Part shown: positions 1 to 64,000 of the stretch, piece by piece | Position numbering within the stretch: position 1 is the first letter of the stretch | Layout of the letters: each line of letters begins with the position of its first letter | Source of the DNA: a virus | Lineage: Duplodnaviria; Caudoviricetes | Length of the DNA: 64,000 nt | IMG/VR virus record: IMGVR_UViG_3300028667_000050 | Location: 16,957 to 80,956 of that record | Strand: one strand, 5' to 3' | Notes under the pieces: model-generated | Databases searched by the model: none | Told to the model about the DNA's origin: nothing | The model's input: only the letters and a program-made list of their open reading frames with translations | Translations under genes and position numbers: made by a program

Positions 1-1
1 G

Positions 2-127
2 CCCATTGGTACCCTGGGTACCGTGACTGGCGTGGACGATACCGGAAGCGTCTTAGTGGATTGGGACAATGGTTCAGGCCTAAACGTAATTTTTGGAAAA
101 GATATTTGCAGAAAGGTGACAACTTAA
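2..127 (+). CDS. DUF4314-like protein, 3' end (partial)
   Basis: Manual translation PIGTLGTVTGVDDTGSVLVDWDNGSGLNVIFGKDICRKVTT*; paralog at 55031-55255. Confidence 0.8.
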   Translation, partial: PIGTLGTVTGVDDTGSVLVDWDNGSGLNVIFGKDICRKVTT

Positions 128-128
128 A

Positions 129-305
129 ATGAATGCTACGGTCAAAGAGCAAATCTTAGATATTAGGAATACCGGACTGACGAATATGGTTGACGCTAAC
201 ATGGTGCAGTTCCTGGCCAACCAGAAAGGCTACGTTGAACTTATTGTTTTTATTGAGGAGCATAAGCGCGAATATGTGCGTTTCATCCTGACCGGCGAAG
301 AGTAA
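129..305 (+). CDS. DUF5049-like small protein (58 aa)
   Basis: Manual translation MNATVKEQILDIRNTGLTNM...YVRFILTGEE*; paralog at 55268-55441. Confidence 0.8.
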   Translation: MNATVKEQILDIRNTGLTNMVDANMVQFLANQKGYVELIVFIEEHKREYVRFILTGEE

Positions 306-333
306 AAAGATACTGTATACTTGCCGAATATCG

Positions 334-365
334 CTTGCTATTATGCACACTAAGAGCGAATATGT
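334..365 (+). promoter_or_regulatory. Conserved promoter-like motif CTTGCTA-N13-GAGYGAWWT(A)TG, copy 1
   Basis: Near-identical copies at 54265 and 55471, each just upstream of an RBS and gene. Confidence 0.6.
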
Positions 366-394
366 GTATAACAAAAAACAAGGAGGCAGGCATT

Positions 395-751
395 ATGATA
401 AAGATTAACGCATTTGAGAAGGCAGACAGAACCAAGGGGTTTAAAGAGCAGGGGTTAAGCGGCAACATTTACTGGGCTTACAGATACAGCCAGGAAGCAG
501 GCAGCGACCTGCTGGACTTTAACGAAGCCATTTTTGACGAGGATGTTGAAGAGATTGTAAAGTTCTGCAGAGAGCAGGGCATCAAGGAATTTACGATTTC
601 CAGCAACTTTTCCGGCCTGGTCAGCACCCTGGACGCTTTCGACAAGCTGGGCTGCAAGATGAACGGCCTTACCCAGGTACCGCTGCGGTTTACCGAAGGC
701 TACGGTTCAGAAAAGCACAAAGTTGTACCGGCCATCAAGATGAGCTTATAG
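395..751 (+). CDS. Conserved hypothetical protein (DUF7698-like)
   Basis: AGGAGG RBS, ORF MIKINAFEK...IKMSL; typical of this element family. Confidence 0.7.
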   Translation: MIKINAFEKADRTKGFKEQGLSGNIYWAYRYSQEAGSDLLDFNEAIFDEDVEEIVKFCREQGIKEFTISSNFSGLVSTLDAFDKLGCKMNGLTQVPLRFTEGYGSEKHKVVPAIKMSL

Positions 752-763
752 GAGGCGCGCGTT

Positions 764-988
764 ATGTGGAGAACAGGAGCAATGCTGATTCGCGGTAAGG
801 TTTACAAGTACCAGGTCAAGGTGTACGAGGCAGGCAGTGAGTACGGTATCGAAGGCGGGAAGATTTCCAAGGCTTATGTTTCCAGGGATGGCATAGCGGT
901 AGTAAACTACGACCGGGGCTGGAACCTGGAGCCGGTGGACGAAGGAGCTGCCCTGGCCTTAGGGATTTTGCTAAAGGAACATAACTAA
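764..988 (+). CDS. Conserved hypothetical protein (DUF7678-like)
   Basis: GGAGG RBS; 74-aa ORF with KISK...YDRGW motif. Confidence 0.7.
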   Translation: MWRTGAMLIRGKVYKYQVKVYEAGSEYGIEGGKISKAYVSRDGIAVVNYDRGWNLEPVDEGAALALGILLKEHN

Positions 989-997
989 ATAAAAAAT

Positions 998-1056
998 GAA
1001 CAGCGGCCGCAAGGCTCTGTTCGTCGTACAGTCGCTGCAAGGCGGCTATTTTTATT
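998..1056 (+). terminator. Two tandem GCAA-tetraloop hairpins followed by a T-run
   Basis: gaacagcggcc-gcaa-ggctctgttc and agtcgct-gcaa-ggcggct-attttt. Confidence 0.5.
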
Positions 1057-1076
1057 ACCCAGAAAGGGAGGTAACG

Positions 1077-2681
1077 GTGCTGCGCAAGTTAAAAAGATAT
1101 AAGGCCACAAAGTTTAAGGCCAAGGACTCTAAATACAGCAGGGAAGCAGCAGACTATGCCGTTAACTTCATAGAATGTTTGTGTCACACCAAAGGCACCT
1201 GGGCAGGCAAGCCTTTTGAGCTTATAGACTGGCAGGAGCAGATTATCCGTGATATCTTTGGTACCTTAAAGCCCAATGGGTATAGGCAGTTCAATACGGC
1301 CTATATAGAGATACCAAAGAAGCAGGGCAAGTCTGAGCTGGCTGCCGCAGTAGCCTTGCTTTTATGCTGCGGGGATAATGAGGAAAGGGCGGAGGTGTAT
1401 GGCTGTGCGGCCGACCGACAGCAGGCCTCCATTGTTTTTGAAGTGGCTGCGGACATGGTGCGCATGTGCCCGGCTTTAAATAAGAGAATAAAGATACTGG
1501 CTTCTCAGAAGCGTATTATTTTTCAGCCTACGAACAGCTTTTACCAGGTCCTATCGGCAGAGGCCTATTCCAAGCACGGCTTTAATATACATGGAGTGGT
1601 TTTTGATGAGCTGCATACCCAGCCTAACAGGAAGCTCTTTGATGTAATGACTAAGGGCTCCGGTGATGCCAGGATGCAGCCTTTGTATTTCCTGATTACC
1701 ACGGCCGGAACGGATACCAATTCCATCTGCTATGAAACACACCAGAAGGCTAAGGACATCCTGGAAGGCAGGAAGCACGATGCCACCTTCTATCCGGTAA
1801 TATACGGAGCGGCTGAAACGGATGACTGGACTGATCCCAAGGTGTGGAAAAGGGTGAATCCGTCCTTAGGCATTACCGTGGGCATAGATAAGGTGAAAAC
1901 AGCCTGCGAGTCTGCCAAGCAGAATCCGGGAGAAGAGAACTCCTTCAGGCAGCTCAGGCTCAACCAGTGGGTGAAGCAGTCCATTAGGTGGATGCCTATG
2001 GATAAGTGGGACGCCTGTGGTTTCAAGGTTTCTGAAGAGCAGCTGGAGGGAAGGGTATGTTATGGCGGACTGGACCTGTCCAGCACCACGGATATAACGG
2101 CCTTCGTGCTGGTCTTCCCGCCTTTGGATGAGGAGGATAAGTACTGCGTCCTGCCATATTTCTGGATACCGGAAGAGAGCATGGATCTAAGGGTGATGCG
2201 TGACCATGTCCCTTACGATGTCTGGCAGAAGCAGGGTTTCTTAGAAACAACGGAAGGGAACGTGGTTCATTATGGGTACATAGAAAAGTTCATAGAAGAA
2301 CTGGGAACCAGGTTTAATATTCGTGAGATAGCCTTTGACCGTTGGGGTGCTGTGCAGATGGTGCAGAATTTAGAGGGCATGGGCTTTACCGTAGTTCCCT
2401 TTGGCCAGGGTTTTAAGGATATGTCACCTCCTACCAAGGAGCTGATGAAGCTGACCTTGGAAGAGCGACTTGCTCACGGAGGGCATCCTGTACTAAGGTG
2501 GATGATGGACAACATCTTCATCCGTACTGATCCTGCCGGCAACATAAAAGCTGACAAAGAAAAATCCACAGAGAAGATTGACGGTGCCGTAGCCACGATA
2601 ATGGCTCTTGATCGTGCAATTCGCTGTGGAAATGATAATGGTGCTTCTGTCTATGATGACAGAGGTATTTTGTTTGTGTAG
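1077..2681 (+). CDS. terL: Terminase large subunit
   Basis: Walker A EIPKKQGKS, Walker B VVFDELH, nuclease GLDLSSTTD and KIDGAVA; GTG start after GGGAGG. Confidence 0.95.
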   Translation: MLRKLKRYKATKFKAKDSKYSREAADYAVNFIECLCHTKGTWAGKPFELIDWQEQIIRDIFGTLKPNGYRQFNTAYIEIPKKQGKSELAAAVALLLCCGDNEERAEVYGCAADRQQASIVFEVAADMVRMCPALNKRIKILASQKRIIFQPTNSFYQVLSAEAYSKHGFNIHGVVFDELHTQPNRKLFDVMTKGSGDARMQPLYFLITTAGTDTNSICYETHQKAKDILEGRKHDATFYPVIYGAAETDDWTDPKVWKRVNPSLGITVGIDKVKTACESAKQNPGEENSFRQLRLNQWVKQSIRWMPMDKWDACGFKVSEEQLEGRVCYGGLDLSSTTDITAFVLVFPPLDEEDKYCVLPYFWIPEESMDLRVMRDHVPYDVWQKQGFLETTEGNVVHYGYIEKFIEELGTRFNIREIAFDRWGAVQMVQNLEGMGFTVVPFGQGFKDMSPPTKELMKLTLEERLAHGGHPVLRWMMDNIFIRTDPAGNIKADKEKSTEKIDGAVATIMALDRAIRCGNDNGASVYDDRGILFV

Positions 2682-2732
2682 ATGTGGTGGTATAATATGA
2701 AAATAGAGAACATTTATGAGGAGATGGGGTAT

Positions 2733-3694
2733 ATGTTTAAGAAAACAAGTCTATTAGCATTGTTACTAGTGTTTATTTGTGCTTCAACAGGGTTGTGTTC
2801 AGTACCAAAACCAACAAAGCGTATTTTTTTATTTTATAAAGTTTCAGATGCTGTATTGATGTGTCAAAATTCAGATGATGATATGGAAAAGGGTAAAGTT
2901 GAATTTGAAAAGGAACTAAGTAATCATTATAGCAAAAGATTTATCGTTGATGGCGTAAAATATTTACCGGAACAACCAAGACTTTCAGCTGAAGAATACT
3001 TAGCAATGGTCAAACAAAATGAAACTCCTTTCATCCTAATGTTAAAATTAAACGGAACTGGAACAACAACAGCAACTTTTCAGAATATGTTTGGTGCAAC
3101 AAAATCAGTGGTATTGCCTACAATAAAAATTATTAGAAATGAGTATGTTGTTGATAGAGCTGATCATAGTATTTATGGAGTTGCCTATGGAGAGGCAGAA
3201 TATCATTCTAATGCAATGGCCGCAGGCGGTAATATATATTCTAATACAGATACAAGGAAGACAACAAAAATGGAATAAGAGGGTATCTCAGAGATTATAG
3301 TATATATCAAGGAGATAGAATAAATAAGTATGCTGATATGGATAAATTTAATGCATACAATGATGCTTATACTGGAAATTTTAAAAAACGTGATATTGAA
3401 TTGTTAGCTATTAATTCAAATGTTCCATATTTAGGGGTTTACGCTAATAATCTTGTTGTAGCTTCTTGTACGCCAGATTATCCTATGGCTAAATCTGGTT
3501 GTCTTGTTAACGACAAAATTATGGCTATTAATGGAGAGGCTATTGCTGATGATAATGATTTTACTGAGATTATGAAAAAATATAAACCAGGAGATAACCT
3601 TAAAGTTACTATTATGCGTAACGGACAAGAGAAAACTCTTAGCGTTGTCCCTGTAGCAAGAAGTTTGGATATATTTAAAAATAATAAAATATAA
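2733..3694 (+). CDS. Secreted PDZ-domain protein (moron); one gene split by a frameshift in an A-run near 3266
   Basis: Signal peptide; adding one A joins the two ORFs (TTKNGIRGYLRDY...ADMDKF); C-terminal YLGV...GDKIMAING-like PDZ signature; AT-rich; TGGTATAAT at 2688. Confidence 0.7.
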
Positions 3695-3763
3695 AACTTT
3701 TTCAGAAAAGCACTTATGCGTAAAGCGTAGGTGCTTTTCTTATGCCCAAAATTAGAAAGGAGA

Positions 3764-5062
3764 GTGGTTATACTGAACGTTTTTACAAAGCTTTTTAAGT
3801 CCAGGGATAAGCCTGTGAACAGTACAGCAGGAGGTGCCTACGGGTTCTTCTTTGGAGGAAGTAATTCCGGCAAGAGAGTTACGGAACGCAGCTCCATGCA
3901 GATGACAGCAGTCTATTCCTGCGTAAGGATACTGGCAGAGGCGGTGGCAGGACTGCCCTTGCACCTATACAAGTATAACGATAGCGGAGGAAAGGAAAAG
4001 GCACTTGCCATGCCATTGTACTTTCTGCTTCACGATGAACCCAATGAAGAGATGACGTCATTTGTCTTTAGGGAAACCCTTATGACGCATCTGCTCCTAT
4101 GGGGTAATGCCTATGCCCAGGTTATTCGTAACGGCAAGGGAGAAGTGGTGGCCCTGTATCCGTTAATGCCCAACCGCATGAGGGTGGACAGAGACAGTAA
4201 GGGTAACATTTACTACGAATACCTTCACAATACGGATGAGGCAGCTACCATGAAGGAAAGCATGGTGCAGCTTAAGCCCACAGATGTGCTCCACATACCG
4301 GGGCTTGGTTTTGACGGCCTGGTGGGATATTCTCCTATTGCCATGGCCAAGAATGCCATTGGTATGGCCATAGCCTGTGAGGAGTACGGAGCTAAGTTCT
4401 TTGCTAACGGGGCAACGCCCGGTGGTATTTTAGAACATCCGGGAGTGGTAAAGGATCCTGCTAAGGTAAGGGAGAGCTGGAACACAGCCTTCGGTGGCAG
4501 TATAAACTCCAACAAGGTAGCGGTTCTGGAAGAGGGCATGAAGTATACGCCAATATCCATTTCCCCGGAACAGGCACAGTTTTTAGAAACAAGAAAATTT
4601 CAACTTAACGAGATAGCTCGAATTTTCCGCATCCCTCCCCATATGGTGGGAGACCTGGAGAAGTCGAGCTTTTCTAATATAGAGCAACAATCCCTGGAAT
4701 TTGTGAAATATACTCTGGAGCCCTGGCTTATTCGTTGGGAGCAGGCTTTAATGCGAGTGCTTTAACGCCCCAGACCAAGGAGAAATATTTCATCAAGTTT
4801 AATGTGGACGGACTTTTGCGTGGAGGATTACCAGAGCCGGATGAACGGCTATGCCACGGCAAGGCAGAACGGCTGGATGAGTGCGAACGATATTCGTGAG
4901 CTGGAGAACCTGGACCGTATCTCACCGGAAGCAGGCGGGGACTTATACCTTATTAACGGCAATATGACCAAACTTGCCGATGCAGGAATATTCGCAGCTT
5001 CGGCTGGAAAGGAGAATACTACAAGTGAAGAAGTTTTGGAAGTGGAAAAAACAAGACGGTAA
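3764..5062 (+). CDS. Portal protein, HK97 family (two 1-nt indels near 4762 and 4825)
   Basis: TAVYSCVRILAE, HIPGLGFDGLVGYSP, FRIPPHMVG; C-terminus continues in 4802-5062; paralog 60497-61753. Confidence 0.92.
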
Positions 5063-5088
5063 GCAATCAGGAAACAGGAGAGGAAACA

Positions 5089-5772
5089 GTGGAAAGAACA
5101 CTGTTCCTTAATGGTACCATTGCCGAGGAAAGCTGGTTTGATGACGATGTAGTAACGCCTAAGCTTTTTAAGGAAGAGCTGATGGACGGAGCAGGAGACG
5201 TAACCATTTGGATTAACAGCCCGGGTGGTGACTGCGTGGCTGCGGCTCAGATCTATACCATGCTTATGGACTACAAAGGTAAGGTTACCGTAAAGATTGA
5301 CGGTATGGCTGCCAGTGCTGCCTCCGTCATTGCAATGGCAGGAAACAGGGTGCTTATGAGTCCGGTGTCCATGCTCATGATTCACAATCCGGCAACTGTG
5401 GCTTTTGGAGATAAGGGCGAGTTTCAAAAAGCCATCGACATGCTGGCAGAAGTAAAGGAATCCATTATCAACGCCTATGAAATCAAAAGCTCTCAGTCCA
5501 GGGCGAAGATTAGCCACCTCATGGATGCAGAAACCTGGATGAATGCCAATAAGGCTGTAGAACTTGGCTTTGCAGACGGCATCTTGCAAAGAAAGACAGA
5601 AGATGAAGATTTGGAAGAACCGCATGTATCTATGATGTGTTCCAAAATGGCGGTAACAAACTCTTTAAGAGATAAGCTTGCTGCCAGATGCCATATTGAG
5701 AAACCAGTAGTACCTGAACGTTCAATTGATGAATGTTTGGCTGAGTTAAATAAATTAAAAATAAAATTATAG
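5089..5772 (+). CDS. ClpP-like prohead protease
   Basis: INSPGGD, AASAASVIAM, MLMIHNP, AETWM motifs. Confidence 0.93.
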   Translation: MERTLFLNGTIAEESWFDDDVVTPKLFKEELMDGAGDVTIWINSPGGDCVAAAQIYTMLMDYKGKVTVKIDGMAASAASVIAMAGNRVLMSPVSMLMIHNPATVAFGDKGEFQKAIDMLAEVKESIINAYEIKSSQSRAKISHLMDAETWMNANKAVELGFADGILQRKTEDEDLEEPHVSMMCSKMAVTNSLRDKLAARCHIEKPVVPERSIDECLAELNKLKIKL

Positions 5773-5785
5773 GAGGAGTGTAAGA

Positions 5786-6967
5786 ATGACTATTAACGAA
5801 TTAAGAGAAAAGAGAGCGAAGGTTTGGGAAGATACCAAAGCCTTCCTGGAAAGCCATCGTACTGAAAAAGGTACCATTTCTGCAGAAGATGAAGTTACCT
5901 ACAATCGTATGATGAAGGATATTGATGACTTGGGTAAGGAAATTACTAGATTGGAAAAGCAGGAAGCCTTTGATAAAGAACTGTCTAAGGTTATTGGTGC
6001 TCCGCTTACCAATCGTCCCGGTGCTGCCGGCATTATGGATGAAGACGAGAAGCTGAAACCTGCTCGTGCCAGAAAAGGTTATGCCCAGGACTTACTGAAG
6101 GCTATGCGTTCCAACTTCAAACAGGTATCTAATCTGTTGCAAGAAGGCGTTGATGCCGATGGCGGGTATCTGGTACCTGAGGAATATGATGAGAAACTTG
6201 TAACAGCGCTAGAGCAAGATAATATTATGCGTACTTTAGCACGTAAAATTGCTACTTCTGCTGAACGCAAGATTAACATCGCAGCTACTAAGCCGGCTGC
6301 AGCTTGGATTGAAGAAGGTGGCGCTTTAGTGTTTAGTGATGCTACCTTTGGACAGACCTTACTGGATGCTCACAAGCTCCATGTAGCTATTAAGATTACC
6401 GAGGAACTATTATATGATAATGTTTTTGACTTAGAGAACTATATCATTACTGAGTCCGGTAAAGCTATTGCAAACGCAGAAGAGGATGCTTTCTTAAATG
6501 GTGATGGTAAAGGAAAACCACTAGGTGTCTTTGCTGAAACAGGTGGTGGTACCGTAGCTAATACTTTGACTGCGGCTATTAAGTCCGATGATGTTTTAGA
6601 TCTAATTTATGCCTTAAGGAGACCTTATCGTAGAACTGCAAAGTTTATTTTAAACGACCAGACTTTGTTGTCTTTGCGTAAGTTAAAGGATAACAATGGT
6701 GCATATATGTGGCAGCCTTCCTACCAGGCAGGTGAGCCGGATAAGCTTTTAGGGTATGAAGTTTATACTTCTACCTATGCACCTAAGACTGCGATTTCTT
6801 TTGGTGACTATAGCTACTACACTATTGGTGATCGCGGTGTTAGATCTATACAGGAACTGCGTGAGCTCTTTGCCGGTAATGGCATGATTGGTTATGTAGT
6901 TAAGGAACGTGTAGATGGCAAGCTTATTCTGCCGGAAGCAGTGCAAATTCTTAAACTGCAAGCCTAG
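5786..6967 (+). CDS. Major capsid protein, HK97 fold
   Basis: GGYLVPEE, coiled-coil delta domain, ERVDGK C-terminus. Confidence 0.95.
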   Translation: MTINELREKRAKVWEDTKAFLESHRTEKGTISAEDEVTYNRMMKDIDDLGKEITRLEKQEAFDKELSKVIGAPLTNRPGAAGIMDEDEKLKPARARKGYAQDLLKAMRSNFKQVSNLLQEGVDADGGYLVPEEYDEKLVTALEQDNIMRTLARKIATSAERKINIAATKPAAAWIEEGGALVFSDATFGQTLLDAHKLHVAIKITEELLYDNVFDLENYIITESGKAIANAEEDAFLNGDGKGKPLGVFAETGGGTVANTLTAAIKSDDVLDLIYALRRPYRRTAKFILNDQTLLSLRKLKDNNGAYMWQPSYQAGEPDKLLGYEVYTSTYAPKTAISFGDYSYYTIGDRGVRSIQELRELFAGNGMIGYVVKERVDGKLILPEAVQILKLQA

Positions 6968-6977
6968 GAGGGACTAG

Positions 6978-7250
6978 ATGAGTGACAAGCTGATAACGGT
7001 AGAAGAGGCCAAGGCATATTTAAGGATAGATGGGGATGAGGAAGACAACCTCATCTCCTCTCTTATTATCCTGGCCCAGGACTGCTGTGAAGACATCCTC
7101 CGGTATGAACTTACTGAAGAATTAATGGAACCTCCCATTAAGCAGGCTGTTCTGATTCTTGTCACTCACTTCTATGAAGAACGCAGTGGCGAGGATGTGC
7201 CGGAAGTGGTTTATACCTTGCTAAGACCTTACAGAAAGGCAGAGTGGTAG
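6978..7250 (+). CDS. Head-tail connector (gp6-like)
   Basis: AKAYLRID...ED.LI..LI, HFYEER; position after capsid. Confidence 0.88.
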   Translation: MSDKLITVEEAKAYLRIDGDEEDNLISSLIILAQDCCEDILRYELTEELMEPPIKQAVLILVTHFYEERSGEDVPEVVYTLLRPYRKAEW

Positions 7251-7251
7251 G

Positions 7252-7581
7252 ATGAATCCAGGACAGTTAAACAGTAGGGTAACCCTTAAGCACCTGGCTA
7301 AAACAGAGGATGAAGCAGGAGGTTATGCTGAAAACTATGTGGAGTATGCCAAGGTGTGGGCCAAGCTGGTAAATAAGACGGTCAGCAAGGAACTGGATGC
7401 TGAAGAAGTTATGACCATTTCTGATTATGAAATAACCATGAGGTACCGGAGGGACGTGCTTTTTACCGATAGATTATATATCGGCACTAGGGAGTTTGAG
7501 CAGATAGCGCCTGCGGTTAATATCATGGAGAAAAATAGTTACTTGAAGCTTATTGCCAGGGAGGTGCCACAAGATGCCTAA
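7252..7581 (+). CDS. Head closure / head-tail adaptor
   Basis: MNPGQLNSRV...VWAK...ITMRYR. Confidence 0.85.
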   Translation: MNPGQLNSRVTLKHLAKTEDEAGGYAENYVEYAKVWAKLVNKTVSKELDAEEVMTISDYEITMRYRRDVLFTDRLYIGTREFEQIAPAVNIMEKNSYLKLIAREVPQDA

Positions 7582-7944
7582 TACTACACTTACCGTAGAA
7601 GGCCTTACTAAAACTTTAGGAAGAATAAAGACGGTACGCTTGGCCATGAGTGATGTTTTAGATAAGAGTACTAAGGAAGGTGCCAGAAAGATTCAGAAGG
7701 CAGGCCAAGAAAAAGGCTACCGAAGGATACCGGCAGATTAAGAAAAAGTATCAAGGTTAAGAAGATGAAAAAGGGTGGTGTAGGTTACTTCGTTAAACCC
7801 TATTCCTACATTGCCCATTTTCATGAGTATGGTACTAAAAAGGGCATAAAGCCTAAACACTTTATGAAAGAGAGCCGGGAAGAAGTGCTGCCGGAAGTAC
7901 AAGAAGATATCATGAAGAAAATAGGGGAGGTGGTGGATAAGTAA
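7574..7944 (+). pseudogene. HK97 gp10-like tail completion protein, frameshifted as sequenced
   Basis: Fragments include TG.LRKSI and YIAHFHEYGT..PKHFM; position in tail module. Confidence 0.7.
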
Positions 7945-8320
7945 TGCTGCTGGAAGTTAATAAGGCTATTTTTGATAAACTTGTAGCTTGCTCCGGCTGC
8001 CAGGTTTTTGACAGCGTACCGGAGAACAAGAAGAAACCCTATGTAGTACTGGCAGAAGTAGAAAGCACTCCCTGGGACTCCAAGACCACCAAAGGTTTTG
8101 AAGTATCAGCGGGGAGTGCTTATTTATTCAGACTATAAGGGTGATAAGGAAATAAACAACATAACGGAGAGAATCCGTGCTGCTTTTACCGATACCGACT
8201 ACGACTTAGGACCTAGCCTGAAAGTCATCACTCAGTCTTTAGACCTAGTAAAAGTAGAACGTGTAGAGGAATATAGGCAGGGAACGATTAACATAAAGCT
8301 CAAATATACAAGAAAGATAG
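7944..8320 (+). pseudogene. Tail terminator (DUF3168-like), frameshifted as sequenced
   Basis: VFDSVP...PYVVL..W.SKT..G.EV, continuing in a second frame (IYSDYKG.KE). Confidence 0.65.
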
Positions 8321-8473
8321 TGCTTAGTAAGACCTTGGACCTAGTGAGTGGCTGCATATACGACTTTAGTTGTAGACCTAAGGTCGTATATACATCCTTA
8401 GACCTAAGTCTAAAGTCTTAGCACTACGACCTTGGACCTATTGGTCCTAAAACAAAGAAGGAGGAGAAAGAAT

Positions 8474-8905
8474 ATGAGTACACCAGTAGATGGCGTAGAT
8501 TTTTTGATTTCAGTAAATACCGGTACTGACGAAGCACCTAAATATGAAGTTTTAGGTGGCCAACGCAGCGCCACTTTTAAAAGACAAGCAGATGAGATTG
8601 ATGCCAGCTCTAAGACCAGTGAAGGCTGGAAGGATACTATTCCGGGCCTTAGAAGCTGGGGCATTGATGCAGATGCCTTAGTCCTGGAAGGTGATGCCGC
8701 TTATGCAAAGCTGGACGAATGCTATATGAACAGAAAGCCTGTGGACGTGAAGTATGCCAGACAGGATGGTTCTTTCTGGACAGGCAAGGCTACTATCACA
8801 GACTTAAGTGAATCCAGTCCGCATAATGATGTTGCAACTTATACACTTACATTATCCGGTATTGGTAAGCCGGTAAGAACTGAAGCAACAACGGTAGGAG
8901 GTTAA
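8474..8905 (+). CDS. Major tail (tube) protein, TP901-1-like
   Basis: GGQRSATF, IDASSKTSEGW..IPGLRSW.IDADAL. Confidence 0.88.
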   Translation: MSTPVDGVDFLISVNTGTDEAPKYEVLGGQRSATFKRQADEIDASSKTSEGWKDTIPGLRSWGIDADALVLEGDAAYAKLDECYMNRKPVDVKYARQDGSFWTGKATITDLSESSPHNDVATYTLTLSGIGKPVRTEATTVGG

Positions 8906-8908
8906 TAG

Positions 8909-9274
8909 ATGATGATATACATCAATTTGGATGGGAAAGAACGTTCTCTGCGTTATGACATTAATGCCGTAACGGCAGTAGAGGAGGTATTTGGAGGTAA
9001 GAGCCTGATTGCCATGCTGGCCAATCCGGCCTATTTTGGTTTTTCTTTAATCCGTGCCTTGCTTTGGGGCGGGTTAAAGCATAAGGAAAAAGGTCTTACT
9101 TTAGACCGAACCGGTATACTCTTACAGGAGTTTCTGCAAAAAGGCGGTACCTTGGGGGATGTTTCCGGCAAAATAAATGAAGCCTTGGTAGAAGCCGGCA
9201 TCTTAAGGCAAGCCCAAGAGGAGCCTGATGAAGATACGGGGGAAAAGGAACAAGCTCCTGCACAGAATTTGTAG
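8909..9274 (+). CDS. Tail assembly chaperone
   Basis: Between tail tube and TMP; LRYDINA motif. Confidence 0.75.
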   Translation: MMIYINLDGKERSLRYDINAVTAVEEVFGGKSLIAMLANPAYFGFSLIRALLWGGLKHKEKGLTLDRTGILLQEFLQKGGTLGDVSGKINEALVEAGILRQAQEEPDEDTGEKEQAPAQNL

Positions 9275-9582
9275 GTTCAATTCTTAAATTAGCGATAGTA
9301 GAACTTAAACTGAAACCGTGGGAGCTTGGCAAGCTTACTGTCCGGGAATTTAAAGAAGCATTGGAATACAAACGCAGCATTGGCAAGGCGGAGTTTATCC
9401 GCGATGCCGAGCTGGCCACTATTATTATCAACGCCTGTGGCTGTAATCTTAAGAAAAGTATAGCCGTACAGGATATTCTGGGCTTCGATCCGTACAAGAA
9501 ACCGGAAGTAGTAAAGAGTAAGGAAGAACAGGAAGATGAATTGCATTACCTTAAAAATAAGATGGGAGGTGAAGGTAAATGA
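9238..9582 (+). CDS. Chaperone extension (gpGT-like) in the -1 frame
   Basis: The -1 frame is open from 9232 to 9582; GGGGGAAAAG run at 9238-9247 lies in the overlap. Confidence 0.55.
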   Translation, partial: GGKGTSSCTEFVGSILKLAIVELKLKPWELGKLTVREFKEALEYKRSIGKAEFIRDAELATIIINACGCNLKKSIAVQDILGFDPYKKPEVVKSKEEQEDELHYLKNKMGGEGK

Positions 9583-12500
9583 GCGATAGCAAGACCATGA
9601 CCGTATTTGTTAAGGCAGATATTGAGAATTTCTCCAAGAATATAGCCAACGTGGAAAAGAATATGAATAGCGTTTTCGGGGTAAAAACCATGAAAATGTC
9701 TAAGACTTTTGCTAAAGGCCTGGCTGCAGCGGCCTCTGCCTTAGGTGCTTTTGGAGCTGCCTGTATTGCTATGGCTGATCATGAGCAGGAAGTGGAACGT
9801 ACCTTCACCAGTCTTATAGGTAATGCCGACAAAGCTAAAAAGACACTTGCTGACCTGGCTGATTGGGCGACTAATGTTCCTTTTGACTTTGAGGATATGG
9901 AAAACGCCAGTAAAAAGCTGCTTGCCTACGGTGTAGCAGCCGAAGATGTGGTAGCTGTCTTAAATAACCTAGGGTAATGCTGCTGCCATGACAGGTAGCG
10001 GGCAGGCCGGTATTGATGCCATGACAGAAGCAATAGGACGCATGAGCATGACGGGGAAAGTAACTTCTCGTGATATGAAACAGCTCATTAATCAACAGGT
10101 AGATGCCTATAGGTATCTGGCTGATTATTTGGGTACGGATGTGGCAAGTGCTATGGACCAGGTAAAAGCAGGTACCGTAAGTGGCAAGGCTGCTGTAAGC
10201 GCTCTTATGCAAGGCATGCAGACGGACTTTGCCGGTGGCATGGATAATATTGAAAAATCCATGAGTGGTATGCTCGGTACCATGAAATATAACGTTACCT
10301 ATGCTATGAAAGCCATAGGCAAGGAACTGACTATTTCTACAGGATTGGATACTAGGATGGCAGAGCTTAATGAAGCTGTACGTGTTTTTGCAGTTTCCAT
10401 TAAGAACTATGGCATTAGCGAAACATTAAAGACCATGATTCCTCCTGAACTAATAGTAGCTATTGGTGCTTTTGGTGGTGTGATTATGGGTATTGCCGTA
10501 CCTGCACTTATTGCATTGGCTGCCCATGCCCTGGCTGCTATTGTAGCTATAGCTGGTGTTTCCTTACCGGTTCTTGCTGTGGCTGCAGTTATAGGTGCTG
10601 CGTTTGCCGTAGTAATGGTAGCGACCAAGGAACTGGGTGAGCTCTGGTTTTATACCTGGGAAAGCATAAAGTCCAAGACAGCCACGGTAGGCAATGCCAT
10701 CTTAGGGCAGTTGTGGGAGTTTGCCAGTCACAGCCCTAAAGTACCTGGCACCGATTCTTAACTTTTTCGGCATGGAAGATACAGTCAAGAACTGGACGCA
10801 GGCAGTCAGTGAGAATATTAAGCTTGCTACTGATGACATGAATGCTGCAGCCTTAAAGAATTCTGCCGACAGCATGGGTATGGATAAGGCCTGGGAAAAT
10901 ACCAAGAAAGCCTTAAGCGGTACCTTGGATAACATCAAGAATTTTAAGGAAACTAATAATATTGATTTAGACTATAAAGGCTGCCGGGCAGAAACAGTAC
11001 GGATGATGTTGGATACTGGCGAATCCGGCAAGGCAGCAGCGGACCTTGGTTCCATAAAAGCCGATGTTGCTAAGATTGCCTAAGACAACTGAATATGGCA
11101 AGCAGGCTGTAGATAACATGCGTAACCTGCAGGGCAAGATTGCCCTTTTATGCTGTCGATGGTACTAATGCATGAGAACTATTGGCATGGCCATGGAAGG
11201 TACACCTTTTGAAGGACTTATCAATGTGGATGATGCCTATGCGGTAGCCAAGAAAGAAGGCCTGGATAGAGATACTTCTTATCAGCCTAAAGCCGGCGAT
11301 ATTATCCTGGTGGGCGGTTATGATGCTAACGGTAACTGGAACCCTAGGATGCATGCGGCCATGGTTACAGAAAAGGGCGGTGTTATCCAAAATGGCAAGA
11401 GCCATGATGGTGTATGGGAATCAGACCTTACACCTCAGGAGATGTTTGGTGATGATATCACTGGCTATATAGCTACCAGCAATCTTTATACCAAGGGCAG
11501 TGTCAGTGAAAAGGCAAGCGCAGCTGATTTAAAGAAAAAGCTCTTGACTGGGAAAGCACGGTTAATTCCATTAAGGATAAGGCCGGTGATTTGGCAAGAA
11601 ATGTTTCTAATCGTATGGGACTTATTGATTTGACCGGTGTCAGAAAAGAATTTGTAGAAACCAAGCAGGGATGTACCAAGAGCATTACTGATATGGAGCG
11701 TTCCTACAGGGACTTGGCTTTGGATTATGCGAAAAGCACTAGCCAGTGAGCAGGAAGTAATGAGAAATGCCTGGAAGGAATCCGGACTGGAATTTGAAAC
11801 CATAGAGGTGGCAGGGTATCTTTTGCTAAGCAAGTAGGCCAAGGAACGTACCCTTATTGAGGAAGAAACTCAGGAAAAGATAAAGGCTTTGAACTATGAC
11901 AGGCAGAAATACCTGGATGATCTGGACAAAGCTAAGAATGAGGGAGACTATTGGCAAGCTGAGTGAACTTTTAAGCACTGAGGATGCTAAGTAATAACCT
12001 TAGACTGGAAAATGCTCAGAACTTTGCGGATGAATATGAAAGCTCTGGAAAGATGCCAATACTACTTTTAAGGAAAGTTTCCTTGGTTCTATTAGGGACG
12101 TGGAAGGAACTTTTAGTGACTTCTTTACCAGTGTTATTTCTGGACAGAAGAGCCTTAAAGATGCCTTTGTGGACTTATTGCAGTCTTTCATTAACATGAT
12201 AGCTGAGATGGTAGCTCGTTGGGCTGCCGCACAGATTACACAGCAGATATTTGGAGCTTTTGGACTTCTTCCCAAAAATAATAACAATAATAGCTCTAGT
12301 GTTATTTCTGTCTTTGGCTCTGCTGCGTCAGCATCACTGTTCCAAAGAAATGCCAGTGGCGGTGCTGTTAGCGGTTTAACCTTGGTAGGTGAACAGGGAC
12401 CTGAGCTTTTATACCTGAATCACTCTTCCAGGATATTTAATAACAGAGATACCAGAGCCATTATGGGCGGTGGCAGCGTAAATATGTATGTGAATACGCC

Positions 12501-12585
12501 TGATGCAGAGAGCTTTAAGCAGTCCAGGGCACAGATCAGTGCAGGTCTTGCCGGCATGATTGCCAGAGGGAGGCGTAATACTTAA
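9579..12585 (+). pseudogene. Tape measure protein, broken into at least 6 frames as sequenced
   Basis: Tape-measure N-domain (TPF-like NVPFDF, KLLAYG), Ala-rich helices, TM-like stretch, C-terminal ASGG..GEQGPEL. Confidence 0.85.
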
Positions 12586-13267
12586 TGAGTAGTTATTTTC
12601 ATGAAGTTAGGTTTCCTTTAAGCATTGGCTGCCGGTCTCTACCTTTGGCCCAAGCTACAGTACTGATATTGTGCAGATGCCAAACGGGGCAGAGCAGCGT
12701 AATGTTAACTGGCAGTATCCTAGGTGCTCTGGCAGTGTTTCTTTGGGAGTAAAAGAAGAAGGAGAGTTTTATAAGCTTTTGGTATTTCTTTCACAATCGC
12801 TTGTGGCAAGGCTTATGGCTTTCGTTTTATGATTATTTTGACCATACCGGGTGACCGTGAATACTTAGGCCGTGGCGACAGTGCCAATAAAGGTGTTTCA
12901 GCTGAGAAAGTATTATATAGACGAAGAACTGTGGATTGCCAAGGAAAGAAAGATTTTAAAGCCGATTGCAGATACAGTCCATGTCTATTTTGTGCCCATT
13001 GGAGAAAAGGAAACACTATCTTGGCAACGAGCCTTGGAAATAAGAAGCAAAAAGAAGGCACATGAGCAAAACCTAAACTGGAGCGTGGATATTACGACAG
13101 GGGTATGGTTACTTTTACAGAAGCACCTCCGGTAAATACTTTAGTTATGGCAAGCTTTGAGTTTGATGTACCGGTGCGCTTTGATACTGATTCCATGCCT
13201 GCAAGCTGGGAGTTGGTACAGGCAGCAGGATGGACTGACTATACCATTGATAGAACTTAAGTTTTAG
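12585..13267 (+). pseudogene. DUF2460 (RcGTA g12-like distal tail) protein, frameshifted as sequenced
   Basis: FHEVRFP, GAEQRNVNW, FEFDVPVRFDTD read manually across frames. Confidence 0.8.
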
Positions 13268-13314
13268 TGTAAACTTAATGCTGTATTTAAAAGCTTTTTG
13301 ATTGGAGTAGGAAT

Positions 13315-13687
13315 GTGGGACAAGTTAGTAAAATAGGGGCATTTAGTAGCTCTGTTATAAAACTCTTGAATTTAGATATTCCGATTAATACGCCAATATT
13401 TATAGGAGAAAGCAATATCCTTCATATGAAGAATAACCATCCTGTTGATTTTGAGAAGTACTTTCCTGTAATGGCAGGAAATAATTGCAGAACCAGACTA
13501 TGTTTGTATTAATAAAAAGATGGTTCTTTAGAGTACGTTAAAGAATACAAACCAGATCAGGTTAAAGTAGCTGTTAGAGTATCAACTAATGGTACATATT
13601 ACGCTAGAACTTTATATGTTTTGAACTAATCAAAGAGTGCTAGATTTTATAGAAAAAGGTATTTTAAAACGTGTAAAGCAAAGTTGA
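13315..13687 (+). CDS. PBECR3-like (Barnase/EndoU/ColicinE5/RelE fold) nuclease moron; about 2 indels
   Basis: IFIGESNILHMKNNHP.DFEKY, then II..PDYVCIN.KD.SLEYVKEY..VKVAVRVS.NG.YYARTLY; AT-rich. Confidence 0.7.
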
Positions 13688-13712
13688 CAAAAAATATTTT
13701 ACCTATTATACT
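13684..13712 (+). promoter_or_regulatory. SigA-type promoter TTGACA-N17-TATACT
   Basis: Exact -35 consensus, 17-nt spacer; overlaps the PBECR stop codon. Confidence 0.8.
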
Positions 13713-13722
13713 ATCTATAAGA

Positions 13723-13816
13723 GATAGGGATTTGAGGGCGGAACAGGCAGCCGCCGCCAGATAGCCGCAAGGCTTGAATAGGAGATGTGGAAGTGTCATC
13801 CACCTAATCCTTTATC
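13723..13816 (+). ncRNA. Candidate cloverleaf (4-way junction) small RNA
   Basis: Closing stem 13723-32/13806-16 plus three hairpins; own promoter upstream, terminator hairpins downstream. Confidence 0.6.
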
Positions 13817-13821
13817 GGCTA

Positions 13822-13910
13822 TTAGCGCTGTACTACGTTTTGCGTGGTGCAGCGTTAATTTTATCAAAATTTATATCTTAGGCACTGTGCTATTTAGCAT
13901 GGTGCTTTTT
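13822..13910 (+). terminator. Two strong hairpins, the second followed by a T-run
   Basis: 16-bp stem 13822-13858; gcactgtgcta/tagcatggtgc-TTTTT 13882-13910. Confidence 0.65.
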
Positions 13911-13923
13911 ATTGGGAGGTTTT

Positions 13924-14285
13924 ATGAGTGTCTTAAGCATTTACGGCGGTGACGTCACGGCCGGAAGCATTGATGGAGATTTAATAACGACAGAAAGAAA
14001 AATAGCTCTTAAAGGCACGAGGGGAATCCGGTAACGAAAACCTATGCCTTAAGAGCTATTAGTACATCTAAGCCAGCCTGTGTTGTGAAGATTACTTTAG
14101 ATGGTCCGCAGAAAGATTGGTTTGCTATCTCTTTAGATGGCGCAAAATGGGGACAGAGAATTGACATTCCGTATATTAAAGACGAGAATGTCTTATTTTT
14201 TATCAGGTGCAATATACCGGAAGATGCAGATTACGGAGATAACACTGCTAACTTCCTTAACTTAGACTATTTTGGAGGTGTGTAG
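13924..14285 (+). CDS. Hypothetical tail-module protein, paralog 1 (one indel)
   Basis: GGGAGG RBS; MSVLSIYGGDVTAGSIDG...; joins ORF 14085-14285. Confidence 0.55.
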
Positions 14286-14286
14286 C

Positions 14287-14730
14287 TTGGCACTACATTT
14301 TTATATAAACGGAACGGAAGGCGGGCAGGACGGAGAGAACTAAGTAATGGCGATTTCACCAAGCCATTTGTCTGTTTGATGGCTTCTATCCCGGAACTGG
14401 CGTAACGCTTTATAAGGCATTACCGATATATATCAGGCGGATGGCAGGAGAAACCTACTATTTGGTGCAAGGTGGAGATAAGGGGAAACTCAGCCTTGAA
14501 ATTTCAGTTTTGATAATACCGTTGGCCATAATGGTGGATACTATGGTATAGTACTAATGATTACGTATTCTACAACAATACTTATTATTACAAGGGTGGC
14601 AAAATACTTGGCAAGGTAGGAGATACCAACAAAAAGATAATGGTGCTTGCTGCAGCCAGCGGGGACGAGACCAATAGTCCGGATCTAACCACAAAAATAT
14701 ATGCAAGGAGTTGTTACAATGGCGCATCTT
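14287..14730 (+). CDS. Hypothetical tail-module protein, paralog 2 (indels)
   Basis: MALHFYINGTEGGQDG.ELS read manually; end approximate. Confidence 0.45.
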
Positions 14731-15179
14731 AAATTATATTTGAACGGTACTCCTGGAGGAACTGATGGGGAGGAGTTAACAGACAGCACAGTCATAAAGG
14801 GTATCATGACCAATTCCCAGGCCAGTAGATATACTTATGGAGGAAAGGATACATATTATGGAGCATCGGTTCTGCCTGTCTGCTTGCGGTGCGATGCCGG
14901 TTTTAAGGCTACCAATGTAGTTTTAAAAAATATCACAAATGTATATTCTCTGCTAGGCTATATCAATAGCACAATGTATTTTGCCATAGACAACTTAGAT
15001 ACGTTTAAGAACGTTGTGAAAAATCTAGCTTCGGTATTAGCGGTATTCAAGATTCTATGACGTTTAGCGTTGGCAATACCAATGTCATGATTATTCTCGT
15101 GATAGAAGCAGCAAGCACTGATACAACTAACCTAGTTGATTTATTCTCTGTGTCCTATGTGGAGGATGAAACGGCATGA
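14719..15179 (+). CDS. Hypothetical tail-module protein, paralog 3 (one indel)
   Basis: AAGGAG RBS; MAHLKLYLNGTPGGTDGEELT. Confidence 0.55.
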
Positions 15180-16464
15180 GCATAGTGTTGACGGTTTCTG
15201 CAAGCAGGCTTATCGGGACAACAGGCGATGGTGAGATGGCTGGGGACTTGAAAAGAATATATAGTGCTACTCCAGTTACAGTCAGTTGTTTGAGAGCCAT
15301 TAATACAGCAGGAGACACAGAAATAGTTGGAGACGTTAGCAGGGTTTATCAGCAAGGTGGTGCTATTGTAAGTGCTTTAAGAGCTATAGATAGTTCCGGG
15401 GATAGGGAATTGTCAGGAGATTTGGAACGCATTTATCAGCCCGGCGGTATCATTGCCAAGGCACCAAGAGCTATAAATACTGCAGGTGACAATGAAATAA
15501 AAGGTGATTTTCTTAGGATCTGCTTTGTCACTTTGGCGCATATGGCAGAAGATAGTTACATAATCCTTACGGTGGAACAGCCTTATGGTATTCCCTGGAT
15601 GGAGAATGAAATAGTCCATAGCGCTTGGTGCTGGAAGGTGACTAGGACAGATGGTGTAGTTCTTGGCTTTACTTCTCACGATGAGGACATCGAATATAAC
15701 GGAGTGGTGTATAAGGCATCAACAGGATTTGCGCCTACTGCAGTTTCCACAAGCGGTGACATGGCGGTGGACAACCTTGATGCTGAAGGTATGCTGAGAG
15801 GTGGTGCCATTACTGCAGAAGATCTGCGCAAGGGTATTTATACCAACGCTGCAATTGAAGTGTTTCTAATTAACTACCAAAATACCAAAGATGAGATATT
15901 CCTTTTACGCAAAGGCATAATTGGTGAAGTAACCTATGGCAAGAACGGTTTTAAGGCTGAGATAAGAGGACTCATGGAAGCATATCAGCAGCAAAGCGGT
16001 AAGTATACCAGAAGAGCTGTAGGGTGGCCCTGGGCAGCAAAGAATGCGGTATGTATATGCCTAACTGGACTTATACAGGCACAGTTACAGGAATTCAGGA
16101 GGATGGTTCGTTTGTCATAGATGTTAAGAAGGCGGAGGACTTTTTTGATTATGGTGTGATTGCCTGGCAGATGGGGAAAAATGCTGGTAGTCAGATGGAA
16201 GTAAAGAAGTATTATTCCACAGGCAAGACAGAGCTATTCCTTCCAATGGCTTATGCAGTAGGATTAGGTGATACTTTTCAAATAACCGCCGGTTGTGATG
16301 GCAATGCTACCACCTGCAGAAATAGGTTTAACAACCTGGCTAACTTCAGGGGAGAGCCTTATATCATTGGCAACTCCTATTCAGCAAGCTATCCGGTAAG
16401 TGCATCAGACAACATCGTATCTGAGGGCGGAGATGTAAGAGTAGGAGCATATAAGTGGGAATAG
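15176..16464 (+). CDS. DUF2163/BR0599 (RcGTA g13-like baseplate hub) with N-terminal repeats; indel near 16020
   Basis: CWKVTRTDGVVLGFTSHD, AEIRGL, GCDG...CRNRFNNLANFRGEPYI. Confidence 0.85.
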
Positions 16465-16532
16465 TTGCTTTTTTGGATAACCACTAGTATGATAAACATG
16501 AAATTAATTTTAACATCTTTTTAGAGGCATAT

Positions 16533-16975
16533 ATGAAATATAATCGTATATTGAATATTTTCTTTATCAGCGTTTTGGTTGGCACATATATAAACGCATC
16601 TGGATTTCATTATACAGATAAGAATGTTTTTGGTATGTTGATTTTTCCGGCCCAATCTAGCTACAGAGGTGCTTCATTTTGATGAGTTTTGCTGATTTTT
16701 CTTTTGTTTATACAATTTGCAGCGTTATATTCTGCGTTGATCAGTTTATCTCTCCTGAGTATTACAAGAAATTATTGGAATACAAGTATTTTAATGAAAA
16801 TCTAAACGTTATGTTTTGCATACCTATAATTAATTTGCCATTTATGCTTACAGTACTAACTTGTGATTTTAATAAAGAGTTAGAAGGCAAAGATTTAATT
16901 CTTGGTGTTGTCCTGTTCATCTTGTATTTTATTAGTCTTATTGGTGTCGTTCTTAAGTTTATGTATAATCATTAA
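16533..16975 (+). CDS. AT-rich integral membrane protein (moron); one indel
   Basis: Hydrophobic segments; promoter TTGCTT-N17-TATGAT at 16465-16493; terminator at 16986-17013. Confidence 0.55.
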
Positions 16976-17025
16976 TTTGCAAGTAGCATCGCTCAAATGG
17001 GCGGTGCTATTTTTATACCTATTTA

Positions 17026-17118
17026 CATAAAAAGAAAACCTTTCATAACTATCAGGTATCGACTTTCGGCGCCAAAGCTGATAATCATAAAAGGCTTTCT
17101 TATATTTTTATTATACCA
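17026..17118 (-). ncRNA. Candidate long-hairpin small RNA with its own extended -10 promoter
   Basis: TGGTATAAT on - strand (17118-17110); about 24-bp stem 17031-17054/17077-17100 ending in a U-run. Confidence 0.45.
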
Positions 17119-17154
17119 GAGAATTTTATTATTGCCATCATGGGAGGTGATAGC

Positions 17155-17586
17155 ATGAAACGAAGTGAAATAGTAAAAGAAGCAGAAGGTTGGATTGGTA
17201 CAAAATGGCAGCACCAGCAGGCTACGAAACAGGTAGCTTGTGATTGTGCAGGCCTGGCTAGGGGTGTATATGCCAATCTTACCGGTACGCAGGTGGAGAT
17301 AATGGATTACCCTGCTACTTGGCACTTGTTTAAGAAGGAAGAGCGCCTATATGAAACCTGCAAAGAAATAATGGATGAGATTAGGCTTTCAGATATCAAG
17401 GCCGGAGATATTTTGCTCTTTGCTTTTAGACCTAGCTTTGTCTGCCATCACCTTGGTATATATACAGGCAAGGGCACTTTTATTCATAGCGACATGGATG
17501 CAGGCAAGGTTATTGTCAGCAGGTTGGACAGTTTTTGGAAGAGCAGGCTTAGATGTGCTTTTAGGTTTAGAGAGGTGGAGGATTAA
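17155..17586 (+). CDS. NlpC/P60 virion peptidase (RcGTA g14-like)
   Basis: W.GT.W.HQ...CDCAGL, GDILLF, HHLGI, FIHS. Confidence 0.9.
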   Translation: MKRSEIVKEAEGWIGTKWQHQQATKQVACDCAGLARGVYANLTGTQVEIMDYPATWHLFKKEERLYETCKEIMDEIRLSDIKAGDILLFAFRPSFVCHHLGIYTGKGTFIHSDMDAGKVIVSRLDSFWKSRLRCAFRFREVED

Positions 17587-19812
17587 TGGCTACACTTGGT
17601 GCGTCCTTATTTCTTGCTGCTAACCACATGAGCCTGTTTGCTTCTTTCCTGATCATGACGGCTGCCACGGTGGTAGATAACTATCTAATATCTTCATTGT
17701 CCTCCGGTACCAAGGTAACCCAGGCAAGGTTGACGATTTGTCTGTCCAGACTTGTACGGTGGGCAGTGCTATATCCAAAGGGTATGGGAAAGTAAGACTT
17801 ACCGGCAATATCATATGGGGAACTAAATACACGGAGCATATTAAACAAACAACCAGTTCTGCAGGAGGCAAGGGTGGTGGAGGAGCCAAGACTACTACCA
17901 CCACCTATTCCTATTCTGCATCTTTTGCCATTGCCTTGGCAGAAGGGCCTATTGTGGGTGTAAGTGCTGTGTGGGCAGATGGCAATGCTATTTCCTTAGA
18001 TGACCTGGACTACAGGCTGTACTATGGTACCGAAAACCAGATGCCCGATGAATTTATGGAGGCCATAGAAGGGGCAGGCAACGTTCCTGCCTACAGGGGC
18101 CTGGCCTATATCGTTTTCAAAAATGTCTTGCTTACGGATTATGGTAACAGGATACCTACTTTTAGTTTTGTAGTAGAGTTCCCAAAAAGTAATCTGAAAG
18201 ACATTGTGGAAGATATTAGTGCCGATGCAGGGCTTATTCTGCAGCAAGAAGTTGATGCCGCTGCCTTATCTAACCTTTCAGTGGATGGCTTTATTCGCAA
18301 TGGTTCTAAAACCTTTAGAGAACAGATGGAAGAATTAAGAGTGGTACATGTCTTTGATGGAACAGAACGCTTTGGCAAGATAGTCTTTGCTCCCAGAAGT
18401 TTTTCCACGGTTATACCTATTTCCAAGGGAGAGATAGGAGCCTTTGAAAATAAAGCAGGAGAGGAGCCTATTGAAACATCAATACAGTATGATATGGAGT
18501 TGCCCAAACGGCTGACCATTAGTTATCTTTCTAAGGATAACGATTACCAGACGGGTATACAAACAGGATATCGGCAGCTGACGGGTGCCATAAGCGAGAA
18601 AAGTTTATCTACTAATGTAGTAATGTCCGATAGCGCAGCCAAGTCCGTAGCTGAAATGAGACTTTACGAACTTTGGATGGCAAGGACAACTCATGAATTC
18701 AAGCTGCCTATGAAGTATGGCTACGTACTGCCTGGTGATGTCCTGCAGCTTAATATGCCCAACGATACCGGCAGCCAGCTGGTGGTAGTAACCAAGGCCA
18801 ACTTTGGCAGGCCGGGACTTAACGTAATCTCAGCTTCAAATGTAAATGCCATGAACTATACTTTGGTAACAAGACCGGTAGATGAAACGCCGGAAGCCAT
18901 TATCAGTACACCAAGCGAGGTGTTTGCCTTTATCTTGGACTACCCAAAGGTATCCATAGACACTTCCAGTGGTGATGATTACGTCTACATTGCCGTAGGA
19001 GCAAAGAATTTCTATGGTGCTAATATTTATAGGTCTTATGATGCCGGGGTAAGCTACGAGCACCAGCTGACATTTACAGGTACAGCTACCTTTGGTGAAA
19101 CACTGACAGCTTTAGGTAGTGCTTATCCGGAGTATTGGGACAATGGCCATACTGTAGATGTGAAGCTTACAGCGGGTACTTTGGAAAGCCACACCAAGGC
19201 AGAAGTACTAAATTTTGCCAATGCTGCCGTAGTAGGAGACGAAGTTATCCAGTTCATGACGGCAGAACTTATTGCTGAAGATACCTACAGGCTGAAAGGC
19301 CTGCTGAGAGGCAGGAACGGTACTGAGCATAGAATGGAGAACCACCAAATTGGTGAACGTTTTGTGCTTTTGAACAGCACCGGTATTTCAGCTCTGCCCA
19401 TAAGCAAGAGCGACTGGTATACAGATGTGAACCTTAGAATTGGTCCAAGGGCCAACAGCGTAATAAACGACAGCTATAAGAACTATACTTTTCAGCCACA
19501 GGGAGAGATGTACAGGCCTTGGAGTGTTTGCTCCTTAAAAACCAAAAGGTGGATGGAAATATAGTAATTACCTGGAAACGCAGGACCAGAAAAGATGGTG
19601 CATGGAAAGATTATGCTGATGTGCCATTGTCTGAGAATACAGAGGCCTATGAGATAGAAGTGTTAGATAAAGATAATAAAGTATTACGCACTACGGCGGT
19701 AAGTCAGGAAAGCTACACGTATGATGGCACTGTTGCTGGTGCTTATAAAGTTAAGGTTTATCAGATTAGTGAAGTAAGAGGTAGAGGGATAGAAGCTGAA
19801 ATAGTTATTTAG
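17586..19812 (+). CDS. Tail/baseplate host-specificity protein (RcGTA g15-like); indels near 17740 and 19545
   Basis: YSYSASFAIALAEGPI, PAYRGLAY, L.DYGNRIP, LLRGRNGTE, ITWKRRTR. Confidence 0.88.
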
Positions 19813-19814
19813 AG

Positions 19815-20055
19815 CAAAAAAAAACAAAACATTGCTTTATAGTAAGGCCCCATCTCTTACTTCCACTACCGACAGTGGAGCAGTTATGAATGGTTCAGAC
19901 ACTAATAAAGTCGGAAGTGCTGAGCAGGGGGGGGCATAACAGCATAAAGCAATGTTTTATTTAAGAATAAGCTAGTTAATTTCTTTATGACCATAAAGGT
20001 TTACAAGAAACACTTTTCTTGCCTAGAATATAGCATTAAAAAATTTGAAAGTCAA
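19815..20055. ncRNA. Candidate structured small RNA bounded by a perfect 15-bp inverted repeat
   Basis: AAAACATTGCTTTAT 19826-40 / ATAAAGCAATGTTTT 19944-58; minus-strand TTGACT-N17-TATATT at 20055-20027; functional strand uncertain. Confidence 0.5.
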
Positions 20056-20072
20056 TAAAAGGAGCTGATGCT

Positions 20073-20489
20073 GTGAGCAGCACAAAAAGAATAGGGCTGG
20101 AATACTTGGAGGTAAACCAGTCCCAGAAAGAAACAACGGTTAACGAGGCTTTTAACAAGTTAGACTTATTTGCCGGATTAACAATAGAAAACATTATATC
20201 AGCACCACCTGGCAGTCCCACCGAAGGGGCTGCTTTTTTAGTGGGCGAAAGTGCTACCGGTGCTTTTCTTGGCAAAGAGAAGCAAATAGCTCATTACCTG
20301 AATGCTGGCTGGGAGTTCTATGCTCCATTTGAAGGACTGAAGTTATACTGCCTTGCTGATAGCAGCAATTATCGCTACCTGTCCGGTGCTTGGCAGACCT
20401 TAAGCGAGCCAACTATCCAGGTGGTGGACGCCTTGCCTGCTACGCCAGTGGCAGGTGTGATTTATTTTGTGAAAGAGGCAACGACATGA
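20073..20489 (+). CDS. DUF2793 domain tail protein
   Basis: QSQKETTVNEA...PPGSP.EG.AFLV..ATGAF.G...IA.Y..GWEF..P.EG. Confidence 0.85.
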   Translation: MSSTKRIGLEYLEVNQSQKETTVNEAFNKLDLFAGLTIENIISAPPGSPTEGAAFLVGESATGAFLGKEKQIAHYLNAGWEFYAPFEGLKLYCLADSSNYRYLSGAWQTLSEPTIQVVDALPATPVAGVIYFVKEATT

Positions 20490-20974
20490 TCAGCATAAAT
20501 GGCAAGACCGTCAAAGAAGTATATGTGGGCAGCAATAAGATAAGCAAGGTCTATCATGGTTCTGATTTAATTTGGAAAGCAGGCGAAGGAGGTGATCCTA
20601 ATATCTTTGACAAGTCCCTGACGGATATTTATGCCTATATCCGTTATGCCAACTTGTCATTTAATACAGCCACAGCGGATAACCTCATGGCTAGATGCGT
20701 GGTTGAGCCGAATACTACCTATACAGTTACGTTATTGATGGATACCAGGTTTAGAATATTCAGCTACAATGGACAGCCGGTAAGTGGAACTGTTTTGTCT
20801 GGTGTCATTATTGATTCTTCAGATACCAATGGTACTGCTAGTGTTAACCAGACTAAGACTCTTTCTATTACGACCGGAAGCGATCATACCATGCTTTATA
20901 TTGGTTATTGGACTAGCACCGGAACGATGGCGGCAGCAGATATTAGAAACAGCATCATAATTACTAAAAACTAA
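20486..20974 (+). CDS. Putative tail fibre / carbohydrate-binding structural protein
   Basis: ATGA overlap with DUF2793 gene; beta-rich; VEPNTTYTV. Confidence 0.55.
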   Translation: MISINGKTVKEVYVGSNKISKVYHGSDLIWKAGEGGDPNIFDKSLTDIYAYIRYANLSFNTATADNLMARCVVEPNTTYTVTLLMDTRFRIFSYNGQPVSGTVLSGVIIDSSDTNGTASVNQTKTLSITTGSDHTMLYIGYWTSTGTMAAADIRNSIIITKN

Positions 20975-20988
20975 AGGAGTGAAAAAAA

Positions 20989-21498
20989 TTGAATAAAGAA
21001 GCTTTATATATGGCTATCACGGATAGCCTTAGAAATCTCCAGGACGTATGGGTGGTAAAACTCATAACGTCCTTTTTTCTTGCCACGATTTATAACCTGC
21101 ATGTACAGCTTATCTGTGCTTTTGCAGTTCTGGTGTTCCTGGATCTGGGTACTAAATGGCTGGCCTTATCCAAGATGCATTTAGAAAATTCCGGCAAGGA
21201 AGCAAACATCATAAAAGAAATAAAAAATATCCCAGCAGCCAGACGTGCGGGATATATCAAATCTACGGTAATGAAGAATAGGTTTATCGGCAAGATGTTC
21301 ATCTATTGCCTTTTGACCTTTTGCGGTGGTGTGGTGGACCTTATGCTTATTGCCCAGGGCAGACCGTCTATGGCGGTGTCTTTGGTGGTGGGCTATCTAT
21401 CCGTAAATGAGCTCTTGTCTATTGTGGAAAACCTGCAAGATGCAGGAGTAGAAGAAGCCAAAAGACTAAAAGAAATTATAGACAGAAAGCTGGGATAG
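20989..21498 (+). CDS. Holin (phage holin family 4-like)
   Basis: TM segments, LD..T, ELLSIVENL..AG. Confidence 0.85.
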   Translation: MNKEALYMAITDSLRNLQDVWVVKLITSFFLATIYNLHVQLICAFAVLVFLDLGTKWLALSKMHLENSGKEANIIKEIKNIPAARRAGYIKSTVMKNRFIGKMFIYCLLTFCGGVVDLMLIAQGRPSMAVSLVVGYLSVNELLSIVENLQDAGVEEAKRLKEIIDRKLG

Positions 21499-21499
21499 G

Positions 21500-22057
21500 A
21501 TGAAAGAGATTACTTTAGATGAACTTAAAGAAATGGCCCAAGCTACTAAAGGCTATATTGACAAGATTTATGTGCATTGGACTGCCGGAAGATATCATCA
21601 GTTTTTTGATGACTACCATATTAATGTTGATGCAGATGGCAAACTTTATGCTTCTACGGACGATTTAACAGAAGTGCTTGCGCATACCTGGCACAGGAAC
21701 AGCAGGGCTGTTGGTATTGCCTTAGCGTGCTGTTATGGGGCAGAAGCTAATAGCGGTGAAGATGCCAATCTTGGTGATTACCCACCTACCCAGGAGCAGA
21801 TTGATGGTGTGGCCAAAGCTATAGCCGTGCTATGCAAAGGGCTGGAAATTTCCATAGATTATGATCACATTATGACACATTGCGAAGCCGCAGAAGAGGA
21901 CGATTATGGTCCGTCTACTACATGTGAGCGGTGGGACTTGTGGTATTTGCCGGATACTCCGGGAAGTACCGAGCTTAAACCGGGCGGTGACGTCATCCGT
22001 GGCAAAGCGGCCTGGTGGCAAGAAAAATTGAAAGAAAGCGCTGAAAATGGGCTTTGA
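21500..22057 (+). CDS. Endolysin, N-acetylmuramoyl-L-alanine amidase (Amidase_2-like)
   Basis: IYVHWTAG, YH, HTWHRNS, IMTHCE zinc-ligand pattern; follows holin. Confidence 0.85.
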   Translation: MKEITLDELKEMAQATKGYIDKIYVHWTAGRYHQFFDDYHINVDADGKLYASTDDLTEVLAHTWHRNSRAVGIALACCYGAEANSGEDANLGDYPPTQEQIDGVAKAIAVLCKGLEISIDYDHIMTHCEAAEEDDYGPSTTCERWDLWYLPDTPGSTELKPGGDVIRGKAAWWQEKLKESAENGL

Positions 22058-22183
22058 AATTTCGCTTTTGAGGCCTTTTTTCAGCTTGGTGTTTATGGTT
22101 AGTCCTATGAAAAATAGGAAAAACAACTTGCACACTTTAAAAATTGGCATAGTAGCAATTTTAATGAAAATGGGGTGGTGATA

Positions 22184-22558
22184 GTGAATGATGAACAAAA
22201 GAAGTACCTTGTGTTTGGTATTCTTATCCTTATTATTTCTTTCCTGCTTGTGCTTACCGGCTACTTCATTGGCAGCAGAGTATCTGATAACGGATACGGA
22301 ACTCAGCCAGTTGGAGAGCAACTTAAACAGGCTGGAGATAATCAACAAGAACTCACAAAAGGAATTGTCGGCAGTAAAGAGCGAGCTGAAGATGTCGAAG
22401 GACGAATTGACCGAAGCCAAGAAACAATTGATTCTGCTGCAGAGCGAACTGGACGGGTTGAAGATAACGTCACAGAAGCAGGAGAGCTTATTAGCCAAAG
22501 CCAACGAATCCTTAAAAACGTACGCGCAAGAGGAGAAGTCAAAAAGGGCTGTAATTGA
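22184..22558 (+). CDS. Putative inner-membrane spanin-like protein (N-terminal TM + coiled coil)
   Basis: KKYLVFGILILIISFLLVLTGYFIG then heptad-rich region; follows endolysin. Confidence 0.55.
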   Translation: MNDEQKKYLVFGILILIISFLLVLTGYFIGSRVSDNGYGTQPVGEQLKQAGDNQQELTKGIVGSKERAEDVEGRIDRSQETIDSAAERTGRVEDNVTEAGELISQSQRILKNVRARGEVKKGCN

Positions 22559-22622
22559 AAGGCAACGTAATCTTGCCTATGTATTAAGCGCAGGGTTGCT
22601 TTATGCCTGGGTAAGGAAATGA
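22188..22622 (+). CDS. Putative second spanin-like protein, overlapping in the +1 frame
   Basis: Signal peptide (possible lipobox FLSC or SPI site SLA-A), coiled coil, hydrophobic C-terminus LAYVLSAGLLYAWV. Confidence 0.6.
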   Translation: MMNKRSTLCLVFLSLLFLSCLCLPATSLAAEYLITDTELSQLESNLNRLEIINKNSQKELSAVKSELKMSKDELTEAKKQLILLQSELDGLKITSQKQESLLAKANESLKTYAQEEKSKRAVIERQRNLAYVLSAGLLYAWVRK

Positions 22623-22635
22623 ACATTTATAGCAA

Positions 22636-22684
22636 AAATGCTGGTAGGAGTATATGCTTGCTCTTACCAGCATTATTTTTTTTA
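22636..22684. terminator. Bidirectional terminator between convergent genes
   Basis: aaaaatgctggtaggag...ctcttaccagcatt-attttttt. Confidence 0.75.
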
Positions 22685-23227
22685 ATACTTTATTTCGGAA
22701 AATTCTTTCATTAAAATTTTTTTTACCCTTTTAATTTTATCCCGCATGGTGTTTCGCGGCATGCCAATTTTGTCCGCTATGGCTTCTTCATTTGCACCGT
22801 TCAATTTAAGAGTTCCAATAAGGGTTGACTGTGACATAAGCTCATTGGCGCTTTTGAGCAGCTGCTCAAAGATGACTTTGTTAGTGGCCAGCTCGTCTGT
22901 ACCTAAAGCGTTGTCATCAGGGATGATATCAAGTAAAGGAACTCTTTCTCCATCGTGGGTGTCCATGGGTTCATCCAAGGAACAAAACTTACCGGGCGTG
23001 GCGTATTGGCATAGTCCACAATGCCCATCACACTTCCAGAGAAGCTTGGTCGGGCAGATGCATTGCCCATGACTGCGGGCTTGTTTCTGTACTCGCCAGA
23101 TTTCTGGGTAGATGCCACGGTATACTTCTTCGGAAATTGGTATGAGGGTTATCTTGCGAGGATTATCGCAGTCTCTCATGGGGAAATACCTTTGTTTTTG
23201 TTGACGTTGGTTTTCTTTTTTTGCCAT
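22682..23227 (-). CDS. ECF-like sigma factor / sigma-70 region-4 regulator with Cys cluster
   Basis: C.CP..LLWKCDG.C..C, SLD, C-terminal HTH IA..IGMPRNTMR. Confidence 0.7.
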   Translation of the reverse strand: MAKKENQRQQKQRYFPMRDCDNPRKITLIPISEEVYRGIYPEIWRVQKQARSHGQCICPTKLLWKCDGHCGLCQYATPGKFCSLDEPMDTHDGERVPLLDIIPDDNALGTDELATNKVIFEQLLKSANELMSQSTLIGTLKLNGANEEAIADKIGMPRNTMRDKIKRVKKILMKEFSEIKY

Positions 23228-23670
23228 GTTGTTTTCTCCTTTTGGGACTATGCCCGAAGCGGAGATAACCTATATGGCTGCCAGAAATATTTTTCATAGA
23301 TGGTCACCTTTTGCGGATTATTCCGCTTCATAATTGGTGACCAGCAGTTCGTATGCTGGCACGATATTAAATTTATGACCATAACAACAACTACGAACGC
23401 ACCTCATGGCCATGGGGAAGGTGAGTTGCTGTTTAGGTAGGTAGATTAATGTCTTGCCTAGGACAAGACTGCAAAAGTGATAATTCAAATTTGCGATAAA
23501 ATATTTGCGAACGTGATGTAAATATTCACGTATACAGTAGAAAAATACATAACTATGTGCTATAATTAAAAAGTAAATTTGTCTCTAAAAATACTTTTTG
23601 TCAGAAAGCAGTGGTTTGCTGCTTCCAAAATTAAGTATAGAAAATTGGGCTGGTACGTTTGGGTACCGGC

Positions 23671-23710
23671 GGATATGCTCGGATATGATTGGATATGATT
23701 GGATATAGAG
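23671..23710 (+). repeat. Four tandem 10-nt units beginning GGATAT
   Basis: ggatatgctc ggatatgatt ggatatgatt ggatatagag; last unit overlaps the RBS. Confidence 0.85.
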
Positions 23711-23719
23711 GTGTTTAAA

Positions 23720-24856
23720 ATGACATTTAGTGAGTTTGCGCAGATTTTATACTCAGTGATTGGTTCCGGTAGCAACACCAGTGCCTTCGCTCGTACACTG
23801 CTTGATACCATTGTTATTTATGAGGATGAGGAGTTGAATCCGATTCAGGAATTAAAGCGTCCGACCTTCAAGGCATACTACAATGGAACAAACAACATCA
23901 CGAAAACAGCAAAAAAAATAAACGCCAATGTGGAGACATCAGCGTTTGAAGAATATATTGATACTTTCCCGGATAATGCTGTTCAAGCACTCTGCGGCGC
24001 TTTTGAAGAAGATATACCAGATATTACACCATATAATGCAAACCAGAAACTGGCAGAGTTGTTTGCTTCTATTATTTACGAAGCAGCCGCAGGAAAATCA
24101 AAGGATGTAGGTAAGAAGAAAATGAGCGAGGAAAAGACTACCTCCGTACATGGTAAACTGGCTGAGAAGGTTCTCCCTTCTGATGAGGCAATGGCAAAGG
24201 CAGGAGCAGTAGAGGAATTGGCGGAGGAACAAAAACGGCCTGCTAAAGCAAAAAGCGATCCTGTATTAAAGCCAAAATTGCTTTCCAGTGAGGATAATGC
24301 AATGCTCATAACGTTCAGAGAGAATGTAAAGGGCATTCTGAAATATTGCATAGAGCATGACCCAGCGGCTCAGCGAATTAGAATCAGTCTTGCAGATGAA
24401 TTACATGACGTATATAGGAAGTGGCAATATGACCTGCGTGAAATTGAGGATGATGCTTTTCGTCAGCTTGTAATAGACACAATACAGACGTTGGAGAAAT
24501 ATTCCTATTATGTATCCGATGTTTTTTTGCAACTGATTCCTGGAACTGATAAGCTGTGTTTTAGGAACGGATCTGCAGAAGAAGGAGACCGTTTAAGAGA
24601 TGTGCTTAGGCCGAAATCAAATGAATTGCGGCTTGCAATTGCAGAATTATATAGAAGACTGTATCCAATTAAGGAGGAGGCAAAGCCGGATGAGCCGGAG
24701 CTAGTCGAATCAGAGGTCGTGGATGAAGAATCATCCTGTGCCGCAGATACAACAGACAAGGACGCAAAGACTAAGACAATCAACAATCATACCACTGTAA
24801 ACCAGTATGGTGAAAAGAATGTTCATATAGACTATGTTGAAAATCTGAAACTATGA
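23720..24856 (+). CDS. Hypothetical protein: HTH-like N-domain, C-terminal RHIM-like motif
   Basis: MTFSEFAQIL N-terminus; ends TVNQYGEKNVHIDYVENLKL; TGCTATAAT promoter near 23557. Confidence 0.75.
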   Translation: MTFSEFAQILYSVIGSGSNTSAFARTLLDTIVIYEDEELNPIQELKRPTFKAYYNGTNNITKTAKKINANVETSAFEEYIDTFPDNAVQALCGAFEEDIPDITPYNANQKLAELFASIIYEAAAGKSKDVGKKKMSEEKTTSVHGKLAEKVLPSDEAMAKAGAVEELAEEQKRPAKAKSDPVLKPKLLSSEDNAMLITFRENVKGILKYCIEHDPAAQRIRISLADELHDVYRKWQYDLREIEDDAFRQLVIDTIQTLEKYSYYVSDVFLQLIPGTDKLCFRNGSAEEGDRLRDVLRPKSNELRLAIAELYRRLYPIKEEAKPDEPELVESEVVDEESSCAADTTDKDAKTKTINNHTTVNQYGEKNVHIDYVENLKL

Positions 24857-25509
24857 ACGGAGATGCACCTATGAAGAATGAATTGCAGATGGCAGCTAGC
24901 ATCAACACCTTGCCAGCAAAGACAGTAAATCAGTATGGTAAAAAGAATGTACATATTGATAAGGCCGAAAATGTAACACAGAATATAATCTTGAGTCTTC
25001 CATATGTGCAGAGAATGGCGAATGGAGCGATGCAGCCGACTAGCAGAGTTATCAATTCGGAATATTACAATTTGTTTGTGATTGGAGATGAGACCTTTGA
25101 ACACGACCATTTCCTTGTTCCGGCAGAACGGGCGCTATCAAAGGGCTGGACATCAGATAAAATAAGGGAACATTATGGAACGTTATCCGAAGAATCCATT
25201 GAGGTTATCAAAACATTTCCTGCGCTATTTATGCCAGAGGCGCAGTGGCAAAGTGCAAGACCTGGAGAAGGCCAACAGGTGTTCTTTGGTTTTGTGGATG
25301 GCATAAGAAAACAGGACAATGGAATAAAAATACAATGTCAGTTGATTTGGCCTATACCCATGCAGCAGATAAGCAATATTGGTTTTGAACTTGGCATGTT
25401 AAACATGACGAGGGAGATATCAGAAATGAATCACACCCATTGGGCTATCAAGCATATCAACTTGAAGGAAGAACTGACCGATGCACATATTTCTCTATTA
25501 GGATTCTGA
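24853..25509 (+). CDS. Hypothetical protein: N-terminal RHIM-like motif + FPALF...THWAIK domain
   Basis: ATGA overlap; alternative start 24871 with GGAG RBS; TVNQYGKKNVHIDKAENV. Confidence 0.75.
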   Translation: MNGDAPMKNELQMAASINTLPAKTVNQYGKKNVHIDKAENVTQNIILSLPYVQRMANGAMQPTSRVINSEYYNLFVIGDETFEHDHFLVPAERALSKGWTSDKIREHYGTLSEESIEVIKTFPALFMPEAQWQSARPGEGQQVFFGFVDGIRKQDNGIKIQCQLIWPIPMQQISNIGFELGMLNMTREISEMNHTHWAIKHINLKEELTDAHISLLGF

Positions 25510-25523
25510 CGGGAGGTGAAAGT

Positions 25524-27809
25524 ATGAGGGACAAACTTACGGCAGAAATAAGAAAACTGAGTTTGAATGATGCATCCTACAAAGGATGTGGGGTATCGAT
25601 TGTACCGACCTATGTGAACTTCTTCTTTGGTAATAATGGCACGGGAAAATCCACCATAGGTAAAGCGATAAAGGTAGATAACGGTGTAGAATGGCAGCAG
25701 GGGTACTTGGCTTCAGATTACAAAATACATGTTTATAATCTGGATTACATCAGCGCCAATTTGCACAACTACCATAATCTTCATGGCGTTTTTACTGTGA
25801 ATGAGGTTAATGTCACTATTCAGGCAAATGTCGATGAAAAGCTGGCACAAAAGGAAAAAGCGTCTACAGCTTTTGCTGAAGCTGGCGATGCGAAAACGAA
25901 GAAAACTTCCGCATTGCAAGAGGCATTGGAACGGTTCCAACAGGAATGCTGGGAGAAAACAACCGACCTACGTGCAAAATTCAGGAAAACACAAGTGAAC
26001 AGGATGCAAAAGAAATCATTCGCTGAAGGCGTGCTCGAAATCAAGAATCCTAAAGAGCACGATGTTGATGCTCTGCGTCGCCTCTATGATATAGCTTATT
26101 CTGACGATGCAAAAAAATATGAGCTATTTCCATCAGTTGCAAATCCAGCAGTTTTGGATGAACTTGAAGGCAGGGATATTCTTGGCAAGAGAATCGTGAG
26201 TAGCGCTGACACACCATTTGCTCAGTTCCTAAAGAAAATAAATGCGGCCAGTTGGGTGCAGCAGAGTCATGAGCAATTTCATAAAGCAGCAGGAAATACC
26301 TGCCCGTATTGCCAACAGCATTTGCCGGTTAGCTTTGAGGAGAATTTACGAGCCTGTTTTGATTCCAGTTATCAGGAAGCGCAACAAGCCCTGTCCTATT
26401 ATTATGATGCATACCGAAATGTTGCCAACACGATGGTAGCGCCGTTGTTTAAGCCACCTGTAGAGCTGATGCCTGAAATCAATATTACACCTTTCACAGA
26501 TAAGGTGGCCGCCATTAGGGGCGTTATTGCAACAAACCTGCAGAAGATAAAAGAAAAGATGAATGAGCCAGCAAGCGTTGTTGAAATTGAGAATGTGGCA
26601 ACAATGTTGGGTGAATTAAAAACTATCATTGCTGGTTTTAACACACTCATTAGAGAGAATAACGTTATCCTCGATACAAAGCAAAAAAAACAGGTAGAAT
26701 GCAGAATAGCTGTCTGGGAGCATATTGCTTTCTTGTTGGCTGACCAGATTAGTCGTTACAAGACAAGCAAGTCCTCCCTGGAGGATGAAATATCTAAGCT
26801 GATAACGGAGATTTCAACACAGCGAACAGCAATTAGTACACTGACACGTGAAATTGCTGAGCTCAATAAGGACTGTGTGAATACTACATCCACAATTGAG
26901 AGCGTAAATATGCTGCTTCGTGATTCCGGATTCCAAGGTTTTAGCCTTCGGGAAAAAGAAGGAACACTAAATGTTTATGAAGTAGTGAGGCCGGATGGAA
27001 CTATTGCTGAAAACCTGAGTGAAGGCGAGAGAAACTTTATAGCATTTCTGTACTTCTACCATCAGGTAAAGGGCAGTGATAATCCAGATGGCAGCCAGCT
27101 CGACAAAATTGTGGTGATTGATGACCCGGTATCAAGTATGGATAGCAGTGCACTATTTATCGTCAGCGCGCTGGTGCGTGAGATGATTCAGATTTGCGAG
27201 AATAATGCTGTGGGCAGTGAACTGGCAACGAAGGCAGACTATATCAAACAGATTTTCATTCTGACACATAACGCATATTTTCACAGGGAAATTACCTACA
27301 ACCAGGTGAAGAATTATTTGTTTGTGAATTTCTATTTGATAAGCAAGGTTGACAACAAGTCCTCCATCAAACTTTGTAAAAAAACTAACCCGGAAATCAT
27401 GACCGAGGAAATCAACTACAATTCGGTGCAAAATTCCTATGCGGCCCTCTGGGAAGAATATAAAGAAATCAATGCACCGATTCCTCTCATGAATGTCATC
27501 AGGCGAATACTGGAGTACTACTTCCTTCAGCTTTGCGGCTATGATGGAGTAACACTTCGTAAGCGGCTCTTAATTGATAATAAAGATAAGTTCATTACAA
27601 CAGACGCCAGCGGAAAAGAGAACTTCACTCAATACCAAATGGCGCATGCGATGCTTTCCTATATTTGCGCTAATTCAGTGGGTATCAATGATGGCATCAA
27701 TTTCGTAGATGACTGTGTAGATGTAGAACAAACGAAAAAAACCTTTAGTCTTGTATTTGCGTTAATGGAACAAAAGCAGCACTATGACATGATGATGGGA
27801 AATCAGTAA
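25524..27809 (+). CDS. RloC/SMC-like ABC ATPase (AAA_13) with zinc hook and HEPN-like C-terminus
   Basis: GNNGTGKST, CPYC, LSEGE, VVIDDPVSSMD, LTHN, NVIRRILEYYF. Confidence 0.88.
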   Translation: MRDKLTAEIRKLSLNDASYKGCGVSIVPTYVNFFFGNNGTGKSTIGKAIKVDNGVEWQQGYLASDYKIHVYNLDYISANLHNYHNLHGVFTVNEVNVTIQANVDEKLAQKEKASTAFAEAGDAKTKKTSALQEALERFQQECWEKTTDLRAKFRKTQVNRMQKKSFAEGVLEIKNPKEHDVDALRRLYDIAYSDDAKKYELFPSVANPAVLDELEGRDILGKRIVSSADTPFAQFLKKINAASWVQQSHEQFHKAAGNTCPYCQQHLPVSFEENLRACFDSSYQEAQQALSYYYDAYRNVANTMVAPLFKPPVELMPEINITPFTDKVAAIRGVIATNLQKIKEKMNEPASVVEIENVATMLGELKTIIAGFNTLIRENNVILDTKQKKQVECRIAVWEHIAFLLADQISRYKTSKSSLEDEISKLITEISTQRTAISTLTREIAELNKDCVNTTSTIESVNMLLRDSGFQGFSLREKEGTLNVYEVVRPDGTIAENLSEGERNFIAFLYFYHQVKGSDNPDGSQLDKIVVIDDPVSSMDSSALFIVSALVREMIQICENNAVGSELATKADYIKQIFILTHNAYFHREITYNQVKNYLFVNFYLISKVDNKSSIKLCKKTNPEIMTEEINYNSVQNSYAALWEEYKEINAPIPLMNVIRRILEYYFLQLCGYDGVTLRKRLLIDNKDKFITTDASGKENFTQYQMAHAMLSYICANSVGINDGINFVDDCVDVEQTKKTFSLVFALMEQKQHYDMMMGNQ

Positions 27810-27821
27810 AGGAGAAAGAAA

Positions 27822-28034
27822 ATGCGTATCAGTTATAACAAGCTATGGAAAATGCTAATAGATAAAGGTATGAAAAAAAGCGATTTGAAAGAGACTGCAG
27901 GAATCAGCTCGGCTTCAATTGCCAAGCTCGGTAAAGGAGAAAATATCACTACAGACGTTTTGATAAAAATTTGCGAGTCAATGAATTGCCATTTAGAGGA
28001 CATAATGGAGACAATCGAAGATGATGAGTCTTGA
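27822..28034 (+). CDS. Xre/Cro-C1 HTH regulator
   Basis: SYNKLWKMLIDKGM...IAKLGKGENITTDVLIKIC. Confidence 0.9.
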   Translation: MRISYNKLWKMLIDKGMKKSDLKETAGISSASIAKLGKGENITTDVLIKICESMNCHLEDIMETIEDDES

Positions 28035-28168
28035 TTACGGTACAGCGAAAGGAATAAGATTAATCAAATGTTATGATTCTGTAAGGAACTTGAAAAGCAT
28101 GCATTTGTCTCTTTTAAATCATAGGAATTCTATGCTTAAAATTCAACCTGCAATTACAGAAAGATGAG

Positions 28169-30616
28169 GTGAAAGTTGTGGCTTTATTGCAAGACCTAAT
28201 TCAACAAATAGATGATCCGGCACTTCGAAAAAGAATCCTACAGGAAACAGATAAATTAGTTAAGCAGAAGAAATTCGGACTGGTGTTTGAAGAGCATCTA
28301 CCTGAATGCACACCTCTTTACGATATGCCTATTCATGTGGGTTCAAAAGTGGCTTTGAAAACAGGATATGTAAAAGAAATTTATACAGTCTTGAAAATAG
28401 ATGGAGATGATATCCTGTGCGACGGGAGAGAAACACACGAGCATGTTTCTTTCAAAAAAACTGAAATAGTTGTGATAGCGGAATTTGGAGAGCCAATTTA
28501 TCCGACGTTGAAACCAATTGACTCTGTAGAAAACGCTCCTGATAGCGAATTGTGGCACACCCTGATTGAGGCAGATAATTATCATGCTCTTCAGCTATTG
28601 GAATATCTATATGCTGGAAAAGTTGATTGTATTTACATCGATCCGCCCTACAACACGGGTGCAAAAGATTGGAAATACAACAATGATTATGTTGATGGTT
28701 CTGATGCGTATAGGCATAGTAAATGGCTTTCTTTTATGGAAAAACGTTTAAAAATAGCTAAACGATTACTGAATCCTGCTACGGGAGTTATGATTGTAAC
28801 AATTGACGAACATGAAGTTCATCATCTTAGAGCATTATTGGAACAAATAATGCCAGAATTCTATATTCAAATGACAACATATGTTACAAATCCTAAGGGC
28901 GTTACTCAAGGTAGATTTTCACGGGTCGAGGAATATGCTTTGTATTGCTTCGCACCAAATGCTTTTGTATGTGAAGCTAAAGATAACCTTTTAAATCCTG
29001 TAGAAGAAGGTAGAAAACCTAGATGGAAAGGTTTGCTGCGCTCTGGAACAAATGCAAGAAGAGAAGATAGAAAAAACATGTTTTATCCTGTATACGTAGA
29101 TAAACAACATAAACGTGTTGTAGGTACTGGAACAAATCTACCTTATGAACAGCTACCAGATTTAGATATGAAGAGTGGAGAATATGAATTAGCGTGGCCT
29201 ATAAGGAGCGATGGAAGTTATGGTAACTGGGGAGTAGGGTATGAAACCCTTAGAAAATTAATAGACAAGGGGTATGTTTCTTTAGGTAAATACGATACAA
29301 CTAGAAAAACATGGGCAATCAGTTATATTAGTATCCCTAATCAAAAATTAATTGATGATGGGAATATTATTATTACTAGTAGAGACTCTAATACCGGTGT
29401 TGTAAATATAGAATATGCTAATTCAAATAACAGAGCTATTAAAACGGTTTGGTATAGAACGCTACATGATGCAGGAGCATATGGCACAGATTTAGTATCT
29501 TCAATTATAGGAAGGTCAAGAACATTTTCTTTTCCAAAGTCAGTCTATGCGGAAAAAGATGCCATATCAGCTGTTCTTAAAAACAATAAAAATGCGCTCA
29601 TAATAGATTTCTTTGCAGGTTCTGGAACAACTTTACATGCAGTAAATATTATGAATTACGAAGATGGTGGTAATAGAAGATGCATCCTTATTACAAACAA
29701 TGAAGTTTCAAATGATGAGGCAACGGAACTTAAAAAACAAGGTTTCCAAGCAGGAGATAGAGAGTGGGAAGAGCTTGGTATCGCACATTCTGTTACGTGG
29801 CCACGAACAAAAAATAGTATTTTAGGAAAACGTAAGGATGGTTCTGAACTCCAGAACGAGTATATAACATCTTTAAGCGAAAAAAAGTTTAAACAGCGAA
29901 AATTCATTCACGTTGGATATTTTAATAATATAAAAACAATGAATAAAAAAGATAAAAAAGCACTCATGTCTCTCTTTGCAAAAGGCATACTTCCACAGAA
30001 TTTAATTTCAGACGAAACAAAGTTCGTTGTATCTGACAATGAGAAACATAATATTTCTGTGTTGTTTGATGACGATTATGTTGATGAATGGCTAGATGCG
30101 CTGGACGAAATGTTTCATATAACAACTTTTTATATCTTTACAAAAAATAAAAGTAATTTTGATTCAATAAAAAATAAGATTGATATATTATTGGGTGATA
30201 TAGAAGAACAAGTACCCTTAAAAATTTCAATGAAAAATGGATTTAAAACTAATGCTCAATTTTTAAAACTAAGTTTCCTTGATAAAACATCTATAGCATT
30301 AGGAAGACAATTCAGAGAACTAATGCCTGTTCTATGGATGAAAGGCGGAGCTGTTGGTAAATGCCCTCTGCTGAAAAGTAATAGGTTACCCAAGATGCTC
30401 ATTATTCCCCAAAACAAGATGGCCGTTCTAATTGATGAAACCTGCTATTCGGAATTTGATGCGGAGTTATCCACTCACACAGAAATTCAAACAATTTTTA
30501 TTGTTACTGACTCCGAGAGCGCTTATCGGGAAATGATTCGCACCTATGACAATAAAGATTGCTATCAGCTTTACAGAGACTATTTGGATAATTTCCGTAT
30601 TAACACAAGGAGGTAA
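28169..30616 (+). CDS. Type III-like adenine DNA methyltransferase (Mod)
   Basis: KKFGLVFE, IEADNYHAL, IDPPYNTG, FPKS, DFFAGSGTT. Confidence 0.92.
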   Translation: MKVVALLQDLIQQIDDPALRKRILQETDKLVKQKKFGLVFEEHLPECTPLYDMPIHVGSKVALKTGYVKEIYTVLKIDGDDILCDGRETHEHVSFKKTEIVVIAEFGEPIYPTLKPIDSVENAPDSELWHTLIEADNYHALQLLEYLYAGKVDCIYIDPPYNTGAKDWKYNNDYVDGSDAYRHSKWLSFMEKRLKIAKRLLNPATGVMIVTIDEHEVHHLRALLEQIMPEFYIQMTTYVTNPKGVTQGRFSRVEEYALYCFAPNAFVCEAKDNLLNPVEEGRKPRWKGLLRSGTNARREDRKNMFYPVYVDKQHKRVVGTGTNLPYEQLPDLDMKSGEYELAWPIRSDGSYGNWGVGYETLRKLIDKGYVSLGKYDTTRKTWAISYISIPNQKLIDDGNIIITSRDSNTGVVNIEYANSNNRAIKTVWYRTLHDAGAYGTDLVSSIIGRSRTFSFPKSVYAEKDAISAVLKNNKNALIIDFFAGSGTTLHAVNIMNYEDGGNRRCILITNNEVSNDEATELKKQGFQAGDREWEELGIAHSVTWPRTKNSILGKRKDGSELQNEYITSLSEKKFKQRKFIHVGYFNNIKTMNKKDKKALMSLFAKGILPQNLISDETKFVVSDNEKHNISVLFDDDYVDEWLDALDEMFHITTFYIFTKNKSNFDSIKNKIDILLGDIEEQVPLKISMKNGFKTNAQFLKLSFLDKTSIALGRQFRELMPVLWMKGGAVGKCPLLKSNRLPKMLIIPQNKMAVLIDETCYSEFDAELSTHTEIQTIFIVTDSESAYREMIRTYDNKDCYQLYRDYLDNFRINTRR

Positions 30617-30618
30617 AT

Positions 30619-33483
30619 ATGAAGGTAGAATTATTTCCATTTCAAAAAAGAGCTCTCGCTGACATTCGTATGAAAACAGCGGAAGCATTGGGCAGTTACC
30701 ACAGAACCCATGCTCCGCAGGTAGTATCCTTTACTGCTCCTACTGGCGCAGGCAAAACAATCATTATGGCTTCTTTGATTGAAAGCCTTTTCTTTGGCGA
30801 TGAGTCATACTCAGAACAGCAGAATGCCGTTGTTATTTGGCTTTCAGATTCTCCACAACTAAATGAACAATCAAAATTAAAAATCGATTCAAAGGCAGAT
30901 AAAATTAGTCTTGGACAGTGTGTAACTGTTAGCGAAGATTCTTTTGACAAGGAGTTCTTTGAAGATGGGCATATATATTTTTTAAATACACAAAAGTTAT
31001 CAAAAACATCAAACTTAACAAAGAATGGTGATGGTCGCTCCTATACCATTTGGCAAACCATCGCTAATACCATTCGCGAAAAAGGAAATCGTCTCTACTT
31101 CATTATAGATGAAGCCCATCGTGGTATGCAGGGACGAGAGGCTGGTAAAGCCACAACCATCATGCAAAAGTTCCTCAAAGGTAGTATTGAAGATGACATT
31201 CCTCCGATGCCAGTGGTAATTGGCATGTCTGCAACAACACAACGATTCAATGCATTGGTTGAAGGAACTTCCTCCACAATCCATAAATTCGTAGTTTCAG
31301 CTGATGAAGTGCGTGCATCTGGCCTTTTAAAGGATAGAATTGTTATTACCTATCCAGAAGAAGGTGCTGCGAATAAAGATATGGCTATACTGCAAGCAGC
31401 AGCGGATGACTGGAAAGAAAAATGGGATCATTGGACACAGTACTGCTATGAGCAACACTATGCTTATGTAAATCCCGTTTTAGTTGTACAAGTATTGAGT
31501 GGTAGTGGCAGCAATTTATCTGACACAGATTTGGATGATTGTTTAAGTAAAATAGAAGAACGTACTGGAATCAAATTTGAAGCAGGACAAGTTGTTCATA
31601 CTTTCGGGCAGACAAACGCCTCTATTCAAATTAATGGTCTTGAAGTTTGCTATGAAGAGCCTTCTAGAATTGCTGAAGACCGAAATATACGTGTAGTGTT
31701 CTTTAAAGAAAGTCTTTCTACAGGATGGGATTGCCCTCGTGCTGAAACCATGATGTCATTCAAACACGCAAATGATGCAACCTATATTGCACAACTACTT
31801 GGGCGCATGGTTAGAACGCCAATGCAGATGCATATTCAAGTGGATGATGTATTAAACGATGTCCATTTATATTTGCCATACTTCAATGAAGAAACTGTAA
31901 AGGAGGTTGTAGATGCATTGCAAAGTGCCGAAGGTGGTGACATTCCTACAGATATATATGGCGAATCGCTGACAGGCAGAAAATTTGAAACGCTAACTGT
32001 AAAGTCGAAGAATAAAAGAAAAATTCAGGAAATTCTCGGTCGAATGTCTCTTGATGATTTCGACTCTGGTAATACTAATACTGATTTTAACATAAACAAT
32101 GGTACACAAAAACCAATTAATACTACAACTCATGAAGCTAAGAATATTTCACCAGAAGGTTCTGATACATCTAATGATGAAAAAAAATACACAGAAGAAA
32201 CTACAGTAGTGCCAACTTCAAATACTATTGGCACATCTATGCTTACAGAGACACAAAAAGATGTGCCAATCATCGAAAACAATGAAGCTACCATAAACAC
32301 TGCTGAAGCTACTGAAGAACTATTTGACCGTGAAGCTGTAATGAAATTTATTAATGATGCTGGGCTTTTATCCTATGATGTTAGAGCTGTTCGCATTAGC
32401 AACTATTTAGTTTCTTTATTTAAAATGGCTCACCTACTCACTATGTCTGGTCTTCAGCGTGAAGCGATTCGAGAAATCCAATCAGAAATCGTTCAAATGA
32501 TATATGACCATGTTGAAATGCTCAAAGCCAAAGATAAATATGACGATCTTGTCCTACAAGTAAAGCAATTTAAGTTGGTCACACAGATTTTTGATGCTTT
32601 TGGTGAAACAGTAGCCAATTATTCTGTACACGACCTATTCACAACAACAGATTCTGATATCGACAGGCAATTTCGTGTAGCAGACAGTAAACTCTGCAAC
32701 GAAGGCATTGGCAATGTATATGGTAATAAATACATGGATATAAATAATCCAAGTGCTTTTAAAGTTGATGTTATTCTGTTTGTTGCAGACGTGGAATGCA
32801 TGAATAGCCTTTACCAATATGCCGAGGCAAGATTTCACGGATTGAATGATGAATATCGTAGATACATTGCTACAGTTAATTCGGAAAAAATAAGAAAACA
32901 ATATGATAGCATTGTCTCGGATGGTGATGACGTAAGTAAGCATAACTTCAGACTTCCTGAAACAATTCAAGTTCCTTACGAAGATGGCGGAAAAGAATAT
33001 GCAGATCATCTTTTTATAAACGATGCTTCGGGAGTCGCAAAGTTAAAGCTAAATACATGGGAAGAAGGAGTTATTTCGGAGGAAGAAAGACGAGATGATT
33101 TTGTATGCTGGATCCGCAACCCTTCTCGCGGTACATGGCCTCTTTGTATTCCATATGAGATAGATGCTATTCCTAAACGTACTTATCCGGATTTTATCAT
33201 TATTAGAAAAGACAAAATTTCTAAATATGTTATTGATATTCTTGAACCACACAATCCGGAATTTAAAGACAATCTTGGCAAAGCAAAAGGATTTGCAGAA
33301 TATGCCAGACAAAATCCCGGTGTTGGAAGAATTCAGCTTATTCGTATGTGCAAAGATGCTGCGGGAAATAATCGATTCAAACGTCTTGATATGTCCAAAA
33401 GTTCAGTCAGAGACAAAGTTTCTCGTGTAATGAGCAACGATGAATTAGACCACGTATTTGATACTGATGGTTTCTTCGCGTGA
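30619..33483 (+). CDS. Type III-like restriction helicase/endonuclease (Res)
   Basis: APTGAGKT, DEAH, GWDCPRA, QLLGRMVR, YPDF...LEPH nuclease motif. Confidence 0.9.
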   Translation: MKVELFPFQKRALADIRMKTAEALGSYHRTHAPQVVSFTAPTGAGKTIIMASLIESLFFGDESYSEQQNAVVIWLSDSPQLNEQSKLKIDSKADKISLGQCVTVSEDSFDKEFFEDGHIYFLNTQKLSKTSNLTKNGDGRSYTIWQTIANTIREKGNRLYFIIDEAHRGMQGREAGKATTIMQKFLKGSIEDDIPPMPVVIGMSATTQRFNALVEGTSSTIHKFVVSADEVRASGLLKDRIVITYPEEGAANKDMAILQAAADDWKEKWDHWTQYCYEQHYAYVNPVLVVQVLSGSGSNLSDTDLDDCLSKIEERTGIKFEAGQVVHTFGQTNASIQINGLEVCYEEPSRIAEDRNIRVVFFKESLSTGWDCPRAETMMSFKHANDATYIAQLLGRMVRTPMQMHIQVDDVLNDVHLYLPYFNEETVKEVVDALQSAEGGDIPTDIYGESLTGRKFETLTVKSKNKRKIQEILGRMSLDDFDSGNTNTDFNINNGTQKPINTTTHEAKNISPEGSDTSNDEKKYTEETTVVPTSNTIGTSMLTETQKDVPIIENNEATINTAEATEELFDREAVMKFINDAGLLSYDVRAVRISNYLVSLFKMAHLLTMSGLQREAIREIQSEIVQMIYDHVEMLKAKDKYDDLVLQVKQFKLVTQIFDAFGETVANYSVHDLFTTTDSDIDRQFRVADSKLCNEGIGNVYGNKYMDINNPSAFKVDVILFVADVECMNSLYQYAEARFHGLNDEYRRYIATVNSEKIRKQYDSIVSDGDDVSKHNFRLPETIQVPYEDGGKEYADHLFINDASGVAKLKLNTWEEGVISEEERRDDFVCWIRNPSRGTWPLCIPYEIDAIPKRTYPDFIIIRKDKISKYVIDILEPHNPEFKDNLGKAKGFAEYARQNPGVGRIQLIRMCKDAAGNNRFKRLDMSKSSVRDKVSRVMSNDELDHVFDTDGFFA

Positions 33484-33793
33484 TGTGGTACAGTTAAAAC
33501 CAGTAAGGTGTTTATATCAAGGATAGAAGCTGACGCTTTATGATGATTAGCTCGGAATTCTACTACGAGGAATTCCTCAACTGTAAAAGTAAAAACGTAT
33601 TAAATAAAACATTTTACGTAGTTACAAGCATGAAAATATTTTCTTATTTATAGTTTTAAAAACCGGTCATTAAGCAAAACATATTGCTCTATAGCTCGAG
33701 TTTATGGGAAAAGGGACATAAATTTCTAAAACTCGTAAATTTAAAAGCACGATTTTATGCGCCTTACAGCCTTCCATATTTTCAGAATTAACT

Positions 33794-34174
33794 GTTGAAA
33801 TGTTCCCACAAGCGCTAAATAGCGTAATTTTAAGACGTTAAATGCGAGAGCTCGTTCCAAGTGGGCAAGATGGATGTCAAGGGAATATGTCGACTGTAAA
33901 AGTATAAAGAAGTATCAAAAAGCACATTTTTACTTAGTTTTAAGTGAGGAAATATTCCCCAAGAGCGTTTTGGAAATGTTTCCTCATTTATAGCCCCAAA
34001 AACCGGACATCAAGCGAAACGTATCGTTCCATGTTGAGACGGTAGTATTGATGTCAAGGGTAAAAGAATAAGGGTAATAAGAAGCCTGTAAATAAAGGCT
34101 TTCCGGGGGTTTAGAGCAAAAATCTGATTTGTTAGAATCGTGAAAATATCTGTTCGTGGGAACAAGTCCAAAGG
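33794..34174. other. rlmD: Cluster of rlmD/rumA 3'-end attachment-site scars
   Basis: VEMFPQA (33794+), LEMFPH (33970+), HVETVVLMSRVKE* (34030-34071+), degenerate copy 33853-33883, PLDLFPRT (34174-34151 -). Confidence 0.7.
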
Positions 34175-34316
34175 TATGATTTTGAACGTGACAGAGCGAT
34201 TTAGATAACATGGGTTTGCGTGTGGTCGATTTAGATTACATCGGCTTGCAGTGGTCAATTTAGATGTTTTACATATTTACACCTTTGCAGTATGCTTGTT
34301 ATAAAGGTGGGGGAGA

Positions 34317-35540
34317 ATGGAGGTATTCCTATTGCAATTTTTTGATAGTTTATACAACTTGATTAACATCGATGTCAAAACAACAATTCTCATCTTGTTC
34401 TGGGGCAATTTGTTCTTTCTGATGATGGCATTTGCTTTTTTAATAAGCAACACTCACATATCTGAGAAGGAGCTGTTTAAAAAATTTATCTTTTCCAAAC
34501 TGGTGCAGGCTCTGGGTTGGATTGCTTTCGCATTTCGGGGACAAATCCCTGAAATAGTTTCGGTAAACTTGGGTAATTCACTTCTTTATTTTGGGTTTTA
34601 TCTTGAGTCCATGGCTTTGATTACGATAACAAAGGACATCACATCAATTATTAATCGGATTCAATTCGGGATAATGTTAGCTGGGGTTGTCACTTTCAAT
34701 TTTATAGTTATATGTGGTGCATCACCTAGTTATTGGGTGGGTGTAGCGTCAGTAATTATAATATCCATATATCTGATCCCTGCCATTGCCTATGTTTTTA
34801 ACAAAAACGGCAGCCAGTTCAAACGATTTCTGGGAAGTTTACAACTAATGATATGCATTGCGATGGTGTTCCGAGCAACAATAGGTTTTATGAATAAAAG
34901 TGTATCACTATTATCAAACAATTTTGTGCAATCGGTCACATTTTTGATTTTTATATTTTTAATGATGATTAACAGCAGCGGATTCATGTTAATGATATAC
35001 GAAAGCGTTAATGACCAATTAAAAAAACTTGCCAACATGGATCCCTTGACACATGTAAAAAACCGAAGAAATTTTATGGAAACCGCTTCAACTTATTTTA
35101 GTTTTTGCAAGCGTCAGAATTTGCCATTGTCTTTTCTTTTCATCGATATCGACTATTTCAAAAAAATTAATGACCAATTTGGACATCAGGTAGGAGATGA
35201 AGCACTAATTCAAACTGCAGAAATTATATCAAAAAACATTCGCGAATCAGATATTTGCGGCAGATATGGCGGGGAGGAGTTTGTCGTTTTGCTTCCCGAT
35301 ACCGATTGTCAGACGGGAATCGAAGTGGGTAACCGGATTAGAAAAATTATAGAAAATACTCCTTTTCATGAGAAGGACACCATAAAATTCACTGTTAGCA
35401 TAGGATTGTTTTCTGATATTCCTAAAACAGATGGCGATTTGGATAAATTCATAGCCAACAGCGATAATGCCATGTATAAAGCAAAAAGGACAGGCAGAAA
35501 CCGCTTGTGCGTCTATGATCCGACTTTTGTGACAGATTGA
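34317..35540 (+). CDS. Membrane-bound diguanylate cyclase (GGDEF)
   Basis: About 7 TM segments; DPLT, NRR, DIDYFKKINDQFGH..GDEAL, RYGGEEF, ADNAMY-like motif. Confidence 0.93.
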   Translation: MEVFLLQFFDSLYNLINIDVKTTILILFWGNLFFLMMAFAFLISNTHISEKELFKKFIFSKLVQALGWIAFAFRGQIPEIVSVNLGNSLLYFGFYLESMALITITKDITSIINRIQFGIMLAGVVTFNFIVICGASPSYWVGVASVIIISIYLIPAIAYVFNKNGSQFKRFLGSLQLMICIAMVFRATIGFMNKSVSLLSNNFVQSVTFLIFIFLMMINSSGFMLMIYESVNDQLKKLANMDPLTHVKNRRNFMETASTYFSFCKRQNLPLSFLFIDIDYFKKINDQFGHQVGDEALIQTAEIISKNIRESDICGRYGGEEFVVLLPDTDCQTGIEVGNRIRKIIENTPFHEKDTIKFTVSIGLFSDIPKTDGDLDKFIANSDNAMYKAKRTGRNRLCVYDPTFVTD

Positions 35541-35586
35541 TGATATTTTAAATCCTATGGGATATTAGACAATCAAGTGAAACAAT

Positions 35587-35620
35587 AAAAAAGCTCTGCC
35601 GACCGTAATGGTTAGCAGAG
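35587..35620. terminator. Terminator between convergent GGDEF and recombinase genes
   Basis: aaaaagctctgccgacc-gtaat-ggttagcagagttt. Confidence 0.7.
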
Positions 35621-35640
35621 TTTCGTGTTATATGGAATTA

Positions 35641-37204
35641 TTACTCAATATCCACCATCAAGCCGGACTTAAATTCCACGGTGAATTTGTCCTCGTAGAC
35701 AGTGACCTTTTCAATCAGCCGCCTGACAAGCGTCTCGTCATATTGGGCTAGGCCAATTGGTTGCTCCTTAAGAAATGCGCTCATGTCGGTGATACGTTTT
35801 TGCATTTCATCCCGGCCGAGGTTCTCGACCTGAGCCTTTTGCTTCTCCTCACGTAGGCGATAGATTTCATCGCCGACCTTCTCGTAGTCAGCCTTTGAGC
35901 TGGCGAGCTTCAAGAGCTCTGCTTGAAGTTCTGTAAGCCGTTTATCGATTGCGGTAAGGGTATGACTGTTTTCGTGACAAATTACGGTTTCAATATTTTT
36001 CTGCAGCGTGATGAGAAAATGGTCTTTATCACATAATGCTTGATTGATGGCCGTGACCATCACTTGCTCTAAGGTGCTCTCAAGTACCGTTCGGGCCTCG
36101 CAGAACAAGCCTGTGTTTTCTAGACGGCTGACGCACCTCCAGACTATGGACTTCTTACCTCGGTTGTTCCAGTGGACCCTCCGGAACACCTCACCGCAGC
36201 CGCCACAGATAATCATGTTAGAGAAACAGTGAATGCAACTGAAGGTCCTGTTCTTGCCGTTCGGGCTGGTATGGACGATGCGGCGTTGGATGAGCTCTTC
36301 CTGCACCTGCATGAATATTTCACGCGGGATAATGGCTTCGTGGCTATTTTCTACATAATACTGCGGTACGACGCCGTGGTTCTTTACTCGAGTCTTTGTG
36401 AGGAAGTCCGTAGTATAGGTTTTCTGCAACAGGGCATCTCCAATATACTTTTCGTTTCGCAAAATCTGATTGATATTGCTGGTATGCCATTTTTCATTTC
36501 CAGCACCATTAAGAATGCCGTCTGCTTCAAGACCACGCTTGATTTTCAGCATGCTGGCACCTTCGAGGTATTCCCGGTAGATGCGCTTTATGATTTCTGC
36601 TTCCTCAGGGACAACGATCAGGCGCTTATTATCATCCTTTGTAAACCCGAGGAAGCGGTTGCAGTTGACCTGGATTTCGCCCTGCTGGTAGCGGTACTGA
36701 AGCCCCAGCTTCACGTTCTGGCTGAGGGGACTGGCTTTCCTGTTGTGCAAGAGAAGCCATAATGGTGAGCATGACCTCGCCCTTGGAATCCATGGAGTTG
36801 ATGTTTTCCTTTTCGAAGTAAACCGGGATATTCTTGTCCTTGAGCTGCCGGATGTATTGCAGGCAGTCAAGAGTATTGCGGGCAAATCGGCTGATGGATT
36901 TGGTGATGACCATGTCGATGTTACCGGCCATACACTCGTCGATCATACGGTTGAATTCCGTACGCTTCTTTGTGTTGGTGCCGGAGATGCCGTCATCGGC
37001 GAAGATTCCTGCCAGCTGCCAGTCTGGATTTTTGGCAATATAGTCGGTATAGTGTTCGATCTGCGCCGCATAGCTGGAGGCCTGTTCTTCGCTATCTGTG
37101 CTGACGCGGCAGTAGGCTGCGACACGAAGCTTTGGCCGTTCTTCTTCCAGAATATTATTTCCCATACGTCGCTTTGCTGGAATAATCATGACTTTGGACT
37201 CCAT
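35641..37204 (-). CDS. Large serine recombinase (extra C near 36735 splits the frame)
   Basis: [30 protein letters not shown], zinc ribbon ICGGCG...WRC. Confidence 0.9.
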
Positions 37205-37619
37205 TAGCTCACCTCCGTTTTTATCAGGCTGTAGAGATATTCTGCTTGCAGCAAGGGATTGATTTCTTCTACTGTAGGTTCGAGCATATAAAAGTGATTC
37301 GGAATTTTGGCACTATCGGAGCTTTGGCCTTATTAAGCCGGCCTAGTTTTTCCGCGCGTTTAATCAGCATAGCGGCGGCCTGATCAAAGATCTTTTCGTC
37401 CAGAATAGCTGGATAAAAGGCATCGCCGAGATAATGCCGATTTTGTAGGACCCGTTTGGCGGATCCATGGTAAGGCGTAAAGCCGGCTTTCTTTGCCGCG
37501 GCTGTGAGCCCCATGCCGGCCAGGTAGTCGGCAAAAAATTGTTTCACAGCGTCTGCCGTGGTATCGTCTATTACGGCTACGCCGTTTTCCAGGCGGTAGC
37601 CATAGGGAATAAGCTTCAT
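37204..37619 (-). CDS. Short recombinase-domain protein (middle gene of the trio; indel near 37305)
   Basis: [22 protein letters not shown]; restored C-terminus QAEYLYSLI. Confidence 0.8.
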
Positions 37620-37623
37620 AAAA

Positions 37624-39179
37624 TCAAATCCTTTCGCGTAGGGTAAGGCCGCACTTGAGTTGAAAGCCGACTTCCTGGCGGTTGTATATAATGACCTTCA
37701 CGGCATATTCTTCAAAAAAGCTTTCCTTGAAGCTATGCTGGATGGGCGTGTGCAGCGTGAAATATAAGAGCCGTTTAAGCTCCGCCAACTGCTCGGTACT
37801 TTTGCCACCGCTCTTTTGCAGGGCCGTAAGTTCTTTATTGTAGGTGTTCGCCTGTGTTTGCAGCTCATTGCTTTGCTGTGTAAAAATGACCTGATCCAGA
37901 TACTTATCAGCCATCAGGCGCTGTAGCGTATGCTTCTGTTCCGTGATTTTCATTAGCTCAGTTTCCAGTTCTCGGATGCGGTGGATCGTATCATCGGCAC
38001 TGTAGATTTTCATCTTTTCAATCAAGGGTGTCAGGATAATCTTCCGGGCGTAGATGAGTTTATTAATCATGGCCGCAAAGGCTGCTTCTAATTGGTCGTT
38101 GCGGATATAGAGCATGGAGCAGGCGTTTTTATCTTGAATGTGCGTGTTGCAGCACCAAGCGACGTAGCGATTACCGGTGCTGGCATGGATGCGCCGACGA
38201 AAGGTGTCCCCACATTCGCTACAGATGATTTTTCCAGAAAAGGCATAGTGATTATTATGCTTAGGATCGCCTTTTTTATTGCCCTTTTCCTGGCGGTGCT
38301 GTGCGAGTAGCTTCTGCGCCTGCGCAAAGCTTTCATGGCTGATAATTGCATCATGGTGCGCAGCATAGAAATATTGATCACGCTCGCCAGTATTGACCTT
38401 TTTCTTATAGCTGTCGTCCATATAGGTCTTTTGAAAAATGGCATCACCGGTATACTTCTCATTGATGAGAATATTGGTAATGGCTGCATGCTGCCATTTA
38501 TTCTTGCGTTTGGTAAGAATACCGCGGTTATTCAGTTTTCGGATGATACTCCTGACGCTCTTGCCGACAAGGTAGTCGGCAAATATTTCTTTCACTACAG
38601 CGGCCTGTTCAGGATTTACGCGTAGCTCTTTCCCGTCCCAATCATAGCCATAGGGTGGGTAGCTTAGTTTATAGTTTCCCTTTTTGAAGCGTTGCCTGAT
38701 TGACCACTTGATGTTTTTGGATGTGGAAGCAGATTCATCTTGGGCCAGTGAGCTCATGATGGAGAGAAGTAGCTCGCTTTCCATGGTCTGTGTATTCAAA
38801 TTTTCCTTCTCAAAGTAGATGGGGATATTCAGTTCCTGAAGGTGCCGTACAATCTCCAGGCAATCCGTTGTATTGCGAAAGAGGCGACTGAGCGACTTCG
38901 TGACGACCAGATCAATTTGCCGGCTTTCACAATCGGCGAGAAGTTTCAGGAGGCCGGCCCGCTGATTCATCTTGGTGCCCGTGATGCCTTCATCAAAATA
39001 TATATCAGCCAGTTCCCAATCACTACGGGCATTGATATAGTTTTTGTAGTAGCTCCTTTGGGTATCCAGACTCTCGAGCTGTGCATCGCTAGCCGTAGAT
39101 ACACGGCAATATGCCGCTACACGTAGTTTTTTCGTTTGGCTGGTGTTTCTACTGGCGGAATGGTAGTCATCTTTTTCAA
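37624..39179 (-). CDS. Large serine recombinase (missing A near 39130)
   Basis: Restored [25 protein letters not shown], zinc ribbon ICSECG...WCC. Confidence 0.9.
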
Positions 39180-39228
39180 CGGGTTCATCTCCTTCGGTAG
39201 TATCACATATTACCTCTGAATGAGATGA

Positions 39229-39474
39229 TTAGCCAGTTGTATTTTGCATAATTTCAAATAAAAATGGCCGGAAGGTTTCCCGGTTGAGCTGTGCGATTTC
39301 ACTGAACTCCTGTGCAGATAGCAGGTCAGCTTCCCGTAAGGCATGGAGAAGTTCTTGGGCTTTGTGGTAGCCACAATCACGTTGCAACTGTTCGTTGGTG
39401 GGGCCCGTTGGCTTTTCAGTGAGTTGCAGGGGATTTTTTGTTAATGGCTGTAGAATTTTTTGTACGTTGTTCAT
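39229..39474 (-). CDS. SHOCT-like small protein preceding the recombinases
   Basis: GGAGG RBS; LLSAQEFSEIAQLNRETF. Confidence 0.7.
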   Translation of the reverse strand: MNNVQKILQPLTKNPLQLTEKPTGPTNEQLQRDCGYHKAQELLHALREADLLSAQEFSEIAQLNRETFRPFLFEIMQNTTG

Positions 39475-39503
39475 AGGATCCTCCAATCTGAAGGTTACCC
39501 TTC

Positions 39504-39540
39504 ACTATCCTATGGAGCTGAAGGCATGCTTTTGACGAAA
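39504..39540 (-). promoter_or_regulatory. Element-specific motif TTTCGTCAAAA-N12-CTCCA-N3-GATAGT, copy A
   Basis: Identical spacing in three copies. Confidence 0.75.
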
Positions 39541-39636
39541 AATATATCAATTTATTTTTAGAGACGTTTTGCTTCGGCAAGCGTCTTTTTTTTCCCTTAT
39601 AAGAGTGCGCCGAGCTTTTGAAAAAATTTAAAAACC

Positions 39637-39673
39637 TTTCGTCAAAATGGGCGTCTGACCTCCAGTGGATAGT
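39637..39673 (+). promoter_or_regulatory. Element-specific motif, copy B
   Basis: Upstream of the replication operon. Confidence 0.75.
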
Positions 39674-39716
39674 GGGAAGCGAAAAACAGCATAACACTTC
39701 CAGGGGAGGTGAGAAG

Positions 39717-39893
39717 ATGCGTCCCAAGATCGATAGACAAGAAAATATGGTAGAAGTACTGCTGGCGATCAGTGTGGTGTCGGCTAGGCTGGCACATAGC
39801 TTAAGCGCCGTCAAGGTACAGAAAGGAGAAAATTATCATGCAAGATTTAACAGAAGCAATAGCCAAACTGCATGCTGCTGTTGCCGCTATTGA
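39717..39893 (+). CDS. Small hypothetical protein
   Basis: GGAGG RBS; VLLAISVVSARLA; end uncertain. Confidence 0.5.
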   Translation: MRPKIDRQENMVEVLLAISVVSARLAHSLSAVKVQKGENYHARFNRSNSQTACCCCRY

Positions 39894-40122
39894 AAGCGTA
39901 GCCGATGGATTGACGAAGCTTTTCGAGGAGAAGAAGCCTGAGCAGTCAGCGATAACCTTGGTTCAGGTTCGCAGTGTGCTGGCAGAAAAATCTCGGCTGG
40001 GATACACAGAGCAGGTAAAGGCTTTGCTGCAGAAGCATGGCGGAGAAAAGCTTTCAGAGCTTGATTCCAGTGAATATCCGGCGCTTATAAAGGAAGCGGA
40101 GGTGCTTGGCGATGCCAGCTAA
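39838..40122 (+). CDS. Conserved phage hypothetical protein
   Basis: ITLVQVRSVLAEKSR.G...V.ALL.KHG..KLS. Confidence 0.8.
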   Translation: MQDLTEAIAKLHAAVAAIESVADGLTKLFEEKKPEQSAITLVQVRSVLAEKSRLGYTEQVKALLQKHGGEKLSELDSSEYPALIKEAEVLGDAS

Positions 40123-41257
40123 AGAACATGCGGTGCTTGCTGCATCTTCCGCAAATCGGTGGCTGCATTGTCCACCCTCAGTAAAGCTGTGTGAAGGCTC
40201 TGGTCGAGAAGAGCTGGTCAGCGAATATGCGGTCGAGGGAACAGAAGCCCATGCACTAGGCGAGTTCAAGCTGCTGAAAGCGCTCGGGCGAAAAGCAATG
40301 AATCCAACAAAGAAGCTCAAGTTCTACAATGAAGAAATGGAAAACTGTACAGATGGTTACCGCGATTTTGTCATGGAAACCGTGGAACAGGCGAAGCTCA
40401 GTTCACCAGACCCTATTATATTGGTAGAACAACGGGTGGATTTCTCGTCTTGGGTACCAAAAGGCTTTGGAACTGCTGATGCTTTGGTCATCGCAGATGG
40501 TACGCTCAGCATTTGTGATTATAAGCATGGTCAGGGCATTATGGTAGATGCTACGGACAATCCGCAGCTCAAATGCTACGCCCTCGGTGCCTTGGCCATG
40601 TTTGATGTGCTCTACGATATCGCGAAGGTTCGCTTGGCGATTTATCAGCCAAGGCGCGAAAACGTCAGCGTCTTTGAGATGGATAAAAGCGTTCTATACG
40701 AATGGGCCAATGCTGTTTTAAAGCCAACTGCTGCCTTGGCTTTTGTCGGCAAAGGAGACTTTCACTGCGGTGAATGGTGTCGTTTCTGTAAGGCAAAGTG
40801 TATATGCCGGGCTCGTGCAGAAGCTAATCTGCTCTTAGCACAGCATGATTTTAGGTTGCCGTCAACCTTGGTGGAAGCAGAGATAGAAGTCATTCTTTCC
40901 AAGGTAGATGAACTGTCTGTCTGGGCCAACGATGTGAAGGACTATGCATTGCAGCAAGCTATATCTGGGAAAGAGTGGAAGGGCTGGAAACTGGTTGAGG
41001 GGCGCTCGACACGGCGGTATACCAGTGACTCCGTAGTTACGCAAGTCGTGACAGAGGCTGGCTTTGATCCGTACGAAAAGAAGCTCCTGGGTATTACGGC
41101 CATGCAGAAGCTTTTAGGAAAACAGCGTTTTGAGGAATTGCTCAAGGCCTATATTGAAAAACCACCGGGTAAGCCAACGTTAGTGCCGGAAAGTGATAAA
41201 CGTCCGGCTATCAATAATGCAAAATTTGATTTTATGGAGGAAAAGAATCATGAGTAA
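40106..41257 (+). CDS. DUF2800 Cas4-like exonuclease
   Basis: HAVLAASSANRW..C, GTADAL, DYKHGQG, NPQLKCYALG, CRFCKAK. Confidence 0.9.
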   Translation: MAMPAKEHAVLAASSANRWLHCPPSVKLCEGSGREELVSEYAVEGTEAHALGEFKLLKALGRKAMNPTKKLKFYNEEMENCTDGYRDFVMETVEQAKLSSPDPIILVEQRVDFSSWVPKGFGTADALVIADGTLSICDYKHGQGIMVDATDNPQLKCYALGALAMFDVLYDIAKVRLAIYQPRRENVSVFEMDKSVLYEWANAVLKPTAALAFVGKGDFHCGEWCRFCKAKCICRARAEANLLLAQHDFRLPSTLVEAEIEVILSKVDELSVWANDVKDYALQQAISGKEWKGWKLVEGRSTRRYTSDSVVTQVVTEAGFDPYEKKLLGITAMQKLLGKQRFEELLKAYIEKPPGKPTLVPESDKRPAINNAKFDFMEEKNHE

Positions 41258-41822
41258 AACTGTTAAAAATACCAATCCAATGAAGGTCATCACCGGACCA
41301 GCTACGCGCTGGAGTTATGCCAATGTCTGGGAACCAAAGTCAATCAATGGTGGAGCCCCAAAATTCAGTGTGAGTCTAATTATCCCGAAGAGCGATACGA
41401 AGACCGTAGAAAAACTGAGGGCTGCGATTGAGGCTGCCTATAAAGAAGGCGAAACCAAGCTCAAAGGCAATGGTCGTTCCGTCCCGCCTTTGGCAGCTAT
41501 CAAGAATCCGCTGCGTGATGGTGATGTAGAGCGTCCGGATGATGCAGCCTATGCCAATGCGTACTTTGTGAATGCGAACGCTACGACAGCGCCTGGTATC
41601 GTCGATGCAGATTGCAATCCAATCCTCCAGCGCTCAGAGGTATATTCCGGCGTGTATGGACGTGCCAGCATCAGCTTCTATGCTTTCAATAGTTCTGGGA
41701 ATAAAGGGATTGCCTGTGGACTCAATAATTTGCAGAAACTTCGCGATGGGGATCCTTTAGGCGGCAAAGCAAGTGCAGAGGCAGATTTTGCCACGGCTGC
41801 AGATGAAGATTTCTTGAACTAA
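41250..41822 (+). CDS. DUF2815 ssDNA-binding protein
   Basis: RWSYANVWEP, VYSGVYGR, LNNLQK.RDG.PLGG, acidic tail. Confidence 0.9.
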   Translation: MSKTVKNTNPMKVITGPATRWSYANVWEPKSINGGAPKFSVSLIIPKSDTKTVEKLRAAIEAAYKEGETKLKGNGRSVPPLAAIKNPLRDGDVERPDDAAYANAYFVNANATTAPGIVDADCNPILQRSEVYSGVYGRASISFYAFNSSGNKGIACGLNNLQKLRDGDPLGGKASAEADFATAADEDFLN

Positions 41823-41835
41823 GGAGGATGCTGAG

Positions 41836-41970
41836 ATGGGAAATGATATGATGTCGCTTTATACGTTGACCTGCACGACCATAGGGTCAATCATCGTTGG
41901 GACAGTTATAGGCGTGGTTATAGCAGGCTCTTTTATGAAGGCCTGGGACTACCTATATAAGAAAAATTGA
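41836..41970 (+). CDS. Small single-TM protein (44 aa)
   Basis: Manual translation MGNDMMSLYTLTCTTIGSIIVGTVIGVVIAGSFMKAWDYLYKKN; AAGGAGG upstream. Confidence 0.6.
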   Translation: MGNDMMSLYTLTCTTIGSIIVGTVIGVVIAGSFMKAWDYLYKKN

Positions 41971-42035
41971 CAAAATAAAGCAGGCGGCGGAGGAAGCAAG
42001 ACACCTTCGCCGTTTTAAATTAAGGAGAAAATTGG

Positions 42036-43976
42036 ATGAAAACACTTAGTATTGATATTGAAACATATAGCGATGTAAGCCTGGCCAAGAGCGGAGTATA
42101 TCGCTATGTTGAGTCACCGGTATTTGAGATTCTGCTCTTTGCCTATGCTGTTGATGGAGGAGCAGTACAGGTCTTGGATTTGGCTATGGGTGAGACGATT
42201 CCAGAAGCTATTCTCAATGCGTTGGACGATAAAAAAGTTGTCAAATGGGCCTTCAATGCGACCTTTGAGCGTATATGCTTGTCCCGCTGCTTGGGCTATC
42301 CAAGGGGAAACTATCTTGCTGCGGAAGGTTGGCATTGTTCGATGATTTGGGCAGCGACCATGGGCTTGCCGCTATCCCTGGAAGGTGTAGGTGTTGTTCT
42401 TGGATTGGAGAAGCAAAAGCTTACGGAGGGTAAAGATTTAATCCGCTATTTTTGCCAGCCCTGTTCTCCGACAAAAGTGAATGGTGGTCGTACAAGGAAT
42501 CGCCCGCAAGATGACCTGGGGAAATGGGAAGCATTCAAACAATATAATTTGCGCGATGTTGAAACAGAAATGGGCATCCAACAGCGATTGGCAAAGTTTC
42601 CTGTGGTTGAAGATGTTTGGCAGGAATACATCTTTGACCAGGAAATAAACGATCGCGGTGTTCGTCTGGATCAGGAACTGGTGCAGCAGGCGATTCAGAT
42701 GGATACACGTTCTCGCCAAGAGCTTATGGCGGCGATGCAGGAGCTTACCGCATTGGAAAATCCAAATTCTGTGCAACAGATGAAGAATTGGCTTGCGACG
42801 AATGGATTGGTAACGGATACACTGGGGAAGAAGGCTGTCGCTGAACTTTTAAAGACAGCGACAACCGAACTTCAAAAGGTATTACTGCTTCGGCAGCAGT
42901 TGGCAAAATCATCGGTGAAAAAATATCAGCGTATGGAGAGTGTCGTGTGTGACGATGGTCGGGCCCGTGGCATGTTTCAGTTTATGGGAGCCAATCGAAC
43001 TGGCAGATGGGCCGGACGTATGATTCAGTTGCAGAATTTGCCCCAGAATCATTTAGAGGATTTGGCTGAAGCGAGGGCCTTGGTTCGAGCTGGTAATTAT
43101 GAGGCGACGGAAATGCTTTATGGAGATGTGCCAGATATACTTTCACAGCTGATTCGTACCGCGTTCATTCCGGCCGAAGGCAAACAGTTTCTGGTAGTTG
43201 ACTATGCAGCAATAGAAGCCAGGGTAATCGCCTGGTTTGCCGGTGAAACATGGCGGCAGCAGGTCTTTCAGCAAGGCGGCGATATTTATTGCGCGAGCGC
43301 GTCAAAGATGTTCAAGGTTCCAGTAAAAAAGCATGGAATCAATGGGCACTTACGGCAGAAAGGGAAGATTGCTGAATTGGCGCTCGGTTATGGAGGTTCC
43401 GTTGGAGCTTTAAAAGCTATGGGGGCACTGGAGTTGGGGCTTGTTGAGGAAGAACTATCTGAATTGGTCAGTGCTTGGCGACAGGCAAATCCCCATATCG
43501 TGGATTTCTGGTGGGGAATCGATCATGCAGTTTTTAAGGCTGTTCGTGGCAAAACGACGGTCACGAGCTACGGGATGACGATATCTTGCAAGAGTGGGAT
43601 GCTATTTATCACTTTGCCTTCAGGACGAAAGCTGGCTTATGTGAAGCCGCACCTCGGGACCAATAAATTTGGTGGTAATTGCATCACCTATGAAGGTGTT
43701 GGTCCAACAAAAAAATGGGAGCGGCTGGATTCCTATGGGCCAAAGTTTGTCGAAAATATTGTGCAGGCGACCTCGCGTGATCTTTTGTGCTTCGCCATGA
43801 AAAATCTGCGGAGTAGCTTAATCTGCATGCATATTCATGATGAATTGGTTATCGAGGTAGAGCCGGAGCCTTCTTTGGCAGTTGTATGTGAAGAAATGGG
43901 GCGAACACCGCCCTGGGCAAAAGGATTGTTACTGCGGGCTGACGGGTATGTTACAAAATTTTATAAAAAAGATTGA
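42036..43976 (+). CDS. Family A DNA polymerase, phage type
   Basis: IDIETYS, GRWAGR..QLQNLP, VDYAAIEARV, KIAELALGYG, HIHDELV. Confidence 0.95.
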   Translation: MKTLSIDIETYSDVSLAKSGVYRYVESPVFEILLFAYAVDGGAVQVLDLAMGETIPEAILNALDDKKVVKWAFNATFERICLSRCLGYPRGNYLAAEGWHCSMIWAATMGLPLSLEGVGVVLGLEKQKLTEGKDLIRYFCQPCSPTKVNGGRTRNRPQDDLGKWEAFKQYNLRDVETEMGIQQRLAKFPVVEDVWQEYIFDQEINDRGVRLDQELVQQAIQMDTRSRQELMAAMQELTALENPNSVQQMKNWLATNGLVTDTLGKKAVAELLKTATTELQKVLLLRQQLAKSSVKKYQRMESVVCDDGRARGMFQFMGANRTGRWAGRMIQLQNLPQNHLEDLAEARALVRAGNYEATEMLYGDVPDILSQLIRTAFIPAEGKQFLVVDYAAIEARVIAWFAGETWRQQVFQQGGDIYCASASKMFKVPVKKHGINGHLRQKGKIAELALGYGGSVGALKAMGALELGLVEEELSELVSAWRQANPHIVDFWWGIDHAVFKAVRGKTTVTSYGMTISCKSGMLFITLPSGRKLAYVKPHLGTNKFGGNCITYEGVGPTKKWERLDSYGPKFVENIVQATSRDLLCFAMKNLRSSLICMHIHDELVIEVEPEPSLAVVCEEMGRTPPWAKGLLLRADGYVTKFYKKD

Positions 43977-43981
43977 ATTTA

Positions 43982-44018
43982 TTTCGTCAAAACCAGGTGG
44001 TCACCTCCATTGGATAGT
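43982..44018 (+). promoter_or_regulatory. Element-specific motif, copy C
   Basis: Upstream of the Rha/primase operon. Confidence 0.75.
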
Positions 44019-44106
44019 AGAGAGGTGAACCAAGCTTTCTGCAGACGTCCATCTCTAAATAAAACAGAGGTGGACGTTTTGTCTGCCTGAAAAGAGGTAG
44101 ATTCAC

Positions 44107-44790
44107 ATGAAGTTTGTGATCCCAAGAGACGAATATGGTATCTTTGCTGATGCTGATGACGTCGCACGTGTAGACAGTTTGTTTGTAGCTAAGTTCTTTG
44201 AGAAGGAACATAAGCATGTTATGCGAGATATTCGCGAGCTTGATTGTTCGGCCGGATTTCGACAGTCCAATTTTGGACCGTCCTCCTATAAGAACGGACA
44301 AGGTAAGAAACAGCCATGTGTTTATATAACGCGAGATGGTTTCATGTTCTTGGTCATGGGCTATACCGGAAAAAAAGCAGCGCATTTTAAGGAACTTTAT
44401 ATTAAACGCTTTAATGCGATGGAAAGCTTTATTAAGACTTTGGTAAATGCCAGACAGCAATTTCCTAAGCTTACGGCTCAGATCAAGATGCTGCATGAAA
44501 ATCCCAGACCGTATCATTTCTCGAATGAGTGTGATTTGCTGAATCGACTGGTGCTTGGGGTATCTGCAAAGCAGTTTCGTTTGGCGCATCACGTTGAAAA
44601 GGGAAAATCAATTCGGCCCTATTTGACGGATTGGCAGATTGAACAACTGGATCACCTGCAGACGATAGATATTGGTCTCCTGGTGGCAGTAGCGGACTTT
44701 GACCAACGTAAACGGCTGCTGGAATGGAGCCTGACAAAGCTTCGCGAGCAGGTTAAAGGAGGCGGCAACGCATGTGTAACGACAGAGTAA
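44107..44790 (+). CDS. Rha family phage regulatory protein
   Basis: DSLFVAKFFEKEHKHVMRDI, ITRDGFMFLVMGYTGKKA..FK..YI..FN.ME. Confidence 0.9.
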   Translation: MKFVIPRDEYGIFADADDVARVDSLFVAKFFEKEHKHVMRDIRELDCSAGFRQSNFGPSSYKNGQGKKQPCVYITRDGFMFLVMGYTGKKAAHFKELYIKRFNAMESFIKTLVNARQQFPKLTAQIKMLHENPRPYHFSNECDLLNRLVLGVSAKQFRLAHHVEKGKSIRPYLTDWQIEQLDHLQTIDIGLLVAVADFDQRKRLLEWSLTKLREQVKGGGNACVTTE

Positions 44791-45191
44791 ATGCAGAAGG
44801 GTATCCAGATCCTACGTGTTATGCGGCACTTAGCAAGGTGATGCGAGAGGCAAAGCTCGCTTTCCGTCCGCTAGTATATATTTGTAGCCCCTACCGAGGG
44901 GATGAAGTGAACAATGCAATGAAGGCACAGTATTATTGCCGTTTTGCTGTTGAGGAAGGGCGCCTGCCCATTGCGCCACATATCTATTTCCCGCAGTTTC
45001 TGAGTGATGAAAAGGCTGATGAACGAGAATTGGCGCTGTTCATGAATTTTACCTTGCTCGGAAAATGCCATGAGCTGTGGTGTTTTGGTAATGCAATTAG
45101 CGAAGGTATGCAACAGGAGCTAGATCGGGCGAAAAAATATGGAAAGGCCATCCGGTATTTTACGGATGACCTGGAGGAGGTAGAGCGATGA
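44772..45191 (+). CDS. DUF4406/DUF7768-like (nucleoside deoxyribosyltransferase fold) protein
   Basis: LVYICSPYRG, PIAPH, ELWCFG..ISEGM..E. Confidence 0.8.
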   Translation: MCNDRVNAEGYPDPTCYAALSKVMREAKLAFRPLVYICSPYRGDEVNNAMKAQYYCRFAVEEGRLPIAPHIYFPQFLSDEKADERELALFMNFTLLGKCHELWCFGNAISEGMQQELDRAKKYGKAIRYFTDDLEEVER

Positions 45192-47456
45192 AGTTTACTC
45201 TTTACCGAGCAAATTGTCGGGGCGAGGAGCGGAATTCTCTCTATCCGATCCAAGAAGAAATCACAGATGCGAAGTCCATGGCTTATGCGGTTCGGTACGA
45301 CCATGTGATGGCAGGCTATCAGGGAAATCATCGTAGTAGTGCGAACTTTGAGGCAGCGGACTGCATCCCGGAGGATTGTGATAACGAGCATTCGGATAAT
45401 CCGGAGGATTGGATAACCGCAGATACATTGGCAGAGCAGTTTCCAGAGGTAGCTTATGTTTTAGTCTATAGCCGCAATCATAACAAGCCGAAAGGCGAAC
45501 AAACAGCGCGACCACGATTCCACGTGTATTTTCCAACAGAAGCAATCGAGCTTGTGGATACCTATGTGAAGCAGAAGAAACGGCTTCTGAGCTACTTTCC
45601 GTACTTTGATAAAAACGCTCAAGATGCAGCGCGTTTCCTTTATGGAACGGAAGACCCGCAGGTGGTGTGGCATGAGGGCAGCAAAAGCATCCTTGAGTTT
45701 TTGGATGAACAGAAGTTTATGTTCTGGGAGGCTACGTTGGATAAGATTCCAGAAGGACAGCGTAATGCCACGCTGTCAAAGTTTGCCGGGCGGATTATTA
45801 AACGCTATGGCGATACGGACAAGGCTGCGGAGTTTTTCTTTCAACGGGCGGCAAAATGTGAGCCGCCACTCACGATGGAAGAATTGGAGTGCATATGGAA
45901 GAGTGCCCAGGGCTTTTATCAAAAGGTTGCAGCGGACCCGAATTACGTAGAACCGGAAGAATATGCGAGTGGCTTCCAACTTATGCCGGCGGATAACTCC
46001 GATGTGGGGCAGGCCGTTGTGCTGGCTAGGGAATATGGCTGGTGTTTGCGGTATTCACCATCCACAGATTTTGTCGTTTATAACGGCAGCTATTGGGAAG
46101 AAAGTAAACCGAAGGCGCAGGGCTTTTCGCAACAGTTGACGGATCGGCAGCTTGCCGAGGCCGAGGCAAAAATGAAATGCGTGAAGGCCCTGCTAGATGA
46201 ACAGGATAGTGGCGACGTGGTAAAGATTAGTCTGAGCCGCAGGTCAAAAACAGAGCTGGAGCGCTTGGCAGAGCTTTCGAGCGAGCAAATGGAGCTCTAT
46301 TTGCGCTATAAATATGCGGAGAGCTATAAACTCTATGCGATTAAGCGGCGGGAGTCTAAGTATATCGGTAATGCGATGAAGGAGACGCGGCCGATGCTGG
46401 AAATCAGTCAACGGGAACTGGATGACAACGAATATCTGCTCAATACACCGTCTTTGACCTATGACCTGCGAAAAGGACTGGACGGCAGCCAGGGGCATAA
46501 TCCAGGGGATTTCATTACCAAGCAAACCCTGGTGGATCCGGATATTGTTCGTAAGGAGCTATGGGATCGGGCATTGGATACCTTTTTTCTGGACGATGAG
46601 GCGCTTATCGAATATGTGCAGCGAATCGTTGGACTAGCCGCGATTGGCAAGGTGTTCATCGAAGCCCTCATCATTGCCTACGGTGAAGGTCGTAATGGTA
46701 AATTCCACCTTTTGGAATGTATTGGCAAGAGTGCTTGGCAGCTACAGTGGGACCATGTCAGCAGAAACCTTGACAATTGGTTGTCGGCGGAATGTTCGAC
46801 CGGAGCTTGCCGAGGCCAAAGGAAAACGCTTGCTGATTGCCGCTGAACTTGAAGAAGGCATGCGCTTGAGCACTGCCAATGTAAAGCAGCTTTGTTCTAC
46901 TGATGAAATTGCTGCCGAGAAGAAATACAAGGACCCCTTCAGCTATACACCAAGCCATACGTTGGTGCTTTACACTAACCATCTGCCGCGTGTGGGCGCC
47001 ATGGATCAGGGAACGTGGCGCCGGCTTATTGTGATTCCGTTTGACGCCAAGATTGAAGGAAAGTCGGATATTAAAAATTATGCAGATTACCTGTTTGAAA
47101 ATGCAGGCGGGGCCATTCTTAGCTGGATTATTGAGGGAGCGAGGAAGGTCATTGCAGCAGATTGCAAAATCAGTATTCCGCCACGTGTGCAACGGGCGAT
47201 AGATGAATACCGGGAGCATAACAATTGGTTGGAGCATTTTCTGGAGGAATGTTGTGAAATAGAGCTGTCCTATGTAACAAAATCGGGTGAAGTTTACGAT
47301 GAGTATCGTGCGTTTTGCAGTAGAACTGGTGAATATATCCGCAGCGGGGCCGATTTCTATGGTGCCATCGAAGCTGCTGGTTTTGAACGCTATCGCAATA
47401 AAAAAGGGAAGTTCATCAAGGGCTTGCGGCTGAAAACAGAGTTTTTGACGGAGTGA
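45188..47456 (+). CDS. P4-family primase/helicase (extra base near 46706 splits the frame)
   Basis: SRNH..PK..RPRFH, PriCT EGQRN.TL, D5_N, restored GRNGKSTF, AELEEG, RRL..IPF. Confidence 0.9.
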
Positions 47457-47466
47457 TTTTGGAAAA

Positions 47467-47565
47467 GGTGCCGGCCGGTGTACCCTTTATCTAAAACCTC
47501 TCTTTAGGGCAGAAATTTTTGCCCTATAAGAGACTTTCTATATACAGGCGGCACCGGCCGGCACC
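47467..47565. repeat. Perfect 14-bp inverted repeat enclosing a second hairpin (possible origin)
   Basis: GGTGCCGGCCGGTG 47467-80 / CACCGGCCGGCACC 47552-65; tagggca/tgcccta inside. Confidence 0.8.
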
Positions 47566-47591
47566 AGTTAAATTTTGAAGGAGAAAAAGCC

Positions 47592-47873
47592 ATGCGAGAA
47601 AAGGTACTTGAGAAAAAATTGATGGATGCGGTTAAGGCACGAGCAGGCATATGTCCCAAGTTCGTATCCCCAGGATTTGATGGTATGCCCGATCGGATTG
47701 TACTGTTGCCTGCTGGAAAATGGACTTTCGTGGAGCTTAAAGCGCCAGGAGAGAAAGCACGAAAGCTGCAGATAGCCAGGCACTTGCTGTTGCGTAAGCT
47801 TGGTTACTCCGTTTATGTTTTGGATGCAGTAAAACAGATTGAGGTGATGTTAGATGCGATTCAAGCCTCATGA
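47592..47873 (+). CDS. VRR-NUC nuclease
   Basis: KFVSPG..GMPDRIVL, FVELKAPG. Confidence 0.9.
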   Translation: MREKVLEKKLMDAVKARAGICPKFVSPGFDGMPDRIVLLPAGKWTFVELKAPGEKARKLQIARHLLLRKLGYSVYVLDAVKQIEVMLDAIQAS

Positions 47874-49224
47874 TTATCAGCGGTACGCGATTCGTTATAT
47901 CGAAACGCATCCCATTGCGGCCATTCTTCTGGACATGGGCTTGGGCAAGACGGTCATCACGCTTACGGCCATCCAGCATTTACTATATGACAGATTCGAG
48001 ATTCATAAGGTGTTAGTGATTGCACCATTGCGAGTAGCAAAATACAATTGGCCAGAGGAACTAAAGAAGTGGGAGCATCTTCGTGATTTACGCTACAGTG
48101 TTGTTGTTGGCAATCGGGAAGAACGTATAGCAGCGCTTCGGATGCAAGCGGATCTCTATATTGTGAACCGTGAGAATGTGCAATGGCTGGTAGAAGAAAG
48201 CAGTTATCCCTTTGATTTCGATATGCTCGTCGTTGATGAACTGAGTTCCTTTAAAAGCTATCAGGCCAAACGCTTTCGGGCATTGATGAAGGTTCGGCCC
48301 AAGGTGAAGCGAATCGTTGGTCTTACCGGAACACCCAGTAGCAATGGATTGATGGATTTGTTTGCAGAATTTCGTCTACTGGATATGGGGCAGCGTTTAG
48401 GTCGGTACATTACGCGCTATCGTGAGCAATACTTTGAGTCCGATAAACGTAATGCACAAATGGTGTTTTCCTATAAGCCACTGCCTGGGGCAGAGGAAGC
48501 GATTTATCAGAAGCTTTTGGATATCACGATTTCCATGCGGGCCACCGATCATTTGCAAATGCCAGAGCTGTTGTCCAATACCTATCTGGTAACGTTGTCT
48601 GAAGCGGAAGAGAAAAAGTACAAGGCACTTAAGAAAGAAATGGTGCTGGAGATGGAAGGCGAAGAAATCACCGTAGCCAATGCAGCGGCACTCTCGAATA
48701 AACTGCTGCAGTTAGCCAATGGTGCTATTTATACGGACGAGAAAGAGAAGCGAAGACTCCATGAAAGAAAGCTTGATGCTTTAGAGGATTTACTTGAGGC
48801 GGCGAATGGTCAGCCAATGCTTGTGGCGTATTGGTTCAAGCATGATTTAGAGCGTATCAGTGAACGGCTGACAAAGCTTAAAGTGAAGTATGGGACTTTA
48901 GACCAGGAGAAGAACATCCAGCAATGGAATGTAGGCAAGCTCAGTGTAGGCCTCATTCATCCTGCGAGCGCTGGCCATGGCTTGAACCTTCAAGCGGGTG
49001 GTTCAATGTTGGTATGGTTCGGTTTGACCTGGTCCTTGGAGCTTTACCAGCAAACCAATGCCCGGCTCTGGCGACAAGGACAACGGGCGAAAACGGTTGT
49101 CTTGCAGCATATTGTCACCAAAGGAACGATTGATGAGCGTGTGCTAAAGGCGTTAGAAAATAAAAATGCCGTTCAGCAGGGGATGCTGGCAGCAGTGAAA
49201 GCAGAGGTTGGTCTTGATGGATGA
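47854..49224 (+). CDS. SNF2-family helicase
   Basis: LDMGLGKT, VDELSSFK, LTGTP, GHGLNLQ, QTNARLWRQG. Confidence 0.93.
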   Translation: MRFKPHDYQRYAIRYIETHPIAAILLDMGLGKTVITLTAIQHLLYDRFEIHKVLVIAPLRVAKYNWPEELKKWEHLRDLRYSVVVGNREERIAALRMQADLYIVNRENVQWLVEESSYPFDFDMLVVDELSSFKSYQAKRFRALMKVRPKVKRIVGLTGTPSSNGLMDLFAEFRLLDMGQRLGRYITRYREQYFESDKRNAQMVFSYKPLPGAEEAIYQKLLDITISMRATDHLQMPELLSNTYLVTLSEAEEKKYKALKKEMVLEMEGEEITVANAAALSNKLLQLANGAIYTDEKEKRRLHERKLDALEDLLEAANGQPMLVAYWFKHDLERISERLTKLKVKYGTLDQEKNIQQWNVGKLSVGLIHPASAGHGLNLQAGGSMLVWFGLTWSLELYQQTNARLWRQGQRAKTVVLQHIVTKGTIDERVLKALENKNAVQQGMLAAVKAEVGLDG

Positions 49225-49414
49225 GGCTTATGAGAATTTGGCGAATGCGATTATATTATTAGCCGTGAAGGATTATCGCCAAGCGATGAGAAGCAGGAAT
49301 CCAGTTATGCAGACAAGGTTAGAAAAATTCTTTCGTTCCACTTGGTTCGGAGTATTGACCAAAATGGATCCTGAGTTTTTGATTACTAGGCTGAAGGAGG
49401 AGAACGTAGGATGA
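49217..49414 (+). CDS. Conserved phage hypothetical protein
   Basis: YENLANAIILLAVKDYR...FFRS.WF..LT. Confidence 0.8.
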   Translation: MDEAYENLANAIILLAVKDYRQAMRSRNPVMQTRLEKFFRSTWFGVLTKMDPEFLITRLKEENVG

Positions 49415-49836
49415 CGAAAAAAGAATATCTGGGGCAGGCTTATCGAATTGACCAGCGCATCAATAGTAAAATCGAGCAGATTGCATCGCTTCGGATCCTG
49501 GCAGCCAAAGCCACATCCACTCTGGGCAGTGAGCCAGTGAGCGGGACCAGGAACGTGCATCGCATGGAAGATGTGATCTGCAGGATTGCTGACCTCGAGA
49601 CGGAGATCAACCAGGACATCGATGCATTGGTGGACTTCAAGCAGGAGATGATGGGTGTCATCAAAGCCGTCAGCAATTTAGAGTACCAGACCTTGCTGGA
49701 GCTGCGGTTCCTCTGCTTCAAGACCTGGGAGCAGATTGCGGTGGCGATGGACTACAGCATCCAGCATATCTATCGTCTGCGGGATAAAGCCGTCAAAGAA
49801 ATTACGCTGCCAGCAAAAGATGATAGGAAATGTTAG
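49411..49836 (+). CDS. DUF1492/ArpU-like late transcriptional regulator
   Basis: KEYLGQAY.IDQRI, LELRFL..KTWEQIA..MDYS. Confidence 0.85.
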   Translation: MTKKEYLGQAYRIDQRINSKIEQIASLRILAAKATSTLGSEPVSGTRNVHRMEDVICRIADLETEINQDIDALVDFKQEMMGVIKAVSNLEYQTLLELRFLCFKTWEQIAVAMDYSIQHIYRLRDKAVKEITLPAKDDRKC

Positions 49837-49952
49837 TAGATGTTCATGGCGAAATCTGATAAGATTAAACTAGCGAAAAAAGAATGAACGATGAAGCCTT
49901 CGGGGAACAATCCCTCGAGGGCTTTTTGTTTGCCTGAAAAGAGGTGAGAGGG

Positions 49953-50309
49953 ATGCCGAGAAAACCGAAGAAGCCCTGCCGCTACCCAGGCTGTCCGAAA
50001 CTGACGGATGCAAGGTACTGCCCGGAACATGAGCGGCTGGCAAGCCAGCAGTACGAGAAATACGACCGGGATCCGGCAGCCAAGCGGAGATACGGCAGAG
50101 CATGGCGAAAGATACGTGCAAGATTTCTCACGGGGCATCCGCTCTGCATGATGTGCCAGCAGGAAGGCAGGCTGACCAAGGCAACGGAAGTGCATCATAT
50201 CCTGCCGCTTTCGCGCGGCGGGACGCATGAAGAAAGAAACCTCATGGCACTCTGTAAGTCGTGCCACTCCCGCATCACGGTGGAGATGGGAGATCGGTGG
50301 CATCGCTGA
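49953..50309 (+). CDS. Terminase-associated HNH endonuclease
   Basis: PLC..C, EVHHI.PL..GGTH...NLMALCKSCH. Confidence 0.9.
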   Translation: MPRKPKKPCRYPGCPKLTDARYCPEHERLASQQYEKYDRDPAAKRRYGRAWRKIRARFLTGHPLCMMCQQEGRLTKATEVHHILPLSRGGTHEERNLMALCKSCHSRITVEMGDRWHR

Positions 50310-50504
50310 GGGGAAAAAGCAGGTGCAATCTATCGTTGAAAGATAGATGTCTTTTGCACCTATCGTTGATAGTTCGAAAAACGGAGAAAAACGGAGGTAG
50401 GGGGAGTAAAATCTCCACAACCGTGGGTCAGTCGACCGGACATGGGGTCACACGCGAAAAAATTGAAATTCAAAGGGGGTATTAACCCCGGGGAGGTGAT
50501 GACA

Positions 50505-51038
50505 GTGGCGAAAGATGGAACGCGGCGCGGCGGCAAGCGCATCGGGGCAGGCAGAAAGCCGAAAGCCCTGAACGATAAAGTAAACGCTGGCGCGGAGGCC
50601 AACGTCATCAGCTTTCCTGGCGCGGACGAGATGGTCGGCGTGGAGATGCCACCGGTCAAGGAGTACCTAAAAGCGGAGCAAAGAAACGGCAGCAGCCTGC
50701 AGGCCGAGGCCGTGTTCAAGGAAACCTGGGACTGGCTGGTGAAACGGAACTGCGCGTCAATCATCAATCCGCAGTTGGTCAGTCAGTATGCGATGAGCGC
50801 GGCTCGCTGGATCCAGTGCGAGGATGCCATTTCCAAGATGGGCCTTCTCGCCAAGCATCCAACCACCGGTGCGCCGATTGCCAGCCCGTTCGTGAGTATG
50901 AGTCAGAACTACATGCGGCAGGTCAATCAGCTGTGGTATCAGATATTCCAGGTTGTGAAGGAAAACAGCCTGTCGGCGTTTGAAGGCGCGAATCCACATG
51001 ACGATATGATGGAACGGCTGCTGCGGTCGAAAAAATAA
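50505..51038 (+). CDS. terS: Terminase small subunit, P27 family
   Basis: AKDGTRRGG.R.GAGRK, WIQCE, GLLAKHPTTG.PI.SPF. Confidence 0.88.
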   Translation: MAKDGTRRGGKRIGAGRKPKALNDKVNAGAEANVISFPGADEMVGVEMPPVKEYLKAEQRNGSSLQAEAVFKETWDWLVKRNCASIINPQLVSQYAMSAARWIQCEDAISKMGLLAKHPTTGAPIASPFVSMSQNYMRQVNQLWYQIFQVVKENSLSAFEGANPHDDMMERLLRSKK

Positions 51039-51050
51039 GAGGGGAAGGAA

Positions 51051-52319
51051 GTGTGCTGCTTGGGAAAGTGTACAACGAAGATGGAGATGGTGCCGCTGGA
51101 AAAGCTGGTGCCGTATGTGAATAACGCCCGGACGCACAGCCCGGAGCAGGTGAACAAGCTGAGGTCGAGCCTCAGGGAGTTCGGCTTTGTGAATCCGGTC
51201 ATCATTGATAAGGATTACAGTATCATTGCCGGACATGGCCGGGTGATGGCAGCCCGGGAAGAAAATATGGATGCGGTGCCCTGTGTGTTGGTGGATTATT
51301 TGACGGATGCCCAGAAAAAAGCCTATATTCTGGCAGACAATCGTCTGGCGATGGACGCGGGCTGGGATGAGGAACTGCTCCGTATGGAGATCGAAGCCCT
51401 GCAGGGAGAAGATTTCGATATATCCCTTACCGGCTTTGATGAAAAGGAACTGTCGGATTTATTCGGGACTGATGACGGCGCTGGGCGGGAGGATGGATTC
51501 GATGTAGAAGAGGAACTGCAAAAGCCATGCTTCTCGAAGTCCGGAGACCTCTGGCATCTGGGCCGGCATACAGTGATCTGCGGCGATTCCACTTTGACGG
51601 AAACCTATCAACGGCTGTTGGCAGGGGCGCAGGTAAATCTGGTCTGCACCGACCCACCGTATCTCGTAAACCTCGAGAGCACATCCGGGAAAATCAAGAA
51701 CGATGATCTCAGTGATGAGGAAGGCTATACATTCCTTAAAGGGGCATTCTCGTGCATGCATGACAGCATGGCGAAGGATGCCTCTATTTATGTGTTTTAC
51801 GCGACCAGCAAGGCCCGCGTATTCCATGACGCTTATGAGGATGCGGGCTTCAAGGTCGGCGCCGGTCTGGTCTGGAAGAAGAACCGACTGGTGCTCACCC
51901 GGACAGACTGGAAATACATCCATGAGCCAATCATCTGGGGCTGGCGCAAGGACGGCAAGCATAAGTGGTATGGAGATCAGAAGCAGATCACTGTATTCGA
52001 GTTTGACCGCATCAAAGATTCAAAAAAGGATGGTTGCGGGCATCCTTCCAGCAAGCCAGTGCCGCTGCTGGCCTATCTTATTAAGCAGTGTACGCAGACC
52101 AACGGCCTGGTGCTGGATGGTTTCTTGGGATCGGCATCGACCTTGGTTGCTTGTGAGCAGCTGGGCCGGATTTGTTATGGCATCGAGCTGGAGCCGAAAT
52201 TCATCGATGTAGCGGTGAAACGCTATATCGAACTGAAGGGGGCTGCCAGTGATGTATATGTAGAACGTGACGGCGGGAAAATCGCCTATGACGATGTGCC
52301 GAAACCAGAGGAGGACTGA
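51051..52319 (+). CDS. ParB-N + N6/N4 DNA methyltransferase
   Basis: PYVNNARTHS, AGHGR, ADNRLA, TDPPY, HPSSKP, DGFLGSAST. Confidence 0.92.
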   Translation: MCCLGKCTTKMEMVPLEKLVPYVNNARTHSPEQVNKLRSSLREFGFVNPVIIDKDYSIIAGHGRVMAAREENMDAVPCVLVDYLTDAQKKAYILADNRLAMDAGWDEELLRMEIEALQGEDFDISLTGFDEKELSDLFGTDDGAGREDGFDVEEELQKPCFSKSGDLWHLGRHTVICGDSTLTETYQRLLAGAQVNLVCTDPPYLVNLESTSGKIKNDDLSDEEGYTFLKGAFSCMHDSMAKDASIYVFYATSKARVFHDAYEDAGFKVGAGLVWKKNRLVLTRTDWKYIHEPIIWGWRKDGKHKWYGDQKQITVFEFDRIKDSKKDGCGHPSSKPVPLLAYLIKQCTQTNGLVLDGFLGSASTLVACEQLGRICYGIELEPKFIDVAVKRYIELKGAASDVYVERDGGKIAYDDVPKPEED

Positions 52320-52322
52320 AAG

Positions 52323-52871
52323 ATGCATGTATTTATCAATCCCGGCCATGACCTGGAACGGGACAGCGGGGCGGTGAATCCAACCTCGGGCTTGCGCGAG
52401 TGTGATGTAGCCGCAGACATCGGCGGCCTGGTCAAGGGCTACCTTGAAGCGGCGGGCTGCGAGGTGCGGATGCTGCAGAGCGACAACCTTGCCGGAGAGA
52501 CACCGGACCTGCCCTGCGTAGTGGATACAGCCAATGGCTGGCCCGCCGATGTTTTCGTTTCGCTGCATTGCAATGCAGCGAATGGCTATGCCCGGGGAAC
52601 CGAAACGCTGGTCTATGCAAATGACGGTGAATCTGCGCGGCTTGCGGCCTGCATCCAGTCGCAGATTGTGGACAGCCTTGGCACCATCGACCGTGGCATC
52701 AAGGAACGTCCCATGCTGATTGTGCTCAACAGCACGGCTATGCCAGCAGTCTTGGTGGAGATGGCTTTTGTGGATAACAATGAGGATGCACAGATTTTGA
52801 CGGAACGAGCGGATGAAATGGCTCGGGCCATCGCCCGCGGCATCACGGATTTTGAAGGGAGAAATGCATGA
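52323..52871 (+). CDS. N-acetylmuramoyl-L-alanine amidase (Amidase_3)
   Basis: INPGH, E.DV, FVSLHCNA, AVLVEMAFVDN. Confidence 0.92.
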   Translation: MHVFINPGHDLERDSGAVNPTSGLRECDVAADIGGLVKGYLEAAGCEVRMLQSDNLAGETPDLPCVVDTANGWPADVFVSLHCNAANGYARGTETLVYANDGESARLAACIQSQIVDSLGTIDRGIKERPMLIVLNSTAMPAVLVEMAFVDNNEDAQILTERADEMARAIARGITDFEGRNA

Positions 52872-53149
52872 TGGATATTGAGAAAATCAAGAACGAACTG
52901 AAGGACCATGTCGTAGATGCGGTAAGAGAGGACGCGAAGAACGCCACTCTGGTGTGGCTCAAGGACAAGGTCCTGCCTGCAGCCAAGGAAGTCGCGGAAA
53001 CCTACACGGCGGCACTGCGTGAATCGGCTGGCAATGAAACGGGCTGGAACAAGTTCCGTGACACCGTGTTCCTGCCGACGCTGCTCGACGGGGCTTTCTG
53101 GCTGTTTGACAAGGCGCTTGCCAAGATGCTTATGCAAGCGGAGGGATGA
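52868..53149 (+). CDS. Hypothetical amphipathic protein coupled to the amidase
   Basis: ATGA overlap; 93 aa. Confidence 0.7.
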   Translation: MMDIEKIKNELKDHVVDAVREDAKNATLVWLKDKVLPAAKEVAETYTAALRESAGNETGWNKFRDTVFLPTLLDGAFWLFDKALAKMLMQAEG

Positions 53150-53152
53150 GTT

Positions 53153-54250
53153 ATGAGCCGGATTGCTGTAATAGATGCCGATCTGATTGGTCGAAAAAAG
53201 CATCGTTTCCCTAATCTGGCCTGTATGAAGCTGTCAGGTTATCATAAGCTGCGGGGAGATACGGTTGTTCTCAAAACGGATTATGATGACCTGGAGACTT
53301 TCGATCAGGTGTATTTGGTGAAGGTTTTCACCGATACGCCTGTCCCGAAGGCTCTGTTGCATTTGGATAATGTGCAATGTGGAGGAACAGGCTTTTACTA
53401 CGATAAAGCTCCGCCTTTGCCTGCTGCAATAGAGCATCATCGGCCAGATTATCACTTATATGATTCTTGGGTTGCTGATTCGTTTAGATCTGGCGGCAAA
53501 GAAAAAGATTATACCTATTATCGCGACTATTCGATTGGCTTTTTGACACGGGGCTGTTTTCGGAAATGCAGTTTTTGTGTCAATCAGAACTATGATCGTG
53601 TGGAAAGGCACAGTCCTTTGATTGAGTTTTTGGATGTTGCTCGGAAGAAAATCTGTTTGCTCGATGATAACTTCTTTGGTCAGCCGGATTGGAAGGAAAT
53701 GCTCATTGAGTTACGACAAACAAAAAAGCCCTTTCAATTTAAGCAAGGGTTGGATGAGCGCTTGTTGGATGAAGATAAATGTGAACTGTTATTTTCCAGC
53801 AAGTATGAAGGTGACTATATCTTCGCCTTTGATCATTGGGCTGATCACGAGCTTATCGAGCAGAAAATACAGTTAGCACATCATTACACTAAAGCGGTTT
53901 TGAAGTTTTATTGCTTTTGCGGCTTTGATCGCAAGGAAAAATGGGATACGAACTTCTGGGTGAAGGACATTTTTGAGCTGTTCTATCGAATCAAGCTGTT
54001 GATGCGAAATCAATGTTTGCCCTATATCATGCGTTTTGAAAAATATAAAGAGAGCCCCTTTCGAGGAGTGTACATATCTATCGCCCGTTGGTGTAATCAG
54101 CCCAGCTTTTTTAAGAAGAAAAGCTTGCGAGAGTTTGCCCAACTCAACGGAGAAAAAAGTGCCTGTTATCGGTATTTGCAGCAATTTGAGCTGCAATATC
54201 CGACAGCAGGCTATTTTTATGACTTAAAATATGAGAATCCGTTGGGATAA
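53153..54250 (+). CDS. Phage-type radical SAM protein
   Basis: TRGCFRKCSFC (CxxxCxxC); N-terminal FPNLACMKLS. Confidence 0.85.
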   Translation: MSRIAVIDADLIGRKKHRFPNLACMKLSGYHKLRGDTVVLKTDYDDLETFDQVYLVKVFTDTPVPKALLHLDNVQCGGTGFYYDKAPPLPAAIEHHRPDYHLYDSWVADSFRSGGKEKDYTYYRDYSIGFLTRGCFRKCSFCVNQNYDRVERHSPLIEFLDVARKKICLLDDNFFGQPDWKEMLIELRQTKKPFQFKQGLDERLLDEDKCELLFSSKYEGDYIFAFDHWADHELIEQKIQLAHHYTKAVLKFYCFCGFDRKEKWDTNFWVKDIFELFYRIKLLMRNQCLPYIMRFEKYKESPFRGVYISIARWCNQPSFFKKKSLREFAQLNGEKSACYRYLQQFELQYPTAGYFYDLKYENPLG

Positions 54251-54264
54251 ATCTACAGAAAATC

Positions 54265-54296
54265 CTTGCTATATATAGCGTTCAGAGTGATATATG
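54265..54296 (+). promoter_or_regulatory. Conserved promoter-like motif, copy 2
   Basis: cttgctatatatagcgttcagagtgatatatg. Confidence 0.6.
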
Positions 54297-54333
54297 AACA
54301 TGGGCAAAAGAAAACATGAAAGGGGATTTTACC

Positions 54334-55047
54334 ATGAAGATTATGTATCACGCAGAGGGAACGAACCGCAAGGCACTGGCGGATGCCATCAGCCGGATTA
54401 CCGGAGTCAGAAAAGTGTACAAGGGGATTCCAAGCTACGCCTACGAAATCGACTGCTTCACCGTCAACCGCGAGGGCAATCTCAGCTTCGATGACCGGAC
54501 AGACAGCGAGGCGGTCGAGAACCTTATCAAAAAGCTGGACGAGATGGGCTTTCATGCCGAACCCGCCGAGGAGCCGCAGGTGATGGAAGAAGCTCAGCCG
54601 GTTGCCGCAGAACCCAACCAGCCGGCAGCCGAAGGCATCACGGTTTCCCTGCCGAGGGAGGGATTCACGGAAAACGCGCTCGAGAACCTCCAGAAGCTGG
54701 TGGCATCCAAGGCCAGCCTGATTCAGAAGGTTTTCAACCGGAGCAACCTGCCCATCGCCATTCAGGAAACGCGGATTGCCTTCCCCTGGATGAACGGCGG
54801 GGAGGACGCGGACACATTACAGGCGCGGACGGCCTTCATCGCGGCGCTGGGCAAAGCGGCGAAAGCGCAGAAGCGTGTCACTGCCAAAGAGAAGCCGGTG
54901 GAGAACGAGAAATACACCTTCCGGTGTTTTCTCCTGCGGCTCGGCTTCATCGGCAAGGACTACGCGAAAGATCGGAAAATCCTGCTGGCGAACCTTAGCG
55001 GCTCGGCGGCGTTCAAGGGAGGTGCGAAACATGCGGTTTCCGAATAA
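54334..55047 (+). CDS. Conserved hypothetical protein (often labelled virulence-related)
   Basis: RKALA.AI, Y.G.PSYAYEI, ENEKYTFRCFLLRLGFIG. Confidence 0.8.
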   Translation: MKIMYHAEGTNRKALADAISRITGVRKVYKGIPSYAYEIDCFTVNREGNLSFDDRTDSEAVENLIKKLDEMGFHAEPAEEPQVMEEAQPVAAEPNQPAAEGITVSLPREGFTENALENLQKLVASKASLIQKVFNRSNLPIAIQETRIAFPWMNGGEDADTLQARTAFIAALGKAAKAQKRVTAKEKPVENEKYTFRCFLLRLGFIGKDYAKDRKILLANLSGSAAFKGGAKHAVSE

Positions 55048-55255
55048 GGAGCAGATTGAACTGCTCCGCAAGAAATATCCGACGGGGACCCGGGTGGAAC
55101 TCCTGCAGATGGAGGATATGCAGGCACCGCCGAGGGGCACCAAAGGAACCGTGTATGGGGTCGACGATACCGGCTCCCTGCTGGTCCATTGGGATAACGG
55201 CTCGGGACTCAACGTCATTTATGGTGTGGACAGCTGCCGCGTTGTTCAAAAATGA
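55031..55255 (+). CDS. DUF4314-like protein
   Basis: YPTGTRVELLQMED.QAPP.GT.GTV.GVDDTGS..V.WDNGSGL. Confidence 0.88.
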   Translation: MRFPNKEQIELLRKKYPTGTRVELLQMEDMQAPPRGTKGTVYGVDDTGSLLVHWDNGSGLNVIYGVDSCRVVQK

Positions 55256-55267
55256 GGAGGACTACGG

Positions 55268-55441
55268 ATGGACGAGAAGATAAAGGAACAGATCCTGCGG
55301 ATTCGCGAGACGGGCATCACCAATATGTTCGACCTCCAGCGGGTCAAATGCCTGGCCTGCGAACTGGATTATGACGAACTGGTCGCGTTCATTGAGCGCG
55401 AACCCGCGCAGTACGTGCATTTCATCCTTACCGGAAAGTAA
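55268..55441 (+). CDS. DUF5049-like small protein (57 aa)
   Basis: Manual translation MDEKIKEQILRIRETGITNMFD...YVHFILTGK*. Confidence 0.8.
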   Translation: MDEKIKEQILRIRETGITNMFDLQRVKCLACELDYDELVAFIEREPAQYVHFILTGK

Positions 55442-55470
55442 AAAATCTTGTGTATATCTGCCGCAAATCG

Positions 55471-55503
55471 CTTGCTATATATGTGCTTTAGAGTGATATA
55501 TGT
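55471..55503 (+). promoter_or_regulatory. Conserved promoter-like motif, copy 3
   Basis: cttgctatatatgtgctttagagtgatatatgt. Confidence 0.6.
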
Positions 55504-55550
55504 ACATACCAAAAGGACAAACACAGCAAGCGAAAGCGAGGATGAAGGAA

Positions 55551-56510
55551 ATGAAAGAAGCAACGGCAAGGCAGATTGAGAGCATGAAGGCACAGACGAT
55601 TGGGGTAGAGGTCGAGATGTACGGCATTAGCCGCAGAGCAGCCGCCAGCACGGCAGCCGAGTACTTCGGCACCAGCCGCTTCGAGGACACGGACCCGCGC
55701 AACGGATACCGCGCATGGAGCGCATGGGACGCACAGGGGCGCGAATGGAAATTCCAGCGCGACGTCAGCATCGATGCCGCGAACGAAAGCCAGCAGTGCG
55801 AACTGGTAACGCCCATCCTGCATTACGAGGACATCGAACTTCTGCAGGGGCTGCTGCGGAGCCTGCGCCATGCGGGGGCAAAAAGCAACCCCGGCCACAT
55901 GTGCGGGGTGCACATCCACATCGGTGCGGCGGGGCATACAGCCAAGACCCTCCGCAACCTTGCAAACCTCATGGCTGGCCATGAAAGCCTGCTGATTGCC
56001 GCGATGCGCCTTGACCATGGCCGCATCAGCCGCTACTGCCGCACGGTCGACCAGCGTTTCCTTGAAGCCCTCAACAAGAAGAAGCCCGCCGAGATGAACC
56101 AGCTTGCCGACCTTTGGTATGGGATGCAGGGCTTTGCCAGCCAGCGCCATGCACACTACAACGGAAGCCGCTACCACATGCTGAACCTCCACGCCACCTT
56201 TACGAAAGGAACGGTCGAATTCCGGTGCTTCCAGTTTGCGAACCCCAGCGAGGAGCGCAAAGGCGGCATCCACGCAGGAGAAATCAAAAGCTACATCCAG
56301 CTTTGCCTTGCACTGAGCCAGCAGGCCAAAGACCTCAAGAGCGCCAGCCCTAAAGAGCCGCAGCGCGAGAATCCCAAATTCGCGATGCGCACATGGCTCC
56401 TTCGGATGGGATTCATTGGCGAAGAATTCACGACCGCGAGGGACATTCTCACCAAGAACCTCGAGGGCGATGCCGCTTTCCGCTTCGGCAGGAGCATCCC
56501 TACGGCCTGA
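55551..56510 (+). CDS. Putative amidoligase (COOH-NH2 ligase type 2)
   Basis: TIGVEVEM, WKFQRDVSI, ELVTPIL, CGVHIHIG, RY..LN, TVEFRCF. Confidence 0.9.
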   Translation: MKEATARQIESMKAQTIGVEVEMYGISRRAAASTAAEYFGTSRFEDTDPRNGYRAWSAWDAQGREWKFQRDVSIDAANESQQCELVTPILHYEDIELLQGLLRSLRHAGAKSNPGHMCGVHIHIGAAGHTAKTLRNLANLMAGHESLLIAAMRLDHGRISRYCRTVDQRFLEALNKKKPAEMNQLADLWYGMQGFASQRHAHYNGSRYHMLNLHATFTKGTVEFRCFQFANPSEERKGGIHAGEIKSYIQLCLALSQQAKDLKSASPKEPQRENPKFAMRTWLLRMGFIGEEFTTARDILTKNLEGDAAFRFGRSIPTA

Positions 56511-56597
56511 AAACAGGCCAGGCCCAAGGCCCGCTTCGGCGGGCTTAAGGCAGTAGAAGGGATGTTCCTTCGGAAGCAGAAAGCGAGGGCGAAAACA

Positions 56598-57059
56598 ATG
56601 AAGAAGAAAATCTACGCGGCCTACGGCAGCAACATGGACTTGGCGCAGATGGCGCATCGCTGCCCAAAGGCAGAGCTTATGGGCAGAGGGACAATGAAGG
56701 ATTGGCGGCTGCTGTTCAAAGGCTCACAGACTGGTTCTTATGCGACCATCGAGCGCAAGGAGGGATACACGGTTCCGGTGCTGCTCTGGCAAATCTCAAA
56801 GGCCGATGAGGGCAGGCTGGATATCTATGAGGGCTTTCCTGATTTTTATTACAAACAGACGGTCGAAGTCGAAACCGAGCACGACCAGGAAAAGGGCATG
56901 GCCTACATCATGCACGAGGAACGGCATCTTGGCACCCCAACGGACAGATACTATGATGTGCTGGAACGGGCCTATAAGGCGTTTGGTTTTGACCTGCAAA
57001 TCCTGCGGGATGCCTATGCAATCAGCCGGGATGGCAACACATTGAGTACGCGGGCATAA
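56598..57059 (+). CDS. Gamma-glutamylcyclotransferase (AIG2-like)
   Basis: YAAYGSNM...MA.RCP, LDIYEG.P.FY. Confidence 0.9.
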   Translation: MKKKIYAAYGSNMDLAQMAHRCPKAELMGRGTMKDWRLLFKGSQTGSYATIERKEGYTVPVLLWQISKADEGRLDIYEGFPDFYYKQTVEVETEHDQEKGMAYIMHEERHLGTPTDRYYDVLERAYKAFGFDLQILRDAYAISRDGNTLSTRA

Positions 57060-57080
57060 CGGTTAAAGAAACATTTTTTT

Positions 57081-57108
57081 CGAAGGAGCCGATTGGCTCC
57101 TTTTTTGA
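57081..57108 (+). terminator. Intrinsic terminator
   Basis: aaggagcc-gatt-ggctcc-TTTTTT. Confidence 0.75.
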
Positions 57109-57128
57109 TACACATGGGGGATTTAGGC

Positions 57129-57620
57129 ATGGAACTACTAACGAAGAAAGGTGAAAAATTTTATATTGATGAGGTAGATTATGCGTTGGTATGCCAATAT
57201 GTCTGGTATCTTTCCGCACGTGGTTATATAACGACTACACTTCAAAGAAATGGACGAAAAAATCCTTGTCAATTAAATTTGCATCGATTATTAATTCCAA
57301 CAGATGGCAGCGTGGATATCGATCATATTAATGGCAATAAACTGGACAATAGGCGGTCGAATCTTCGTGTTTGTACACATTGGGAAAATAGCTGCAATCA
57401 AAGAAAACGATGCACGAATACGACTGGTTTTACAGGTGTATCTTACTTGAAATGTGCAAAAAAATATGAGGCATATATCTGGAGCCATTGCAAGAAGATT
57501 CATCTGGGGCTGTTTGATAATCCAATTCAAGCCGCTAAGGTACGGGATCAAGCGGCTTTGAAATATCATGGAGAATTTGCTCATTTGAACTTTGGGGGAT
57601 ATTGCTATGCCAATGCGTAA
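57129..57620 (+). CDS. HNH endonuclease with AP2 domain (free-standing homing endonuclease)
   Basis: LHRLL, IDHINGNKLDNRRSNLR, TTGFTGV, HLGLF...AAK.RD.AA..YHGEFA.LN. Confidence 0.9.
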   Translation: MELLTKKGEKFYIDEVDYALVCQYVWYLSARGYITTTLQRNGRKNPCQLNLHRLLIPTDGSVDIDHINGNKLDNRRSNLRVCTHWENSCNQRKRCTNTTGFTGVSYLKCAKKYEAYIWSHCKKIHLGLFDNPIQAAKVRDQAALKYHGEFAHLNFGGYCYANA

Positions 57621-59217
57621 GTTGGAAAATTATAAACCGACTCGTTTTATGGCAAAGACATCGCATTATGATAAAGCAGCGGCTGATTATGCGGTGGGAT
57701 TCATAGAATGTCTTTGCCACACCAAGGGGAAATGGGCAGGAAAAGCTTTTGAGTTGATTGACTGGCAAGAGCGCATTGTGCGAGACCTATTTGGTGTATT
57801 AAAAGAAAATGGGTATCGGCAGTTCAATTCTGCTTATATAGAGCTGGGAAAGAAAAATGGAAAGTCTGAACTTGCAGCGGCGGTAGCACTTCTGCTTTGT
57901 TGCGGGGATGGAGAACAGCGGGCTGAAATATATGGATGTGCCGCTGATCGCCAACAAGCCAGTATAGTTTTTGATGTAGCAGCAGATATGGTGCGGATGT
58001 GTCCAGCACTGAGCAAGCGAGTGAAAATACTTGCATCACAAAAAAGGTTGATTTATATCCCTACCAACAGTTTTTATCAGGTACTGTCCTCGGAAGCATA
58101 TTCCAAACATGGTTTTAATATCCATGGAGTTGTAATTGACGAAATTCATGCTTTGCCCGATCGAAAGCTTTATGATGTTATGGTTCGTGGATCTGGTGAT
58201 GCAAGAATGCAACCGTTATTTTTCCAGATTACGACGGCGGGAACAGACACACATTCGATTTGTTATGAGGTCCATTCTAAGGCAAAGGACATATTGGAAG
58301 GTAAAAAGTTTGACGCTACTTTCTATCCAGTTATTTATGGAGCAGATGCAGATGACGATTGGACAGATCCAGAAGTATGGAAAAAAGCAAATCCATCCCT
58401 AGGGATAACCATTGGAATCGATAAAGTAGAAAATGCCTGTGAATCAGCAAGACAGAATCCTGCAGAAGAAAATGCTTTTAGGCAATTAAGATTATCTCAA
58501 TGGGTCAAGCAGGCTATCCGCTGGATGCCAATGGAGAAATGGGATGCCTGCAAATTCCCAGTCATCCCCGAGACACTCAAAGGCCGTGTATGCTATGGCG
58601 GACTGGATTTATCCTCTACCACTGATATCACGGCCCTTGTGTTGGTATTTCCACCGGAAGACGGAGAAAATGGGAAATATGAAGTACTGCCATATTTCTG
58701 GATTCCCGAGGACAACATTGACCTGCGTGTCCGGCGTGATCACGTTCCCTATGATGTGTGGCATCAGCTGGGTTTCCTAGAAACGACCGAGGGCAATGTC
58801 GTGCATTATGGATACATCGAGAAGTTCATTGAAAAGTTGGGTGAGACCTACCATATTCGGGAGATTGCCTTTGACCGTTGGGGCGCTGTGCAGATGGTGC
58901 AGAATCTTGAGGGGATGGGCTTTACCGTGGTGCCTTTCGGCCAGGGCTTCAAGGATATGAACCCGCCGACTAAGGAACTGATGAAGCTTACCCTGGAAAA
59001 GCGCATGGCGCACGGCGGACACCCCGTCCTGCGCTGGATGATGGATAACATTTTCATCAAATCCGACCCGGCCGGCAACATCAAGCCGGACAAAGAAAAA
59101 TCCACAGAGAAGATTGACGGTGTCGTAGCCACGATAATGGCACTCGACCGAGCAATTCGCTGTGGAAATGAGAATGGGGAAAGTGTTTATGATGGACGCG
59201 GAATTTTGTTGATATAA
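57607..59217 (+). CDS. terL: Terminase large subunit (second copy)
   Basis: ELGKKNGKS, VIDEIH, GLDLSSTTD, KIDGVVA. Confidence 0.95.
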   Translation: MPMRKLENYKPTRFMAKTSHYDKAAADYAVGFIECLCHTKGKWAGKAFELIDWQERIVRDLFGVLKENGYRQFNSAYIELGKKNGKSELAAAVALLLCCGDGEQRAEIYGCAADRQQASIVFDVAADMVRMCPALSKRVKILASQKRLIYIPTNSFYQVLSSEAYSKHGFNIHGVVIDEIHALPDRKLYDVMVRGSGDARMQPLFFQITTAGTDTHSICYEVHSKAKDILEGKKFDATFYPVIYGADADDDWTDPEVWKKANPSLGITIGIDKVENACESARQNPAEENAFRQLRLSQWVKQAIRWMPMEKWDACKFPVIPETLKGRVCYGGLDLSSTTDITALVLVFPPEDGENGKYEVLPYFWIPEDNIDLRVRRDHVPYDVWHQLGFLETTEGNVVHYGYIEKFIEKLGETYHIREIAFDRWGAVQMVQNLEGMGFTVVPFGQGFKDMNPPTKELMKLTLEKRMAHGGHPVLRWMMDNIFIKSDPAGNIKPDKEKSTEKIDGVVATIMALDRAIRCGNENGESVYDGRGILLI

Positions 59218-59294
59218 AAAGCAGGAAATAATAATGATATGTTGAATAACGAATTATATAAAGGATATTAAGGAAAATCTATAGGGGGATTTAT

Positions 59295-59393
59295 GGTGTT
59301 GTAGTCACGATAATGGCATTGGACCGGGCATTTCGCTGTGGAAATGAGAATGAAAAGTGTGTATGATGGACGCAGATTTTTGGCGATATAAAA
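59295..59393 (+). repeat. Degenerate direct repeat of the terL 3' end
   Basis: Matches 59119-59220 (acgataatggca, cgctgtggaaatgagaatg, tatgatggacgc, gatataaaa). Confidence 0.85.
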
Positions 59394-59467
59394 TATTGCG
59401 ATATCGGAAGGAAACTATAATTATTTGCTGAATAAGGATATAACGGATTATTGGTAGGTGAAACTTA

Positions 59468-60426
59468 ATGTATTGTCGATATTGTGGAAATGAAATCCGG
59501 GATGGCGAGAAAACATGTTCTCAATGTGGCAGAGATGTTAATTTACCACAGTCTGGGAACAGTGAAAAACAATATTATGTTTCTGGGAAAAATAGACTTG
59601 TAGCTATTGTATTGACAATGTTTGGGTTCGTTGGAATTGGTGGCTTACAACGATTTTATGTTGCACGGTATGCGACTGGGATAATTTATATTATCACATG
59701 TGGATTTTTCTTTTTAGGTACAATATGGGATTTGTATAAACTTATAAATGAAACCTTTAAAGATGGAGATGGATATCCTTTATGGGCAGATTCTTCATTA
59801 AAGAGTAATTATCATAAAAGAGCAGTAACTTGTGAATCTATTAAAAAATTGTTATATGCGGCTTTATCATAATTCCGATACTATTCGGATTTATATCTCA
59901 GGAGCTTGGACATCAGCAAACACCAAAGGAAAACAAGAAAATTGCTGAAGATCAGATATATCAAGAAGCGGTTGGATTAGCAAAAAATTCTCAATGGAAA
60001 GATTGTTACCTTAAACTATCTTCGGTTCATGGAAATGTTGATGCTAGGGCATTATGTAAATATGCAGAAGCACAAGATTTTTATAATAAAGGTGATATTT
60101 ATGCGGCAATTGATCAACTAGTATGGATTCCGAATAAATATAATGGTGAATTCAAAGATGACATCGACCAATTAAGAAAAAAATGCAATGAAGAAAAGCA
60201 AAAGAGGGCAAAAGAAGAAGAGGCTAGGCTGGCGAAAAGCGCGGCTGAACGTGCTAATGATTTGTATATAGGAGATTCAGAGGGGAAAATTACGAAAATC
60301 TATGGAAAACCTGATAAAGTAAATCGTACTGTAGTTGGTAATCATGTGTCTAAACAATATGTGTATTGGGATAAAGATTTATTTATTTATACAACTGATG
60401 GTGAAGTGACTGGTTTTCAAGATTAG
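59468..60426 (+). CDS. Zinc-ribbon + TM2 domain membrane protein (moron); missing T near 59866
   Basis: YC.YCG..C.QCG, GLQRFYV..Y.TGIIY..T.G, WDL; adding one T extends the ORF to TAG at 60426. Confidence 0.75.
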
Positions 60427-60496
60427 TTAAATTTAGTAAGAAACACGTCTATCATGAGGTAGGCGCTTTTCTTATGACCATTTTTAGGAGGTAGAC

Positions 60497-61753
60497 ATGA
60501 ATCTTTTTACAAAACTATTTCGTTCCAGAGACAAGCCGAAGAATTATCTGAGCGGGCGCTTGTCCTTTTTGTTTGGGCAGACGTCAGCAGGCCGGGCGGT
60601 CAACGAGCAGACCGCTATGCAGGTGACTGCCGTGTATGCCTGCGTCCGCATCCTGGCAGAAGCCATTGCGGGTCTGCCGCTCTGCGTGTATCGCTATGCG
60701 GAAAACGGCAGCAAGGAAAAGGTGCTGGATCATCCTCTGTATGCGCTGCTGCATGATGAGCCGAATCCGGAGATGACCTCGTTCATCTTCCGTGAGACCA
60801 TGATGAGTCACTTGCTCCTATGGGGCAATGCCTATGCGCAGATTATCCGGGATGGCCGGGGACAGGTGCTGGGACTGTACCCGCTGCTCCCCAGCAAGAT
60901 GGATGTAAGTCGGGCCGACAATGGGGAACTCGTTTACACGTACAGTCGCAGCATCGATGATTACGGCAGCAAGAAACGCACCGAGCAGATTCAGCTTCGG
61001 CGCGAGGAGGTGCTGCATATTCCAGGTCTTTCCTTTGATGGCCTTATCGGCTACAGTCCCATTGCTATGGCCAAGAATGCTATCGGCATGGCCTTGGCCA
61101 CCGAGGACTACGGCGCGACCTTCTTTGCCAATGGAGCGACACCAGGTGGTGTGCTGGAGCATCCCGGCGTGGTCAAAGATCCGGCGCATCTGCGAGAAAG
61201 CTGGCATGCGCAGTTTTCTGGGAAGAACAGCCATAATGTGGCCGTGCTGGAGGAAGGCATGACCTTCCATCAGATGTCCATCCCGCCGGAAGAAGCGCAG
61301 TTCCTGGAAACACGGAAGTTTCAGATTGATGAGATTGCCCGTATCTTCCGGGTGCCGCCGCACATGGTTGGTGATTTGGAGAAGTCCAGTTTCTCGAATA
61401 TTGAGCAGCAATCCCTGGAGTTCGTGAAATACACGCTGGATCCCTGGGTGATTCGCTGGGAGCAGGCTATGCATCAGGCACTTTTGCTGCCGGATGAAAA
61501 GCCTGCTCTTTTCTTTAAGTTCAATGTGGACGGTTTGCTGCGCGGTGATTACCAGAGCCGGATGAATGGCTATGCGGTCGGACGGCAGAATGGCTGGCTC
61601 TCCGCGAACGATATACGGGAACTGGAGAATATGAACCGCATCGCAGCGGAGGAAGGCGGTGATCTCTATCTGATCAATGGCAACATGACCAAACTCAAGG
61701 ATGCTGGTGTATTTGCCAATAAACAGCAGGGAGGAAAAACGGATGAAGCGTAA
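60497..61753 (+). CDS. Portal protein, HK97 family (second copy)
   Basis: TAVYACVRILAE, HIPGLSFDGLIGYSP, DGLLRGDYQSRM. Confidence 0.95.
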   Translation: MNLFTKLFRSRDKPKNYLSGRLSFLFGQTSAGRAVNEQTAMQVTAVYACVRILAEAIAGLPLCVYRYAENGSKEKVLDHPLYALLHDEPNPEMTSFIFRETMMSHLLLWGNAYAQIIRDGRGQVLGLYPLLPSKMDVSRADNGELVYTYSRSIDDYGSKKRTEQIQLRREEVLHIPGLSFDGLIGYSPIAMAKNAIGMALATEDYGATFFANGATPGGVLEHPGVVKDPAHLRESWHAQFSGKNSHNVAVLEEGMTFHQMSIPPEEAQFLETRKFQIDEIARIFRVPPHMVGDLEKSSFSNIEQQSLEFVKYTLDPWVIRWEQAMHQALLLPDEKPALFFKFNVDGLLRGDYQSRMNGYAVGRQNGWLSANDIRELENMNRIAAEEGGDLYLINGNMTKLKDAGVFANKQQGGKTDEA

Positions 61754-62444
61754 ATTTTGGAATTGGGTGCGCGATGCCGACAGCGGGGAGCGCACCTTGG
61801 TATTGAATGGGGAAATCTCGGATGAGACCTGGTATGGCGATGAAGTCACACCAGGTCTTTTTCGTGAGGAACTGTCGGCCTGTGAGGGAGATATCACGGT
61901 CTGGATCAACTCGCCCGGCGGAGATGTGTTTGCGGCGGCGCAAATTTACAACATGCTGATGGACTATAAGGGAAATGTCAGGGTCCGGATTGACGGACTG
62001 GCCGCATCGGCAGCGTCCGTTATCGCCATGGCAGGCAGCACCGTTGAGATGTCTCCGGTGGCCATGATGATGATCCACAACCCGGCGACCATTTCCATTG
62101 GGGATGAGCGGGAGATGCAGAAGGCCATAGAGATGCTGAGCGAGGTCAAGGAAAGCATCATCAATGCCTATGAAATCAAGACGGGGCTGGGACGCGGCAA
62201 GATCGCAAATCTCATGGATGCAGAGTCCTGGATGAATGCCAAGAAAGCCGTGGAACTGGGCTTTGCCGACAGCATTCTCTTTGATGGAAACACTGCCGAT
62301 GGACAGGCGGATGAAATCGAAGCCATGATGTTTTCCCGGGCAGCAGTCACCAACTCGCTGCTCGACAAGTTCAAAAAGCCAGAACTGGATAATCGAGTCG
62401 ATGCAAAAGCATTGAAACAGAGACTGGATTTACTTCCACATTAA
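61743..62444 (+). CDS. ClpP-like prohead protease (second copy)
   Basis: INSPGGDV, AASAAS, MMIHNP. Confidence 0.93.
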   Translation: MKRKFWNWVRDADSGERTLVLNGEISDETWYGDEVTPGLFREELSACEGDITVWINSPGGDVFAAAQIYNMLMDYKGNVRVRIDGLAASAASVIAMAGSTVEMSPVAMMMIHNPATISIGDEREMQKAIEMLSEVKESIINAYEIKTGLGRGKIANLMDAESWMNAKKAVELGFADSILFDGNTADGQADEIEAMMFSRAAVTNSLLDKFKKPELDNRVDAKALKQRLDLLPH

Positions 62445-62586
62445 AAAACAGAAGGACCATCAAGTGCACATGGTGAGGGATATAACTCATCCATGCCTAC
62501 TGCTCATACGCCTACATTCGCCCGTCGTATGAGAGAAGACGGTTCTTCTGTTCTTTTAATATAGCACGAACTGAGAAGAATAACAA
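62443..62586 (-). ncRNA. Candidate 3-way-junction small RNA antisense to the head operon
   Basis: TTGTTA-N17-TATATT with TG extension (62586-62558); closing stem 62447-58/62541-52 then U6. Confidence 0.55.
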
Positions 62587-62605
62587 TTTTTGGAGGGATA
62601 GGTAT

Positions 62606-63694
62606 ATGAATAAGATTTTAGCGATGCGTGAAAAAAGAGGGCAGCTTTGGGAACAGACGAAAGCATTCCTGGAGGCCCATACGGACCCAGATGGGAAGCT
62701 TTCGGCAGAAGATGCGGCTGCCTATGACAGAATGGAGCAGGAGGTTGTCGACCTTGGGAAAGACATTGAACGCCTGGAACGGCAGGCAAACATTGACGCG
62801 GAACTCGCGCAGCCGAAGGCGCAGCCCCTTACGAATCAGCCCGGCAAGGCTGGCCTGGAAACTAAGACGGGCCGTGCGTCGGATGAATACCGCAAAGCTA
62901 TGCTGCAGGCTCTCCGCACGAATTTCCGTCAGGTCAGCAATGTCCTGCAGGAAGGGGTAGACACCAATGGCGGCTATCTGGTGCCGGAGGAATATGACCG
63001 CAGGCTCATCGATGTGCTGAATGAGGAGAACATCATGCGCGGCCTGGCTACGACCATCACGACCAGCGGGGAGCACAAGATCAACCTCGCGGCCACCAAG
63101 CCCGCCGCATCCTGGATTGAGGAAGGCGGGGCGCTTACCTTCGGTGACGCGACCTTCGACCAGATCCTCATGGATGCGTATAAGCTGCATGTGGCCATCA
63201 AGATCACGGAGGAGCTTCTCTACGATAACGCCTTTGGCCTGGAAAGCTATATCATCGACCAGTTCGGCAAGGCCATCGGCAACGCCGAGGAGGACGCCTT
63301 CCTCAATGGCGATGGCAAGCATAAGCCGACCGGACTCTTCACGAGCGCGAAGGTAGGCGTGACCACTTCGACCGCGAACATTTCCGCTGACGATATGATC
63401 AACCTGGTCTATTCGCTCAAGCGCCCGTACCGCAAGAACGCCTCGTTCATCACGAATGACCAGACGCTTTCGGCACTTCGCAAGCTGAAGGACAATAACA
63501 ATGCCTATATCTGGCAGCCGTCCTACCAGGCGGGGGAACCGGACCGTCTGCTGGGCTACACGCTCCATACCTCGGCCTATGTGCCGACCATTGCCGCGGG
63601 CAAGCCGGTCATCGCTTTTGGTGACTACAGTTACTACAACATTGGGGACCGTGGTACCCGGTCGCTGCAGGAGCTCAAGGAACTCTTCGCGGGC
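62606..63694 (+). pseudogene. Major capsid protein (second copy), truncated about 30 aa before its normal end
   Basis: Colinear with 5786-6967 up to ELFAG, then replaced. Confidence 0.85.
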
Positions 63695-64000
63695 GGTGTT
63701 GTTATCGGTGCTTTATTGTTTGGACTTGGCTGGGGATTACTTGGCTATTGCCCAGGGACTTCACTTGGAGCGGTAGGTGAGGGGCATTTTGATGCATTAT
63801 GGGGGATTATAGGAATGTTATTTGGTGCGGGTATTTATGCTGAAGTCTTTCCTTATCTAAAAACGACTGTTTTAACATGGGGAGATTACGGGAAAATTAC
63901 TGTGCCGCAAGTTCTTGGTATAAACCATTGGGGGGTAATTGTTCCGGTTGTGATAATTATATTATTTTTTTTCCGATGGTTGGAGAGAAAAGGACTATAA
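63695..64000 (+). pseudogene. C-terminal part of a YeeE/YedE-family (sulfur transport) membrane protein fused in frame
   Basis: GALLFGLGWGLLGYCPGT motif; abrupt drop in GC. Confidence 0.8.

What the first reader, a model, noticed from the sequence alone, without database searches (positions are those of the whole stretch)
23720..27809. Adjacent genes share an 18-aa RHIM/amyloid-like motif and are coupled to an SMC-like ABC ATPase: candidate new signalling/defence system
Seen: ORF1 ends with TVNQYGEKNVHIDYVENL (24794-24847) and ORF2 begins with TVNQYGKKNVHIDKAENV (24922-24975), 14/18 identical. Five of the shared residues use different synonymous codons (act/aca, aac/aat, gtt/gta, ata/att, gac/gat), so the peptide rather than the DNA is being conserved. 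The genes overlap by ATGA and the ATPase starts 14 nt after ORF2. Established: RHIM cores read (I/V)Q(I/V)GxxN (RIPK1/RIPK3). Fungal HET-s/NWD2 and bacterial BASS pairs put the same amyloid motif at the C-terminus of one gene and the N-terminus of its neighbour. Three-gene effector/adaptor/SMC-ATPase layouts occur in Lamassu and ABC-three-component systems. Inference: the motif templates co-assembly of ORF1 and ORF2 downstream of the ATPase sensor, with no NLR involved. The output could be abortive infection or inactivation of an ORF1 repressor that controls the divergent sigma gene and hence prophage induction.
Basis: partly seen in the sequence, partly recalled or inferred. Interest (0 to 1): 0.92.

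Follow-up and report, generated by a model that had tools for sequence, protein, structure and literature searches.

The report
Matched peptide tags couple prophage proteins
Two neighbouring prophage genes end and begin with the same short, co-evolving asparagine/glutamine/glycine-rich peptide, which replaces a covalent link found in related fused proteins and looks like the amyloid-type tags that join sensors to effectors in known cell-death and anti-phage systems.

Summary
ORF1 (23720-24856) ends, and ORF2 (most likely 24871-25509) begins, with an 18-residue motif that is 14/18 identical. In 30 diverged homologous loci the two tags match each other even where the tag differs completely between loci (0 of 10000 permutations). 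Synonymous sites are saturated, so the peptide is what is conserved. Relatives exist in which the ORF1-type N-domain is covalently fused to the ORF2 globular domain, mostly without any tag, so the tag pair replaces a peptide bond. ORF1's N-domain also occurs in a canonical ABC-3C/Lamassu effector. ORF2's domain also occurs fused to TIR.

The downstream ATPase is an RloC-like AAA_13 protein (PADLOC PDC-S06). It is present in about 50 of 59 evaluable loci, so it is not obligatory. The pair always heads a variable defence-cargo operon in one temperate-phage family.

The tag is not a RHIM. Amyloid behaviour is inferred, not shown.

My reading is a new variant of amyloid-signalling (BASS-like) gene pairs. 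A common docking site is the main rival explanation.

The scan reached the same reading for this family on other DNA (e1-3343946).

The parts
23720..24856 (+). ORF1 (378 aa). Residues 1-126 form the 'type A' helical N-domain, in the effector position. Then come a K-rich linker, a helical middle region (about 185-315), an acidic linker and the C-terminal tag.
   Evidence: P0121. PADLOC LmuA PDLC03857 E=3e-23 on residues 8-149 of the 385-aa read. The model has pLDDT about 90 for residues 1-126 and is low elsewhere. The same N-domain occurs with CTD11 next to MC7 and DUF2326.
24794..24847 (+). C-terminal 18-residue N/Q/G-rich tag of ORF1
   Evidence: pLDDT is below 50 in the model.
24871..25509 (+). 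ORF2 (212 aa; an alternative in-frame ATG lies at 24853). It has a disordered N-terminal 38 residues that carry the tag, followed by a beta-rich globular domain.
   Evidence: 236 homologues, about 211 aa each. (pLDDT below 50 for residues 1-38, pTM 0.70).
24922..24975 (+). N-terminal 18-residue tag of ORF2, 14/18 identical to the ORF1 tag
25048..25506 (+). ORF2 globular domain (residues 60-212). It is a mobile conflict-system domain with a possibly PUA-like fold.
   Evidence: VIA-align top hits are all PUA-like readers (PH1033, VcaM4I, YTH, McrB-NTD, THYN1, ASCH), Z 4.4-6.3. Atlas matches reach TM 0.55-0.58 to TIR- or FRG-containing clusters. P0135 is AbiJ_NTD3 + this domain (40% identity, 1e-30) + TIR_2. 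The exhaustive search found 412 representative clusters.
25524..27809 (+). RloC-like AAA_13 ABC ATPase (761 aa) with a coiled-coil insert and a CPxC zinc hook
   Evidence: PF13166 E=4e-117, covering the whole protein. PADLOC PDC-S06 E=2e-201, LmuB 4e-16. Invariant Walker A, C260/C263, R660, D723, H753. Its homologue in phage Javan105 is annotated 'ACNase RloC'.
27822..28034 (+). Small Cro/C1-type HTH (70 aa). It is conserved after the ATPase in 8 of the 31 dereplicated loci. It may be a controller of the R-M system or of the operon.
   Evidence: PF13443 E=3e-18. Cluster c16.
28169..33483 (+). Type III restriction-modification system (mod 28169-30616, res 30619-33483). This is variable defence cargo downstream.
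   Evidence: Other loci carry type I R-M, SNF2+DUF4391 or BREX at this position.
22682..23227 (-). Divergent sigma-70 region-4-like gene. It is the constant neighbour of the pair across the phage family.
   Evidence: phrog_13787 E=2.5e-25. NCBIfam sigma hits. Clusters c9/c30/c34.

Best explanation
ORF1 and ORF2 are the two halves of a split sensor-effector immunity protein, carried as the first genes of the lysogenic or defence-cargo operon of a temperate-phage family of Clostridia and streptococci.

ORF1 supplies an effector-position N-domain, here the helical 'type A' domain that canonical ABC-3C/Lamassu effectors also use. In most relatives this is a different 'type B' domain. ORF2 supplies a beta-rich sensor or adaptor domain that is fused to TIR effectors elsewhere.

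The two halves are joined by a homotypic tag of about 18 residues, with the skeleton phi-N-Q-x-G-x-x-N-phi-x-I-x-x-phi. It sits on flexible tails, at the ORF1 C-terminus behind an acidic linker and at the ORF2 N-terminus.

Shown:
- The tags co-evolve residue for residue.
- They are under peptide-level selection.
- They replace a covalent linker seen in fused relatives.

Inferred:
- Because the two partners need the same sequence, the tags most likely pair in register as parallel beta-strands, that is an amyloid-type or beta-arch stack as in HET-S/NWD2, BASS and Bab/Agp.
- On this view, clustering of ORF2 on its trigger would template the ORF1 tail and switch on or concentrate the ORF1 N-domain, giving abortive infection or superinfection exclusion.
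- The RloC-like AAA_13 ATPase encoded 14 nt downstream is a frequent, probably cooperating partner. It may nucleate clustering through its zinc-hook dimers. It is not an obligatory component.
For: - Co-variation: own-pair score 53.1 against 28.0 for cross-pairs, 0 of 10000 permutations.
- Per-column identity within pairs far above random pairing over positions -5 to +12. At +5 it is 0.74 against 0.19 expected.
- Synonymous saturation: 138 same-codon positions observed against 132.6 expected.
- The 16-mer scan at score 30 found only the two tags in each scanned locus. A stop codon separates the genes in all 61 loci.
- Tails are disordered in monomer models.
- Core composition is N+Q+G 36% against 16% background, and charged residues 12% against 25%.
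- Rosetta-stone fusions: 15-16 clusters fuse the type B domain to the ORF2 domain and one fuses type A to it. Most carry no tag in the linker.
- Multi-partner sharing: in L051 and L072 a second ORF2 paralogue carries the same tag.
- Conflict-system pedigree: the type A domain occurs with CTD11, followed by MC7 and DUF2326. The ORF2 domain occurs between AbiJ_NTD3 and TIR_2.
- Precedent: an antiphage amyloid pair with a non-NLR sensor, Bab/Agp (bioRxiv 10.1101/2024.11.07.622273).
- Within-pair identity of 43-56% is typical of BASS pairs (bioRxiv 10.1101/2020.01.06.895854). Here the mean is about 59%.
Against: - No experiment or model shows that the tags touch, form fibrils or template each other.
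- Tag-less covalent fusions show that a permanent link between the two domains is compatible with function, so a regulated switch is not required.
- No activity is known for either ORF1-type N-domain. Fold and sequence searches gave nothing.
- The trigger sensed by ORF2 is unknown, and the PUA-like fold assignment is only Z 5-6.
- Tag-bearing loci usually have the ATPase, whereas 4 of 4 tag-less fusions lack it. That pattern would also fit docking of the tags on the ATPase.
- The constant position next to the phage's sigma-like gene leaves a core regulatory role open.
Confidence: 0.55

Rival explanations
1. Common-receptor docking. The two tags do not touch each other. Each binds the same pocket on a symmetric or shared third surface. 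That surface would most plausibly be the two heads of the dimeric RloC-like ATPase, or the ORF2 globular domain itself (own tag in cis as autoinhibitor, ORF1 tail in trans as competitor). The tags look alike because they share a receptor.
For: - Tag-bearing loci carry the AAA_13 ATPase in about 50 of 59 cases, plus L072. Four of four tag-less fusions lack it.
- ORF2 and the ATPase are 14 nt apart.
- Canonical ABC-3C effectors dock through C-terminal domains (review PMC10586767).
Against: - The tag pair persists where the ATPase is absent, a remnant or frameshifted: L011, L015, L018, L020/21, L025, L052, L003, L060, L035.
- The N/Q/G-rich, low-charge composition and the very free drift of the tag between clades are typical of self-complementary beta motifs rather than pocket ligands.
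- The ATPase tally is phylogenetically non-independent and small.
Confidence: 0.2
2. Static beta-zipper tether. The tags pair one-to-one, as a two-stranded or hairpin docking element like split-protein docking domains. They simply hold ORF1 on ORF2 all the time, with no templating, polymerisation or switching.
For: - Tag-less covalent fusions work with a permanent link.
- The tag core is only about 18 residues.
Against: - A heterodimeric docking pair does not need identical sequences on both sides. Strict homotypy points to in-register stacking.
- Sharing among three proteins in L051 and L072 also points to in-register stacking.
Confidence: 0.15
3. Core phage regulator rather than defence. The ORF1-ORF2 unit, split or fused, controls the divergent sigma-like gene or the downstream cargo operon, for example as an anti-sigma or lysogeny-maintenance module. 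The tag would mediate assembly of that regulator.
For: - The unit always sits first in the operon divergent from the sigma-like gene, in every locus with upstream sequence, whatever cargo follows.
- It is usually followed by a small HTH.
Against: - There is no DNA-binding or anti-sigma domain in ORF1 or ORF2.
- The type A domain is an ABC-3C effector-position domain.
- The ORF2 domain is fused to TIR and AbiJ_NTD3.
- PADLOC LmuA hit.
Confidence: 0.1

Closest known systems
Bab/Agp (BASS11) abortive-infection pair of E. coli ECOR25 (Ibarlosa et al., bioRxiv 10.1101/2024.11.07.622273)
   Same: - Adjacent genes in a prophage defence island.
- A tag of about 20 residues at the C-terminus of a small helical effector protein and at the N-terminus of the next, sensor-type protein.
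- The sensor is not an NLR.
- The tag is the only similarity between the two proteins.
   Different: - The sensor here is a 150-residue beta-rich domain, not TPR-GreA/B-C-PIN.
- The effector N-domains (type A and type B) are unrelated to Bell.
- The tag family is different.
- The hosts are Clostridia and streptococci.
- There is a frequent third gene, an RloC-like ABC ATPase.
- Amyloid formation and antiphage activity are shown for Bab/Agp and not shown here.
BASS1-10 Bell/NLR pairs and fungal HET-S/NWD2 (Dyrka et al., bioRxiv 10.1101/2020.01.06.895854)
   Same: - Matching terminal motifs in adjacent genes.
- Within-pair identity in the same range or higher.
- N/Q/G plus hydrophobic composition.
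- Covalently fused 'all-in-one' relatives exist.
   Different: - No NB-ARC or NACHT NTPase.
- Not in multicellular lineages.
- The RHIM/BASS3 signature G-phi-Q-phi-G is absent (0 of 62).
ABC-3C / type II Lamassu (LmuA-LmuC-LmuB; Krishnan et al. 2020, cited from PMC10586767)
   Same: - Gene order effector, small middle component, coiled-coil ABC ATPase.
- ORF1's N-domain is homologous to that of a CTD11-bearing effector that sits next to MC7 and DUF2326.
- PADLOC LmuA hit.
   Different: - No ABC-3C CTD or MC Pfam family in ORF1 or ORF2. The CTD is replaced by the short tag.
- The ATPase is AAA_13/PDC-S06, not DUF2326/LmuB.
- The ATPase is dispensable for the pair.
RloC/PrrC restriction-linked ABC ATPases
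   Same: - AAA_13 architecture over the full length.
- CPxC zinc hook in a coiled-coil insert.
- Linkage to type III R-M (window) or type I R-M (other loci).
- RAST annotation 'ACNase RloC' for the Javan105 homologue.
   Different: - No demonstrated anticodon-nuclease motif. The PrrC HMM matches only the ATPase part.
- No tag-bearing partner genes have been described for RloC or PrrC (from my knowledge; not found in searches).

Membership tests
Amyloid signalling gene pairs (BASS / FASS sensu Saupe, Dyrka) | The same short motif at the C-terminus of one protein and the N-terminus of the protein encoded by the adjacent gene | tested here: met
   Present in all 60 loci that have both termini.
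Amyloid signalling gene pairs (BASS / FASS sensu Saupe, Dyrka) | Motif conserved within pairs, with co-variation across pairs | tested here: met
   Score 53.1 against 28.0, 0 of 10000 permutations, synonymous sites saturated.
Amyloid signalling gene pairs (BASS / FASS sensu Saupe, Dyrka) | Receptor side is an NLR (NB-ARC/NACHT) or another oligomerising sensor | tested here: not met
   There is no NLR domain. ORF2 is a 212-aa protein with no Pfam hit. Oligomerisation is unknown. Bab/Agp shows that the NLR is not obligatory.
Amyloid signalling gene pairs (BASS / FASS sensu Saupe, Dyrka) | The motif forms cross-beta fibrils, behaves as a prion and cross-seeds its partner | not testable with these tools
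   Only composition and disorder in monomer models are available.
RHIM / PP / BASS3 | Core G-phi-Q-phi-G, or (I/V)-Q-(I/V)-G | tested here: not met
   0 of 62 and 1 of 62 motifs. Only Q-phi-G occurs, in 31 of 62.
ABC-3C / Lamassu | LmuB-type (DUF2326/SMC-like) ABC ATPase | tested here: not met
   The best fits are PF13166 AAA_13 (4e-117) and PDC-S06 (2e-201). The LmuB HMM gives only 4e-16 in two stretches.
ABC-3C / Lamassu | Effector with an ABC-3C C-terminal domain (CTD1-12), and a middle component of an MC family | tested here: not met
   No CTD or MC Pfam hit in ORF1, ORF2 or 31 upstream homologues. The N-domain alone is shared with the CTD11 protein P0132.
ABC-3C / Lamassu | Gene order effector - middle component - ABC ATPase in one operon | tested here: met
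RloC-like AAA_13 / PADLOC PDC-S06 | Full-length AAA_13 match, coiled-coil insert with a CxxC zinc hook, and linkage to R-M | tested here: met
RloC-like AAA_13 / PADLOC PDC-S06 | C-terminal anticodon-nuclease catalytic residues | tested here: inconclusive
   R660, D723 and H753 are invariant in the C-terminal region. There is no alignment to a characterised ACNase. The PrrC HMM covers only the ATPase part.
PUA-like (EVE/YTH/ASCH) fold for the ORF2 domain | Structural similarity over the whole domain | tested here: inconclusive
   Z 4.4-6.3, 102-127 residues aligned, rmsd 3.5-4.6 A, and all top hits are PUA-like. Foldseek gives E of 0.009 or worse.

The most novel reading that the evidence does not exclude
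The tag pair is a true prion-like amyloid switch gated by an ABC ATPase. Zinc-hook-mediated clustering of the RloC-like ATPase on its trigger (for example damaged or foreign DNA, or a disabled R-M system) would bring ORF2 N-termini together. That would nucleate a cross-beta seed which templates the ORF1 tail and fires the effector. This would be a new ATPase-gated class of amyloid signalling, widespread in gut Firmicute prophages.
Probability: 0.2. Interest if true: 0.9.

Novelty: new variant of a known kind. Interest (0 to 1): 0.72.

Why it matters
Amyloid-type signalling between adjacent genes has been documented for NLR pairs in fungi and multicellular bacteria, and for one E. coli pair. 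This family would add four things:
- unicellular Clostridia and streptococci, and their temperate phages;
- two new effector-position domains and a new sensor domain that is also wired to TIR;
- a natural series of split, partly split and fused forms, which shows directly what the tag is for;
- a possible link to RloC-type ATPases and restriction systems.

The tag diversity, at least ten mutually dissimilar tag types on one scaffold, is a ready-made specificity panel for testing how such tags avoid cross-talk. Cultured hosts exist: Streptococcus constellatus Javan prophages, Acetobacterium, Clostridium grantii and Evtepia gabavorous.

Tried and rejected
- Complex prediction of ORF2 with the ORF1 tail gave no verdict (score 0.00). 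This is not evidence either way.
- Foldseek and VIA-align searches with the ORF1 model returned only generic helical matches.
- Profile searches of type A and type B alignments against PDB sequences found nothing significant.
- The ATPase has no solved relative by sequence.
- The language-model lead that the type B domain is Peptidase C39-like (0.91) was not confirmed. The candidate Cys and His are conserved in 19/21 and 17/21 sequences only, and no C39 structure was hit.
- Pfam and PADLOC give nothing for type B or for ORF2.
- DNA-level repeat or gene conversion is rejected.
- An assembly frameshift that splits one gene is rejected. A stop separates the genes in all 61 loci, and their relative frames and spacing vary.
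- A third tag copy in the window was not found.
- Krishnan et al. 2020 (ABC-3C) could not be read, so its content is cited second-hand from PMC10586767.

Full report
**Observation.** ORF1 (ATG 23720 to stop 24856, 378 aa) ends with an 18-residue motif at 24794-24847. ORF2 carries a 14/18-identical motif at 24922-24975. The ATPase starts at 25524, 14 nt after the ORF2 stop. One detail needs correction. The ATGA overlap uses an in-frame ATG at 24853, but the conserved start is ATG 24871. That codon has GGAG 8 nt upstream, is the gene-caller start of P0001, and gives the N-terminus MKNELQ shared by homologues.

**Is it more than chance?** ORF2 has 236 homologues of about 211 aa. A scan of one genome per species returned 61 loci. 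In every locus where both termini are present, the upstream protein's C-terminus matches the ORF2 homologue's N-terminus, even where the tag is wholly different from the window's.
- In 31 dereplicated pairs the best own-pair 16-mer scores 53.1 (9.4/16 identical), against 28.0 for cross-pairs. No permutation out of 10000 reaches the observed sum.
- Anchored on the conserved glycine, within-pair identity exceeds random pairing from -5 to +12. At the variable position +5 it is 0.74 against 0.19.
- At 283 identical-residue positions, 138 share the codon, against 132.6 expected from codon usage. Synonymous sites are saturated, so the similarity is maintained on the peptide.
- The 16-mer scan found only the two tags in each scanned locus, 95-167 nt apart. 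Two loci nonetheless hold a third, more diverged tag, described below. A stop always separates the genes.

**What the proteins are.**
- ORF1's first ~126 residues form a confidently predicted helical domain. The rest of the model, including the tail, is low-confidence.
- This 'type A' domain hits PADLOC LmuA PDLC03857 (3e-23). It recurs in P0132 together with PF20277 CTD11. P0132 is followed by an MC7 protein and a DUF2326 ATPase, which is a canonical ABC-3C/type II Lamassu operon.
- Most other loci have an unrelated 'type B' N-domain of about 230 aa, with no Pfam or PADLOC hit. A C39-peptidase-like lead from language-model features was not confirmed.
- In both types the domain is followed by an acidic linker (median 27% D+E) and then the tag.
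- ORF2 has a disordered N-terminal 38 residues carrying the tag and a beta-rich domain.
- The best structural matches of that domain are uniformly PUA-like nucleic-acid readers, but only at Z 4.4-6.3.
- In the ESM Atlas it aligns to TIR- and FRG-containing clusters at TM 0.55-0.58.
- P0135 has the domain (40% identity, 1e-30) between AbiJ_NTD3 and TIR_2.

**Rosetta stones.** An exhaustive search with the ORF2 domain found 412 representative clusters.
- Fifteen to sixteen of the long ones are covalent fusions of the type B domain to the ORF2 domain, and one (P0175) fuses type A to it.
- Most fusions have a plain linker without any tag. Four keep one copy.
- The tag pair therefore does the job of a peptide bond between the same two domains.
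- In L072, a one-tag fusion is followed by a second ORF2 paralogue whose N-terminus matches that tag. In L051, ORF1, ORF2 and a second paralogue all share the tag.

**Context.** The window is part of an IMG/VR provirus.
- Split or fused, the unit is always the first gene or genes of an operon divergent from a sigma-70 region-4-like gene. That gene heads the DUF2800, Enc34-SSB and PolA module of one temperate-phage family.
- The family includes Streptococcus phage Javan105.
- What follows the unit varies. Usually it is an optional HTH_17 and then the AAA_13 ATPase with type I or type III R-M. Other loci have HsdM/S directly, SNF2+DUF4391 or BREX.
- About 50 of 59 evaluable split loci have the ATPase, two have remnants and seven have none.
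- Four of four tag-less fusions lack the ATPase, whereas the one-tag L072 has it.

**The ATPase.** It matches PF13166 over its full length and PADLOC PDC-S06. It has an invariant CPxC pair in its coiled-coil insert and invariant R660, D723 and H753 in the C-terminal region. Its homologue is annotated RloC in Javan105. No anticodon-nuclease motif could be verified.

**Mechanism.**
- Shown: the two tags co-evolve, are selected as peptides, lie on flexible tails, and substitute for a covalent link between an effector-position domain and a sensor-type domain that both occur in conflict systems.
- Inferred: partners that must carry the same sequence most simply pair in register as parallel beta-strands. 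The core composition supports this (N 18%, N+Q+G 36% against 16% background, few charges, almost no proline). So does the layout, which is that of amyloid signalling pairs.
- I therefore favour homotypic beta assembly of ORF1 with ORF2, probably of the templating kind, giving an abortive or exclusion response. I put this at 0.55.
- Rivals: both tags dock on one receptor, either the ATPase dimer or the ORF2 domain (0.2); a static one-to-one beta-zipper (0.15); a core phage regulator acting on the sigma-like gene (0.1).
- The complex prediction gave no verdict.

**Comparison with known systems.**
- The tag is not a RHIM or BASS3. G-phi-Q-phi-G occurs in 0 of 62 motifs.
- It is not a Lamassu member. 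The ATPase is AAA_13, and ORF1 and ORF2 have no CTD or MC family. It does share the gene order and an effector N-domain.
- It works like BASS or Bab/Agp pairs, but with new tags, new domains, a new host range and a frequent ABC ATPase neighbour.
- I found no description of it in the held literature.
- The scan itself reached the same reading for this family on another genome (e1-3343946), and it has noted analogous matched-tag pairs elsewhere.

**Verdict.** This is a new variant of a known kind, with interest 0.72.

Noticed in passing
L051:2062-2712 and L072:2922-3599: A second ORF2-like paralogue directly after ORF2 (L051) or after a one-tag fusion protein (L072). It carries the same locus-specific tag at its N-terminus, so three proteins or modules can share one tag.
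   Followed up: partly
window 25524-27809: The AAA_13 ATPase has an invariant CPxC pair (C260/C263), like the Rad50/RloC zinc hook. It also has invariant R660, D723 and H753 in its C-terminal region, a possible catalytic set that I could not align to a known anticodon nuclease.
   Followed up: partly
window 27822-28034: A 70-aa Cro/C1-type HTH is conserved directly after the ATPase in 8 of the 31 dereplicated loci. It lies just before the type III mod gene and may be a controller protein. Most other loci instead have an HTH_17 ('VrlI-like') between ORF2 and the ATPase.
   Followed up: partly
window 34317-35540: A GGDEF diguanylate cyclase gene (407 aa) sits among the prophage's cargo, between the type III R-M and the integrases.
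   Followed up: no
window 35641-36885 and 37624-38970: Two large serine recombinase genes lie on the minus strand. The first shows Recombinase and zinc-ribbon domains but no Resolvase N-terminal hit, so it may be truncated.
   Followed up: no
window 22682-39600 versus L013, L065 etc.: In the window, the DUF2800/SSB/PolA module (40106-43976, + strand) is not adjacent to the sigma-like gene, as it is in other family members. This fits an inversion or rearrangement of the sigma-to-integrase block.
   Followed up: partly
window 24270-24664 (ORF1 residues about 185-315) and L034:3644-4993: A helical middle region of ORF1 recurs as an insertion in one type B protein (L034) and is absent from the short type A proteins (L003, L006, L008, L017). 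It is therefore an optional third module of unknown role.
   Followed up: no
L035, L048, L057, L003, L060: In several loci the ATPase gene is split into two frames or reduced to a remnant, while the tag pair stays intact.
   Followed up: partly
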